Origin: Isurus oxyrinchus
Taxonomy: Eukaryota
Direction: 5' to 3'
Length of the DNA stretch: 64,000 bases
Assembly (NCBI GenBank): GCA_026770705.1
Contig: JANJGN010000001.1
Coordinates: 122,264,001-122,328,000 of the forward strand
Shown: piece by piece, positions 1-64,000 of the stretch
How positions within the stretch are numbered: position 1 is the first letter of the stretch
Layout of the letters: each line of letters opens with the position of its first letter
The notes under the pieces: model-generated
Told to the model about the DNA's origin: nothing
The model's database searches: none
The model's input: only the letters and a program-made list of their open reading frames with translations
Position numbers and translations under genes: made by a program

Positions 1-885
1 TTTCACCTCTGTAACATCACTCGATTTCACCCGTCAGCCCAGGCATACCGGGTTGAATGGCTCCTGTGTGTAACAATTCCATGATTCCTGTCCCACCCCC
101 CTCAACCAGCATATATTTCATCTCATTTCTGTTTTTCCTTAGTTCTGATAAAGAGTCTTACGGACTCAAAACGTAAACTGTATTTCTCTCCACAGATGCA
201 GTCAGACCTGCTGCATTTTTCCAGCTATTTTTGTTTGTGTTTCAGATTTCCAGCATCTGCAGTATTTTGCTTTTACCCCATGGTTCTGTCTCAGTCCATC
301 TGCTACTGAAACCTTCATCCATGCCTTCATTACCCCTAGATTCAACCAATCCAACGCATTCCTGGCTGGTGTCCCATATTCTACCCTCTGTAAACTTGAG
401 ATCATCCAAAACTCTGCTGCCCATGTCTTAACTTACAGCGAGTCGCTGTCCCCTGTGCTTGCTAACCGACATTGGCTCCTGACCAAACAACATCCTGATT
501 TTAAATTCTCGTCATTGTTTTCAAATACCTCTGTGGCCTTGCCTCTCCCTATCTCTGTAATCGCCTCCAATCCCACAGAAAGATATCTGCGCCTCTCTAA
601 TTCTGGCCTCTTGTGCATTACCAATCATACCTGCTCCACCATTGGTGGCCATGCCTTCAGTTGCCTAGGCCTCAAGCTCTGGAATTCCCTCCTTACACTT
701 CTCCGCCTCTCTACCTTGCTTTCCTCCTTTAACAAGCTTCTTAAAACCTACCTCTTTGACCAAGCTTTTGGTTATCTATCCTAATATCTGCTTATGTGTC
801 TCAGTGTCATACTTTGTTTTATAATGCTCCAATGAAGCACCTTGGGATAGTTCATTGTGTTAAAGGTGCTATATAAATATAAATC
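1..885 (+). mobile_element. Decayed L2-type LINE 3' end, interrupted at about 45-275
   Basis: Remnants of L2 RT C-terminus (HWL..., GGHAFSCLGLKLWNSL, LLKTYLFDQAF) and an L2-type tail gcaccttgggat...aaaggtgctatataaat. Confidence 0.7.
90..275 (+). mobile_element. Penelope-like terminal-repeat fragment with degenerate hammerhead-like motif (141-179)
   Basis: agtt-ctgataa-a-gagtc ttacg gactc-aaaa-cgta-aact followed by the shared tail ttcagatttccagcatctgcagtattttgctttt. Confidence 0.65.
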
Positions 886-1203
886 AGATAATCATCCAAC
901 TACTTTTTGAAAACTGATTGAATCTGCCTCCAGCGCACTCAAGCTGTGCATTCCAGATCCTAACCGCTCGCTGTTTTTCATCAGGTCAGCTTTTGTTCTT
1001 TTGGCCAATCACCTTAAATCGGCTTCCTCTGGTTCTCACTCTTTCTACTGATGGAAACAGTTTCTCTCTATTTATTCTGTGCAGAACCCTCATGATTTTG
1101 GTCATTTTTAAATCTCTCCCTCAACCTTCTCTAAAGAGAACAACCCCAGCTTCTCCAATCAATCCTCATAAGTGAAGTCCCTCATCCCCGGTACCATTCT
1201 TAT
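886..1203 (-). mobile_element. CR1-type LINE 3' fragment
   Basis: Similar to other CR1 3' ends in the window (agaacaaccccagcttctccaa). Confidence 0.6.
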
Positions 1204-2811
1204 AAAGAAAAGGAAACAAAATGGAGCAGAGATTATAGTCTGAAATTGTTGAACTCAGTGAGGAGTCGGGAAGGCTGTAAAGTGCCAAATTGAAAGATGA
1301 GTTGCTGTTCTTTGAAGGACTGAAAAGCGCAAAAGACCAAAGCAACAAATGACAGTATCACAATTATCATAATTTTTTATTGCACTTTCCTCCTTGAAAA
1401 TGCACATTCTGGAATCCTATCTGATAAGGAGTTCAGCCAGGATGGGGCTACTTGATGCAATAATAGCAGAAAAAAAATTACATTTTGGGCAATCCTCAAT
1501 CACAATTAAAATAAAAATAGAAATTATGCAAAACAATTATGAATCAATATTTTATTGCAAATACTAAAGCAAATAATATTTTAGAAGAGCAGAAAAGGAT
1601 AGAGATCAGTCTGCAGGATATTGTTAGCAAACAAATAGTTTGTACAGATAAAAGAGGTTCAGTTAGGTGGATGTTGCATTATCTCAAGATAGTGGGTTCG
1701 GTAACAAATGCTGTACTTGCAACTTGCTGTAATACTCAAAATCTTGGTTCCTGAACCCTTAAGTGTAATGCCTGGCTCACCCGTCATTAATGAAATCATA
1801 ACTGTCAACATATTGAGCAACTTGTGTTGAGGATTGCTGCTGTTATTGGTTAACTGTAGAAATAGCATTCTCCACCTCCATGGCCATTATTACCAACAGA
1901 GCTGTTTGGATTGGGTTATACAAATGGGAGGCAGAATACAAGCAGCAGCAAAGACTGGCTAAGCAATTCTAATGCTTTGTACCCCGTACCTAGAATGCAT
2001 ACATTTTCTTGAGGTGGATGTCTTCTCTCAGAGTTAATCCCAAGATTAAATGCTGTCTAAAATAGGAAGGTCTTCAAACACACTCATGCATAACCTACAA
2101 ATCTATCTTTATATCTTCACTGCATAACATCCTAGGGATTTTCCTGTCTCTAGTTACTGAGCTCTTGTAGTCTCAGCCATTAGTTAGGACAGTCATATAA
2201 TTTAGAGTAACATATCTTGATTTTACTTCTCAATGTACATATGGTTTTAAAAGGATAGTTCATGACCCAATTGGATTCTGTAGCAAAACAGCAAGTTCGG
2301 ACCACGCAAGTGCCTTATTTCCAATCATATCAGTTTTTGAAACATACTTGAAATAAACCAGTTGGTTTTCTATGTACTTATGGGTGAAATGCTAAATACC
2401 GATTAGTAAATAATTTACAATACATTTATCATCTTGTAATGGAGGTTGCTTAACATTGAACTTCAAGAAAAAAATCCTAAACTCTAAACTGATTTAGGAA
2501 AGGAAAATGTTGCAGTAACAATTTTACACCACTTGATGTTGCTAACACACAAAATATCAACAACTCTTGGAATGAAACTTGACAGCTGCATATTTTGTAT
2601 AGTAAATTACTTCAGAGACTTGACACTGGCACAATAGACAGCACTTCATTGTTTTATTTGTTTTGGTGCTAATTGCATCTGTCTTTTTTTTAAAATGCTA
2701 TCCGCACCACCCAGTGAAATCTTTCTATTTTAAACTGTACTTGGTTCAAAGGACAGACATGACACTTGCTCCCAAGCAGTCAATATTGTGCTTTCACATG
2801 CTTCTTGATTA

Positions 2812-3378
2812 CAGGGCACAATTTCAAAATTTGTGGATGATGCAAAACTTGGAAGTACCATGAACCTTGAGGAGAGTAGTGTAGAACTTCAAAAGGCTAT
2901 AGACGGGCTGGTGCAATTGACAGACAAGAGGCAGATGAAATTTAATGCAGAAAAGTGTGAAGGGATTCATTTTGGTAGAACGAGTGCAGAGACACAATAC
3001 AAAATAAAGAATACAATTTTAAAGGCGCTACATTAACAGAGGGACCTGGGTGTATATGTATTAAGTCATTAAAGGTGGCAGGCCAGGTTGAGAGAGCAGT
3101 TAAGAAAGCATACAACATTCTGAGTTGTATCAAAAGGGACATAGAGGACAAAAGCAAAGGAGATATGTTAAACCTGTATAAAACACTGGTTTAGCCTCAA
3201 CTGGAGTATTGTGTCCAGTTCTGGGCACCACACTTTAAGAAGGATTTGAAGGCATTAGACAGGCTGCTGTAAAGATTCAAGAGAATGGTTGCAGGGTGAA
3301 TTGCTCCTTCAGAGTGCCTGCACAGACAGGATGGGCTGAATGGCCTCCTTCTGTGCTGTAACCATTCTGTGATTCTAT
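2812..3378 (+). mobile_element. CR1 (HER1-like) LINE 3' fragment with internal deletion
   Basis: RT remnants (DDAKLG, QMKFNAEKC, LEYCVQFW) and tail gggctgaatggcctccttctgtgctgtaaccattctgtgattcta. Confidence 0.85.
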
Positions 3379-3746
3379 AGGACATCAGACTGTACACAGT
3401 AAATTTCCATGTTGCATGTACCTAGCTGACCTCTGCAAATAATCATGTGGCAAATGGTCAGTAAAGAATCGTATCCTAGTCTCTGAGTTCCACCTCATGG
3501 TCTAACACCATAAATCTCAAATGTGTAATTTCAATAAAAAACAAATAATTGGTACAGATTATTGTCCTTTCACTTTGGATAGGCAGCTACCACCTGTGCC
3601 ATTTTATTGTATTATAAAATATTGCTTTGTAGCTTTCAAGCTCACTGGCACTTTTTCAATCCTTCACTGTTTGTTTACCATGTAACCTTAACGAATAATC
3701 CACCTCGTTTGGATGTTGCTAATTAAGCGCTCTACAAATGGAAACA

Positions 3747-3887
3747 TGAGCTTGGCCTAAATAGCCAAGTGGTTATGGTACTGGGTTTGTAACCCCAAGA
3801 TCAAGAGTTCAAATCTCACAGTGGCAAGCTATGAAACAATGTAACTTCATCTGAAACAGATGGAAACGGGTTTGTACTCGAAAGATT
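3747..3887 (+). mobile_element. tRNA-derived short retro-insert (SINE-like, TGT anticodon loop) with 14-bp TSD
   Basis: A box TAGCCAAGTGG, loop tt-TGT-aa, B box GTTCAAATC. Direct repeat tacaaatggaaaca at 3733-3746 and 3888-3901. Confidence 0.75.
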
Positions 3888-3974
3888 TACAAATGGAAAC
3901 ACCATGCTACAAATGAATGCCATCTAATGGAATGACTCCAACCTATCTTCATAACCATGACCAACTTTTGTCAT

Positions 3975-4110
3975 AAAAGCAAAATACTGCAGATGCTGGA
4001 AATCTGAAACAAAAACAGAAAATGCTGGAAAAACTCAGCAGGTCTAGCAGCACCTGTGGAGTGAAAAAAAAAGTTAATGTTTCGAGTCCTTATGACTCTT
4101 CTTCAGAGCT
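3975..4110 (-). mobile_element. Short Penelope-like insert with hammerhead-like core
   Basis: Minus strand agct-CTGAAGA-a-GAGTC ataag GACTC-GAAA-ca-tt-aact. Imperfect TSD tttgtcat/tttatcat. Confidence 0.7.
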
Positions 4111-4396
4111 TTATCATGTCAGCAGAGGAAACATAGTCATGGGTATTTCACAAACAAAATGTAGATGGATGACTGAGGCATCTGAAGATTCAATTAGTGT
4201 GGTTTTCAACCTAGAAAAGAGAAAGAGATAACTTAGGGAATTCACAGTGGAGGGCACAAAGGAGGTGACAGACTGGTAGGGAACCAGGAATGAGATTACA
4301 AAAAAAGAATGGCACTGCAGAGGTTCAAAGAAGAATGATGATGGGATGGGTATGAGCGAGGTAAGAGAAGGGATAAAGATGGGATCAGAAAAACTA

Positions 4397-4815
4397 GGGC
4401 CACGATACTCGCTGGGGTGAATAGTGTAAAAAAGGTTGTGTGTGTGGGGGGGTGGTTGGCAGGGGTTTGTGGGTTGGTGGAGAGGGGAGTGTGTCTGATG
4501 GCAGGGAAGAAGATAGATTCAGTGAGCTGTGGGGAAGCACTCCTGCTCCAAGAGCAGTGCTGAATAAACGCTTAAGTTTTCCCAGTTGCTGTCCTCTGAG
4601 GCTTGAGAAATCCAGCCAGCCAAGGTTAAACTTGTAAGAGGTAAAATATGAGGCTCCCAATATATTTAAATGGCCAACCCTGTGTCTTGTGAGCACGTTG
4701 GCTGCCTGCCCCTACCCACTCCCACATCTCACCTCCGTTAAATCCAGAAATGGTGTTTTACAGGATTTTTTTTACATCGCTCTTCCCATCTGTTTTTGGC
4801 ACTAAAAGTTATCCC
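4397..4815. mobile_element. Old non-autonomous DNA transposon (probable Harbinger-type MITE)
   Basis: GGG...CCC ends flanked by CTA/CTA. Inner TIR similarity is weak. Confidence 0.35.
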
Positions 4816-5048
4816 CTAAATGAAGATGTCATGACTCTCAAGGAAGAATGAGGCCCCCATCCTGTGGGAATGAGAATAAATTGTTGACATCCTTAGTAAG
4901 GGCCCAGTTGGCATGAGTGTTCATAAGTAGAGAACCTAAAGCCCACACAGTATTCAAGCACAAGCAATAGCTGGTCTCCCAAGTCAATAGAAAACAGTGA
5001 CTGTTTATACTTATACAATTTAAATATATTATTTGAAACACAGACCAA

Positions 5049-5736
5049 GGCCAGAATTCTTACCTTGATGGATGTGCGGACCCCACCGGCTCGGCAGTGG
5101 GTGGGCAGTCGAACTCCGCTGCCGACATGGGGCCCACCGCCGTTTTGAGTGGGCGGGCCAATTAAGGCCTGCCCAGTGGCCTACCCGACAGGAAGCTTGC
5201 GCTTCCTGTGCAGGGGGGGAGCAGAGGGATTCCCCATATGTCAAAGTGCGCTCTTTTGCACATGTGCACGAAAGAGCGCATTGCTCCCTGAAACTAAGTG
5301 GTGTCTCAGGGAGATCACTGACAGTGTAAAAAACAATAAAAATATAAAAATTATTAACATGTCCCCCTCATGTGACAATGTCACACGAGATGGGACATGT
5401 TAATAAAATGGACATAAACTTTATTAAACTTTTTAAAAACAGACATGAAACCTCATCCAGCCAGTGGATGAGGTTTCATGTATTATCAGGAGCCTGCTGG
5501 GGCTCCTGGCCTGCCCGCCAGCCTTAAGGTTGGACAGGCAGGGTCTTTAATGATCTTAATTAGCCTGTCAATGGCCTTAATTGACCATTGACAGGTCGGT
5601 GGGCGGACAGTTGTTTTCGCTGTCCACCCACCTCAATATTTAAATGGACCAGGATAACGTCGGGGATTCCTCCCAACATCATTTTCCCGTCAGCGAGCGG
5701 GCCCACCACCAAATCGCCAACGGGAAAATTCTAGCC
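5049..5736. mobile_element. PIF/Harbinger-type MITE, family A
   Basis: TIR ggccagaattct / aaaattctagcc, 3-bp TSD CAA. Internal palindromes shared with the copies at 19360 and 26823. Confidence 0.8.
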
Positions 5737-7764
5737 CAAGTGGATTACTGAGAATTATTTATTTGTCTAATTGTTGTATTTATAAAATACTGTGTTGAAA
5801 TCTGGCTCTGTTGTTATTCCTAATCTTTCTAGATGTTATTTTTATTGTAGTGGTCTTAAGATATTGAGTTATTTTGGCTATAGGGTGAAAATGGGTGCTA
5901 AATGCATACAGTGCTAATTATTAAGACTAGCCTGTTTCCAAGTTCAGATTTAGCACACACTTTCAGTCATAATTGCTGATTTCCATAGCTTGAGCTAGAG
6001 GTGCTAAACAGACACCTGCAGGTTTAGCAGTATATGTGGTTTCCTCCCATGGACTTCCATTAAAGTTGTGATGTTCTTTGGCGGCACATCATAGGATGGC
6101 TCAGGGATTGAGGGTGTAGGCACATAGGCTCTGGAATGCAGCTCTGGAAATCTTGGTGGAGGAGATCCTGTATCCGCAGAGGAGATGGATACCACTTGTT
6201 CCCCTATTCCTCCCTCCTGCAGGATCTGAGGCCTCATGCCCTCCTCCCACTTCTGATCCAAAAGGGACCCCCGAGCAAGATGCCAGTGGCTAAGCACTCT
6301 CTTTCTCATTCCTAAGAATGATCCTGCAATGTTGGAAATTGAGGAGCTGCATTATATTTTAACCAGATCATTTATGAAAGGTGAATTATTTTAAGCACCA
6401 TATACGTGAGCAAAGCAGTTTCTACTTAAATTTCTGATTCTTAAGTTGCTTCAGTTAAGGCAGGGCCTCTTTTTTTTCAAAAGAGAGGCATTGCAACAAG
6501 CCAATCTGCAAAGATAAATTTGAGATAATCCATTTTGGTATAATTAATACCTGGACATAGGTCAACCACTATCCATACATTTCTATGATAAAGAAAAGTG
6601 AGGCAGTTCCTTTGATTTACACACAAAGAAAAATCTATTTAAAATAAGCTAATTTCATTTGGCTTAACAATTCACAAGATCAGCTGCTATATCTCAGCTT
6701 GGGAGCAGAGTGTAATTTTTCCTCAATGTTTGGACTGGCTCAGGAGCTTTGTTGTCAAAAAAGTCGAGAAATGCTAGAGAAAAGGAATTTTTTGCTCCAA
6801 ATACTCCAATTGCCCACTAAACATCACATTCAGAAACATTTTGACTTTAAAAAGAAAGTCTTTATTCGATTCTTTCCTCATCTAGCCCATTCAAGTCAAC
6901 TTACTGACAGAGAGGAGCTGCATTCATTTTAACAGGAGTCAGAATCACTCATCAGACATGGAGCTACCAGACTTTGGGGCAACACACTACTGATAAAGTA
7001 TCCTGTATATCTAGCCTGTAGGATTTTGTGGCCCAGATTTGCCAACATTATTTAGAAAGATGGAAAAGTGTCATCATCAGCAGTATTTGGTCCTTGGCAA
7101 GTACAATCATATTCTACTTCAGCAAAGAAGGAGCATCAAGTTATGAGGCATTGTGCACATTCTGAATGTGGTTTCTTCATTAGGCTGCACAGAGCAACGA
7201 TTCCAGGGTCAGGAATCTGGCCAGGTAATGGCAAAATCTTAGTAAATCTCAACAGCACCTAAAAAAATCATTATCTTTCATGGTCTTTCAACAGTTCAGT
7301 GTTCTTGCACATACAAATCTTTTCATCCAAATGGAAAGTTACACTCTTCCAAGGATCTGAAAACGCAACTGAGTTTATGCGTTACAAATACTTTCTCACG
7401 ATTATGGTGCCAAGATTTTCCACATTGCTTCCTACCTTTACCTACAAGATTCTTCCTACTTGAATCCTACTAAAGGGGTTCTAAAGAAAATATAGATGTA
7501 TTTATTAGCACAGGCAGTTTTTTAAAAAAGAAATATTCCAACTAGACCCATCTGGTAACAGGAAATCAACATCCCTCCATATTTATTAATTCATGATTTC
7601 TGATGGGAATGGGATCAATTAACATGCAGGTTTTCCAATAAGTACTCACTTAAAGTTCTTCAATTTTAAAACCCTAACTACAAATGGGGAGATTCAATTT
7701 CTACCAATCCACCCGGTCAACTGATAACTTCTCAACAACGTACTTTGGGGGCTTTCATGAAAGA

Positions 7765-8893
7765 GCATAAGAACATAAGAAATAGGAGCAGAAAGTAGGC
7801 CATTTGGCCCCTCAAGCCTGCCCCACCATTCAATAAGACTTTGGCTGATCTGCCCCAGGCCTAATTCTTCTTTCGTGCTGGCTCCTCATAGGTGTCAAAT
7901 CCCCAATATTTCAAAAATCTTTCTACCTCCTCTTAAATACTTTGTGATCTAGCCTCCACAACCCTCAAGAGAACTCCAGACACTCACTACCCTCAGAGAA
8001 GAAATTCCTTCACATCTCAGTTTTAAATGAGTATCCCCTTATTCTGTAACAATGTCCCCTAATTCGAGATTCCTCCATGAAGGGAAACATCTTCTCAACA
8101 TCTACCCCGTCAAGCCCCTTCAGAATCTTGTAGGTTTCAATAGGATCACCCCTCGTTCTTCTAAACTGCAATGAATAAAGGCCTAAACTGTTTAGCCTTT
8201 CTTGATAAGTCAACCCCTACATCCCAGGAATCAGCCTAGTGAATCTCTTTCGAACTGCCTCCAATGCCAGTATATACGGGGACCAAAACTGTAGACATTA
8301 CTCCAGGTGCGGCCTCACCAACACCCTGTACAGTTGTAACAAGACTTCCCTATTTTTAAACTCCAACCCTCCAGCAATACAGGCCAAAATTCCATTTGCC
8401 TTCTTAATTACTTTCTGCACCTGCATGCTGCACTTTTTTGGAGTCTCTCTCCATTAAAATAATAGTCTGCCTTTTGATTCTTCGGACCAAAGTGCATGAC
8501 CTCTCACTATCCTACATAAAACTCCATTTACCAAGTTTTTTCCCACTCACTCAACCTATCTATATCCCTTTGCAGATTCCTCATGTCCTCAACACAACAT
8601 GCCTTCCCACCTATTTTTGTATCATCAGCAAATGTGGATGCATGACATCCTGACCCCTCCTCCAAGTCATTATGATAGACAGTAAATAATTGAGGCCCGA
8701 GGACCGATTCTTGTGGCACTCCACTAGTTACATCTTTCCAACCTGAAAAACACCCATTAATCCCGACTCTCTGTCTTCTTTGTGTTAACCAATCCTCAAT
8801 CTATGCTAATACATTACCCCCAATACCAAGAGCTCCTATCATGTACGATAACCTTTTATGTGGCATCTTATGGAATCAAATGCCTTCTGGAAA
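7765..8893 (-). mobile_element. CR1 LINE 3' portion (decayed RT)
   Basis: ORF remnants PQESVLGPQLF...FADDTKIGG and LGLYSLQFRRTRGD; (cataagaa)n tail. Confidence 0.9.
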
Positions 8894-9984
8894 GGATTGA
8901 GAAGCTGCCACACTGCAGTGTCAGACTTTTAAGACAAAAGTTCTGATGGTGTTTCAACAGACACTCATTCATTCTGCTTCAAATTTCAGAGGCACATTGA
9001 AGATCACAAGAACAGAGGTTCTTCAGCCTATTTGATCTCATCCTTCTAGATCTGTCTCGTCATTTTCACAGAGCAGTATCCAGTTGATTTCACAAAGGAT
9101 TCTTGCAACCTTCTGAGAGAAACTTTTAATCTCCTTAGCTTGCACTGGGATATCAAGGTCTCAAAAGTGTGTCATGACCACAGCATTATATGTAATGCTT
9201 TGTAATATATTTATAATTTTAATCAATACACAAATCTGGCAGTTTTTATTATTTCAATAGGATTATATCATTTTAACAAGACCAAAAATAAATATTCAAT
9301 AAATTCTGCTCCATTTTTCTAACTTCCAACACATTTCACCCTGTAGTATTAAGGACTAACTAGTGACAAAATTCTAAAACTCCAGTATTAACCTCCTCAC
9401 TCCCGCCACCCAGCAGGAGTACTATAAAACTAAAGATCATAATTTTTTGGGGGGAGGGGAGAAAAAACTATCTCCAAGCTCCAATCTGCTGACTTCCCAT
9501 ACATTTTAAATTTTATAACTCAACTCAGGCCATTGATAAGGCTTTCATAAAAGACAGAGGCCTAATTAACATTCAAACGTTGCTGCCCTACAACATAATT
9601 TAGTGCCACAATGTAAAGTTCAACTATACATCATAAGGCCTGCTCTGATGGTTGCCCAACAGCAAATCCAAGATGGGAGGTACAAACCGTTTTAAGTATT
9701 GGAGATCAATTCCTTATAGAACCCTTTGTGAGCCGAGAGGCCTTGAGCCCCTGCAGCCCCAATCATGGTCTTGGTCTTTTGGCAGGACCTTGAAGTCCCT
9801 GGACTTGCCATGTTCTCTGTCCACTTCCAGGCTCCTCTGCATCCTTCCTGTTTCCCCATTAACATTCGGGTCTAAATCTTTTCAACAGATATGATGTTAC
9901 CAGTTTAACTGTTTTTAATGGTATAGGCAAAGCATTTGATGCTTCTGGCTAAATATCAGAGGAGTATTCTATACATATTCTGTA

Positions 9985-11520
9985 AAAGTTCCATCAGACT
10001 GGAAAGTAGCAAATATAACCCATCTATTCAGAGAGTGAGGCAGAAAACAGGAAACTATAGGCTTGACGTCAGTCGTGGAGAAGATGTTAGAATCGATCAT
10101 TGAGGAGACTTTGAGAAATCAAGGTAATCGGGAAGAGTCAGCATGGCATTCTGAAAGGGAAATCATGTCTAACCCATTTATTGGAATTCTTTGAAGGAGT
10201 AAAATGCACTGCGGATAAAGGGGAGCCTGTAGACATACTGTTCTTGGATTTCCAGAAGGCATTTGGTAAGGTGCCACATCAAAGGTCATTGCAGAACATA
10301 AAAACTTATGGTGTCGGGGTAACATTAGCATGGATAGCAGATTGGCTGGCAGAAAACAGAGTATGCATAAATGGGTCTTTTTCTGATTGGCAGGATGTGA
10401 CGAATGGGGTACTGCAGGGGTCTGTGCTGGGACCTCACCTTTTTACAATTTATACCAATGACTTAGATGAGAGGAGCGAAGGCATGGTAGCTAAATTTGC
10501 AAATGACACAAGATGAGTAGGAAAGTATGTTGTGATGATGTCATAAGGAAATTGCAGGACAGATATAGATAGGTTGAGAGAGTGGGCAAAAAACTGGCAG
10601 ATGGAGTATAATGAGGGAAAATGCAAAGTTGTTCACTTTGGCAGGAAGAATAAAAAAGCAAAGTATGACTGAAACAGAGAACAGCTGCAGAATTCTGAGG
10701 TGCAGAGACATCTAGATGTTCTAGTGCATGAATCACAAAGTTACTATGCAGGTACACCCGGTAATCAAAAAGGCTAATGTGATGCTATCCTTTATTCTGA
10801 GAGGAATTATACATAAAATAAGGATAAACAAAAACAGAATTACCTGGAAAAACTCAGCAGGTCTGGCAGCATCGGCGGAGAAGAAAAGAGTTGACGTTTC
10901 GAGTCCTCATGACCCTTAAGATGTTATGCTTCAATTATACAGGGCATTGGTGAGACCGCCATCTTGAAAATTGTGCCCGGTTTGGGTCTCCTTTTTCAAG
11001 GAAGGATGTAAAAGCATTGGAGACAGTTCAGAGGAAGTTTACTAGATTGATACCTTAAATGAGCGGATTGTCTTACATGGAATGGTTACACAGACTGGGC
11101 TCGTTTCCACTGGAGTTTAGAAGAGTGAGGGGTGACTTGCTTTAAGTATATAAGATCCTGAACGGTATCGACAAGGTGGACGTGATGTGGAAAGGATGTT
11201 TCCTCTCGTGGGGGAGTCCAGAACAAGGTGCACTGTATAAAAATTAGGGGTTGCCCTTATAGAACAGAGATGAGAATTTTTTTCTTTGAGAGTTATGGGA
11301 TTTTGGATCTCTCTGCCTCAGATGGCAGGGTCATTGAATATTTCTAAGGTGGGGATAGATAGATTCTTGTTAGACAAGGGAATCAAAGGTTATTAGGAGG
11401 TAGATAAGGATGTGGAATTCAAAACTAACAGATCAATCATGATCTCTTTGAATAGTGGAGCAGGCTCGAGGGGCTGAATGGCTTATTTCTGCTCCAATTT
11501 CATATGTTTGTATGTCTGTA
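9985..11520 (+). mobile_element. CR1 LINE 3' portion (decayed RT), interrupted by a Penelope-type insert
   Basis: LDFQKAFGKVPH, QGSVLGPHLF, KFANDT remnants; CR1-type 3' tail. Confidence 0.9.
10826..10917 (-). mobile_element. Young short Penelope-like insert, identical over about 90 bp to the 59689-59800 insert
   Basis: Direct sequence comparison. Interrupts the CR1 RT. Flanked by taaggat/taagat. Confidence 0.8.
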
Positions 11521-11829
11521 TGTCACATATGTAGCATTGCAAAAACTCATAGCGAAGACCGATGATGCAGTTTCATTCGTGAGGAAGATCTATAATTTGT
11601 CTCATTTTTGAGAGGATTTAAAGTGAAATCCGTGGGCCATTCTAATAAAAATACATTCTAAGCATACATTTTCTCAAAATGTTAGTTTTAGGAAGCTTCG
11701 CAGCAGACTTTAAAGGCAGTAAACAATAAAAGTAATTCTGCAGATATGGATAGTGGTCATTTTGAGTGTAGTACTGGAAATCACTTGTCAGATGATGAGC
11801 GGGATCAATATTGGCTCTGATGCTTTTTC

Positions 11830-12200
11830 TTTTATATTTGTTCAGGGGATGTGAGCATCATTGGCAAACTATAATTTGTTGCCCATCACTAATTGCCTTA
11901 AGCAGATGATGGTGCGATGCCTTCTTAAACTGTTGCAGTCCTTGTGGTGTAGGTACAATCACAGTGCTCTTAGGAAATGAGTCCCAGAATTCTGACCCAG
12001 CAACTGTGAAGGAATGACAATATAGTTTCAAGTCGGGATAGTGTATGGCTTGGAGAGCAACTTGCATGTGGTGGTATTCCCATACACTTGTTGCCCTTGT
12101 TCTTCCAGCTGGTGGAAGTCATGGATTTGGAAGATTCTATCAAAGGAGGCTTGGTGAGTTCCTGCAGTGCATATGATAGGATTGACTCTGCTGACACAGA
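11830..12200 (-). mobile_element. LINE family B (CR1/L2 group) 3' end
   Basis: Shares 3' sequence with 22495-23140 and 24722-26690. Confidence 0.75.
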
Positions 12201-12609
12201 AACAACGGCTATTTTTGAGAAAGACTAGACAAGTGCTGTTATCCATGGAATGGTAACCCATCAAATGTCAGCAATTTTGGCATGAGATGAAAAGTGAGAG
12301 AAATTAGGGAAGAAAATTATAACAGTACTCAATATATCTGGGAATGTTTGTGGCTTAGTTTTAATTCTCAGAAACCAGCGGTTACAGATGTTTGAATTCA
12401 GAGCCTGTCAATATTGTATTGAGAGTGAGTTTTTTTTTAAAACATTAAACACAGATTTGCTTTATGTCCCTTGAGTAAGTCACTGCTCAAAATTATAACT
12501 CAATAGTTGGTTAATATGTGAATGTCCCTGATGTAACAACAATTTTAAAAATGGTATTTAAATGAATATTGTATGAAGAGAGATCAACATTAAAAAAAGA
12601 AAATTACTG

Positions 12610-14916
12610 CTCATTGGATTTTACTTTTGAGTCTTTATTTAGGTGTAAAGTAATTCCACAATGAAACAAAATCAGTTACTCTGGTGTACATGAAATCAGA
12701 GAACAATACAACCACTTTAAGCAAAAATTAGAAAAAGGCTAACAACTGAGAAATGGGGAACTCAGGTTTCAGTGCTATGGTATACACTATTCTACAGTGA
12801 GTTCTACGTTCTCTTTTCAACCTGCTTGCAATAGATGACAAATAAAACTCCCCTTCCCTGCAATTTCTCAATAAACCACTCAGTTGAAAACCTGACCATA
12901 AGAAACTTGAAATCACATTTCTCAAACTATCCCAATTGAATGCTGCTTTTTTGTTTTTTGAATCTTGTAAATATGGAAACTAGTACAGGTGACATGTGTA
13001 AACATTTCATTATTCCCTAACCCACTTCTCAAGCCTTTTCTTCTTTCCCAAGATGATACAACATTATATTTCTCTTTTTGTCAGGCTCATGCATCACCTG
13101 ACTTGAAGTCCTCCCTCATCTGTATAAGCAGCTCTAAAAAGAAATCATAACTTAAGCAAATATGATTTAGAGAAGGCTTTCAATCCTCTGTTCTGGTTAA
13201 CATCCATAGCCATTTAAAAAAATTCTATAACCCTACTTAAAATAATGGTTATGAATTTCTTAAAGCTGTATCATTTGTTTTTGCTAGTTTACATAAGCTT
13301 CGTTTCAAATAAAATATCCAATCAAAAATTAGTCTACAGAAAGGGCCCTGATAAATGTTTTGTAAGATTTAAAATGTTAATGCTTAAAACTGCTGACTGT
13401 TTCACTGCACAGAGCATAATAGCCATCTCTGACAAACTTATGTGCAAACTATTATTCCATATTTTACATCTGGCTTATACATGCCAACAAAAAAAATAAT
13501 GTTGCAGCTTAGAACAGTTCTGGATGCTGAATTTATCCCAAAGCTAATTCAACTCAATCCTTCTACTTTCTTATTATAATATCAATTATCACCATGATAA
13601 GTTCTGTGGTTACTCTGTTCCTAATATAAATTCAAGTTCAAGAAAACTTAACTTGAATTTTTGATTTCTGTCGTAACCAGCGATTACCGTCATGGGATCC
13701 AGGTTGCCAGTCATGAAGTTGAAAGCACTCATGACTAGTTGCACCTGGTGACTAGAATATTGTTCCCCTTGGCTTTTCATTTTGCAGATTCAAAGCACAT
13801 GGGTGTGAAAAATATTCAATTACATTATGATGTCAAAGAGATGTTTATGACACCAGTGTTACAAAATAAGGAAAATAAAACCTCAAAGCAAGCCACATGA
13901 AGCAACAATCACTACTGCAGTCACACATGTAAATGAGATTCTTAAGTTTTAAGTCTACACTTGGTTCTTGTAGTCAGCACAAGTAAATGCCAGAATGGTT
14001 CCTCACACCCCTCCAAAACACAAAACGAATTCTGCTAAGATCTACAAAATCACAGCCACAACATGGACTAACTGCATTGGCTCAGGATTTCTCACACAAT
14101 GAGAATGCACGGTTTTACCACCCTCCTGTTTAATACTGATGCCTAAGCTCTAAGTAAAATTAGTCTCATTCTGTTTGATCAACCCAAACCTTTACACTGA
14201 AACCTTTGCACAACTTTGTAAAATCCTGGGCTTTCACAGTTAGTAGTTCACAAGCCATACTCACTAAACTTCTCAATTTTATGCAAACGCATTTAGAATC
14301 ATTCAGGAAAAAAAGTATTTATACTTATTCTGGCTCTAAAGCACAATCTTGTCATTCCTACTTTGAAGTGAGATAACAGGTTTCAATTAGATGATTTAAG
14401 TCTATTCATCCATGCTGTTCTCCTGCATTCAGAAAGGCACTGATCTAGTTATGTGAAAAGTTTAGCTTGAAGTATTTATCTCCCAGTTCTTTAACAAAGC
14501 ATTATACTGTGCCATATGCTAAGAGCCTCTGAATAGCAGAAGTTGTAGTAGACATAGTAGTCCTAGTGACAGTGGTAGTCCTACAGTAGTAATGAAAGCG
14601 GTAGTAATTAATCAGCAAAATAAGCATTGATGCTAGTAAGATAGGCACATGCACAATCATTCTTTGACAAACACAACCTATACTAGTTGAAAAAGCCAAG
14701 GTTTCAATAAACTATCTTAATTAGTTTTTCTGTCATGGTATTGCATTCAATGCCTAACAGTGAAACCTACAAGAAGAGAAAGATAAATACCTATCTAAAG
14801 CAGTTAAATGAAAAGAAAACTAAAGTATTTTTTAAAAGAGCAATAAGTTCTCAACAAGAGAGTTGTGAACTTATTAAAAGGGTCGTTGCTTTCAAGCTGG
14901 AAACAGCTGCGCAGAA
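12610..14916 (-). other. KIAA0232: Putative KIAA0232 3'UTR (about 2.3 kb)
   Basis: Follows the stop codon. No recognisable transposon fragments, unlike the flanks. Ends at a candidate poly(A) signal. Confidence 0.6.
12634..12639 (-). terminator. Candidate polyadenylation signal AATAAA
   Basis: tttatt on the + strand. On the minus strand it is followed by a CA about 17-19 nt downstream and a U-rich tract (12592-12599). Confidence 0.5.
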
Positions 14917-15099
14917 TTAAAGATGTGTGCGAGAAAAAAGCTCTTCATCTGGAGGGTCATCCCAGTCACTTCCGCCTTCTGAAGCAGTTTCATCTGAGCT
15001 TGAACAGTCACTGGAGAAAAGCTTCCTGCGGATGACAGCTGACCTCCCTCTAGCGTCATGCTCTACTCTGCAGTTCACCTCACAGGCTGCTGTAGTCTG
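14917..15099 (-). CDS. KIAA0232: KIAA0232 last coding exon, QTTAACEV...SSSDETASEGGSDWDDPPDEELFSRTHL*
   Basis: C-terminus EELFSRTHL-TAA is the same as the remembered human C-terminus. Acceptor ttttcctatctcag (CAGCAG tandem). Confidence 0.95.
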   Translation of the reverse strand, partial: QTTAACEVNCRVEHDARGRSAVIRRKLFSSDCSSSDETASEGGSDWDDPPDEELFSRTHL

Positions 15100-15297
15100 C
15101 TGAGATAGGAAAATATAACTTTAAAATTTTCACTATTTAAAGCTATGCAATTCATATTTTTCTTTCCTGAATCACTTATTGAAATTAAAATAACTTTCCC
15201 TTCCATTAGATTTAGAAATAATAAAAATGCGATCATTTTATTCCAGGTTTGATGGATCATTCCTGTTCTGGTTGCATTCACGACAGCTACTCTTAAT

Positions 15298-15818
15298 GAC
15301 CCAGACTTTGCAGTCAATGGTGAAGTGGCAGCACTTGCCACTGATCTTGAAGAAAGCTGCCCACAAAGATCTAGCCATGAATTTCACCTTCCCCAAGGTT
15401 AATTTGATTCTGGCGCTAACTAAAGGGGATCCCAGAATCCAGCAACCATAATGTCATCAAGCAAGCTCAGCAGCCATTGAAGAATTCATACAGATGCCAA
15501 ACCAGAGATCATTCAGCGGCAATTACGACTTTTAGTTGGCTGTTAGAAACCCAGTTACGCCTCATTCAACAATACACTGGAGTTTTTTCCAGCAAGATCA
15601 GAGTACAATAAATGGAAGTTCATGTCAATTCAGTGATTTCTGAAGATTTCCACCTGCGAGGACTTCAACAGCATACTCCACGGAGAAGCAGAATCGTTGA
15701 AAGCAACTTCTGGCTTTCCATGTTTAACTCTGCATATGCAGGTGCCAGAAGTTGCTGTTTGTTTCACAGTTGTAATGAATACTGACAATTTTACTGCCAT
15801 TACTACAGAATCTGGATC
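15298..15818. mobile_element. Harbinger-type MITE, family B
   Basis: TIR gacccagactttgcagtcaatgg vs reverse complement gatccagattctgtagtaatgg. TSD AAT/AAT. Internal inverted repeat gcaacttctggc/gccagaagttgc. Confidence 0.7.
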
Positions 15819-17182
15819 AATATTTAACATTTGAATGAAAACATAGCTTGCATTGAATAATGGTTTCTGAGCAAAAGATAAAATGTAAATCCTCTAGCTC
15901 AGCTATATTTATGCAGATATGCAGCGTGCTTGAAGTTTCTGGATTGTCACAATATAAGACTGTTGAAACTCTAAACAAAAGGCAGATGATTTGATTTTTA
16001 AATTGTATGTTTTGAAACACCTTTTTAGTCAGACTTCTTGTTAATGCTTACTTATAGTATGTTATGTTTATCATAGGTTAAAATACTAACAAAGTTACCC
16101 AATTTCAAGTTCTATATTTAATTTTATTTGGCAGCTGAGGGGGTGGAATGCAGGGATTAGAAAATATTTCCTCTTCTGGCAAACCAAAGCTCCAAACATT
16201 CCCATTTAGTATGGGCCTGAGATAGGATAATGTTCCCCCTACTCTACACAAGTAGTGTACATTAATCTTAGAAAAGGATTCCTCACTGCCAAAGTTATAC
16301 TACCCTTTCCATGTTCATTATTCTTCTGGTCTCTCTTTCACTACCTCCCCTGCAATTCTGCTAATTTAGGATAAGTTTTGCAGCCACTGGGAATAGGTTT
16401 AGACTAGCCAAGCTCACTTTAAATAGGATCCTTATAATAAGTAGAGAAGGCAGACCTTCATCCCATCTGCCTCAGCTGGATTCAAACCTAGCCCTGAGCT
16501 TAAAAAACAATGCACTAACCCACTTCATTACCTTCAGTTATTCTCTTAATTACATTAGAAGGATAATTTAACATTTATAAAAGGTCTGCAACAGTATCTC
16601 ATTGAACGGAATTCTCTTTTTCTACATTTTCAACAGAATGTGTCAGATGTGTGAGCAACATTTCAAAATCCAAAGCTTAATTTATAGTGTACCATTTTAA
16701 TTGTTCTATCTTTCTTTATAGCAATGAAAATAGAGCAAGCATGCTTCATTTATGTATTGTGTGAGGGGAAGTGTTAATGTTTATTTGGATATGATGGGTG
16801 TTAATGAATTTTGTGCACAGGCTTTAGGCCTAATGTGCTTGGGGTAGTAAAAGTAGGGACAGCATGCACAACTGTCTTAAAATAATGGTTAAACAGAATA
16901 TATGCTTTTAGCAGATGCAAGTCTAGATTAAGAAACGGATGTCATTGCACAACCATAAATGTGAATTCTACTCAGACCTCATCTATGCAAAATTTCAGTA
17001 ATGCAATAGGTCTTGTACTTCTCTCTGAAGTTAACTGTACCGGATACTGAACATTCAGTTCTCAAGAAAAACAGTTTAAAATAAACACTGTAACTGTCAT
17101 TTCATGTTAAGGGATTTATGTTTCAATGTAAAATTGAAACATTTATCTTTGGAAACAGATCTTTAACACTTAGTTAACTTAC

Positions 17183-17277
17183 CAGGTCTAACTGGAGAAG
17201 ACAATCGCCATTGTGTGAATGTCCCCTTAAAATTGGACACTCAGTTCCATCCTTTTCCTTGGCATCAGTGTAGCATT
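17183..17277 (-). CDS. KIAA0232: KIAA0232 coding exon, 95 nt, ECYTDAKEKDGTECPILRGHSHNGDCLLQLDL
   Basis: Poly-T plus ag acceptor, donor GTAAGT, phase 1/0. ECYTDAK matches remembered human ECYTNAK. Confidence 0.9.
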
Positions 17278-18779
17278 CTAAAAAAAACCATTATTAAACA
17301 GGAGTAACTTCTTAGCTGTTCTTAAAAAAACATATTGCCTTAGATTTATAACAAAATCAAGAAATTGAATAATATTTTTAATTTGAACTTGTATCGATAA
17401 ACAGAAATCAAGCATGAGTTGGGATGCATGATGTAATGTAAAAATGTAGAATTAAATATTTAAAAATTGCTTTATATGAATTAAGTGCTTTACCAGTGAC
17501 TGTTTAATTGGTGGAACAGAATTTTGCTTTTGGCTAGAAAGGCAGGGTTACACTTAAAAGTCATGCAACCATAATTCCTCCCACCTATTATCAGAGATTG
17601 AAATCTGGCTGCATTGCTACAAACCAAGTGTTGCAACATATCCACGATTTCAGCAAAATGCAAATAGCTTTTACACACCTATCAAAGCTATAAAGTGCCA
17701 TTCCATATATAGATGAATGACAGCTGAGTCATCTAGCAGGTACGTAAAGAGACCCAGATTGCAAAAATAAGTGCAGATCAAGGAAGCCATTCTGCTCATC
17801 CAGCTCTGCTTTCCATAGAATCTTACGACATCCTAACACAACACTGAACTTGCTTCTTGAATGATGCCCGAGTTTTTGCCTCCACTAACCACTACTAAGG
17901 CCAATCCACATAGCAATTAATCGGTCTTGACATTAGCCCTGAAAGTGCCCTTCATAAGTTTGTACCTTGTCCTAGTGCTGTGGTTTAATTTTAAGAAATG
18001 CATTACATTCACATTTTCTACATTATGTACCTCTACATGGTCCCATCCCAATCACCTTCTTTTGGAAGTGTGTTTTCCTAACATTTCTTTATAACCCAGT
18101 CTCTAATACGAAGATCAGACCTGTGATCCTTTTCTGCACTGTTTCCAAGGCTTCAATATTTCCCTTTTGCCTTAATAACAAACTGAATACAACACTCAAA
18201 TTGTGCCTGACCAGACTGCTCTTTGATACTTATTTTGCTTACGAGTGTAAGTAGATTCAGTATGTTTGAGTGAATTTTGCTCTGACAAGTAAACATAGTT
18301 TGCCCACATAGTTCATTTCTGTGCAAGCTTGCAACTTCTGCAGTTGGATGATAGGAAGGAAAACGTAAATTTCTGTTCCATGAAAGCAAAAAGGCATTGT
18401 GTGTCAACTTTTATTTAAAGTGCTTGACTAAATGGAATGTCCCCTTAATTTCTCCAGTTGCTGGCTATCATGTTCCACATGCTCATGTTCTAGAGATAGG
18501 GGGCTCCCCCGCATCACCCCTACATGATCTATTTCAGCTTACCGAAGCAGCAAACTTTTCTCATTCTGTTGTTGCATAGAATAGCGCCAACTACAATGAT
18601 TTTTGATAACTGTTGCTGGGGTCTATTGCAGGGCTGAACCAGAATTAATCAGATACCTAACACAAAACTTCAAAATGCCTACCCAATGCCCACGGACAGC
18701 TTAACAATTGGCAATAAATGCTTGACTTGCCAGCAGTACCCACATCCCCAAAACCAAACAAAAACTGACCTATCATACT

Positions 18780-19330
18780 TTTTATAGTCTATATCTGATA
18801 TGCCCCTCAGCCTGTATAAGCTTTACTGGAGTCAGAAGCCATGACTGTTGTGGATAGACCCAATTACCAATCAACCATTCTGAAACATGGCACTGCATCA
18901 TATCTCGTAAGGTGGAAAATTGCATGATGAAAGGGTCATAACAGCTTCCTGGATAGCAGCCATTCACATGCAAAATAAGGTGGTTGCATTACACATTAAC
19001 TACACATGAATGGAAAGTAAGTCTTTGCTGATGAAATGAGGGGGTTCTACCTCCTTGCACCTGTGGAACCCGACTAATCATTAGAATTGGATAGCTTTAG
19101 TTTTCTATTTCTCTGGTTCTGCGTGTGCAACCTATCTCAAGAGAGCACCTTTCTGCAGTTGTAAGCTGCAGCATGACTAATACAGTAAAAGTTACCAGAT
19201 GCTGTCTGGAAGGATTAATGTTATTCCCCAGGGGGAAGTGAGCTGTCAGTCTTCAGCCAGCAGTTGACATATCTTCCAAGAGGCTGGAGCTTGGGGAGTG
19301 AGGAGCTAGACCTCTGTGGTGCCTTGCTAT
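18780..19330 (-). pseudogene. PIF/Harbinger (HARBI1-like) DDE transposase relic
   Basis: ORF 18782..18973 (YPGSCYDPFI...WLIGNWVYPQQSWLLTP) resembles the Harbinger motif PGS.HD..I...WLLGD.GYPL..WLMTP. Catalytic residues are eroded. Confidence 0.7.
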
Positions 19331-19359
19331 AGGAGTCTCTAGCCTCATTTAGAAACATA

Positions 19360-19984
19360 GGGAAGAATCCTGGGGGGGGCGGGGGGTGTTCAGGAGTTCA
19401 GGAGCGGGCACATGTGAACGCGTCTCCAAGCCATTATTTTATGTGGGCAGGCCAATTAAGGCCCGCCCAGCGTGATGTCCACCAGGAAGCGCTATGCACT
19501 CCCTGTGCGGGCGGTGGGGGAAATTCCCTAAGCCGAGAGTGCGCTTTTTTACTCAGTGCTGCCTCAGGGAGATCGGCACCAAATTCAAAAACGTGAAATA
19601 GAAAAATAAAATTTCCCTGACATGTCCCCTCATGTGACAATATCACATGAGTTGGGGCATGTCCATCACTTTTAATTAAACTTTTATTAAATTTTTAAAA
19701 ACCTGCATGAAACCTCATCCCGCCCGTGGATGAGATTTCATGCTTTTTCTGAAACCTGCCAGGGCTCCTGGCCTGCCCGCCAACCTTAAGGTTGGATGGG
19801 CAGGACCTTTAACTACTTCAATTAGTTTTTAAATGGCCTCAATTGGCTGTTGACAGATTGACGGGCGCACAGCTGATTCTACCTGAAAATTGAAATGACG
19901 CAGGGTGATGTTGGGAGTTCCGCCCGACATCATCCCACGTCAACGAGGGGGTCCCGCCCCCCCACCGAACTCAATATCCTGCCC
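19360..19984. mobile_element. PIF/Harbinger-type MITE, family A, inserted in a CR1 tail
   Basis: TIR gggaagaat / atcctgccc, TSD ATA/ATA. Removing it restores the tagaaacatagaaaaataga LINE tail. Confidence 0.85.
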
Positions 19985-19987
19985 ATA

Positions 19988-21635
19988 GAAAAATAGAACG
20001 GGTAAGTCATTCAGCCCTTCGAGCCTGCTCCACCATTCAATACGATCATGGCTGATCCTCTATCTCAACGCCATACTCCCACTCACTCCAGAGTCTAGAA
20101 ATCTATTTCCTTCTTGAATATATTCAGTGACTTGGCTTCCACAGCCCTCTGTGGTAGACAATTCTACAGGTTCACCAACCCGACTGAAGAAATTTCCCCT
20201 CATCTCAGTCCTAAGTGGCCTACCCCATATCCCAAGGATTGTGACTCCTTGTTTGAGATACCCCAGCCAGAGGAAATATCATCCCTGCATTCAGTTTGTC
20301 CTGCCTAGTCAGAATTTTATACATTTCAATAAGATCCCCTCTCATTCTTCTAAATTCCAGTGAATACAGGCCTAGTCGGCCCAATCTCTCCTCATACAAC
20401 ATTCTTGCCATCTGAGTAATCAGTCTGAACCTTTGCTGCACTCCCTCTAAGGCAAGTACATGCTTTCTTAGGTAAGGAGACCAAAACTGCACACAACACT
20501 CCAGGTGTGATCTCACCAAGGCCCTGTACAGCTGCAGTAAGACATCCTTGCACCTGCACTCAAATCCTCTCGCAATGAAGGCCAACATACTATTTGCCTT
20601 CTTAACTGCTTGCTGCACCTGCATGCTGCACCTGCATGCTTGCTTTCAGTGATTGGTGTACAAGGACACGCATGTCCCTTTGTACATCAACATTTCCCAA
20701 TCTAAATAATTGGGAAATTATTTAAATAATAATTTAAATAATACTCTGCCATTCTTCTTTTCCTAACAAAGTGGATAACTTCACATTTATCCATGTTATG
20801 CTGCAACTGCCAAGTATTTGCCCACTCACTCAACTTGCCTAAATTGCCTTGAAACCTCTTAACATCCTCACCACTCACATTCCCACCTAGTTTTGTGTTG
20901 TCAGCAAACTTGAGGTATATTACATTTGGTTCCCTCATACAAATCATTTATATTGTCAATAGCTGGGTACAAGCACTCATCCCTGCAGTACCCCACTAGT
21001 CACCGCCTGCCATTCTAAAAAAGACCCAATTATTCCTACTCTGCTAAGCAATTCTCAATCCATTCCATTACCTCAATCCCATGTGCTTTAATTTTGCACA
21101 CTAACCTCTTATGTGGAACTTTATCAAAAGCTTTCAGAAAATCCAAATGCAACACACCTACTGTTTCCCCCTTTTCTATTCTGCTAGTTACATCCTCAAA
21201 AAGCTCCAGTACGTTTGTCCTTTTCCTAACTCCATGTTGACTTTGTCTAATCCCATTGATATTTTCTAATTGTCCTATTATCAAATCCTTTATAATAGAT
21301 TCTAGCATTTTCTCTACCACTGATGTTAAGCTAACCGGTCTGTAATTCCGTTTATTCGCCGCCCTTCTTTATTCAAATAGTGGGGTTACATTTGTCACCC
21401 TCCAATCTGCTGGGACTGTTCCAGAATCTACAGAATTTTGGAAGATGCCAACCAATGCATCCACTATTTCCATGGCCACCTTCTTTAGTACCCTAGGCCC
21501 TGAGAATTTATTGGCTTTCGGTCCCATTAATTTCTCCAGCACTGTCTTTTCAGTAATACTAATTTCCTTCAATTTCTCCTTCGCGCTAGACCTTTGGTTC
21601 CCTAGTATTTCTGGGAAATTATTTGTGTCTTCCTC
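19988..21635 (-). mobile_element. CR1 LINE 3' 1.6 kb (frameshifted RT)
   Basis: ORFs 20220-20624, 20702-20947, 21036-21320 and 21369-21572 carry CR1 RT motifs (LDFLKAFDKVPH, KFADNTKLGG, LECCVQFWSP). Confidence 0.92.
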
Positions 21636-22494
21636 TCTGAATCTTGCCCTCCTCCTTCAAATACAGAGGACAGATTGCCATTGCCAATGCCCCCAGTCCA
21701 CAACTGTACTTAATCCACAGATGGCCATAAACAAGATACTAAAAGTATTGACAGAACAGATCATACAGCTTAAATTGATATGCCAACATAAGACGACAAA
21801 CCTTCAACTCCAGCAACCAAAAAGATGGAATAATAGTATAACACAAAGTTGTCTTTCAGCTCATCAGGTCTGTGCAGTTCTTTTGAAGAGCAATAATCTC
21901 CTCAATGTGTTATCCCTCTCAAAGATACCTCTCTCAAAGATACAACCCTGTCGTTCATTCCACCACTTAAGAGCACTGTTAGTATCAGTCAGACTTGAGG
22001 TAGAATTATGGGAAAATAGAATGAAGCTTAACTACACCCATTTAACTTTGAAAGCAGTAGATTTGAGGCAGTGGGAGGTAGCATCCCATTTTACTTATTT
22101 CCCAAAACTGAAATGATATTCCAGCCCACGGTTTCTGGAGTGCACGCTTCAGAGGGTGCACATCCATGGCAAGAAAATAGTGAAGCAAAGAAAATAGTTG
22201 GATGACAACACAGCAGAGGAGGAGAAAACAATACAAGAAAGCCCTATGGGTCTCAGTCCAACATACATACAGTTCCTAACTACTATGATGAGGACCTGAA
22301 TAAAGGCTTGGCAGCACTAATTTAAGAGAAACGGCAAGGCAAAAAATTGACATGAGCCATTAGAACAAAACTTTATAATTAAGCCTCTTTTGCATCCATG
22401 CCTAGGAGTCCTGAATTAAACTGCTTCTATGGAACTGGGAGTGGAAGTTTGAGAAAAGGGAAGCACATCAACTTTGAAGCAGCAGTTTTTTTTT

Positions 22495-23140
22495 CTTCAT
22501 TCACAGGATGTGGGCTTCGCTGGCTGGGCCAGCATTTATTGCCCATCCCTAGTTGCCCTTGAGAAGATAGTGGTGAGCTGCCTTCTTGAACCGCTGCAGT
22601 CCATGTGATGTAGGTACACCCACAGTGCTGTTAGGAAGGGAGTTCCAGGATTTTGACCCAGCAACAGTGAAGAAACGGCGATATATTTCCAAGTCAGGAT
22701 AGTGAGTGACTTGGAGGGGAACTTCTAGGTGGTGGTGTTCCCATCTATCTATTGCCCTTGTCCTTCTAGATGGTAAGTGGTCATGGGTTTGGAAGGTGCT
22801 GTCGAAGCAGCCTTGGTGAATTCCTACAGTGCATCTTGTGGATCGTACACATTGCTCCTACTGTGCATCGGTGGTGGAGGGAGTGAATATTTGTGGATAT
22901 GGTGCCAATCAAGCAATCTGCTTTGTCCTGGATGGTGTCAAGCTTTTTGAGTATTGTTGGAGCTGCAGTCATCCAGGTAAGTGGGGAGTATTCCATCACA
23001 TTCCTGATTTGTGCTTTATAGATGGAGGACAGGCTTTGGGGAGTCAGGAGGTGAGTTACTCGTCGCAGGATTCCTAGACTCTGACCTGCTCTTGTAGCCA
23101 CAGTATTTATATGGCTAGTCCAGTTCAGTTTCTGGTCAAT
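22495..23140 (-). mobile_element. LINE family B 3' fragment
   Basis: ORF 22781..23101 (ATRAGQSLGILRRV...YKAQIRNVMEYSP). Confidence 0.85.
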
Positions 23141-23344
23141 TTTAAGCAGCAGGACAGAATGGAGGGTAAATAATACTTGAAAAAAGAAGGAAAACCAGGT
23201 TTAGATTCCGAGGTCACTGGGTCAAGTACTAGAGATACAAGGAAGATGTGCAGATAGGATTATGTCACCCGAATCAAACTTGTTCTTTCACATTTCAGGC
23301 AAAGTCAGTATTCACTGCTCATCCTGTATTGCAATTCTTATGTA

Positions 23345-24212
23345 ATTCCTCAGATAGTGAAACAGTACGTGTCCACATGCAGCAATGTCTGTACAAAATT
23401 CAAGACTGGGCTGATAAATGGCAAGTAACATTCACTCCATACAATTGCCAGACAATGATCATCTCCAACAAGCAAGAATCTAACCATCACCCCATGACAT
23501 TCGATGGCATTACCATCCCTGAAACCCTCACTATCAACATCCTGGGGGTAAACATTGACCAGAAGCTGAACTGGACTAGCCATATAAATACTGTGGCTAC
23601 AAGAGCCGGGCAGAAACTAGGAATTCTGCGGAAAGTAACTCACCTCCTGACTTCCCAAAGACTGTCCACCACCTACAAGGCACAAGTCAGGAGTGTGATG
23701 GAATACTCTCTATTTGTCTGGATGAGTGCAGCTCTAACAACACTGAAGAAGCTCAACACCATCCAGGACAAAGCAGCCCACTTGATTGGCACCCCATCCA
23801 CCACCTTCAACATTCACTCCCTCCATCATTGACGCACAGTGGCAGCAGTGTGTACCATCTACAAGACGCACTGCAGCAGCTCACCAAGGTTCCTTCGACA
23901 GCACCTTCCAAATCCGCAACTGCTAGCACCTAGAAGGACAAGGGCAGGAGATGCACAGGAACACCACTACCTGCAAGTTCCCGTCCAAGTCACAGACATC
24001 ATCATCCTGACTCAAAAATATATTGCTGCTCCTTCACTATCGCTGGGTCAAAATCCTGGAACTCCCTTCCTAACAGCACTGTGGGTGTTTATACAACACG
24101 TGGACTGCAGCGGTTCAAGAAGGCAACTGATCTCCTTCTCAAACGCAAATTAGGGATGGGCAATAAATGGTGGCCTGTCCAGTAATGCTCACATTGCATG
24201 AATAAATATTAA
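23345..24212 (+). mobile_element. LINE family B 3' fragment, inverted relative to both neighbours
   Basis: ORF 23248..23832 RT C-terminus (WADKWQVTF, ILGVNIDQKLNW, YKAQVRSVMEYS). Confidence 0.88.
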
Positions 24213-24419
24213 AAAGTAGCCACCTTCATGATTCGCTGGATTCCGTGTGATGATGGTATTCCACAGTGCTATCATGTCATGAGTTCCATTATTCTGACCC
24301 AGCAACTATAAAGAATAAAGAATCATCCAATCCCTTATGTCTTGCTGGGTAGTCTGTCTGGTTTTATTCTCATACTTTTATACACTTATACTCAATTCTT
24401 ATATTTTTTCTTGTAGTGG

Positions 24420-24690
24420 AGTAGTTCAGTCAACGTCTTTGCTGTGGGTCAGGCCAGGTAAGGACAACAGGTTTTCTTTCCTCATGGACAGCTGGGTAGG
24501 GTTTTTATGACAATCCAATGGTTTCATAGGTTCTGTAAAGGCGACTATCTTTTTTCTTTCAGACATATTTAAACTAACTGAGTTCAAATTCACCAACTAC
24601 AATGTTGAGATTTGAATTCTCAACTCTGGATTACGAGTCATGGCCTCTGGACAACTAACCCAATAATATAACCAATATGCTACCATAGTG
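24420..24690 (-). mobile_element. Decayed tRNA-derived SINE
   Basis: Similar to 47005-47328; B-box-like remnant on the minus strand. Confidence 0.5.
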
Positions 24691-24721
24691 CTAGATTGGT
24701 ACCAATGTCTTGGCAGTTTTC

Positions 24722-26690
24722 TTTTATTCATTCATGGGATGTGGGCTGCACTGGCTGGACGAGCATTTAATGCCCATCCCTAGTTGCCCATGAGATGGTG
24801 GAGCTGAGCTGCCTTCTTGAACCATTGCAATCCATGTGGTGTAGGTACACACACAATGCTGTTGAAAGGGGGTTTCAGGATTTTGACTCAGTGACAGTGA
24901 AGGAACGGTGGTATATTTCCAAGTTAGGATGGTGAGTGACTTGGAGGAGAACTTCCATGTGGTGGTGTTCCCATCTACTGCTGCCCTTGTCCTTCTAAAT
25001 GGTAGTGATCATGGGCTTGGAAGGTGCTGTCGAAGGAGCCTTAATGAATTCCTGCAGTGCATCTTGTAGATGGTACACACTGCTGCTACTGTGCATCGGT
25101 GGTGGAGGGAGTGAACATTAGTGGATGTGGTGCCAATCAAGCGGACTGCTTTGCCCTGGACAGTGTCAAGCTTCTTGAGTGTTGTGGGAGCTGCACTCCA
25201 TCAGGCAAGTGGGGAATATCCCATCACACTCCTGACTTGTGCCTTGTAGATGGTGGACAGGCTTTGGGGAGTCAGGAGTTGAGTTATTAATCGCAGGATT
25301 CCTAGCCTCTGGCCTGCTCTTGTAGCCACCGTATTTACGTGGCTAGTCCAATTCAGTTTCTGGTAAACGATAACCCCCAGGATTCCGATAATGGGGGATT
25401 CAGTGATGGTAATGCCATTGAATGTCAGGGGGTGATAGTTAGGTTCTCTCTTGTTGGAGATGGTCATTACTTGGCACTTGTGTGGCATGAACCCAACTTG
25501 CCACTTGTCAGCCCAAGCCTGGATGTTGTCCAGGTCTTGCTGCATTTGGACATGGACTGCTTCAGTATCATTGTGCAATCATCAGCGAACAATGCCACCT
25601 CCGACCTTATGATGGAAGTAAGGTCATTGATGAAGCAGCTGATGATAGTTGGGCCGAGTACAATGTACTGAGGAACTCCAACAGTGATGTCCTGGAGCTG
25701 AGGACTGACTTCCAACAACCACAACTATCTTCCTTTGTGCTAGGTATGACTCCAACCAGTGGAGAGTTTTCCCACTGACTCCAGTTTTGCTAGAGTTCCT
25801 TGATGCCACACTCAGTCAAATGCGGCCTTGATGTCAAGGGCAGTCACTCTCACCACGGGAGTTCAGCTCTTTTGTTCATGTTGGAACCAAGGCTGTAATG
25901 AGGTCAGGAGCTGAGTGGTCCTGGCAGAACCCAAACTGGGCATCAGTGAGCAGGTTATTGCTAAGCAAGTGTCACTTGATAGCACTGTTGATTGACCCCT
26001 TCCATTATTTCACTGATGATCGAGAGTAGACTGATAGGGTGGTAGTTGGCCGGTTTGCATTCGTCCTGCTTTTTGTGTACAGGACATACCTGGACAATTT
26101 TCCACATAGCCGGGTAGGCGACACTGTTGTAGCTGTACTGGAACAGTTTGGCTATGGACGTAGCAGGTTCTGAAGCACAAGTCTTCAGTATTGTTGCTGA
26201 AATATTGTCAGGTCCCACAGTTTGCACTAACCAGTACCTTCAGCTATTTCTTGATATCACGTGGAGTGAATCGAATTGTCTGAAGTTTGACATCTGTGAT
26301 GCTGGGGACCTCAGGAGGAGGCTGAGATGAATCATCCACTCGGCACTTATGGCTGAAGATTGTAGCAAATGCTTCAGCCTTATCTATTGTACTGATTCAT
26401 TGGGCTCCCCGGTCATTGAGAATGGGGATATTTCTGCAGCCGCCTCCTTCAGTGAATTGTTTAATTGTCCACCACCATTCACAACTGGATGTAGCAAGGC
26501 TGCAGAGCTTGGGTCTGATCCATTTGTTGTGGGATTGCTTAGCTCTGTTTATCACTTGCTGCTTATGCTGTTTGGCACACAAGTATTCCTTGTGTTGTAG
26601 CTTCACCAGGTTGACAGCTCATTTTTAGGTATGCCTGGTGCTGCTCCTGGCATGCCCTCCTGCACCCTTCGTTGAACCAGGGTTGATCCA
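24722..26690 (-). mobile_element. LINE family B, about 2 kb decayed ORF2
   Basis: GPDNISATILKTCASE, ANYHPISLLS, GVPQ..VLGP, ALFADDC remnants across frameshifted ORFs. Confidence 0.9.
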
Positions 26691-26822
26691 CTGGCAGAAC
26701 GACAGCATTTCTTGTCAGCAGGAATTCAAGCTCAATATTCTGCCTAAAGGAGGCATCTTTATATATTTGAGTTATCTGATTCACATAGACTTGGGTTGGG
26801 AAAGCGAGATGATAAAACTTTA

Positions 26823-27472
26823 AGCCAGGATTTTACACTGGTCGGGCAGGCTCAGCGGGAGCGGACGCAGAGCTGACCGCTGCCCACAATTGGCTCCACA
26901 CCGCAATTTCACGCTGGCGGGCCAATTAAGGCCCGCCCAGCGTGAATCGCGAGTGGTAGCGCTGCGTGCTACTTGTGCAGGCAGGGGGAGGAGGGAGAGT
27001 TGGGTCCAGAGCGAAAGAGCACTTCAATCTCCCTGAAGCACGGAGCTCCCTCAGGGAGATTGAAGCGCTTTTTAAAAACAAAAATACATTAAAAACTTAA
27101 TGAAACATGTGACACAGTCACTTGCGGGAACAAGAGATGGGATACGTTTTTATTTTTCAAAGAAAGTTTTTATTTAATGTTTATTTGCTTTAGGAAGCCT
27201 CATCCCACTCCCACAAAGCTGCTTGGCCTTTTCGCCTGCCCACCAACCATTAGGTTGCACAGGCAGCGTAAATTTGAAATTAGTTAGTTCATTAATGGCC
27301 TTAATAGGCCTTTCAATTATCAGCAGGCATGTAGCTGACTCCGGCGCATGCCCGCCGAACAAAATGTGAGCAAGCACGATGACTTCAGTATGTACGCCCG
27401 ACGTCATCGCGCGTCATATTACATTCTGGCATGTCGGGTGCATGCCCGCAAGCCAAATGTAAAATTCTGCCC
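26823..27472. mobile_element. PIF/Harbinger-type MITE, family A-related
   Basis: TIR agccaggattttac / gtaaaattctgccc with the canonical TTA/TTA TSD. Confidence 0.85.
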
Positions 27473-28185
27473 TTAAAAATTAAAAATCTGAACCCAACCC
27501 ATCCACTTCTAGGTTTAACAGAGATGGGACAAGGGGCAGGTAGCCACAACCCACTTCTAGGAGGCTGATTGGCAATTTAAATAATTTAAGGAGGCTCACA
27601 GCTTCTAATTTAAGCAGTAGTGCTTCCTCCTGGCCTCCTATGCTCTCCATACAAAAGCTCCTGTGACTGAGGTTTGGAACGCCCTCTCCCATGCTCCCAA
27701 GCAGCAACTGCAGGTTTTGTCAGCCTTATCATCAATTGTCAGGATGGGAATCATCTCTGCTATCAAGAAAGATGCAATGTCTGGTAACTGCTTTAAATTG
27801 TAATTTAAAAAAAATAACAGGTTGCAGGCTTTAATGGGGAATCTGTCAAGGGAAAAAGCGCATGCTGAGAACCCTGACTTCTGGGTTTTTCATGCCAACA
27901 CCGCACCTATGTAACCCATTCCTGTCAATGTCAAAGTCACATTCACTGCAATACAGGCCATCTCTCAGCGGACAGGGCAGTCAGATAATGTTCTCAGGCC
28001 TCTGAATTGCCACTCAAGACAGAATATTATTACAGGTCTAGAAACAGTTTAACTGCCTACCCTTTCTACAATGGAATCGTTGTATTGGTGAAAAATCCAT
28101 CTTTTTCCCCTTTGTTCCTAAAAACTTCTTTCCCCTTCTCCAGTTTTTAATCTTACTTTATAACTGTATTTTATCATTGACTTGC

Positions 28186-28294
28186 CTGCACACTCGATCC
28201 CAGAAAATGGTTGTGGGTACAGTGTTTCTCGCCACCAGTCTGGTTCCTCCTTGCAGTCATTCTTCCCTTGCTGGTTCAAGTCTGAAGAGGGAAC
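28186..28294 (-). CDS. KIAA0232: KIAA0232 coding exon, 109 nt, VPSSDLNQQGKNDCKEEPDWWRETLYPQPFSGIECA; GC donor
   Basis: WW..LY..F...EC aligns with remembered human QTWWEKALYSPLFPASEC. Acceptor tggcag, donor CAG|GCAAGT, phase 0/1 fits both neighbours. Confidence 0.85.
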
Positions 28295-29601
28295 CTGCCA
28301 TGACAGGACAAATAAAATCGGTACAATGTTTTGAAATGTCATCATTCTTCATCGATATTGGAGCTCAGTACTTTGATTAGCCTTTACAAATTATTGCTTG
28401 TACGCAGTGTACAATGTTTTTGAGAAATTGTCATTGAAATGATAGAGAAAAATAAAAGGCAAATAAAACTTAAGTTACTGTATTGGTTCATTTCTCATTT
28501 CTCTGACTAATTTCTACCAAAATATTGCATATCAGTATTATGACTACCTTCACCCTGGGCATGTAATCAGCACAAGCCATATACTGTTTAATGTACTTTT
28601 GTTAATAGTTAATTCTACAACTCCTGCACCCTTGTTAAAGTGCCAACTGTAATCTGCCAATTAGGTAAATTACAATAAAGCTGGTTGACAACAGTTAGCA
28701 ATACAGGGAAGCAATTAGCATCTTTCTGACATGCTTCAGGCATTATTTCCATTCACCACTCATATTAATTTTACGCTTAACCACTAACTTCCTTTTATAG
28801 TCATCAATTATTGTATCTTATAGATATAATGTAGAAGGTAATGGTTCGTTATAGATAAGGCATTAATGCACCATCAGCAATGACTGAAATATAAATTAGA
28901 CTAACTCTACATTCTAGTGCAACTGCTAACATTGTGGAGCAGGTTCTAATGCAACTCGGCGTATATATAGTTATTTTTAAATTACAACTTACAGCCTTTT
29001 CTGAACATTGCACCTTTCTCAATAGCAGAGATGATTCCCATCCTGACAACAATACTGACTATGTTCAATCAGCCATTTTACAAATCATTATTTTGATATT
29101 ACAGTGTACAGATAATGGATTTGTGGATAGATAGTCTACAAGTGTGCTTTTACAGACATAACCCCAGTTCAATTGACAACATTTAGAATTACACTGCAGA
29201 GTGCTTCATAATCCAAACAGACAACATTGAAGAAATTTACATGCTGAATGTTTCACTTTACTGAAATCCTCATGGGAATGCTGCTCTATGATACCTTATG
29301 CCACATATATGCAACATTTCACAAAAGGGAAGCTACACATTCTTAAGGAAAAAATGATCTGTATTTAAAGAGATTGTTCAAAAGCGGGCAGCTACAAATC
29401 TCAGGTCTTGCAGTATCTCTTGCAAAGGTTTCTTGTAACACATTGAAACCTTACTCTTAAGAGGAAGACCACTGCAAACTTGACTCTTAACAGATTTGCT
29501 AACTGTCCAAACCAGAGGATGTCAGCACTGCAGCTATATGTGAGTTGCAATGCAACAACTTTTATCTGGAAACAGATATGAGGCTGAAAGGCAAGAACAT
29601 T

Positions 29602-30195
29602 GAGCCAGATTTTGCTGTCGCAGGCATCTAACATTAGTTAGACATATCCTTCAGCTCAAAAACAGTGTTGCCCACATAGTGACCGGGGCAACCAGCAGGA
29701 TATCTCTGTAAACAACGAGACTTAATTGAAAAGAAGGGTGAATCAAAATAGTTCATCCGATGTGTAATCAGGTACAGAAAAAGAGGGAATGAAAGACTGG
29801 GTTAAGAAATAGAGAAAAAGACAAAATAAAAAGAAGAAAAAAACTGAAAAATTCAAAACCTGATGGAACAAGGCTCTACACTTCAGTAACGGGGTTGATT
29901 CCCTGAAGGGTACTTGCACCAATTACTAACTTAAAATATCTGCGACAGGCTTAGTTTGTATCTATCATACAAAAACAGCAATTTCATGACATTCAATGCA
30001 CATCAATGGTGAAACAGGCAGGGAAATCCCATTTTCGCATAGCTAATGGTGGAGGGGTGCAACTCGGACAGCAACTTTTAGATTTTTGCATTTAACCATG
30101 TATCTGACTCTCAACTGAAGTTGCTGTAACATTTATGTATGAATAAAGGCAAGCGTCATGAGCCTCACCGTTATTTTGACAGCAGATTCTGGCTC
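29602..30195. mobile_element. Harbinger-type MITE, family B
   Basis: 18-bp TIR gagccagattttgctgtc / gacagcagattctggctc (2 mismatches), TSD ATT/ATT. Confidence 0.8.
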
Positions 30196-33100
30196 ATTGT
30201 ATTGACCGCTCTTTCCTTGAACGCTGACTGCAGGCTGCCAATCTTCTTGGAAAATTGCCTAAATATAAGTGAAGCAAAGTGACTGGCTTGAAATTTGAGC
30301 AGTTAGTATAAATTGTAATTCCAGAATTGATGTTGGAATCCAGATTAGATGCTCTTAGCTGTAGCAATAATAAGGTTGATATAATTAATCTCACATTCTG
30401 AGTTTGGGTGAGAAGAAAAATTGGCTGAGATTCCAGCTCCTTATTACTGAGTGACTTTGTTGTCACTTGCTTGACAGTTATAACCCTTGCAGTTGAGTGG
30501 CTTGCAAGTACAGGCCATCAGAGCTCACACATGAATGATCACTAGACTAAGGTATGAGGGTCAACACCTTCAATTGAGGCGCAGAGAGTACAAATATGGA
30601 GGAAAAGAATCTCAAATATTTCATTAGGAACATTGCAGCAAGAAAAGATTGAACATTTCTATATGAAAATGTATGTAGCTTAATTTCAATTTAGCTTTAG
30701 GAAATGTCGTAGACAATTCAAAACCAATGATTTCTTAGGCCAATGTTTCAAGCTTGGTCAACAACAGCAAATCACAAGTTTTTCCACTTTTGTTTTAACT
30801 AATTCAAAATTAATTAAACCTTTCCAAAAGCAATCACTATTACCATAGCAATAAAACATTCTTCCATAGACACGTGAAAGGTATCTAATAGAGTTGGAAA
30901 AATGTGGCCCTCCAATTGGTATAGAAAGCCTTATTAGTATAATCAAGATTCATTTGGCTTGTGACCCCAAAATCATCACTACCTCAAATATACAGAACTT
31001 CTCCTACACTCTGGGGATTTTAAAACTCTAAGCAAATTTAGGAACCTACCTTTACAGGGCAATTAATGTACCTGGAGCAATTCAGTAAAGTGACAAGATC
31101 ATTCTGTTTCTGTGAAACAATTGAAGCTTTCTGATAGTTTATTGGGGCAATTAAAATTTTAAAAACCAGGAAGATTTATGGGTCGTTCCCAATTTTATTC
31201 TGAGCTAACTGATTTTGGCTAGTTTAGCAATGGGGTCGATGCTTTGAGTCCCCAGTCCTGGGAAGTTGAAATAGAGCAAACAATATAACTGAGGTTCCTG
31301 TTCTTAATTGCCTTCCAGTGGCATCTACTAGAAAATGTATAGATGCATGCAAAGTAAGGGAGTATCAGATTGATGCAGACTTAACATCATGCACCAGTGG
31401 CACCAGATTCAGTAGAAGTGAGAGATCATGTGTGAGAGTGAGTGTAAAATAAGAGACTCAACTAAACTTGTTTCCACTTGTTCTTAGAAGGAAATTTATA
31501 CAGATGTGATCCAGGCCTTTAAAATGTTGAGAGGCATAAAGAACATAGTTAAAGTTATTTAATTTACTTATATCTATGTACAGTAATCAGAAAATGAGGA
31601 TAAAATTTACAAACACAGATGGTTGCTTATCTAGTAATATTAAATGAGGCGAATAAAGATCTGGCCTGACAATAAGCCTATAAAGTTCATGCCTGACCTT
31701 CAGATAAGGGAACCTGTTATTTCTTCCCATTCTAACCTACATTTAACTTCAGTCTTATACTACACAGTTCACTTCAAGTATCACAAACTTAGTGGCTTAA
31801 AGAAAGACATTTACTCGATGGCAGTCCACCATCTTAGTGTAATAAACAATGGGTAATAAATGCAGCCGTATTGGCATTGCTCATATCTCAAGAATTCTTT
31901 CACAATTGCTTTCCAATAATACAGTGGAGACAAGTCAGTACAGACAGAAGGGATCTATTTAGGTTCTGGCAGAAAATCCCAAGAATGTTAAAACTTTGGT
32001 ATCAATCAACTAACAACATTTTGTTTCTGTAATTGTATTTAAAAGCAAATTTTTGTCATTATTTGACAAAATTCAATGATACCACAAAATTCCAACAATT
32101 AATAGCTTACATAGTCAAATGTATATAGTGCATACAAAAAATATTTATATTGCAGGTTATTTTACGCATCTTTACAAACCTTTTTATTCTAGAATATTTT
32201 GTTCCTCATATCCTTGAGTGGGTTCCAATTCCTCATACCTTTAAGAACGGCATTGTCTTGAGATCCAAGTAAGCTTTTGATAATGCACCAGGAAATTGAA
32301 AGAGCTAACACTTTTTGGTAATTGTTATGAGGTGCTATTTTCCCCCCACTATCTGACTTCAATCTCCAAAAGCTGTAGACCATCAAATCAGAACTTAACT
32401 TAAATACAAGGTGTCAAGCAAATTTACTGTACAATGAATGTGAAAAATATAAGTGGTATAAGAGTTATATATTTATATATTTACAGCAGAAAGTTTATTT
32501 TCCTCTAACTTGGAAAGTCATGATTTAAAACAAAACTATTATTATATGGGTAAGTTTATAAATCTGCAATCTTTTCTGACTATGGGTGTTAGCCTGTCGA
32601 CGTTTTTCTGTGAAGCTTTAATCAGTTTGCCTTCTGATCATTAAACTCCATGGACAGATTACTGGTAGCTTGTTTGGAATTTTCATAATTGATAGTTGTA
32701 TTTAACATAATTGGCTGTCATGTAAATGAACAAATCACTGTTTGTATTTGATCAAAGTTAGCTCAGTTCCTCCCTCCAGCTTAAAGTTTAAAAGGCATTT
32801 TGAAAGAAATTTGAAACAAATGCATTGATTATTAGAGGGATCTAAACTACAGACATTTTTAAAACTACTTTTCTGCAGTAATCTAATTCATTGGAACAAC
32901 CAGTAACTAAAGCTGGGTAAAATACATTTTTTTTGTATTTATTATATATTTGTTGTTTTTCTTAAAGAAAAATGTTATATTTTTTGGTCCTTACTATAAA
33001 AACACATACCCTAAGTAGACAGACAAGTGGCTGGCCATTTACTACCACAGAGTTAATTCGTGCCAAAGTAAGATGTACAGATTTATTCACGGACTGTGAA

Positions 33101-33538
33101 GGGAACAAACTATTTATCCACTGTATTTATATTCTTCTGCGTTGGATAAGGCAGCCACCATTTTCCAGGAACTAATTTTAAAAAGTTACTTCACTACTTA
33201 AGCAGAACTCCTGTTTTTATTCCCTCCTCAGTGAAAATGTGCACCCTCTCCTTAATTTTACAATCTGTTACCCTTTTGCAATAGAGTAACCTTTGACTTG
33301 CTGTGATCAATTCAACAAGAGAACAACTGCTTTTTTAAACAATGATTGTGCAATCTTGATTCATTGAGTATTAAAAGGTAGCCTAGTTAACATGATCAAT
33401 GGAATAATTATTAACAATAACTGGTTGAAATATTCTTTCATTATAACCTCTCTATAATAAATGAAGTAGCAAAAATCAGTTTATTGCAAGTGTTGGTAAA
33501 CTATTTTCTGCAATGTACAGAGGAACAGTGGTACTCAC

Positions 33539-36500
33539 TTCTTGTAGCGACGCTGCTCTAACACCAGTTCCCTCACTGAATCCAGAAAAGCTCCTGTTTG
33601 TTGTACGATTCTGGAATGCTTCCAATTTATCACATGGTACCTTCAACTTGAAATCTATTTCACAACTATTCACACTGGTGCATCCCATTGATGCCTGTAA
33701 ATTACATTCTGGGCACTGCTGTTCTGTCTGTAGAAGACCGCCAGATCCTTCATGAGAATCCAGTGAAGTCTGAGCACTCTTTTCCATTCCAGCTTTTTTT
33801 AATCGAGGCAGGAATTTTCCTGATTCCAGCTCCGACTTTCCATAATAATGTCCTTCTCGCTCAGCATCTTCTTCCAATGGCTTTAGGTCTGCCTGTTGAT
33901 CCTCAAACAAATCTGTCTGGCAGAGTACAGGTATAGTAACATCTTCCTTTTCAGACTCAAATTCTGACTCACTTCCTCCGCCTGGTGAAAGCTCAGAGGC
34001 AGATATAGGTCGGAAATGAGTCCGCGGTGAGATACGAATAGCCCTATACTGTGTTTTGTCAATACTATATATTTTAGGATGAAATGTTTCATTTTCTGAG
34101 TCTGAACACAGTATAGATTTGGGCTTAAAGCTTGGACTGAATGTTGCAAGCCTCTCAGGTTCAAATGAACATTCCACATGAAGAACTTGTGAAAAGGGAT
34201 TGTTCAGGTCAAAGGAGGAAAATGAATACTCAACACCAGGTTCTTGACTCTGATAATTACTGCAATTCCCTAATAAATCTTCATGGAAGATGAAAGAGAA
34301 CTCAGTATTTAACCTATCATCTCCTTTTCTCGTCTGGTCACATGGTGTGAATGAAGCACAAGATCTCCACAATGGTCTATGGCCAGGAGCAAAATTGCTG
34401 CCTGGAGTCATGAAGACATCGGTACCTGCTATGGTCACAACATCTGAAGCTGCACACTGCAATAAAGTACTTTTTGCAGGGTCAGGGGGAACTACTCCCC
34501 AGTCTCCACAACTATCGAATGTTTTCAGTTCTCCATAGACACCACCAAGAATGAAAGCACTTTCTTTGTCAGCACCAATATCCCAAGGTTTAGAAGGTGC
34601 AGTGTAATCACCTACATCTAGCTCCGTAAGTTCCCCAGTTGCAACAGCTTGGGCCTCCAAGTTTTCCTTCTGGCACTCCCACAAGTGATATTCAGACCTC
34701 TGCACTGCCTTTTCAAGAGGCTCTTGCAGGATGTCCTGTTTTGTTGCCATATCCAAACAACAGCAATGGCAACCATTCACCTCACCAGGAAAGAAATCCT
34801 CTTCTGATCGTTCTACATCTAGTGTTGTTACAGCATCATTTTCTGCTATGGCTGTCCAAATGTCTTTTATAACTTCTGAGCCATAACTATCCCCATGACT
34901 GGCCATCTGTTCTGCAAAAATTTCCACGGTTTCATATTCCTTATTTTCTTCTTCTTCCAATTGAATTCCACACACCGACTCCAGCTTAGATTTCTGTTTG
35001 AAAGTCATGCTTGTTATATTTCGTAAAGCTCCATCTGCTTGTGAATGAGTGTCCTCATGCAATAAATCTAAAAGGTCTTCATCGAGAAGGCTGGACGAAA
35101 TGCCAGGGACTATACAATCAATCTCATCTGCATTAAATTTAGTGGACTCCTCCATTTGAATACCAAAAGAGGTTTCATTATCTGAACGTGTTTCTTCAGA
35201 ATGTGACCATGGACTGCAGGTTCGTGTTGAAAGATTTGAGCAGTGGTCATTTTCATCAAAGGCACTATTTTTGGTCCATATAAGCAAACGAGACTGTGAT
35301 TTCCCTGGCAAATCTGCCCAGCCTCCAATATCACTATTCTGATTTCCCAGGCTAAGTCCATCAAAGCAGAATGGTGAAGTAGAGTTATCATATTGCACTT
35401 CAAACAGAGAAAAACAAGTGGAGTTTAAACCAGACCCTTCATTTGCTTCTGAAAAGTGTTCTTCTTGATTGCCAGTACTGCTACTTGCATCACACACTGT
35501 ATTATCCACAATAGGAGAAAGTGTAATGGGGGAATCCCCAGCAAAGCTTTCCCCTTCTGCTTCATCAGAGCTAGAGCACTCCCAAAATTGAGCTATATTT
35601 GCAAGATCATTTAAGAACAATCCTTCTGCATCAAGAGAAGCTTGTGAATCTGTCCATATTGCACTTTCCCTCGTCAACTGTAGTCCATCTAACACTATAC
35701 AACAGTCTGCCTCAAAATCAGTTTGCTCTATACTTTTCCGTCGAATCATGCTTAAAATTCGACTCTCTCCTTGCAATGAATTTGAGGCACGAGGATCCAA
35801 TATGGATTGATGAATATCCACTTCATAGAAGTGAGTAAATTCAGATAGATGCATATCATCTAAAATATCACTGTCCTTGGGATTAGAACAGCTTGAGGTC
35901 CCAGTGAGGTCATTAGCCTCATCTAATAATGCAGGCATTTCAACAAAGTGACCATCAACGAAAGCACCTGCTGCGAGGTATGTTTGGAAATTATTGTTAC
36001 TAATACAAAGACCCTGCATCGTCTCCGAAAGCTCTTCCAAAGTCAAAGATTCACTATCATTAGCAGCTACACTATTCCGGTATGCAGTTTCTAGTTTACT
36101 TTTTCTACTTGGAGGGAACCAGTACTCTGCTATTGGTTCAGTGTACCACAATGGTTCTTCTTTGAATTCTTGTTCTCTTCCACTTTCATTGCTAAGATCT
36201 TTTGTACCACTGTTGCCATTTGTTTTCCTTCTTGTTTCTTTCATAAACCTTTTTCCTTTTTTGCACAGCTGTTTGGTAGGTCCACTGCTGCTGCTCCCAC
36301 AGGTGCTTTTTCGATCATCTTTGTCGACAGACTTCAAAGATAGCCTAACTTGTCCATTTCGCCCCTTTTTGTTCCGAGCAGTTTCTCTCATCTTATGTCT
36401 GATTTTGACAGCTTTGGTGGGAACTTTTAACTCATACTGGTTCCCACTTGAGCTTGAACCTGCTTCACTGGAGCCAGAGGACCATGAACGAGGGCGCATC

Positions 36501-36830
36501 TTTCCTTCTGACCTGTGTCTGATCTGCTTCTTTCCTGTAGTGGGTTTCTGTTCTGGCAAGCTGTTATTATGCCTATTTTCTTTCTCTTTTTTACTTCTTC
36601 TGAACATACGACTACTGCCTGTAGTGATGGACGCCTCATTTGTTCGGTCTCTAGTACCTTCACCTTCACTGTTGCAATCTTTTGGAGAGGATGTATCAGT
36701 GCTTGTTTGTGGAGCAGCAGATGAAGAAGAACCACCAGAAAATGAACAAGCTTTGGTCTTATTCCACACGGTCATGATTTCTTGCAGACAGATCGGCTTC
36801 TCAGAAAGAGGTGGAAATGCTTCATAATAC
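33539..36830 (-). CDS. KIAA0232: KIAA0232 giant internal coding exon, 3292 nt (acidic, Ser-rich; recalled as DUF4603 family)
   Basis: Lies within ORF 33476..36847. Motifs YYEAFPPLSEKP, RPRSWSSGSSEAGSSSSGNQ, EEPLWYTEPIAEY, SRLLIWTKNSAF, QYRAIRISPRTHFRPISASELSPGGGSESEFESEK are recognisable KIAA0232. Acceptor tttttag, donor GTGAGT, phase 2/0. Confidence 0.97.
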
Positions 36831-36904
36831 CTAAAAATAAAATGCAAATGAGTTTAATGATCCAGATGGCAATATATACATTTTTAATTATTGAGAGTCA
36901 TCTT

Positions 36905-37862
36905 TTACATAAGAAATAGGAGTAGGCCATTCAGCCCATCAAGCTCTCTCCACCACTCAAAGAGGTTATGGCTGATCTTCAACTTAACACCATTTTCCTG
37001 CACTATTCCCATATCCCTTGATGTTTTTAATATGAAGAATCTATTGATCTCAATCTTGAACATACTCAATGACTGAGCCACCACAGCTCTCTGGGACAGG
37101 GCATTCCAAAGATTCACCATTCTCTGAGTGAAGAAATTCCTCCTCACCTCATTCCTAAATGGCCTGCCCTTTATGCTGAGACTGTGTCCCATGGTTTCAG
37201 ACACCCCAGCCAGGGGACATATCCTTCCTGCATCTACCCTGTCCAGCCTTGTAAGAACTTTGTATGCTTGAATGAGATCACCTCTCATTCTTCTAAGCTC
37301 CAGAGACTAAAGGCCCAGTCTATTTAATCTTTCCTCATAGAAGACTCTGCCAATCCCAGGAATTATTTTGGTGAACCTTTGTTGCCCTCCCTCTATGTCA
37401 AGTATATATTTCCTTAGGTAAGGAGACCAAAACTGCACACAATACTCCAGCTGCAGTTTCACCAAGGCTCTATATAATTGCAGTAAGACATCTTTACTCT
37501 TACACTCAAATCCTCTTGGAATAAAGGCCAACATACTATTTGCCTTCTTAATTACTTGCTGTACCTGTATGTTAGCTTTCAGTGACTCACAAACAAGGAC
37601 ACCCGAGTCCTTTTGAAGTTCACATTCCCCAGCCTCTCACCATTTAAGAAATACTGTGTATTTCTGTTTTTCCTAGCTAAGTAGATAACTTCACATTTCT
37701 CCACATTATATTCCATCTGCCAAATTTTTGCCCACTCAGTCTCTCCAAAGCTCCTTGAAACACTTTTGCACTCTCCGCACAACTGATACTTCCACCTAGT
37801 TTTGTGTCACCTGCCAACTTGGAAATATTACATTTAATGTCCACATCCAAATCATTGTTATA
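36905..37862 (-). mobile_element. CR1 LINE 3' fragment
   Basis: ORFs 36905-37288 and 37307-37534 (LEYCVQFWSPYLRK, RNFFTQRMVNLWNAL). Confidence 0.9.
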
Positions 37863-38144
37863 AATTGTTTTACATTTGTTACCTTTGAATTCAACGATCA
37901 CGTTAATAGTTTATTTTCTAAGTTAACATTCTAGTAGTTTTCACCAAATACAGATATCAATATACAAGCAATGATACCAGATCTACACAATGTAAACACA
38001 TTGATTTACTTTAAAAAAAAACAAGATTTGTAGGAGTTAGAAACACTAAATGCATTGAAAGAAAACTAACAACAAATGGAAAGTCAGAATGTGCCCTGAA
38101 ATGTCAACTGCATTCTAAAACAGAACAATAAGTTTAATACTTAC

Positions 38145-38229
38145 ATTTCTACCTGATCCTTGGTGGAAGGAGATTCTATAATTTCAGGAGATTGAGATCC
38201 TTCTGCTTTCTTACCACCTTGCTTTTCTT
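38145..38229 (-). CDS. KIAA0232: KIAA0232 coding exon, 85 nt, EEKQGGKKAEGSQSPEIIESPSTKDQVEM
   Basis: Polypyrimidine tract plus cag acceptor, donor GTAAGT, phase 1/2. KDQVEM joins in frame to YYEAFPPL of the next exon. Confidence 0.93.
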
Positions 38230-41200
38230 CTGAAATTTGGGAAGAAGAAAGAGAAAAATAAATTCAAGTTACTCTTATATAGATGATTGCTATTTTCCTC
38301 ATTATGTTTCCAGCATTAAAGGGAAATATGCGAGATAGTTCAGTAGAAAGAAATAGGAGCACATGGTGAAAACCTGAAACTTTGATTAATACATAGAACA
38401 ACTTTGAGAACCTTATCGCATCTTCTTGACTGCTTCTAAATTCACTCCAACTTATATTATAAGATGGATTCTGAACTCAAGCATTGTAAATAAATGGATA
38501 AAGCCAAACACACAAGTGAAAATAGTGTGCATTGTGTCTAGTCAAGTCTTAAATGCCATTATTACACCAGGGCTCGTAAGTTTTTTTTGAAAAATAGCTA
38601 TTGGAAACTTCTTCAAACTTTTGACAATTGTGCCTGGTGCCACACAGGAACACCAAAGCTGTATACAATGATTCCACTGCTTCATGTTCTCTTAGCATAC
38701 AATGTTTCAGAAGCTACAGTAAAATAAGTACTTAAATAAACATATTTTAACTAACATTTGTATTAAACATTTATGATGAAATGGTTATATATTGTAATTG
38801 AATTATGTTCTTTTTTTGAACTATCCAAGTTCTAGAGAAGAGTGATAACAGTAAAATGAAATATGCCCAAACAGCAGTGCATCAAAACTATATCTGGGGA
38901 AAACTAAAAAAAAAAAAATCCTCAAGGACAGGACAGAGAAAGGGCTCAAAGAACTGTCATATTTAAGCAATTTGACATTTATTTTAGTGATTTCACTAAA
39001 GTCAATGATTTTTTTTTGGCATTTCTATTTAATTTAAATTTCAAAATGCAAAAATTGGTGCAAACACAAAATACTCAGCATGGGCCAATGGCCAGCCAAA
39101 ATCTGGCAATGAATGCCTAAGTCAGATGCACACCATAAATGTGGCAAGTGAGCAAAGCAGTGAGGGCGTATCGATGAGAAAATTGGTGTAGGCATTAGAC
39201 AACGAGGGGTGACATCGCCTGTGAGCCGTTTCTGTCAAGCCATTGATGTCATCAACAATATGAACCTGTTGACAAGTGAACAGAGGTTCTGGAAGATGTC
39301 GCCAAGAGGGGCTATGATTCCTTATCCACTGGTGGAATCCATGAGGTTAGTGGCGGGGGTAGTTAATGGGATGCGAAGAAGGCTGGCAAGATTAGCAACC
39401 AGTGGTGGCACTGTGTTGGAAGGTTGGAGAGACAGTAGGGTGATTATACCCAAATCAACTTAATAAACATGGGAAAGACAGCAGTGCTCATTCCACAACA
39501 TGCATGTGTAAAAAATAAATATTAGAATGAATTGATGATTTTAGGACATAGGGATTTTAATTTACAAAGAGACTCCAAGAACTACACTAATTCTTCTTGT
39601 TTAAAAGACTGGAGGCTGGAGGATCCACAGTTAATTTTTGTTATTTAAAATTTATTATGATGGTGCAGATAGATATAAACAGTAATTAATTTAGATCACA
39701 GAACAAGATGATGCTGGTGCAGAATCCAACACTGTTGATTAAAGCTGAATAAAAAATATCTTAACCAAAAAATGTAAATATATACAGGGAGGTATACTGC
39801 TGGAAGCATAAATTGGAATGTAATTGAGGAAAGTTAACTCACAATAGCAAAGTTAGGTAAATTTGGCTTAATTTTGGTTCTGGAATAAATTTCAGGGTAT
39901 TAATTGATGTGTTAGTATTTATTACCTGTGGTTAGCTTCATCCAGCGGGGGATTGAATGGGCTGTGTAAAGATTGTGGGGCTAACTGGACAAGGCACAGA
40001 TGGAAAGGCTTAATGGAGCAAATGGCTTGGATTTGTTTCAGACTTCCCTATCCTTCTATTGCTCTGAGTTTTCCCATGTAAAATAAATAATCATTTTAGT
40101 TTTGTATTTCAGACTATCTGGTTCTAAACATTACAGTATGTGAGTTTAAGTAATAGAAAAACACCACAATCACCCAGAAAAAAAAATTCCACATTGCATG
40201 ATTTTTTTTTTTCAAATCCTGCCTTCTGGTAGACAGTTGTCCAAAATTGAGAATCTCTCAGTGTCAGGATTGTGTACTGAACCCATGCTCCATCACCTTT
40301 GATGCTATGTATTCACAACATGACAATGAAGCTCAATGAGCATCATAACACTACTAAAATTACCACTTATCTGCATTATTATGTCACAAAGAGACATTTT
40401 GGAATAATTAGATGCACTTCCTATAATTTAACTGCAGTTTCTTAAAGCAATGTTACAAATTCAGGTTCCAAGGAGTCAGATGTTCTCACAAGTAGATCCC
40501 CACATTTCTTATGTGTCTGGCTTGAGTCACCCATGTTTCCTCAAAGGTGTAGGGCTGCATTGCAACCCAAAAGTTTCTGCACATGTCAGGCACAAGTCAG
40601 ACCTTTAAAATTGCTGGGCAAAAAATTTTATAATGGCCTGCACACTTAAATAAATCACCTGTGCACTAACAATTTATAGGGTACACTGCTTACCACTGCC
40701 TGATATCTAATCATGCAATCATGTGACCCAGGGGATATTAACAAAGGTAACTCCCTTGACATACAAAACTGGATACTGTCTCTTTTGCATGTACCTTCAT
40801 ATATACACCAGTCTTTCAGCAGGCAAATTGTTTACATTTCAATGAGATGAGACCACATTCAAACGTTAAGCACTGTTATTTCTCAGACAGCAACTTAACA
40901 CATAGATAGGCCACAGTTAATCAAACTCATTTAGTTCAAACAGTACAAGTTGCCTTTCTGAACCAATATAAAATAATGCATATTATGCTTCCCTATATTA
41001 GTGGGTCACTTTGCTTGACCAGAACACAAAAAAATATTGTCTTGCTACTTACCTTTCAGGCTCTAGCCAAAGCCTGACCTAGCAGCTGTCAAAAATCCTG
41101 ACCAGTCGTGTTTGCTTTTATGACAACTTAATCAGTGTTCACAACCAGCAGGGAGGGCCTTGTTACAGCTAACCCCAGCCAAGTATTTACACCCAGGGAT

Positions 41201-41519
41201 TTCCCAACACAATGGATGAGGCATTTATCAATTACTGAGGCAGGGTGACAAATTGTAATCAAAAATGCTGGAAACACCCAGCAGAACTGGCAGTTTAGGC
41301 TAACAAATTGTTTACTTTATTTCAATCTTTTTGACTGAACCGTATCTGCCTATCAGCCGAGCCTATACAAATTATAGCTTTCACCAATTTTCATCAAAAT
41401 CAACCAGCAGATTATAACATAGAAAAGTGTAAAGAAAACCATAGACTCCTTTTTTTGAGAATCAGCTGCATTTATCTTACAATATTAAACTGATACTTCA
41501 GCGTCATATTGAAACAAAA

Positions 41520-41850
41520 TTCAGGGTAGATAACGAGCAGTCTAGAACTAGGGGTTATGGTCTCAGAATAAGGTGTCAGTTATTCTGGACTGAGATGAGG
41601 ATAAATTTCTTCACTCAAAGGGTTGCGAATCCTTGGAATTCTCTAAACCAGAGGGCTGTAAATGTTTTAGTCATCGAGTATGTTCAAGAGAGAGATCAAT
41701 AGATCTTTGGATGTTTAGGGAATCAAAGGATATGAGGGTCGAATAGAGTTGAGGTACTATATAGCATTAGTCAAGATCTTACTGAATGCCTGGGCAGGCT
41801 CCAAAATACTGAATGATCTATCCCTGCTCCTATTTTTTAAAATTATGTTC
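41520..41850 (+). mobile_element. CR1 LINE 3' fragment
   Basis: aatttcttcactcaaagggttgcgaat...ggaattctct motif and 3' tail. Confidence 0.75.
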
Positions 41851-42578
41851 TTAAGTCTTTGGGGAAACAATTTCAATGCTTATTTCGTTATCATCTTAAC
41901 CATCTTTTGTTTCAGTGCTTTCTAAAAATTTGTGCAAATGTATGTTGCTTCAAAAACATGACAAGGAGGAAGCGTATGCCACTGAACTATCACATTCTTT
42001 ATCATACCATGGGCAGTATTTTTCAGCCCATCCATCGAATTAAAAACAAACTGGTTGATTTTGATGTAGCTGATTTAATTTGGAGAGAAGCATCTTCTAA
42101 CAAACTCATTAGGCTCCACAGACAGCCAACTAAACACTGGAAATAATTCCATAGGATCATGAGCATGTCTTGCCTATAAATCTGAACAGCAATAATGCTG
42201 AAGCACATTTAACAAAACACAAATTTAATCAATAAGAAAATATTTAATTGTTTTATGTAATATATAAAGTTAGTATTTAAATTTTTTCTTGAGTGTCAAG
42301 TTAATATTTTGAGTACAGCCAAACAGGCTCAAAAAATGCCATTTTTTCCTTTTCTTGTCAATACATGCACTTTTGAACCTAACTAAGGGAAAAGACCCTT
42401 GTTGTTAGTTTTACAGTATACGCTACAGGTTTCTTAGTAGTATTCTGGAACTCTGCCAAAAGGTTTGTCATGTGACGTTTTAGATTCAGACCTTTGTTGC
42501 CTACTCCTTCTTGTAGTTATCTAACAGCTGCAGCAGCGAGTACTCAAAAACACACTATCAAATTTGAAATAAACATAC

Positions 42579-42648
42579 CTTTTTGCTTATTCTGCAATTC
42601 TTTCAATTTGGAACAAAGCTCCTCAACCAAGGTCTCAATTCCAGAACT
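42579..42648 (-). CDS. KIAA0232: KIAA0232 coding exon, 70 nt, SSGIETLVEELCSKLKELQNKQK
   Basis: Hand translation. Acceptor ttttcttttag, donor GTATGT, phase 0/1. Matches remembered human SSGIETLVEELCSRLKDLQSKQ. Not in the ORF track. Confidence 0.95.
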
Positions 42649-42859
42649 CTAAAAGAAAACAAAAAATACAACGATCAAAACCTACTTTAATATTTGAAAC
42701 AATTCTTAGATTTATGGAGAACAGCTACTGAGGTAACATGCCAGATGATTTTGGTCACATAAAATTCCTGTTCTATTTAGCTTGAATTGTTTGTGGGCAA
42801 AAGGAATATAGATCAAAGCAGTATCCTGGATCAAAATGTTCTGTGAACGAGCACCCCAA

Positions 42860-43000
42860 AATCACACTACATGGTTATTCATCTCAATGCTGTCAGTAGA
42901 ATCTCACTATGTGTAAAATGATTGTACAAATAGTGATTGCATTTCAAATACTGGTTGTGACATTTTCCAGAATGGTAATAAGGTACTATATAAACATTCT
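42860..43000 (+). mobile_element. Decayed Deu-domain-like SINE 3' part
   Basis: Resembles 55350-55562; L2-type tail aaggtactatataaa. Confidence 0.4.
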
Positions 43001-43104
43001 TGAAATGTAACCCCACAGCAATCAGCACAAGATACATTTCATTAATCCTTTTAGTGGTGGCTTTACCTAATGCTTAGTATTCAAATTAAGAATTCAGAAT
43101 CCGA

Positions 43105-43580
43105 TGGAGCCAACAGAGAGATTGCATTTTTCTATCTGTCCAGTCAGTTCTATTCACTCGCTCTATCCCTGTAGCTCTGCAAGTTTATTTCTCTCAAGTC
43201 CTTGTGAAATCATTCATTATGTCCATTTCCACCATTAGCACTCACTGCATAAAAAAATTCTTCCTCACATTCCTTTGTATCTCTTGCCCAAAACCATAAA
43301 TCTGTGACCTAGTCCTTGTAGCATCAACTAATATGAACAGCCTTTGTCGACCTTATCCAAAGCAGTAATAAACTTATACACCGCCATCAAATCTCCCCTC
43401 GATCTCCTTTACTCTGAGAACAACCCCAGCTTCTCCAACCTAGCCTTGTAACTAAATTCTCTCAATGTTGGAATCATTCTGGTAAATTTCCTCTACACAC
43501 TCTGAAGGATCTTCGCATCCTTCCTGAAGTGTGGAGACCAGAACAAGACACAATACTCTAGTGATGGCCTAACCAGAGCT
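43105..43580 (-). mobile_element. CR1 LINE 3' fragment
   Basis: Similar to 886-1203 and 45912-46410. Confidence 0.7.
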
Positions 43581-45039
43581 TTGCATATTCTCTCTCTTTG
43601 GCAGCGGATCTCTCTTTTGGAAATTAAAAGAAGAGACACCGTCTGTGCTACAAGTCCAGGGTTTTTGGGTTGGGTGTTTGGTTGGGGGGAGGGGGGGGGG
43701 GGGGGTTGCTAGATCTGAGTGTCAATCGTGCACAAGTGTTTTTGAACCCATCACATCGAGCTGAACAACATCAAGTGCTACCAAGCCACACACTCCTTTG
43801 CCAGAGCACTCACTACTCCAGGATGATCCTGGAAGACAATAACCACAGGTTTGTCAGAGTATTCAGTGGCATTTGCTGTATGCCAGAGTCCTCTATATCC
43901 AGTGACTTTGTCCTTTTTGCCAGAAATCAACTTCGCACTTGATGCATGAAATCCAGGATCATCTGGTGGAAGCCCTACCAGGAGGCTCAGAGCTGTGAAA
44001 GAATATTGTTTGGGCACATGTGTTAAAAGCCACAACCATAACCTATGACAGAGAACTTTGTTGTCCTGAAGAGTGAAAAGTGCTCCTAAGGAATCTTACT
44101 GATAACAGGGCAAGGTAGCACTTTACAAGTATAATCAAAATTTCTGTAAGCTAAACAACACACAAACTTAAAGCATTTTATTACAAAATAATTTATTTTG
44201 TTCATTTCTCAGGGGAGAAATGCCATCATATTTGTTGAATCCAGCATTTTTACATATGGCAAAGTGAAATTATGAATGTCAACCATAGCCGACTTCTATA
44301 ATTGATGCATATTATAGATTTATGCCCTCATATTTTGTACACTTATTGAACTTACAAATACGCAAAGCACATAATTATAGTTCCTACAAAACCTTAATTA
44401 CTTGACTGAACACTTAAGCATTTTGTAATATGATGTCAACACAATAGGCAGAGATCACCCAAAACAGAGACATTAAACCGGTATTTCAAACAGAGTGGCA
44501 AAAGAATAATTAATAGAACTAAGTATCCTCCATCTAATTGAAAGACACGTGCAAGAGACAATTAGACACAACATGCCAATTACTTGTGCAGCTGTTCAAA
44601 TACCTAAGGTTTTCAGCAATCTGAAATTCCAAGAATCCTATATAAAAGGGAAAATGTTACATGGAGTTATGGAATTACCTTTAACACTAAGTTATAAAAA
44701 TTAGCATTATAAAGGGTTTCATTTTAACTGGCAGACCAAACATTCAATTTCAGTACCCTCTGTAAGCATATATCCATCTACAGAATTTCTTTTGTACCCA
44801 TTCAACACATGCATGTCAAAAATACCATCAAATACTGCCCTTGTTTCTATTTTTACCGGCTGAGCTAATTGAAAAACATCTACACAACCTTACTGTGAAT
44901 ATCTGTACCATGCTTAGTTTGAAGGCCTTTGACTTCAAGTCGCCCAGAAACCTGTCAACATCATTTCAAATGATTGCATTATGTACCCATTTACAACAGA
45001 ATAATGAAGCTTGGAGAAGCTGACAGACTATAATCAATG

Positions 45040-45135
45040 AGAGAAAGGTGGAGGGAGGTGGGGGGGAGAGGGAGGGGGAGAGAGAGAGAGATAGATAGAG
45101 AGAGAGAAAAAGAGAGAAAAAGAAAGAGAGAAAAA
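45040..45135. repeat. GA-rich polypurine microsatellite
   Basis: gggagaggg...(ga)n tract read directly. Confidence 0.9.
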
Positions 45136-45911
45136 TAAAATTCCAACACCTTACCATCCTGCTTTAGCAGGTAAAAGTTTGGGTGTTCTACGCTCTGCAT
45201 TTCCTCTTACATCACAGGATCACTATCAGCTGACAAGCTGCATACTGAGTCACAGCAATCCAGTGCAGCCAGTTGTATCAAAAATAGATCACGGAACAGA
45301 ATGCCAAGTCTCAAAGGACCAGTTATTCCACTTCTCGATAGCAATGGATGAAGGCATACTGCTTACTCAGATGTTAAAACATTTCTAACCCTCAGCATCT
45401 ACTGCTGTGTTGAATTGTTGATACATTTGATTAAAACATTTTGCAGAGTCATAATCAACTGCTTTAGTAATTGTTTTTGCTGCTACAGCCACCTCCTTTC
45501 ACAACATACCTACATTATTGGCAGATCACTGGCTTTGAACTTCAAACAGACTACTTTCTGCACCATATCTCTTCCAAGAGAACATTCAGGTCCAGTTCCA
45601 CGAAGTTTGCTGCTCATGTATTTTACATGCTGCTTCTTTCAGTGGAAGTTTTTATATCCTACTGCAACAGGTCTTGGCCTCTCCACTAGATATTAACTGA
45701 CCCCTTTCTTTTTGTGTCTATCCACCGCCACATATTCCAGTTCTACACCTTCCAAGCATATCCAAGGCATTGCAGAGTGCTTTTATACAGCCTCTGAATA
45801 TTAAAATTAGCTAACCTCAATTTATGGTGGGATCACAGCCTGGAGAAACAAAGTCCTACTTCAAGTCAGTTACTTGGTAGAATGCCGCTGATATCGAACT
45901 CCAATCATAAA

Positions 45912-46410
45912 ACAGAATCATAGAAAGTCTACCATACACACAGGCCCCTCGTGTCTGTGCCACCTGAGAAACGAGCCACCCAGCCTAATCCCACTTTCCA
46001 GCATTTGGTCCGGAGCCCCCTGTAGTTGCAGCACTTCAGGTTCATATCCAGTCACCTTTGAAATGAATTGAGGGTTTCTGCCTCTGCTGCCCTTTTAGGC
46101 AGTTTCAAATCCCCACAACCCTCCTGGTGGAATTTTTTTTTCCTCATCTCCCCTCCAATCTTTCTAACAATCACTTTCCATCTATGCCCCCAATCACTGA
46201 CTAATCTATTCAGGCCCCTCACATTTTGTACATCGCAATCAAATCTCCTTTCAGTCTCCTCTGTTCCAAGGAGAACAACCCAAACCTATCCGATCTTTTC
46301 TCATAGCTACAATTTTCCAGTCCTGGCAACATTCTCATAAATCTCCTCGGCACTCTCTCTTATGAAACTACATTCTTTCTATAATGAGGTGACCAGAAAT
46401 GCGCACACTA
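45912..46410 (-). mobile_element. CR1 LINE 3' fragment
   Basis: aatcatagaa tail and CR1-type 3' sequence. Confidence 0.7.
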
Positions 46411-46944
46411 CATCTTATGATTCATTTTATTTTGTATTCTCAATTTATAAAGTGTTGTGGGATAAGTTAAATATAGAGGTAAAAGAACATCTCTAAAATA
46501 AGGGACACTCGTTTATGGGTTTAACATAATAATGGATTGAATTGTAGGATTTAATCCCAAAAGAGGCAGCAAAAAAAAAAAAATCCCATTTAAAATGAAA
46601 TTTGACTATTCCCGACAGAGCACGTGTCTTCATTATGATAAAATAGACTACCCCCTGACTTACAGTGAGCAACACCAAGGAGATCTGTTAATTATATATT
46701 AAAAGTTTTGTATATGCCACACACTTCATTTCCACATTAACCTACTTCTTCTTGTGCCAAAATTTGCATCAATTTGTTCCTTTTGTCTGCTCTAGCTTCA
46801 GCAGAAAGCAATACAATCTCCAGAAAAAGAAAACATTTACACTGTTTTTCCAGGGTTTACACAACTTTTCCAAAGTTACATATTTACACCCTAAATAGTA
46901 GCCACAGCTTTCCTGCTGGCATATTTTTAAAAATCAGAACGCTA

Positions 46945-47903
46945 ACAGCACAGGAGGCGGCCATTTGGCCCATCACATCCAAGCCAGATCCCTGCCTTTT
47001 TTTTTAAAGTTCGTTCGTGGGATGTGGCCATCACTGACAAGGCCAGCATTTATTGCCCATCCCTAGTTGGCAATTTTAAGAGTCAAGCACATTGCTGTAG
47101 GTCTGGAGTTACATGTAGGCCAGGTGAGGATGGCAGATTTCCTTCCCGAAAAGATTTTTTTAAACGACAATCAGCATTGGTTTCATAGTCATCATTAGAC
47201 GTTTAATTCCAGACATGTATTGAATTCAAATTCCATGGTGTTGGTGATGGGATTCAAACCCACAGCATTACCCGGGGTCTCTGGATTACTAGTCAAGTGA
47301 CAATACCATTACGCCACCATCTCCCCCTAGCTGCTCAGCTAGTCTCACTCCCCTCCTTTTCCCCATGACCCTGCAATTTTCTCTCTACAGATAATAATCC
47401 AAATCCCCTTTGAAAGCCACAATTGATTCTTCCTCCACCACACGCTCAGTCAGTAGATCCTGACCACTTCACTGTGTAGAAAAGGTTTTCCTCATGCCAC
47501 CATTGGTTCTTTTGCCAATCACCTTAGTTTCCTTTCCCTAACTACTGTGTCCAGATGGCTCATGATCTTGAACACTTTGATTAAATCTCTTCTCCACCTT
47601 CTCTCCCTAAGGAGAACAGCCCAGCTTCACCAAATTATTCTCTTAACCGATATCTCTCATTCCTGGAACTACTCTCGTAAATCTTTTCCCTAAAGCCTTC
47701 ACATCCTTCCTAAAGTCTGGTGCCCTGAATTGGGCCGAACTAGTTCTTTATAAAGGTTTATCATAACTTCCTTGCTCTGGTACTTTATGCCTTTATTTGT
47801 AAAGTCCAGGATCCGGTGTGCTGTATTAACTGCTTCTGTCAATCTGCCCTGCCACCTTCAACAATTTGTGCACGTATACACCCAGGTCCCTCTGCTCCTG
47901 CAC
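46945..47903 (-). mobile_element. CR1 LINE 3' fragment with a nested tRNA-derived SINE (about 47005-47328)
   Basis: LINE similar to the reverse complement of 2812-3378. The SINE has a B-box-like gggattcaaaccc and shares its tail with LINE family B. Confidence 0.7.
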
Positions 47904-47904
47904 C

Positions 47905-48857
47905 ATATAGATGGGTATATATACCTCAACATGGCTACTTAAAATTTTAAGAACTGGACAAAGGCTTTAAAAAGGCTGAAGCTATGTCTGCCTGTAACCC
48001 TGAACAAAAGGAATTTTCTGGCAAATTCCGAAAAGTGGACATTTCGTTATCTCTGAAGAGACGCTAATGACACCTGTGGCTGCAAGTTCAAAGGGAATTA
48101 TAAAAGGCTATCTACATTTTCTAAGTGAGGCCTGGCAAATGGAGGCTACCAATCTACTTTGAAATTCTTAATGGTTGGGACATTAACAATCTCAAGAATC
48201 CAGACAAAGCCAAAGTGGACAGGTGGGAGTCATGTGACATGACCTCCTAGCTGAAGAAACCTGCAACAATGTCTTGCTGTAGTGCTAATCAGTCTGCCAT
48301 CTTCCATCTAACAAGCAGCAGCTCATACAAAGGGCTTGGACCAGGTCTGAATGTCTGATCCCCATCTACCCTGTTTCTACTGGAACTTCTACACTTCTGT
48401 ACCAGTGCCTACAAGACTTATTCATCTCTGCATGCCTATCTCATCGTGGAAGTCATCTCTACTAGAAAAGTGAATTATGCAACATCAGTCTTCAGCCTTC
48501 CGACCTCTGTGAAGGAATACTCCATTGGACTTTGATTCTGGACTCACTTGAAACAATAATTCTTTGCTCTGTGGTCTTTGTCCTGTAAATCTTTTTCTCT
48601 ATCCTTCTTTTATTTTATGAATGCACTAGGGACTACGTAACAACAACCCCTCCCATGTTTTGAGTGTGTGTAAATAAACTAACCCTCTGAGTTTACCCTA
48701 TCTCAAGTTTGCTGTGGGTCACTCCAAAACTGAGGGATTGGGAAGTATGCCACCGCTTATCAAGAGGGAAATCAAAATCAAAACCCTTCTGTTTACGGAC
48801 GAGTCGTGATAGGAGAAATCAGGGTTGTTTAAATTAAATCCCCTCCTGCCAATAACA
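47905..48857 (+). mobile_element. Probable solo LTR
   Basis: About 0.9 kb ending in TAACA, with AATAAA near 48672. Abuts the end of the preceding LINE fragment. TSD not resolved. Confidence 0.4.
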
Positions 48858-50079
48858 CCCTTCACAGCATTAAGTATCATCTGCCATGCAGCATTTTGCT
48901 TTTCTACGTTCAACTTGTACTATCAACCTGACACCTGTCATAAGCACCCTTTTTCTGCTTTATCTTACTCTCTATCTGTCATCATCCAAGGAGTGCTGGT
49001 TTTGTTGCTCCTATCTTTCCCCTCATGGGAATGTACCTCAACTGTATCAAAATTATCTCTTTAAAAGGCAGCACATTGCTCATTCAGTTTTGTCTGCCTT
49101 TATCTTTGATTCCAATTTACCTGCACCAGATCCGAACTCACCCTATTGAACCTGGCTCTCTCCAGATTAATTACTTTTCTCTGAATCATTCTTTGTCCTT
49201 TTCCACAGCTAACCTAAACTTTAGGATATTATGATCACTGTCTTTAGATGTTCCCTCCTTGTTTTAAACTGACATGCTCAGAGATAACATTCACTCATCC
49301 AAATAAAAGCCTGCTTTGATGCTGCATTTTAAAATAAATAGAATTATTGCATCAACAAATATATAAAACACGTGGCCATTAACAATCTACTTCACTGGAC
49401 TATGGGGTAAAGTTTAAGTGAAATGAGTACGATAAAATAAGGTATAATACCAAGCCAGAAAAAAAAACTCATCAGATACTGAACTGTGTGAACAACCAGC
49501 AGTGATAACTGATGGTGAGTGCAAGAATCAAAATATTTGCTATCTAGTGCATACACACTAGGTTTACCTTACTTACAAACATAGTGAGTGAACTGAAGAC
49601 AAAACAACTGATCCAACATCAGTACATGGATAACTGAAACAGATAACTTGTTTAGTATGTATTAAAATAATTTTAGGAGGCAAGATATCACAGATTTTAG
49701 TTTGTTTTCTGAACATAATAGATGATTGATAAAACTTACCTCCTTAAGCCAGACATAATTTCAGGGTGTTGGAAAAGTCTGCTGTGTTACACTTTTAAGC
49801 TTCACTGCATGTAGTATTGCCCTTGACCAGAGATAGTACTCGTGCAGCATGACAGATTAGTTTCTCTAGCATGAAGAATGTCAGACGAGGATTAAACAGC
49901 TGCTGCACAGATCAGCTGCCTGTCCACATGAAGTAACTTAAGGCAGCATGTTTCACTGGCTGCTGCTTCTATTGAATCTAGAAGCCCCTAGCTCAATGTT
50001 TTCATGGCAATTTTTCTGAATAAACATACGAATTAATACTGCTTAGGTAACAACGCAAAAATGACACTGATACCATAAC

Positions 50080-50952
50080 AGTGCTGTATTTGGATGTGGA
50101 CTGCTTCAGTATCTGAGCCGCCGCAAACGGTGCTGAATACTGTGCTATCATCAGCGAACATCCCTATTTCTGAGGAGAGGTCATTGATGAAGCAGCTGAA
50201 GATGGTTGAGCCGAGGATACTACCCTGAGCAGCTCCTGCAGTGACGTCCTGGAATTGAGATGATTGACCTCTAACAACCACAATAACTTCCTTTGTGCTA
50301 GGTGCAACTCCAACCAACAGTGTTTTCTCCCCCGATTCCCATTGACTCCAGTTTTGCTAGGGCTCCTTGATGATACACTTGATCAAATGCTGCCTTGATA
50401 TCAAGGGCAGTCATGCTCACCTCACCTCTGGAGTTCAGCTCTTTTGTTCATGTTTGAACCAAGGCTATAATGAGGTCAGGAGCTGAATGATCCTGGCAGA
50501 ACCCAAATTGAGCGTCAGTAGCAAGTTATTTCTAAGCAAATGCCACTTGATTGCACTGCTGACGATCCCTTCTATCACTTTACTGATGATCAAGAGCAGA
50601 GTGATGGGGTGGTAATTGGCCAGGTTGGATTTGTCCTGCTTATTGTGGATGGGATATACCCGGACAATTTCACACAATACCGGGTAGATGCCAGTGTTGT
50701 GGTTGTACTGGAACAGCTTGGCTTGGGGTGCAGCAAGTTCTGGAGCACAGATCCTCAGTATTATTGCCAGAGTATTGTCAGGACCCACAGCCTTTGCAGT
50801 ATCCAGTGCCTTGAGCCATTTCTTGATATCACATGGAGTGAATCAAATTTGCCGAAGACTGGCACTTGTGATGCTGGGGACCTCCAGAGGAGGCTGATGG
50901 ATCATCCACTCGATGCTTCTGGCTGAAGATTGTTGCAAATTCTTCAGCCTTA
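50080..50952 (-). mobile_element. LINE family B internal RT fragment
   Basis: GPDNTLAIILRICAPELA, ANYHPITLL, QGSILG...FADDS. Confidence 0.85.
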
Positions 50953-52702
50953 ACTGCAGTTCTGCTTTAGTGTGACATGAAAGCATATTCAAGTTATTGC
51001 AAAACATTGGACTGTGGGCAGCATACTCTATTTTTAATCTTAGTGAAAAGTTAGATTACGATCATACAAAACATTGGGAGAGGAAAGGCAAGAAAGGAGG
51101 AGGATCAGAGGTAAGGAAAAAACAGATCAGCAGAGGGAGAAGAAATGAAACAGCCAGCTATCAGAAGAAGGAAAATACATCCAGCTGTGGTTGTGAATGA
51201 GAAATACTGTAAAAGGAGAAATCAAATGGCAGAAGAGTAGCCTCACAGGGGCACATGGAGCCAGGGTTGGGGTGTGGGGTAAAACGATTATTCAATGACA
51301 AGACTCTCACGTCTAAATAATTCAAGAGTGGACAGTGAGAAAAAAGAGGGAGGAATAGGAGATGCACAAGGAGGAGGAAGGGGTGAAGCATGTTTCAATG
51401 ACTAGTGCTGGAAAAATAAACAGGTTCCCAGGGCCAAGTCAACTACTTTCTGTAATAGGGGGCAATAGGCCAGGGATGGTTTCCCTTGGATTAGAGTGCA
51501 CAAAGTTGTTTTTTCCTTCAATGAAAGAGAGGGTTTAAACAGTGGATCAGCAACAGTTTTTCTGTTCAGTGCAGGTAAAGGAGGCTGAGTGGATAAATCT
51601 TGCTCAATAGCAAAGGTCCAAAATGTTGCCTTTGGGAGAGGGCAAAAAACATTGGTGAGTGCAGACAGGGGAAGTAGGGGTGAAGCTAGAGTTCAGAGCA
51701 AAAGGCTTTTATAATCTTGGCTTGCTTAAAATAAGTCAGCAAGTACCAAAAACAGCACAGCAGCAGAATTATATAACTGAATAAACTTGAATACAAAATA
51801 TTTGATAACTTGCATTTACCTCAATGAGTAGCATGAGCCAGTTTGCTAGTGTATAGTTCAGAGAATCCTGGTTTGATTTTAGAGCATTTTAAATGAAAAT
51901 CAGTCTCTACATTCAAGTTGCTTCTAGACTTTCTCTGGATACAAACACAGGGAAAAAATTGCACTGAACACAGATATAAGCAGAGGCAAGTGGACAACAA
52001 TCTCGATGGTCCTTTGGTACAACTTAGGAACTCTTTTTGAATTGAAAGTCAGATGTGATCAAGAGTCATGACTTTAAGATTGTCTCTGAAAATAGAATCA
52101 CCTGTATTACTGATCAAATTCAACTTTAAACTCACAGCAATCTTGGTCTTTGGTCTGAAGCTCTCTGAAACCAAATTTCAAACCAAGACAAAATCCTGCA
52201 TTCATTTGCCTCACTGAGGAAAATATTCAATGTTTTCTGCAAGGCAAAGACAAAAGCTCCACAACTATATCTTGCAACTTTTAGGACTGACATTACACTG
52301 TCCACAATAACAGAAGACAATGTCCAGAATTTGCTACATCTTTCAACACATTCCTGGTCCACGGTAAAAGCTTTTGACAAAGCTCTGTACTTTTTGTGAA
52401 AGACAAAAATGTTACAGTTTGTAACTTGCAAAAGCTAGAGTTCATCGGGCCTATAAATTATGTTGGCCAAATAGTCTAGAAAAACCCTAAAACACCAGCT
52501 CAGGAAACGATGGCAGTGTTGATTTATAATTAGTCAAAAACATGCTGCATTGCTCCTCTAGTTTGAAGGGCAATGCCAAAACTTTACCAAAAGATAGCTT
52601 TCAAACTTCATTCATTAGCTGCAAAATATCCTTACAGTTCAAAGAGTTATTTAGATTTATCTCAGAGGACAGGCGTTTGGTCTGTGTGTGACATTTTAGC
52701 TT

Positions 52703-52860
52703 AAATAAAAACAGAAAATATTGGAAATATATCAGAATAGAATAAAAGGTCATTGATCTAAAACATTAACTCTGTTTCTCTCTCCACTGGTGCTACCTGA
52801 TTGCCTGAGTATTTGCAGGATTTTCTGTTTTTATTTCAGATTTCCAGTATTTTGCTTTCG
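52703..52860. mobile_element. Old Penelope-like terminal fragment with a short inverted piece
   Basis: aaaaacagaaaat... facing ...attttctgtttttatttcagatttccag. Flanking repeat acattttagct/accatttagct. Confidence 0.55.
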
Positions 52861-53789
52861 AATTGACCATTTAGCTCACTTGTTTCAAGTTATCTTCTGC
52901 AAGAATTTCAACACACTGTGGTCGACAATTTTCATCAGAATTGTAATGCAAATCCCAAGTATAGAAGATTGTATTTCCTCCTTCTCTTCTGCCAGAAACT
53001 TAACTTTTCAAAAATAACTCCATCCCTTCACAATTACCCAACACCAATCATCAAAGTTAGACCAGCTAAAGAACACAAGAGTTAGAGGACACTGAGGCCT
53101 TCGGAACACTTCAATATGAAATAACATATCAATTCAGGTAAGGATCATCTGGACTGGCAGCAAACTATAATATTAGATACCTGCAGCTGCAACACAACGC
53201 AGTCTTATTCCCACCTTCCTACATTTCTGTGGCAGACCGACAAACAAAAATATGAATTTCTTTTAAATTTTAAAGGAACTGGGCAACTTTAAAATTAAAA
53301 ATAAAGTAGTAACTGATATAGCCTCACACAGGGAAATCTCACCTTTAAATTGCTCCTGATTTTGATAAGCAGAGGTTCAGCCAAGCAGAGCTGCTGCTGG
53401 TGTAAAGGAACAGATTTATTATCCAGCAAGAGCTGCTTTGATTGGTCCAACTTCTGCTTCTAGATTAGAATACAAGCCACCCATGCTGTGCAGAGATCAC
53501 TCCATGAGACAGTATGAATTAATATCTTTAAGAATTTAAACTTAAATTTCTCCTGTTTCCTTTAGAATTCAAGAAATTCAGATTTATGTTGCATCTCTTC
53601 TAGTTATGAGCAGTTGAATAGCGAGTTCCCTTTATCAGCCAGCCTTGCATCCTCCTTATATCCTTGTTGCATCCTTCCCAATTTGGGAACACCTAATCTA
53701 AAATGACACTTCAGTGGAATACTGAGGCAGTGACGCACAGTCAGAATCCTAACTTTCAAGTGAGGCCGTGCTTTATCAGGTGGGTGCAA

Positions 53790-55345
53790 ACGTACAAGCA
53801 AGGAGCAGGAGCAAGCCACTCGGCCCTTGGAGCCTGCTCCGCCATTTAATAAGATCATTATTGATCTGACCGTAACCTCCCACCTACCCCCAATAACCCT
53901 TCACCCCCTTGTTATCAAGAATCTATCTACCTCTGCCTTGAAAACGTCAAAGACTCTACTTCCACTGTCTTTTGAGGAAGTGAGTTCCAAAGACTCTCGG
54001 CCATCAGAGAAAAAAATTCTTCTCATGTCTGCTTTAAATGGGTGGCCCCTTATTTTTAAACAGTGATCCCTAGTACTAGGTTCTCCCACAAGAGGAAATG
54101 TCCTCTCCACATCCACCGTCAAGTCCCCTGAGGATCTTATATGTTTCAATCAGGTCAACTCTTACTCTTCTAAATTCCAGCAGATACAAGCTGAGCCTGT
54201 CCAATCTTTTATCATAAGACAACCCATCCATTCTTGGTGTTAGTTTAGTAAATGTTCTCTGAACTACTTCTAATGCATCTGCATTCTTCCTTAAATAAAG
54301 AGACCAATACACTACACAACACTTCAGATATGGTCTCACAAGTGCCCCGTACAACTGATGTGCTTCAGTTTAACTTACAAGCGTAGATAAAGGTAGGGTA
54401 GTGCCTTTGGAACAGAAATATGAAAGACAGAGGTGTAGAGACATTTGCCAGCAGAAGGAAAGGATCCAGGTGTGTATCATTAGCTAGCTGAAACCATTCA
54501 GTTTCAGCTAGCTAATGGTATACACCTGGATCCTTTCCTTCTGCTGGCAAATATCTCTACACCTCTGTCTTTCATATTTCTGTTCCAAAGGCACTACCCT
54601 ATCTTTATCTACACAAAAGTCTACCTGCTTAATTTGAATCAATCCCTTTTGAATTCACCATGCTTCCTTATATTTGCCTGGCCAAACTGGGCATATGTTC
54701 TCGTTTTTTAGCTGATCAACAAATTACACTCATACAGCACCTTTAACATAATAAACAGTCCCTAAGTGCTTCAATCTCTCACCCTCCCCTCCTCTTGATC
54801 TTGTTTTCTGTCCCTCACTCCTCTCTCTTGCTCTCGAGTCCTCTGTCTTGTACTTTCTGTTTTAATGTTCAGTTTCCCTCAGAATAAATGATAACATTCA
54901 ATAAGCTTTTCTCATTACTTGCTGTACCTGCACATTAGCCTTTTCTGATTCATGCACGAGGACACCCACACCCTCTGCGTCTCAGAGCTCTGCAATCTCT
55001 CACCATTTAGATAATATGCTTTTTATTCTTCCTGTCAAAATGGACAATTTCACATTTTCCCACATTGTACTCCATTTTGCAGATCTATGCCCACTCACTT
55101 AACATATATATGCCCCCTTGTAGCCTCCTAATGTCCTCTTCATAACTTACTTTCCCACCTTGGTATCATGAACAAATTTAGCAATCATAACTTCTTACAA
55201 TTTGTATAAATGATTTGGATGAAGGCACCGAAGGTGAGGCCCCAGCATTGATCCCTGGCTCATTACATCCTGGCAACCAGACTAAGACCCATTTATGGCT
55301 ATGCTCTGTTTCCTGTTAACTGGCCAATCTTCCATCCATGCCAAT
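53790..55345 (-). mobile_element. CR1 LINE 3' portion, interrupted at about 54358-54905
   Basis: ORFs 53901-54149 and 54076-54354 are CR1 RT C-terminus. RT sequence resumes at about 54905. Confidence 0.85.
54383..54612. repeat. Near-perfect palindrome, 112-bp arms, 6-nt loop
   Basis: 54383-54494 is the reverse complement of 54501-54612 with no indels and 4 transitions by manual count. Confidence 0.97.
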
Positions 55346-55580
55346 ATGCCATAGAACCATTCAAAGAAGAGGAGTCCTGTTGGATGTCCTGTCCAACGCT
55401 TATTTATTGCTCAATGCTAGCATAACCAGATTTCTGATCATTTTCCTCATTGCTATACACAAACTGATTGTTATGTTTCCTTACAACAGAAACTATTTTT
55501 CAAAAGTGCTTAGTTGGCTGTGAAGTGCTTTGAGATGTCCTGAGGATGTGAAAGGTGCTCTAAATTGGGGGGTGGTGCAG

Positions 55581-55636
<56 letters not shown>

Positions 55637-55640
55637 GAGA
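55581..55640. repeat. (GA)n(GACA)n microsatellite
   Basis: Read directly. Confidence 0.95.
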
Positions 55641-56289
55641 ATAACCCTTTGAATGTGATTTTTCATGTTTCTGTAACAGGGATCATGAAATTGCTATTGA
55701 ATGTGGTTTTGCATCATAGTCTAGTAGATGCTTTGTAAAGAAGAGGCATTTTTATTTGTTCAAAGCTGAGGTGTGGGAAGAATAGCACCATCCTGATTTC
55801 TCTAAACCTTGCACTTCAACGAACTCTCTACACTACATATTTTCAGCTGATCTAAGCATGCAGATTTAATTATTCGCATGCTCAGATCAGCAATCAGTAA
55901 TAAAAACGCATAATGGAAGTAGGTCAATCATTTTAGTAATAAAACTAGCACATTGCCTATGGCATGGCTAACAGCAAGTTGATGGATTCATTGTTCCACA
56001 ATAATTAGGGCTGTATGTTATGTTATGCACAGTGCATTATCAGGCCAGTGATTTCGAGACATTGCTAAATTTTGTTTTTATTGCATGCTATTCAGGAATG
56101 AGTGTTTTTTGGACTCACTATACCATTGCTCATAGGAAAAAGATCAATTATTTAAGGATTAACAGGAGACGGAATGAATGAGAGGGGGGAAGCGAAGATC
56201 CAGAGATAGGAGGGGAGTGTGAGAGGAGATACAGGGGAGCACAAGTGGAAAGGGGGGTTATGATAGTACTAGGAAAAGTGTGAAAGGTA

Positions 56290-56660
56290 GGAAGTACAAG
56301 ACAGGATTCGAGAGCAAGAGAAAGGAGTGAGGGACAGAAAGCAAGACCAAGAGGAGGGGAGGGTGAGAGTGTGAAGCACTTTGGGGCTGTTTATTATGTT
56401 AAAAGTGCTGTATGAGTGTAATTTGTTGATCAGCTAAAAAACGAGGACATATGCCACATTAGTAGTTTGGCCAGACAAATGTAAGGAAGCATGGTGAATT
56501 CAAAAGGGATTGATTCAAATTAAGCAGGTAGACTTTTGTGTAGATAAAGATAGGGTAGTGCCTTTGGAACAGAAAAAATAAAAGACAGAGGTGTAGAGAT
56601 ATTTGCCAGCAGAAGGAAAGGGTCCAGGTGCGTACCATTAGCTAGCTGAAACCATCCAGT
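56290..56660. repeat. Donor segment: inverted copy at about 54501-54858, direct copy of its 3' 120 bp at 54383-54502
   Basis: Direct sequence comparison. Confidence 0.95.
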
Positions 56661-57084
56661 CAACATGAAGCCATTAACAAAGTTCATTACGTGTCAGAAT
56701 TTATTTTTCAAACATTTGATAAGTTAATCTAACTTTATTACAGAACAATTGACATGACCACAGTTGAAATACTGCTTTCAATTTTTGACATCACAACATT
56801 CAGAAAGAGGGGTTTGGAGAAAACCTACACAGCTTTTTTTCATTGGTGAAAGTAGGAAAATATTTAGAAGCAATAGAAGTGGTAACTCCAAGGTTGGGCA
56901 TTGCAGGCGCCTGTGGGTAATGCTGGCTGGAAAATTGCTGACATTCAGTGTCAAATTTTCCATTCGCTATAATTAATAGATTTAAAATCAAGTACCACAG
57001 GCCCACAATCTCCCAGCCAGCATTCCACAGGAGTGCCATTCTATGCTGGAAATGGCCAACAAACAAATGAGCCCAAAACAAAGG

Positions 57085-57262
57085 CAAAACATTACTGAGG
57101 CTGGAAAGCTGAATAAAAACAGAAAATGTTAGAAATAATCAAGCAGCGACAGAGAGAGGACTCAGTGCTGACACTAGGTCAGTGACCTAGAACATTAACT
57201 ATGTTGCTCTTTCCATTGATGCTGGCTGATTTGCTGATCATTTCCAGCATTTTCTGTTTTTT
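57085..57262. mobile_element. Old inverted pair of Penelope-like terminal fragments
   Basis: aaaaacagaaaatg... and ...cattttctgttttt facing each other. Confidence 0.5.
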
Positions 57263-57605
57263 TTAATTATAGACGAATGAGCCCTACAGACACAAGCTGG
57301 CTAATTCGTTTGAACTGTGGGCAGAGTAGTACAGGTCGGGGCACCATTAAAAATCAGATTAAATCAAAGCATGAAAAAACTGCTTTTCTTCATGTAATAG
57401 CAGATACATGTCATATTTTAATAAGTTAATATATTGTTAATGAATTGCATTTAAAAAAGAACAATGCATATTGTCTTTTATTGTGGTCATAATTAGATAA
57501 GTATGGATGGAGATGATCAAACACTGAAATATAATGGTTTTGAGCTGATACAATTATAATTCTCAATGCTATCGGAATTTATTGTAAAATAGTGGTGCCT
57601 GTGTC

Positions 57606-58405
57606 TGTTATGTGTCTGTGTACATGTGAGAGACTTAATTGGATTAAAGGCAGCTGGTCTGAAGCCTTTGATGTAAACATGGTTAACATGGGGGAAGTTT
57701 AGAATGTAAGGTGTAAAAAGACATTTGCATTTTTAAATAAACCAAACTAGATTGTTTTCAAAGGAGGGGTGAAATGTGTCCCCCAGCCAGGTGAAGTTTA
57801 GAAACAGTGTGTTTACTTTTCCCAAAGATTACTGGTAAAACTTAGTACTATGAGAGATTTTTATTATCAGAAAGGTAAAGTCCAAAGACATAGTGAAACA
57901 ATGGGAATTTGCATTCAAAGGGGAAAATATGTATAAAGGAGTGAATATATGTATAAAGGATGTGTGTAAGGGTAGGCACTTTTAAGATCTAACAAGTATT
58001 AAAAACCTTCAGCATCTATGCCTCAAGCTGCTGCTTTCAAATAACTGAAGTTAAGAAAATCTACTTTGAATTTGGCTGGTTCAGGGTGTGTCACCTTGTC
58101 TGGGTCTTTTAAAGTCTATGTTTTACTGTTGCCTTCACAAAAGTGTAACTGGGAGTCAGAATAAGTAGGGGATTTAGAAGTTATCATAGCAGTAATCTGT
58201 ATATCTATGTTTAAAATCATTTCTCTTATTAATTAATGTTTAATCCTAGTTTTGTAAAAACCTATAAGACTTGGTCGTCTTTTACTACTGAATTCAAGGC
58301 ACACCACAAAATTTATACAAATTACAAAACAAGTTGTGGCAGTTGTTTCAAGTTTCCCTTCGGGATTTGAACAACTCAGCATATACCATCGGCTGTGCCT
58401 TAACA
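57606..58405 (+). mobile_element. Probable solo LTR
   Basis: TGTTA...TAACA termini, about 800 bp, internal TATA-like duplication atatgtataaagga. TSD not found. Confidence 0.45.
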
Positions 58406-58436
58406 CCCCTGCTAAGCAACCAGTCAAAAAGATTAA

Positions 58437-58669
58437 CAAAAGCAAAAACAGAAAATGCTGGAAAAACTCAGATCTAACAGCATCTGTGGAGAGAAAAACA
58501 AAGTTGACGTTTCGAGTCCTCATGGCTCTTCTTCAGCTCTGAAGAAGTCATACGGACTCCAATCGTTAATTGTTTTTCTCTCCATAGATCCTGCTCGATC
58601 TGCAGTTTTTCCAGCATTTTCTGTTTTTGTTTCAGATTTCCAGCATCCGCAGTATTTTGCTTTTATCTT
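58437..58669. mobile_element. Inverted pair of Penelope-like terminal repeats joined at the hammerhead-like core, TSD-flanked
   Basis: Junction ...tcttcttcag-ct-ctgaagaag.... Flanks agtcaaaaagattaa (58422-58436) and agtcaaaagattaa (58670-58683). Confidence 0.8.
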
Positions 58670-59204
58670 AGTCAAAAGATTAAGAATGGTCCGATCACAA
58701 TACTGGGACATTGATCAAATGATCTTACCAATCCACAAAAATTCTACTTTCATGCTTCTCTGTTTGCCAATCAAGTTTACTTGAGGTTTTCCGCAGATGG
58801 TGTAAAGAATATACCAGTGCTCAATAATATAAGAATTCAGAAAATTTGCAACATAATCATGCTTCAGACACCTGCGTTTTAAATGTTTTGAAAAGCTTCA
58901 ATACAATTTATGTTTGTATTATCTGATTATGATTTTAAAAAATTCATTCACGGGATATAGGCTTCACTGGCTGGGCCAGAATTTATTGCCAACCCTAGTT
59001 GATAACTAAAAAGCAGAAAATAACCAAGAACCACAAGTTAATACAACTGTGGCAATAGTAACACCAATCTTATTCCTAAAAAATCATTGCTACATTGATT
59101 TGCACAAATGCTTATAGAAATTTGCAAGCAGTGGGGAAAAAACCCAATCAGCAGTTTTTTTCATATAATTTTCAAGTTTAATTCAGATTTGCAATGCTCC
59201 TTAC

Positions 59205-59342
59205 TTCATCAGAAGCAGAACGCAGACATTGAACAGCAGCCTGTTTCTTCATTTCCTCAAGACTCAGATCTGAACACTTCCTTTTTCCTCTTCCCCATTT
59301 CTTGGTGGTTCCTTTCTCCCAGCCCAAGAAGATGTCATTTTC
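59205..59342 (-). CDS. KIAA0232: KIAA0232 coding exon (first in window), 138 nt, ENDIFLGWEKG...QCLRSASDE
   Basis: Peptide closely matches the remembered human KIAA0232 N-terminal region (ENDIFLGWEKG..KKW...CSDL.LEEMKKQAAVQCLRSASDE). Acceptor aaacag, donor GTAAGG, phase 0/0. Confidence 0.95.
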
Positions 59343-59688
59343 CTGTTTCATAAAATTAGAGTGGAACAATTAGCATACAGAAAAATTACCACTTCATAAT
59401 TCAAAGCGAAGCTCAACTGAATATTGGATTTGGTAAAATGCAATAAATCGATCCATTAACAAAGAGCACTAAGCATGGACAGAATAATGGGATACTGCGG
59501 TTGCATAACATCACTCATGTTATGAGGGACATTGAAGCAGACAGTAGAAATTTGTTCAGAATACAAGATGCATGTCTGAAAAAGACATCAAAATGGTTGT
59601 ACAAGATGTTAAGAAAGCACAATGATGAGTATCTGAAATTTTTGTATTTTTTATTTGAAGTGTGAAAAACAAACAATACAATTTAGAA

Positions 59689-59800
59689 TTTTCCCTAGTT
59701 CTGTGGAAGGGTCATGAGGACTCGAAACGTCAACTCTTTTCTTCTCCGCCGATGCTGCCAGACCTGCTGAGTTTTTCCAGGTAATTCTGTTTTTGTTTTG
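59689..59800 (+). mobile_element. Young 112-bp Penelope-like insert with hammerhead-like motif and perfect 14-bp TSD
   Basis: TSD aatacaatttagaa at 59675-59688 and 59801-59814. Motif agtt-ctgtgga-a-gggtc atgag gactc-gaaa-cg-tc-aact. Confidence 0.85.
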
Positions 59801-60109
59801 AATACAATTTAGAAATTGTGTTATTAGTAATATTTTTGAGCTGAAGTAAAGCACTATTTGTTACAGGTTTGCCATTGTAGCTAGTACTGGTGATGATTTC
59901 TCCTTTGGTTATTTTGCTAAATATCTGTATGCTTTCGTTATCGACCATCCTCTCAGTGGAAACAGTGTCTCCCTATATAGTCTATCACAACCCTTCACAA
60001 TATAAAAAATAACCTATTAAATCTCCCTGAACATTTTCTGCTCAAGAATAATGCAGCTTTTCCAGTCTCCATAAAACTCAAGTCATCACTTGGTAGTACA
60101 GAACATGAG

Positions 60110-60545
60110 TATTGCGGAAAAAAGAGAAATGCTGTCGAAGCTTTTTGGCTTGCACTCATCAGGACAAGAATACCAAATTTCAAAGGGAACAATTTATCCT
60201 GCATGAGAAAAAGGGTGCTGATTGGTTAGCAAGTGGACTCTGATTGGTTGAGGCTTTGCCCTGGGGAATGGGGAACGGTTGTTCCCCAAGCTTTTGCTTA
60301 ATTGAAAAAGGCACAATGCCTGGACAAATTCCTTTTGCCTGCAGAGGACCAGCCCTACATATGAATGTATGTAGCTTCTAGCAAGCATAAGTGAGCCACA
60401 TTGTGACCCCAACTGATATTCTTAAATTGGTAGTTAGTATAATTCTTGGCATACTTGGGATTGTCCAATAAGTGATGTCCAATCACAGAATCACATCTAA
60501 TTTTGGACAATATGTTCTGAGTTTTGCAAGCATGGTCAGTATTCT
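60110..60545 (-). mobile_element. Penelope-like element 3' end: GIY-YIG endonuclease C-terminal remnant plus minimal hammerhead (60131-60168)
   Basis: Minus-strand hand translation RCDSVIGHHLLDNPKYAKNYTNYQF...HLCLLEATYIH resembles the PLE endonuclease C-terminus. Motif tgtc-CTGATGA-g tgcaagc c-aaaa-agct-tc-gaca. Confidence 0.75.
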
Positions 60546-60554
60546 ACCATTACC

Positions 60555-62260
60555 ACCAAGCCAGGGGATCAACCCTGGTTCAATGAAGGCCAAGGGCAGC
60601 ATTAGGATGACCTAAAAATGAGGTGTCAACCTGGTGAAGCTACAACACAGGACAACTTGCACGCCAACCAGCATAAGCAGCATGCAATAGATAGAGTTCA
60701 GCGATCCCACAACCAATGGACCACATCCAGTCATGAATGGTGGTGGACAATTAAACAACTCACTGGTAGAGGAGACACCACAAATATCCCCATCCTCAAT
60801 GATGAGGCAGACCAGCACATCAGCACAAAAGATAAGGCTGAAACATTTGCAAGAATCTTTAGCCAGAAGTGCAGAGTGGATGATCCATCTCGGCCCCCTC
60901 TGGAGGTCCCCAGCATCACAGGTCTTCGGCCAATTCAACTTACTCTTGATATCACATAGAAATGGCAGAATGAACTGGATACTGCAAAGCCTATGAGCCC
61001 TGACAACATTCCGGCAATAGTACTGAAAACGTGTGCTCCAGAACTCAACGCACCCCTAGCCAAGCTGTTCTAGTACAGCTACAATACTGATATCTACCCG
61101 CCAATGTGGAAAGTTGTCCAGGTATGTCCTATACACATGGACTACATGGCAGCATTTGACCAAGTTGGCATCATGGAGCCATAGCAAAACTGAAATTAAT
61201 GGAAATCAGGGGAAAACGTTCCACTGGTTGGAGTCATATCTAGCACAAAGGAAGACGTTTGTGGTTGTTGGAGGTCAATCATCTCAGTTCCAGGGCATCA
61301 TTGCAGGAGTTCCTCAGGGTAGTGTCCTAGGTCCAGCCATCTTCAGCCGCTTCATCAATGACCTTCCTTCCATCATAAGGTCAGAAGTGGGGACGTTTGC
61401 TGATGATTGCGCAATGCTCAGCACCACTCATGGCTCCTCAGATACTGAAGCAGTCCATGTCCAAATGCAGTAAGACCTGGATAATATCCAATCTTGGGCT
61501 GATAAGTCGCAAGTTGGATTCACGCCACACAAGTGCCAGGCAATGACCATCTCCAACAAAGGAGAATCTAACTGTCGCCCCATGACATTCAATGGCATTA
61601 CTGTCGTTGAATCCCCCACTATCAACACCCTGGGGGGTTACCATTGAACAGAAACTGAACTGGACTAGCCATATTAATACTGTGGCTACAAGAGTAGATC
61701 AGAGTCCAGGGATCCTGCGGTGAGTAACTCATCTCTTTACTCCCCAAAGCCTTTCCACCATCTTCAAGGCACAAGTCAGAAGTGTGATGGAAAACTCTCC
61801 GCTTGCCTGGATGTGTAGTTCCAACAACACTCAAGAAGCTTGACACCAACCACAACAAAACAGCCTATATAATTAGCACGTCTTCAACACAAACATTCAC
61901 TCTCTCCCCCACTGCGGTAGTGTGTACCACCTACATGATGCAGTGCAGAAACTCACCAAGGCTCCTCAACATGACCATTACTATCTAGAAGGACAAGGGC
62001 AATGGATATATGGGAACTCCACCATTTGGAAGTTCCCCTCCAAGCCACTCACCATCCTGACTTGGAAATATGTTGTCGTTCCTTCACTGTCACTGGGTCA
62101 AAGTCCTGGAACTACCTCTCTAACAGCACTGTCGGTGCACCTACACTATAGGGGCTGCATTGGTTTAAGAAGGCAGCTCACCACCTCCTTCTTAAGGGCA
62201 ATGAGGGATGGACAGTAAATGCTGATCTAGCCTGCGATGCCCACGTCCCATGAATGAAGA
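60555..62260 (+). mobile_element. LINE family B, about 1.7 kb decayed ORF2 with 3' tail
   Basis: GVPQGSVLGPAIFSRFINDLPS...FADDC; collinear with the reverse complement of 24722-26690. Confidence 0.9.
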
Positions 62261-62849
62261 AAAAAAAACTGTGCCATTGGCAACAAGTTCAGAGGAGGTA
62301 AATGCATCCAAGGCACCACCATTGCAGCAGTCATGCGCATCCTCCATCAACGCAGACACATTGACCTTGATGGAGTTTCACACAAGTTTAGAATGGATGG
62401 CACAAGGTAACCATCACTTCATGAGTGAGCAGGAGGAAGTGATGGAGGCAAATGCAGATGTAAGCACTCGAAGGAAGGGGGAGTTCCAGCCATGCTCAGC
62501 TAGACAGAGATCCAGAGCCTCGAGGTCATATACAAGGTGAGTCTTTCTGCAGCAGAAACAGAAGATGTCAAAATGATTTGCCTAAACATCAGAGTTTTCC
62601 AAGGTCGAGTAGGGCCTTCAGCATGTCTCTGGCATACGAGCACATGAACTCCTCCATCGAAAGAGCAGCCACCCTCATGAAAAACGATATGTGGCATCAT
62701 GCTGAGTGGATGTAGGAACATCATATTGCTATACACAGAATACATGCCATGAGTGTTTAGTTGCACTGATGGCACAGAAACCCTTGAGTGAGCATGCTGG
62801 ATGGAATCCATCTGAATGCTCAAAGCAGTGGAACTGCATTCTCAGTCTG

Positions 62850-63560
62850 ATGGCATGCCCATGTGCTAAGATGGTAGCAGTGTAATGACTCTGTGCCTCC
62901 ACTGAGGGGTTGAACACATGTTAGCAGACATTCCTTAAATGGATAATCTTGTTCTCTAGCAACCATCCATGTAATCTCTCAGGTGGCATGAACTCTTGTG
63001 GCTGCCTCACAAAGGTATCATGGCAATTGTCAGGAAACTTTGCATATACCTGCAGAAAACATTTTTGGTGGTTGCACACCAGCTGTACGTTAGGGAAGTG
63101 GAATCCCTTTATGTTGATAAATGTCTCTGGCTGCTCCACCAGGGCCATGTTGGCCACACGGGTGCAGCTAGTCACGCCCTACATCTGAGGAAATCCTGCC
63201 ATGGTTGCCAAGCCCATGGCTCTCTGGGCCTGGGTAGCCTCATCAGCCTGGAAGGCAATTTGATCCAATACTCGCTCTCTGATGCTTGTAAGATGCCACT
63301 CAGGTCCACTGCTGCCCCTTTAACGAACCAGAGGCAAAGTAGTTCAAGGCCACTGTCACTTTCATGGCAGCTGGCAGATGCATCCGCTCAACCGGCAGTG
63401 CCCAAGATCCTCTTCCACACAGGCACACAGTAACGCCCTGCCTCAAACGATGCAGCCTCTGACTATACTGATTCACCGACATGGCCAGGAAACTGAATCT
63501 TTGGCAGTACACCCTTTGGTGGCTGCAGCACCATCATGCCCCTCAGGCATCACTTCTGCC
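62850..63560 (-). pseudogene. PIF/Harbinger (HARBI1-like) transposase relic
   Basis: FINIKGFHFPNVQLVCNHQ..FLQVYAKFPDNCHDTF...GWLL and LP..MKVTVALNYFASGS match Harbinger transposase motifs. Frameshifted. Confidence 0.8.
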
Positions 63561-64000
63561 TCCCTCTGAACCAAGGGATTCCATGCATTGACGCAGCTGT
63601 CCTCATCACTACTTGGTACCACATCCAGGGATGGCCTCATTTGCCACCAGTTGCATGGCAACGGCTGTCTGAAACCTGCTGTGCCCTAATGATCTCTGCA
63701 GATGTACTTCCCCGCAAAAGCCTCAATGCCTCCACCTGAAACACACTGCGAGTTTGACTTATGCAATGGCTACTGTGTGCCTATGCATGAGCTGCTCTCT
63801 GCTTATTCCATAATTTATTCAGTGTCAAGAATGGTTCTTACTTCTCTAGATGGGTCCTGCTGTGCAGCTCCCTCATCTCCTCAGAGGTGCTGCCAGCCCA
63901 GCATGCTTCCTGTGCATTGTCGCAAAGTTCTGAATCAGCCTTTAAGTGGCTTATTAACTGCCTTAATTGATGAAGCGCCACTGTTGGGCGGGTTGCCGTG

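Follow-up and report, generated by a model that had tools for sequence, protein, structure and literature searches.

A palindromic insertion in a KIAA0232 intron of Isurus oxyrinchus, probably a scar of templated break repair

A hairpin with two long arms and a very short loop lies in an intron of Isurus oxyrinchus, and it raises the question of whether a hairpin-RNA gene is arising there or whether the structure records an accident of DNA repair. It is most likely an old harmless repair scar rather than a new hairpin-RNA gene. The whole stretch of DNA that was analysed (64 kb) is referred to as the window, and all coordinates are counted from its first letter.

Structure and setting of the three copies

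The palindrome was composed of a short arm and a long arm, both matching one donor in the same window.

54383..54502, plus strand: short arm, a direct copy of donor 56540–56660, including the loop and a 2-nt microhomology at the turn (54501–54502)
54495..54500, plus strand: hairpin loop of 6 nt in donor plus-strand orientation (equal to donor 56653–56658, with one C-to-T difference)
54501..54858, minus strand: long arm, an inverted copy of donor 56289–56652 that pairs with the short arm over its first 112 nt
56289..56660, plus strand: donor, intact and otherwise single-copy within the window
56372..56421, plus strand: decayed 3′ tail of a LINE/SINE within the donor, with 78% identity to 833–882 across 50 nt

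When the window was compared with itself by BLASTN, 72 matches were found (39 inverted and 33 direct), only 8 of which reached 85% identity over 60 nt, and three of these 8 belonged to the palindrome. The short arm matched donor 56540–56660 directly (112/121 identical, 1 gap, E=3e-45), and the long arm matched donor 56652–56289 in the inverted sense (337/366 identical, 19 mismatches, 3 gaps, E=4e-151). The original prediction of a direct copy of about 56540–56660, followed by an inverted copy of about 56290–56654, was thus confirmed, with the second donor tract placed at 56289–56652. The arms of the hairpin (54383–54494 and 54501–54612) were 112 nt each with 6 nt between them, and they differed at 4 of 112 positions, all transitions and without any indel, exactly as predicted. 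From the base of the stem to the loop, the runs of perfect match were 10, 48, 31, 2, and 17 bp. The donor was separated from the insertion by a gap of 1,430 nt (2.16 kb start to start), and the two copied tracts ended within 8 nt of each other on it. Sensitive BLASTN and nhmmer searches of the 64-kb window found no further copy of the donor beyond these two and the match of its LINE/SINE tail. The tail, which we take to be L2, has its counterpart at 833–882, and the latter served as an outgroup for donor 56372–56421.

Pairwise divergence among the three copies was 3.6–6.7%, lowest between the arms (3.6%) and 5.3% and 6.7% for the other two pairs. Heterozygosity in a shark has been given as 0.2% (PMC10587355). 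An assembly artefact or haplotype mis-join is therefore an unlikely source of the structure, since the copies differ by far more than this value, and the earlier argument that the differences among the copies speak against an artefact holds. The 64-kb window contained 0 undetermined bases. At its right end, the long arm (54832–54863) resembled the arm sequence itself, in comparison with 56568–56599 (75–78% over 32 nt). Where it departs from the donor in this part, among other things by a 2-nt insertion, it shifts toward the arm sequence, which is possibly the trace of a further small template switch.

Donor and insertion were located within the gene KIAA0232, which is encoded on the minus strand.

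42649..59204, minus strand: KIAA0232 intron of 16,556 nt with GT-AG borders, holding donor and insertion
59205–59342 and 42580–42648, minus strand: flanking KIAA0232 coding exons, placed by tblastn and splice borders
59342–59205, 42648–42580, 38230–38144, and 36829–33536, minus strand: KIAA0232 coding exons by tblastn
30255–30166, 28294–28187, 17278–17183, and 15108–14920, minus strand: KIAA0232 coding exons by tblastn, continued

The long minus-strand open reading frame of the window corresponded to DUF4603. Among the best 120 of 333 matches, the closest named relative was KIAA0232 of the whale shark (96%), followed by rays (90–93%) and chimaera (88%). In tblastn alignments, the whale shark, sawfish, and chimaera proteins continued from 59342–59205 directly to 42648–42580 with no exon between them, so that donor and insertion lie within one intron, 2.5 kb from its 5′ splice site and 11.7 kb from its 3′ splice site. 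The predicted position of the palindrome inside KIAA0232 pre-mRNA was borne out by the domain and by this exon mapping. The first coding exon was not found within the window, where exons were mapped over 14920–59342.

Insertion site and the proposed repair

The patch as a whole (54359–54858, 500 nt) sat between two collinear pieces of one old LINE fragment.

53802..54358, minus strand: left host LINE piece, 69% identical over 578 columns to 10931–11495
54359..54382, no strand assigned: filler of 24 nt at the left junction, with a 10-nt inverted match to the host and an 8-nt direct match to the right flank
54857..55345, minus strand: right host LINE piece, 70% identical over 504 columns to 10324–10818
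54364..54876, plus strand: span of the 8-mer TTCAGTTT, present at all three junctions, at 54364 (filler), 54497 (turn), and 54868 (right flank)

The patch is read as an interruption because the LINE on its two sides (53802–54358 and 54861–55345) continues along the same copy (10324–11495, about 70% identity). The host LINE was also collinear with three more copies (near 7990, 20311, and 37260). It is presumably CR1; the domain seen in the analysis was RVT_1 only, in an open reading frame at 10115–10513 of the reference copy. The homologous interval measured 25 nt in three of the four other LINE copies, and the fourth carried an insertion of its own at this site. Since 11–13 nt were kept in the acceptor, 12–14 host bases were lost, a pre-insertion state that is reconstructed from paralogous copies only about 70% alike. 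A short repeat at 10826–10917 also interrupts its LINE, a few bases from the position homologous to that of the palindrome (54358–54859); the near-agreement may be a coincidence or may mark a break-prone site.

Microhomologies of 2 nt were present at the turn (54501–54502) and at the right junction (54857–54858). Neither poly(A) nor a simple target-site duplication was found at the junctions, and the sole 8-nt flank repeat lay within the filler and again 10 nt beyond the right junction, away from the ends of the insert. The filler contained a 10-nt exact inverted match to retained and lost host bases, a match that relies on an outgroup LINE copy for the lost ones; as good a match was seen in 9 of 20000 shuffles and in 20 of 21266 24-mers of the window. 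The match was not significant for the retained bases alone (1688/20000 shuffles) or in a gapped local alignment to the outgroup alone (1323/20000). The first half of the filler was likely templated from host DNA at the break, and the last 11–12 bases gave just chance-level matches of 6–8 nt nearby. The 64 kb hold 7 plus-strand copies of TTCAGTTT, three of them at these junctions, and the copy at the turn extended to 9 nt in common with the right flank. Random triples of 41-mers shared 8 nt in 10 of 20000 draws, with a pairwise chance of 1.3–4.8%. As this recurrence was spotted post hoc, it would count as moderate evidence for templated repair.

The patch is probably the neutral scar of a single germ-line break repair, in which templated synthesis included a fold-back. 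We infer the following order of steps and enzymes. At the left broken end, a short filler would first have been templated by bases lying at the break, after which this end would have entered the intact donor at 56540 and been extended there by 121 copied nt. Its 3′ end would then have snapped back over the 6-nt loop, probably after a brief pairing with the right broken end in which a few bases were gained and a 5-bp stem was completed. Synthesis would have returned along the newly made strand and continued on the plus strand of the donor as far as 56289, and the product would have been joined to the right end at the 2-nt overlap. After the repair, the three copies would have drifted as independent neutral DNA, and their divergences fit a star. 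A fold-back gives both tracts a common end automatically, which would explain why they stop so close together on the donor. The brief pairing with the right end would account both for the 9-nt match seen at the turn and for the single base of the loop that departs from the donor. At donor end 56660, no strong fold-back pre-exists (z=-0.06), a point against this reading; the 2-bp stem found there would be lengthened to 5 bp by that pairing.

Long tracts of this kind would need a processive polymerase of the SDSA/MMBIR type, and the filler and the turn could be products of Pol theta. The original prediction of templated copying with a turn-round stood for the tracts, and filler, deletion, and microhomologies were added to it; Pol theta as sole cause was not supported. 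Templated insertions of Pol theta measure 3–10 nt, with a processivity of up to 100 nt (PMC9962433), so Pol theta alone is unlikely to have made tracts of 121 and 358 nt. Against the pattern of a 3–10-nt insert from the break flank, the main tracts failed and only the filler fitted; the filler could be accounted for by Pol theta. The same product would result if synthesis had begun at the right end and switched between strands, or if templates had been switched at a stalled fork with no two-ended break, and one sequence cannot fix the direction. Human–chimpanzee data favour inter-strand over intra-strand switches (PMC5453318), which counts against the fold-back.

The shark patch probably belongs to the repair-mediated duplications, a known class. 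These are inserts of at least 50 bp in a transposon fragment (here 500 nt between collinear LINE pieces), with microhomology, small deletion, or filler but no poly(A/T), as was found. Their donor lies on the same chromosome at a distance of 50 bp to 5 kb (here a 1,430-nt gap) and is the only other copy in the genome (here one donor within the 64-kb window), and the orthologous site in a related species is empty (here paralogous LINE copies served as empty sites). Pace et al. (2009) described 824 human cases with a donor within 5 kb and acceptors of up to 619 bp, 295 of the 824 being intronic (PMC2671141). Microhomology with deletion and filler was their commonest breakpoint class (10/39), and chimeric acceptors with two tracts made up 20 of 1,136 (PMC2671141). 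The shark patch resembles them in lying in an intron and inside a transposon fragment, in its single donor less than 5 kb away, in a length below 619 bp, and in combining microhomology, a small deletion, and filler without poly(A); the two-tract class also exists there. It is unlike them in that a single donor was copied in both senses by overlapping tracts, which gives a palindrome, whereas the donors of their five proximal chimeras lay 289–3,432 bp apart (PMC2671141). The main text of that paper has 0 occurrences of 'invert' or 'palindrom', and sharks are absent from the genomes it treats. The observation is real and ordinary: the patch is, in all likelihood, a clean example of a repair-mediated duplication in which the two tracts make up a palindrome, and all its junction marks can still be read although millions of years have passed.

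Other known systems share parts of this pattern. The four-point short-range template switch of type 1-3-4-2 (Loytynoja and Goldman 2017, PMC5453318) likewise makes an inverted repeat with an inverted spacer in one step, and template-switch miRNAs (Monttinen 2023, PMC10710096) are likewise intronic hairpins. The four-point model has one fork and one reversed fragment, whereas the shark patch needs a 2-kb jump and several switches. Such a switch cannot explain the whole insert; taken by itself, the short arm would agree with type 1-3-4-2, provided that the long arm was already in place. With SD-MMEJ and Pol theta products (PMC5728401, PMC9962433), the patch shares snap-back and trans-templated pieces, a deletion of less than 30 nt, and a junction repeat motif, the hallmark of SD-MMEJ (PMC5728401); it differs in that the tracts of 121 and 358 nt came from 2 kb away rather than as 3–10-nt inserts from flanking DNA. 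Inverted duplications are the commonest class of human inversions (277 events, median 284 bp, 1–15-nt microhomology; PMC12350158). The patch is similar to these in size and microhomology, but the human polymorphic events are recent, whereas the shark copy is old and was inserted away from its donor.

Alternative histories and age

A history in two events is rather unlikely. An inverted duplication of 56289–56660 would have come first, and a later 1-3-4-2 switch would have copied 121 nt back, inverted the spacer, and made the palindrome; later arm-to-arm conversion would look similar. The geometry, including the orientation of the loop, is that of type 1-3-4-2, which together with its mirror case accounts for 23% of human–chimpanzee events (PMC5453318). 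The arm–arm divergence was the lowest of the three pairs, the direction predicted by a later or homogenised short arm, but the difference from arm–donor divergence was not significant (4/112 against 19/356, p=0.28). Two rare events would be needed at one spot, and 121 nt is longer than the examples of 28 and up to 83 nt in PMC10710096.

Sites within the stem bear on the same history. Three sites differed in the short arm only, one in the long arm only, and five in both arms against the donor (at 56573, 56577, 56580, 56622, and 56631); these five include the two motifs quoted in the original prediction as arm states absent from the donor. Three of the five were clustered within 8 nt. The distribution 3:1:5 was compatible with equal rates (exact p=0.32, or 0.55–0.71 if the clustered sites are counted as fewer events). 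At 56631, T in both arms stands against a CpG in the donor, a difference easily taken for a change that is shared and derived. Within the long arm, divergence from the donor was similar in the part shared with the short arm and in the unshared part (5/112 and 14/244, p=0.80). The outgroup covers 52 nt that have no partner arm; of the 5 differences in them, 3 were donor-derived, 1 was arm-derived, and 1 could be assigned to neither side, so that donor changes occurred at a similar rate without a partner arm. Change on the donor alone would suffice for the shared arm states, and the suggested arm-to-arm homogenisation was not upheld by the comparison of divergences within the window (p=0.28) or by the site classes (p=0.32). 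If the five shared sites are counted as donor changes, 8 polarised changes are donor-derived and 2 long-arm-derived, numbers too small for significance; an excess on the donor may mean that a different allele was copied, or that the arms hold the derived state at some of the shared sites.

The corrected divergence between long arm and donor was 5.5% (interval about 3–8%), which at the mammalian rate of Pace et al. corresponds to about 13 million years (7–20). Dating by the epaulette-shark rate gave about 39 million generations (20–196), a value that is probably too old and was taken only as a direction (older). A divergence of about 5.5% suggests that the palindrome is at least some 10 million years old. 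A hairpin gene 'in the making', as had been suggested, does not agree with a divergence that implies millions of years. In contrast, one short-repeat pair of the window was 92/92 identical, so that truly recent events look different from the palindrome. The human genome holds 718 near-perfect palindromes of more than 200 bp; palindromes in general lie mostly in intronic and intergenic DNA, and those with short spacers are fragile (PMC7999016). A near-perfect short-spacer palindrome is expected to be unstable (PMC7999016); that of the shark nonetheless persisted, and the patch shows that a 230-bp short-spacer palindrome can do so in a vertebrate intron.

A template of RNA instead of DNA is distinctly improbable, because the agreement of strand and position that it would explain arises by chance in about 1 of 4 cases and because the junction 8-mer favours a one-pass model. 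Both broken ends would have been primed on nascent KIAA0232 intron RNA in a twin-priming geometry, extended to an RNA end near 56660, and joined at 2 nt. Followed inward from either flank, both tracts have the sequence of the donor plus strand. Repair from both ends would therefore require the minus strand, the sense of the pre-mRNA, to have served as template two times. The donor is transcribed just before the acceptor, and the end of such a template would explain why both tracts stop within 8 nt. RNA-templated repair has a literature; Pol theta has reverse-transcriptase activity (PMC9962433), and L1 is known to undergo twin priming that leaves a duplication where the inversion begins (PMC12350158). 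The patch resembles such twin-primed L1 5′ inversions in having both ends on the same template strand and a microhomology join, but it lacks an L1-type body, poly(A), and a target-site duplication, and nearly the whole inverted piece is duplicated. So near-total an overlap of the tracts is extreme for twin priming. Furthermore, the presence of TTCAGTTT at the turn would be a coincidence, and poly(A/T) was found in 0 of 39 proximal duplications by Pace et al., who read these as DNA-templated (PMC2671141). If RNA was the template, intronic fold-back duplications would record the template strand.

Folding of the intron RNA and short repeats of the window

That selection has kept the hairpin because small RNAs arise from it, or because it acts in editing or splicing, would be compatible with any origin and is very improbable. 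The fold was very stable as RNA (-209 kcal/mol, z=-31, with 0 of 200 shuffles as good), no indel separates the arms, they have persisted for long, and the hairpin is intronic, where template-switch miRNAs are enriched (PMC10710096). However, Drosha prefers a 35-bp stem and a loop of at least 10 nt (PMC10710096), and the stem here is 112 bp with a loop of 4–6 nt. No Rfam family matched in the 64 kb at gathering score. At E up to 5, 52500–60000 gave 8 matches, all below gathering score, which were generic hairpins and alike on both strands; the best scored 48.5 against 85 bits and 47.5 against 60.4 bits. Sense-strand G–U wobbles were not enriched, making up 1 of the 4 mismatches in the stem and 6 of the 19 in the long-range duplex, compared with 3 and 9 on the antisense strand. 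The hairpin RNA gene of the original prediction was not supported in stem and loop size, Rfam membership, or sense-strand wobbles.

The long-range duplex that had been predicted to compete with the hairpin was recovered. Over the shared 112 nt, the long arm paired equally well with the short arm and with the donor (-200.1 and -199.5 kcal/mol), and the donor, which is transcribed first, would form 344 bp with the long arm at a time when the short arm has yet to be made. The hairpin is therefore not privileged. The full fold was mixed, with 84 pairs of the long arm to the short arm and 26 to the donor. In another KIAA0232 intron, inverted LINE pairs at 22483–25830 (680 and 859 columns, 79–81% identity, 385–516 nt apart) gave longer duplexes than the palindrome, of -956 and -1163 kcal/mol, which also speaks against a special role of the hairpin. 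The intron RNA would form a duplex if transcribed, and passive ADAR editing of it is plausible without its being a gene. The palindrome would matter more if small RNAs came from its arms or if its template was nascent RNA.

A mobile origin of the patch, whether as a multi-copy fold-back, as some other element, or by 3′ transduction from a LINE, is scarcely credible: short self-inverted repeats are common in the window and the donor contains a LINE-like tail, but the inverted repeat is internal and not terminal as in fold-back elements and MITEs, there is no poly(A), element 3′ end, or simple target-site duplication of the kind left by retrotransposition, the parent lies 2 kb away with no other copy in 64 kb, and the orientation of the tail is wrong for target-primed copying.

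A family of short repeats was present at 141–275, 3973–4110, 52696–52850, 57100–57264, 58433–58666, and 59697–59802, several of its members being small fold-backs, and it may be of Penelope-like, hammerhead-bearing origin. Kinship of the palindrome with this family was considered and rejected, as neither donor nor insertion gave a profile match or an Rfam hammerhead. For the short repeats themselves, no Rfam hammerhead was matched in 64 kb at gathering score or in 52500–60000 at E up to 5, and a literature search on hammerhead-bearing fold-back repeats gave no match. The identical 92-nt pair (10826–10917 and 59707–59798) is inverted, 49 kb apart, and set in unrelated flanks, and it represents a very recent insertion or conversion. 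The fold-back repeat at 58440–58632 was self-inverted at 83%, and a 56-nt sequence at 5351–5406 was self-inverted at 88%.

Follow-up and report, generated by a model that had tools for sequence, protein, structure and literature searches.

The short inserts scattered through the window (the whole stretch of 64,000 nucleotides analysed here) are most probably the 5'-truncated 3' ends, or pseudo-LTR (pLTR) stubs, of an endonuclease-bearing Penelope-like retrotransposon (PLE), with the hammerhead motif as a likely passenger. The first-pass annotation had favoured retrozyme-like units whose length is tied to the ribozyme and had kept truncated PLE ends as the conservative alternative; it is this alternative that fits best. 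The hammerhead in the stubs was likely inherited from the terminal repeat of the parent element and is not likely to be what sets the size of the inserts. The family is an abundant PLE terminal repeat with an already known minimal hammerhead, and its description amounts to repeat annotation.

An nhmmer profile search of the window recovered a single repeat family of eight insertions comprising 11 arms (Table 1), the weakest of which, a short one, has an E-value of 0.32. All seven inserts previously listed as related belong to it, with mutual identities of 70-100% in pairwise comparisons within the window, and a further 46-bp copy (41257-41302) is added to them. Identity is complete over 92 bp between c3 (10826-10917) and part of c7 (59707-59798). 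As had been noted, the inserts contain no coding sequence. A search for tandem arrays of family units across the 64 kb found none. Two of the copies, c4 and c5, belong to an older subfamily whose helix II (52745-52757, 57176-57188) departs from that of the others in having a 3-nt loop and other basal pairs. The subfamily of c3 and c7 carries at 59777-59786 a CAG/GTAATT stretch, not seen in the older copies, which is splice-donor-like. The nesting in positions 1-300, as judged by eye, presumably consists of an L2-like fragment broken by an apparent CR1 3' end (~33-85), followed by c1. Separately, the window holds a palindromic insert (54383-54858, arms meeting near 54501) inside a CR1-type copy, and a second copy of it lies 2 kb off on the opposite strand (56289-56660, 92% identical); this element is head-to-head like the PLE stubs, yet it does not match their family.

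Table 1. Coordinates of the stubs, their features and the host gene within the window
Feature	Positions	Strand	Description
c1, longest copy	88..275	+	~56 nt pyrimidine-rich stretch upstream of motif, ending in acceptor-like TAG (140-142); motif core 9/11; long 3' end with tail; no clear TSD
c2, single arm with tail	3975..4110	-	starts at AG of helix I; core 11/11, but C-A mismatch in helix I and ACGU palindrome decayed
c3, short-end stub	10826..10917	-	starts inside core box (+6); sits in CR1-type LINE copy
c8, 46-bp stub	41257..41302	-	not in the earlier list; without hammerhead
TSD of c8	41248-41256/41303-41311		9 bp, exact
c4, head-to-head double arm	52702..52863	left arm -, right arm +	short left arm lacks motif; tail and decayed motif on right arm; TSD 11/13
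c5, head-to-head double arm	57075..57272	left arm -, right arm +	tail on left arm; decayed motif on right arm, which is short-ended; TSD 11/12
c6, head-to-head palindrome	58437..58669		both arms begin at motif front; right arm tailed, left arm untailed; TSD 14-15 bp, one indel
c7, single-arm stub	59689..59800	+	3' end of the short type; begins 12 nt before core box
Left TSD of c7	59675..59688	+	14 bp, exact
Right TSD of c7	59801..59814	+	14 bp, exact
Minimal type I hammerhead motif of c7	59697..59735	+	layout equals the consensus given in Fig S3 of PMC4209133
c7 helix I	59697-59700/59732-59735	+
c7 core box	59701-59707	+	U at A6; followed by extra A
c7 helix II	59709-59713/59719-59723	+	5 bp
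c7 GAAA	59724-59727	+	followed by palindromic ACGU; predicted cut after 59731
Large exon of KIAA0232-like host gene	33476..36853	-	Pfam DUF4603
Further KIAA0232 exons	~59350-59214, 38250-38147, 15120-14920	-	by eye

The anatomy of the inserts displays the hallmarks of PLEs, namely an optional 3' tail, an inverted truncated arm and varied 5' truncation with short target-site duplications (TSDs). The family has two 3' ends ~32 nt apart, the spacing being 32 nt in all three undamaged tailed arms that were measured (c1, c2 and the right arm of c6). Head-to-head double arms make up three of the eight insertions (c4, c5 and c6), each with the tail on one arm. According to PMC8557442 and PMC3846280, PLEs typically show an optional tail of 30-40 bp and an adjacent inverted copy that is truncated at its 5' end, and for a PLE of Anolis the tail has been traced to the gap between two internal start sites of reverse transcription, with both target strands nicked and extended (PMC11167929). 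Clear TSDs of 9-15 bp flank five of the eight insertions, in keeping with the earlier report of 8-15 bp TSDs for several inserts; two others have weak ones (7/8 bp and 5-6 bp, by eye) and the last has none. For comparison, exact repeats of at least 9 bp occurred by chance in 0.3% of 3000 random flank pairs. The link to PLEs and to the minimal hammerhead drawn in the first-pass annotation is thus supported by the motif layout, the tail and the inverted arms. The window contains no ORF with reverse transcriptase and GIY-YIG domains, its ORFs being only of LINE type or of the host (six checked in Pfam). With the 63-aa open frame in c1 as query, no parent protein emerged among 18 candidates, and a second protein search returned one 71-aa ORF that is itself derived from the repeat. 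Since no such ORF was tied to the repeat, PLE membership rests on anatomy. Pattern scans for the repeat gave no loci in viral, metagenome and prokaryote collections, as expected for a vertebrate repeat; among sharks, an expansion of Penelope-like elements has been reported in introns of the whale shark (bioRxiv 10.1101/443036).

The motif layout proposed for c7 (helix I, box, extra A, helix II, GAAA, ACGU and UH) was confirmed at 59697-59735. It retains 10 of the 11 core bases, the box CUGUGGA placing a U at core position A6. Changes at A6 cripple hammerhead cleavage. Activity data for an A6U hammerhead were not found in the literature searched; a natural, active A6C variant is on record (PMC7151607), and the published activity of minimal hammerheads is low, even as dimers (PMC4209133). 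A strict descriptor found no intact motif in the 64 kb, and a relaxed one matched only the copy at 59701, with 0.05 matches expected per shuffled window (60 shuffles). Rfam returned no hammerhead at the gathering threshold and none among 16 weak hits. The helix III stem of the canonical type I hammerhead is not present, only the minimal form being found. Among the 11 arms, four are without the core box, one begins ~56 nt upstream of it, and none combines the full core with intact helices; c2 and the left arm of c6 keep 11/11 core bases, with the helices broken in both.

In an alignment of seven arms, with small shifts in three rows, 62 of 76 core letters (82%) match the majority vs 383 of 441 (87%) in the downstream flank. 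Inserted copies are under no selection on the core, the flank being kept no worse. Helix II, stated earlier to vary between G-C and G-U, actually varies between A-U and G-U, and two-sided pair changes were not encountered among the five arms aligned for this count, which left out the older right arms of c4 and c5. These two older arms, compared by eye, still form all five pairs of helix II although two of the pairs are spelled differently, a pattern suggestive of selection on the parental elements and not on the inserted copies.

The 5' ends of the family, set by eye, span about -56 to +66 relative to the core box, with an upstream reach of at most ~56 nt in all eight insertions. Those of seven of the 11 arms lie within -12..+6, which bears out the proposed clustering of 5' boundaries near the motif start, and three arms begin precisely at the AG of helix I. 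Scan tests for bunching gave p 0.01-0.08 with all 11 arms and p 0.006-0.024 with the longest arms, six of eight of which fall in the interval. The bunching exceeds what simple random truncation would give. Hammerhead cleavage does not explain it, because copies arising by cleavage would lack the motif and begin at 59732; none of the five single-arm copies starts at the predicted cut site, and the sole arm beginning close by is the decayed, inverted left arm of c5. Moreover, c3 and c7 have identical sequence and 5' starts 18 nt apart (+6 vs -12). Microhomology was considered as a cause and rejected, as inverted 4- and 5-mer matches show no enrichment at -12..+6 in c1 and c2 and only a slight one in c7. 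The AG at helix I is the best acceptor-like site of nine candidates in c1 (13/14 pyrimidines), comparably good sites occurring at 0.56 per kb per strand.

Public contigs extend the picture beyond the window. Four of the 24 sequencing runs listed, two of DNA and two presumed to be of RNA, were mapped to 59590-59889 at 88% likeness, and the contigs matching this interval number 31,162 in run X1 (from 76% of the run), 41,033 in X8 (50%), 2,677 in X19 and 4,169 in X15. These numbers indicate that the repeat family is very abundant, with a rough bracket of 2e4-7e5 copies, contig depth being no copy count. Both family 3' ends recur in all four runs, as unlike flanks setting in at 59797-59799 and as the tail at 59800. 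At the motif front, 59697 is the top place of 5' loose ends, with at least 163, 104 and 13 contigs in three of the four runs, and it is also where eight of the 32 longest listed pieces begin. The loose ends there are short (median 17-28 nt) and resemble junctions into more repeat; in X1, 11 of the 14 letters in their far part agree by eye with sequence lying upstream of the motif in c1, and the pile may stem in part from alignment clipping of other subfamilies. Likewise, a depth-ramp model is fitted better by a start at 59697 than at 59689, a picture that upstream subfamily differences would equally give. The right flank in X8 is without cover and carries no weight either way. In both DNA runs the majority lines of the 59697 loose ends terminate in a near repeat of the 3' strand of helix II plus CC before the AG. 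Such sequence may represent a first exon joined by splicing or a partially duplicated stretch; searched in the window as a spliced first exon with three mismatches, the majority line had no match.

The joints in these contigs bear on whether units are bounded by the cut site. Seven listed joints go back from the 3' end region to seven different starts (59719-59764), none of them at the cut site; they look like partial tandems of truncated copies and have only single-locus depth. None of ten joints listed in the four runs connects the cut site with the unit end, contigs being able to show presence and not absence, and no circle-type joint appeared in the contigs of the two runs whose RNA status is a guess. 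Five of the 12 joints listed from a second, longer set connect 59732-59738 to 59697-59698, at a depth of 19-44 vs 14-18 in the flank, and may represent adjacent hammerhead pairs able to dimerise. Opposite-strand joints are also present.

The same contigs date the c7 insertion. Both of its junctions are found in a second organism, with two differences in 126 nt on the left and one in 112 nt on the right, and no empty-site joint is listed for it; the insertion is therefore older than the split of the two organisms. The description of the family as recently active was accordingly overstated.

For the preferred reading of truncated PLE ends, the following course can be proposed by analogy with the biochemistry of the Anolis PLE. 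The PLE protein would nick AT-rich DNA, and reverse transcription would begin in uncleaved RNA at either of two sites, yielding the short or the tailed end. Copying of the cDNA would mostly end after 35-160 nt, and extension of both target strands, or fold-back of the cDNA, would give the head-to-head inserts. Copies bearing the core box would have to derive from RNA that the ribozyme left uncut. Copying would further tend to halt at the motif front, where helix I lies directly behind a pyrimidine tract and an acceptor-like AG; an obstacle at a retained 3' splice site may be what halts it, which is a guess. Several published observations bear on this course: hammerhead mutants leave insertion of the Anolis PLE in vitro unaffected (PMC11167929), dispersed single and opposite-strand hammerhead motifs have already been attributed to truncated PLEs (PMC4209133), and the intron of the Drosophila virilis Penelope ends at the 5' end of helix I (PMC4209133; promoter and intron in PMC2377424).

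The alternative that survives best, although we regard it as unlikely, is a SINE-like unit consisting of the pLTR alone, in which the stubs would be transcribed from near 59697 and copied in trans as 105-nt or 137-nt copies. Its length would be set by the RNA start and the start of reverse transcription and not by cleavage, each transcript being a complete template. Speaking for it are the bunching of 5' ends at -12..+6 with three of 11 arms at the helix I AG, the contig loose ends and longest listed pieces beginning at 59697, and the very high abundance (eight insertions per 64 kb and 31,162 contigs in one run). Position 59697 also fits an initiator pattern; however, at 12 per kb per strand this pattern is too common to count for 59697. 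Internal promoters are described in PLE pLTRs (PMC2377424), and mobilisation in trans is described as needing only pLTR sequence (PMC3846280). Against these points, the youngest-looking pair (c7 and c3) has its starts at -12 and +6, and the template of c7 and of c1 began further 5', since both copies include sequence from upstream. The 59697 loose ends, moreover, are short and their pile may be partly clipping, and the start site in D. virilis lies 46 nt plus a 75-nt intron upstream (PMC2377424, PMC4209133). A bolder form of this alternative is similarly doubtful: the 59697 AG would be a true preferred boundary, and the stubs of ~105 and 137 nt would spread on their own as a SINE-like family numbering tens to hundreds of thousands. 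Their ends would be determined at the ribozyme front by an RNA start or by a block at the splice site, and otherwise by the two internal starts of reverse transcription; cleavage would not be required, and the rare adjacent hammerhead pairs would be nascent retrozymes.

A true non-LTR retrozyme, in which hammerhead cleavage would free a unit-length RNA that is circularised and reinserted by PLE proteins, is very improbable. The hammerhead motif is present, a few contig joints may reflect adjacent hammerhead pairs, and the known retrozymes are said to derive from PLE pLTRs, to have monomer derivatives and to occur in the sole chondrichthyan sampled (bioRxiv 10.64898/2026.07.22.740005). However, the described non-LTR retrozymes are arrayed in tandem, each unit running from one complete hammerhead to the next, and are expressed as circular RNA (PMC7229834, PMC7761336, bioRxiv 10.64898/2026.07.22.740005), whereas the window has no tandem copy, the insert ends do not coincide with the cut site, and none of the ten listed joints, from two DNA and two presumed RNA runs, joins that site to the unit end. 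The motif is of the minimal PLE type, whereas those of the described retrozymes are canonical type I (PMC7229834), and no arm combines the full core with intact helices. PLE insertion alone accounts for the tail and the inverted arms. Cleavage would start a unit at 59732 and remove the motif, and no single-arm copy starts there; a unit length set by the ribozyme, as first suggested, is therefore unsupported, the differing 5' ends of c3 and c7 and an ordinary two-site PLE 3' tail likewise speaking against it. Finally, a chance look-alike of the motif in a non-PLE repeat, such as a SINE tail or a MITE-like fold-back element, is scarcely credible: Rfam without a hammerhead, the lack of a parent ORF and the lack of two-sided pair changes in five arms would favour it, but the relaxed descriptor expects only 0.05 matches per shuffled window, the traits of the minimal hammerhead (extra base after the core box, basal G-C pair in helix II, palindromic C-G) all co-occur, c4 and c5 retain a five-pair helix II with different letters (by eye), and both the tail and the inverted arms on one side are features of PLEs.

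The KIAA0232-like host gene lies on the minus strand, and motifs of intronic copies on that strand had been suggested to enter its pre-mRNA. This holds for the left arm of c6 (58437-58540) only; c7 is situated in an intron but antisense to the gene. In the motif of the c6 left arm the 5' strand of helix I is missing and helix II contains a mismatch; the c6 hairpin in which this motif is predicted to lie has a predicted energy of -112.6 kcal/mol (z -14.8). Given these helix defects and the predicted hairpin, cleavage of the KIAA0232 pre-mRNA would be unlikely. Within the KIAA0232 intron, the c6 palindrome (58437-58632) is predicted to fold into ~95 bp of double-stranded RNA, which might serve as a substrate for editing or Dicer.

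With so many copies, mapping 5' ends and inversion points across the whole genome could probe the roles of the hammerhead and the retained intron in PLEs and the origin of the inverted arms. Should the accumulation of ends at the start of helix I prove robust, it would point to a block of reverse transcription or an RNA start there, or, at its boldest, to a SINE-like family made of the pLTR alone. In the literature, of which our coverage was limited, we found no prior description of this family or of 5' bunching at a PLE hammerhead.

Compared with known systems, the family resembles animal non-LTR retrozymes in being non-coding, hammerhead-bearing and related to PLE pLTRs (PMC7229834; bioRxiv 10.64898/2026.07.22.740005); unlike them as there described, its copies are single or head-to-head and end at the PLE tail, and the cut site is no boundary. 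The likeness to the minimal hammerheads of metazoan PLEs (PMC4209133) extends to the core box with an extra base, the 5-bp helix II with a basal G-C, the GAAA-CG-UH order, the short helix I, the U-rich flanks and the dispersed single and opposite-strand copies. The U at A6 in c7 differs from the A in the rows of Fig S3 of that paper, and its supplement gave no matches to chondrichthyan entries. In relation to the endonuclease-bearing PLEs (Penelope/Poseidon, Neptune), the present family differs in being known from arms of 35-190 nt alone, and bunching of 5' ends at the motif front is not reported in the available text of PMC8557442, PMC3846280 and PMC11167929. With these PLEs it shares the optional tail of ~32 nt and the head-to-head 5'-truncated arm (PMC8557442, PMC3846280, PMC11167929), as well as variable TSDs, heavy 5' truncation and a hammerhead ~100-135 nt from the 3' ends, and with the D. 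virilis Penelope in particular it shares an acceptor-like AG at helix I.
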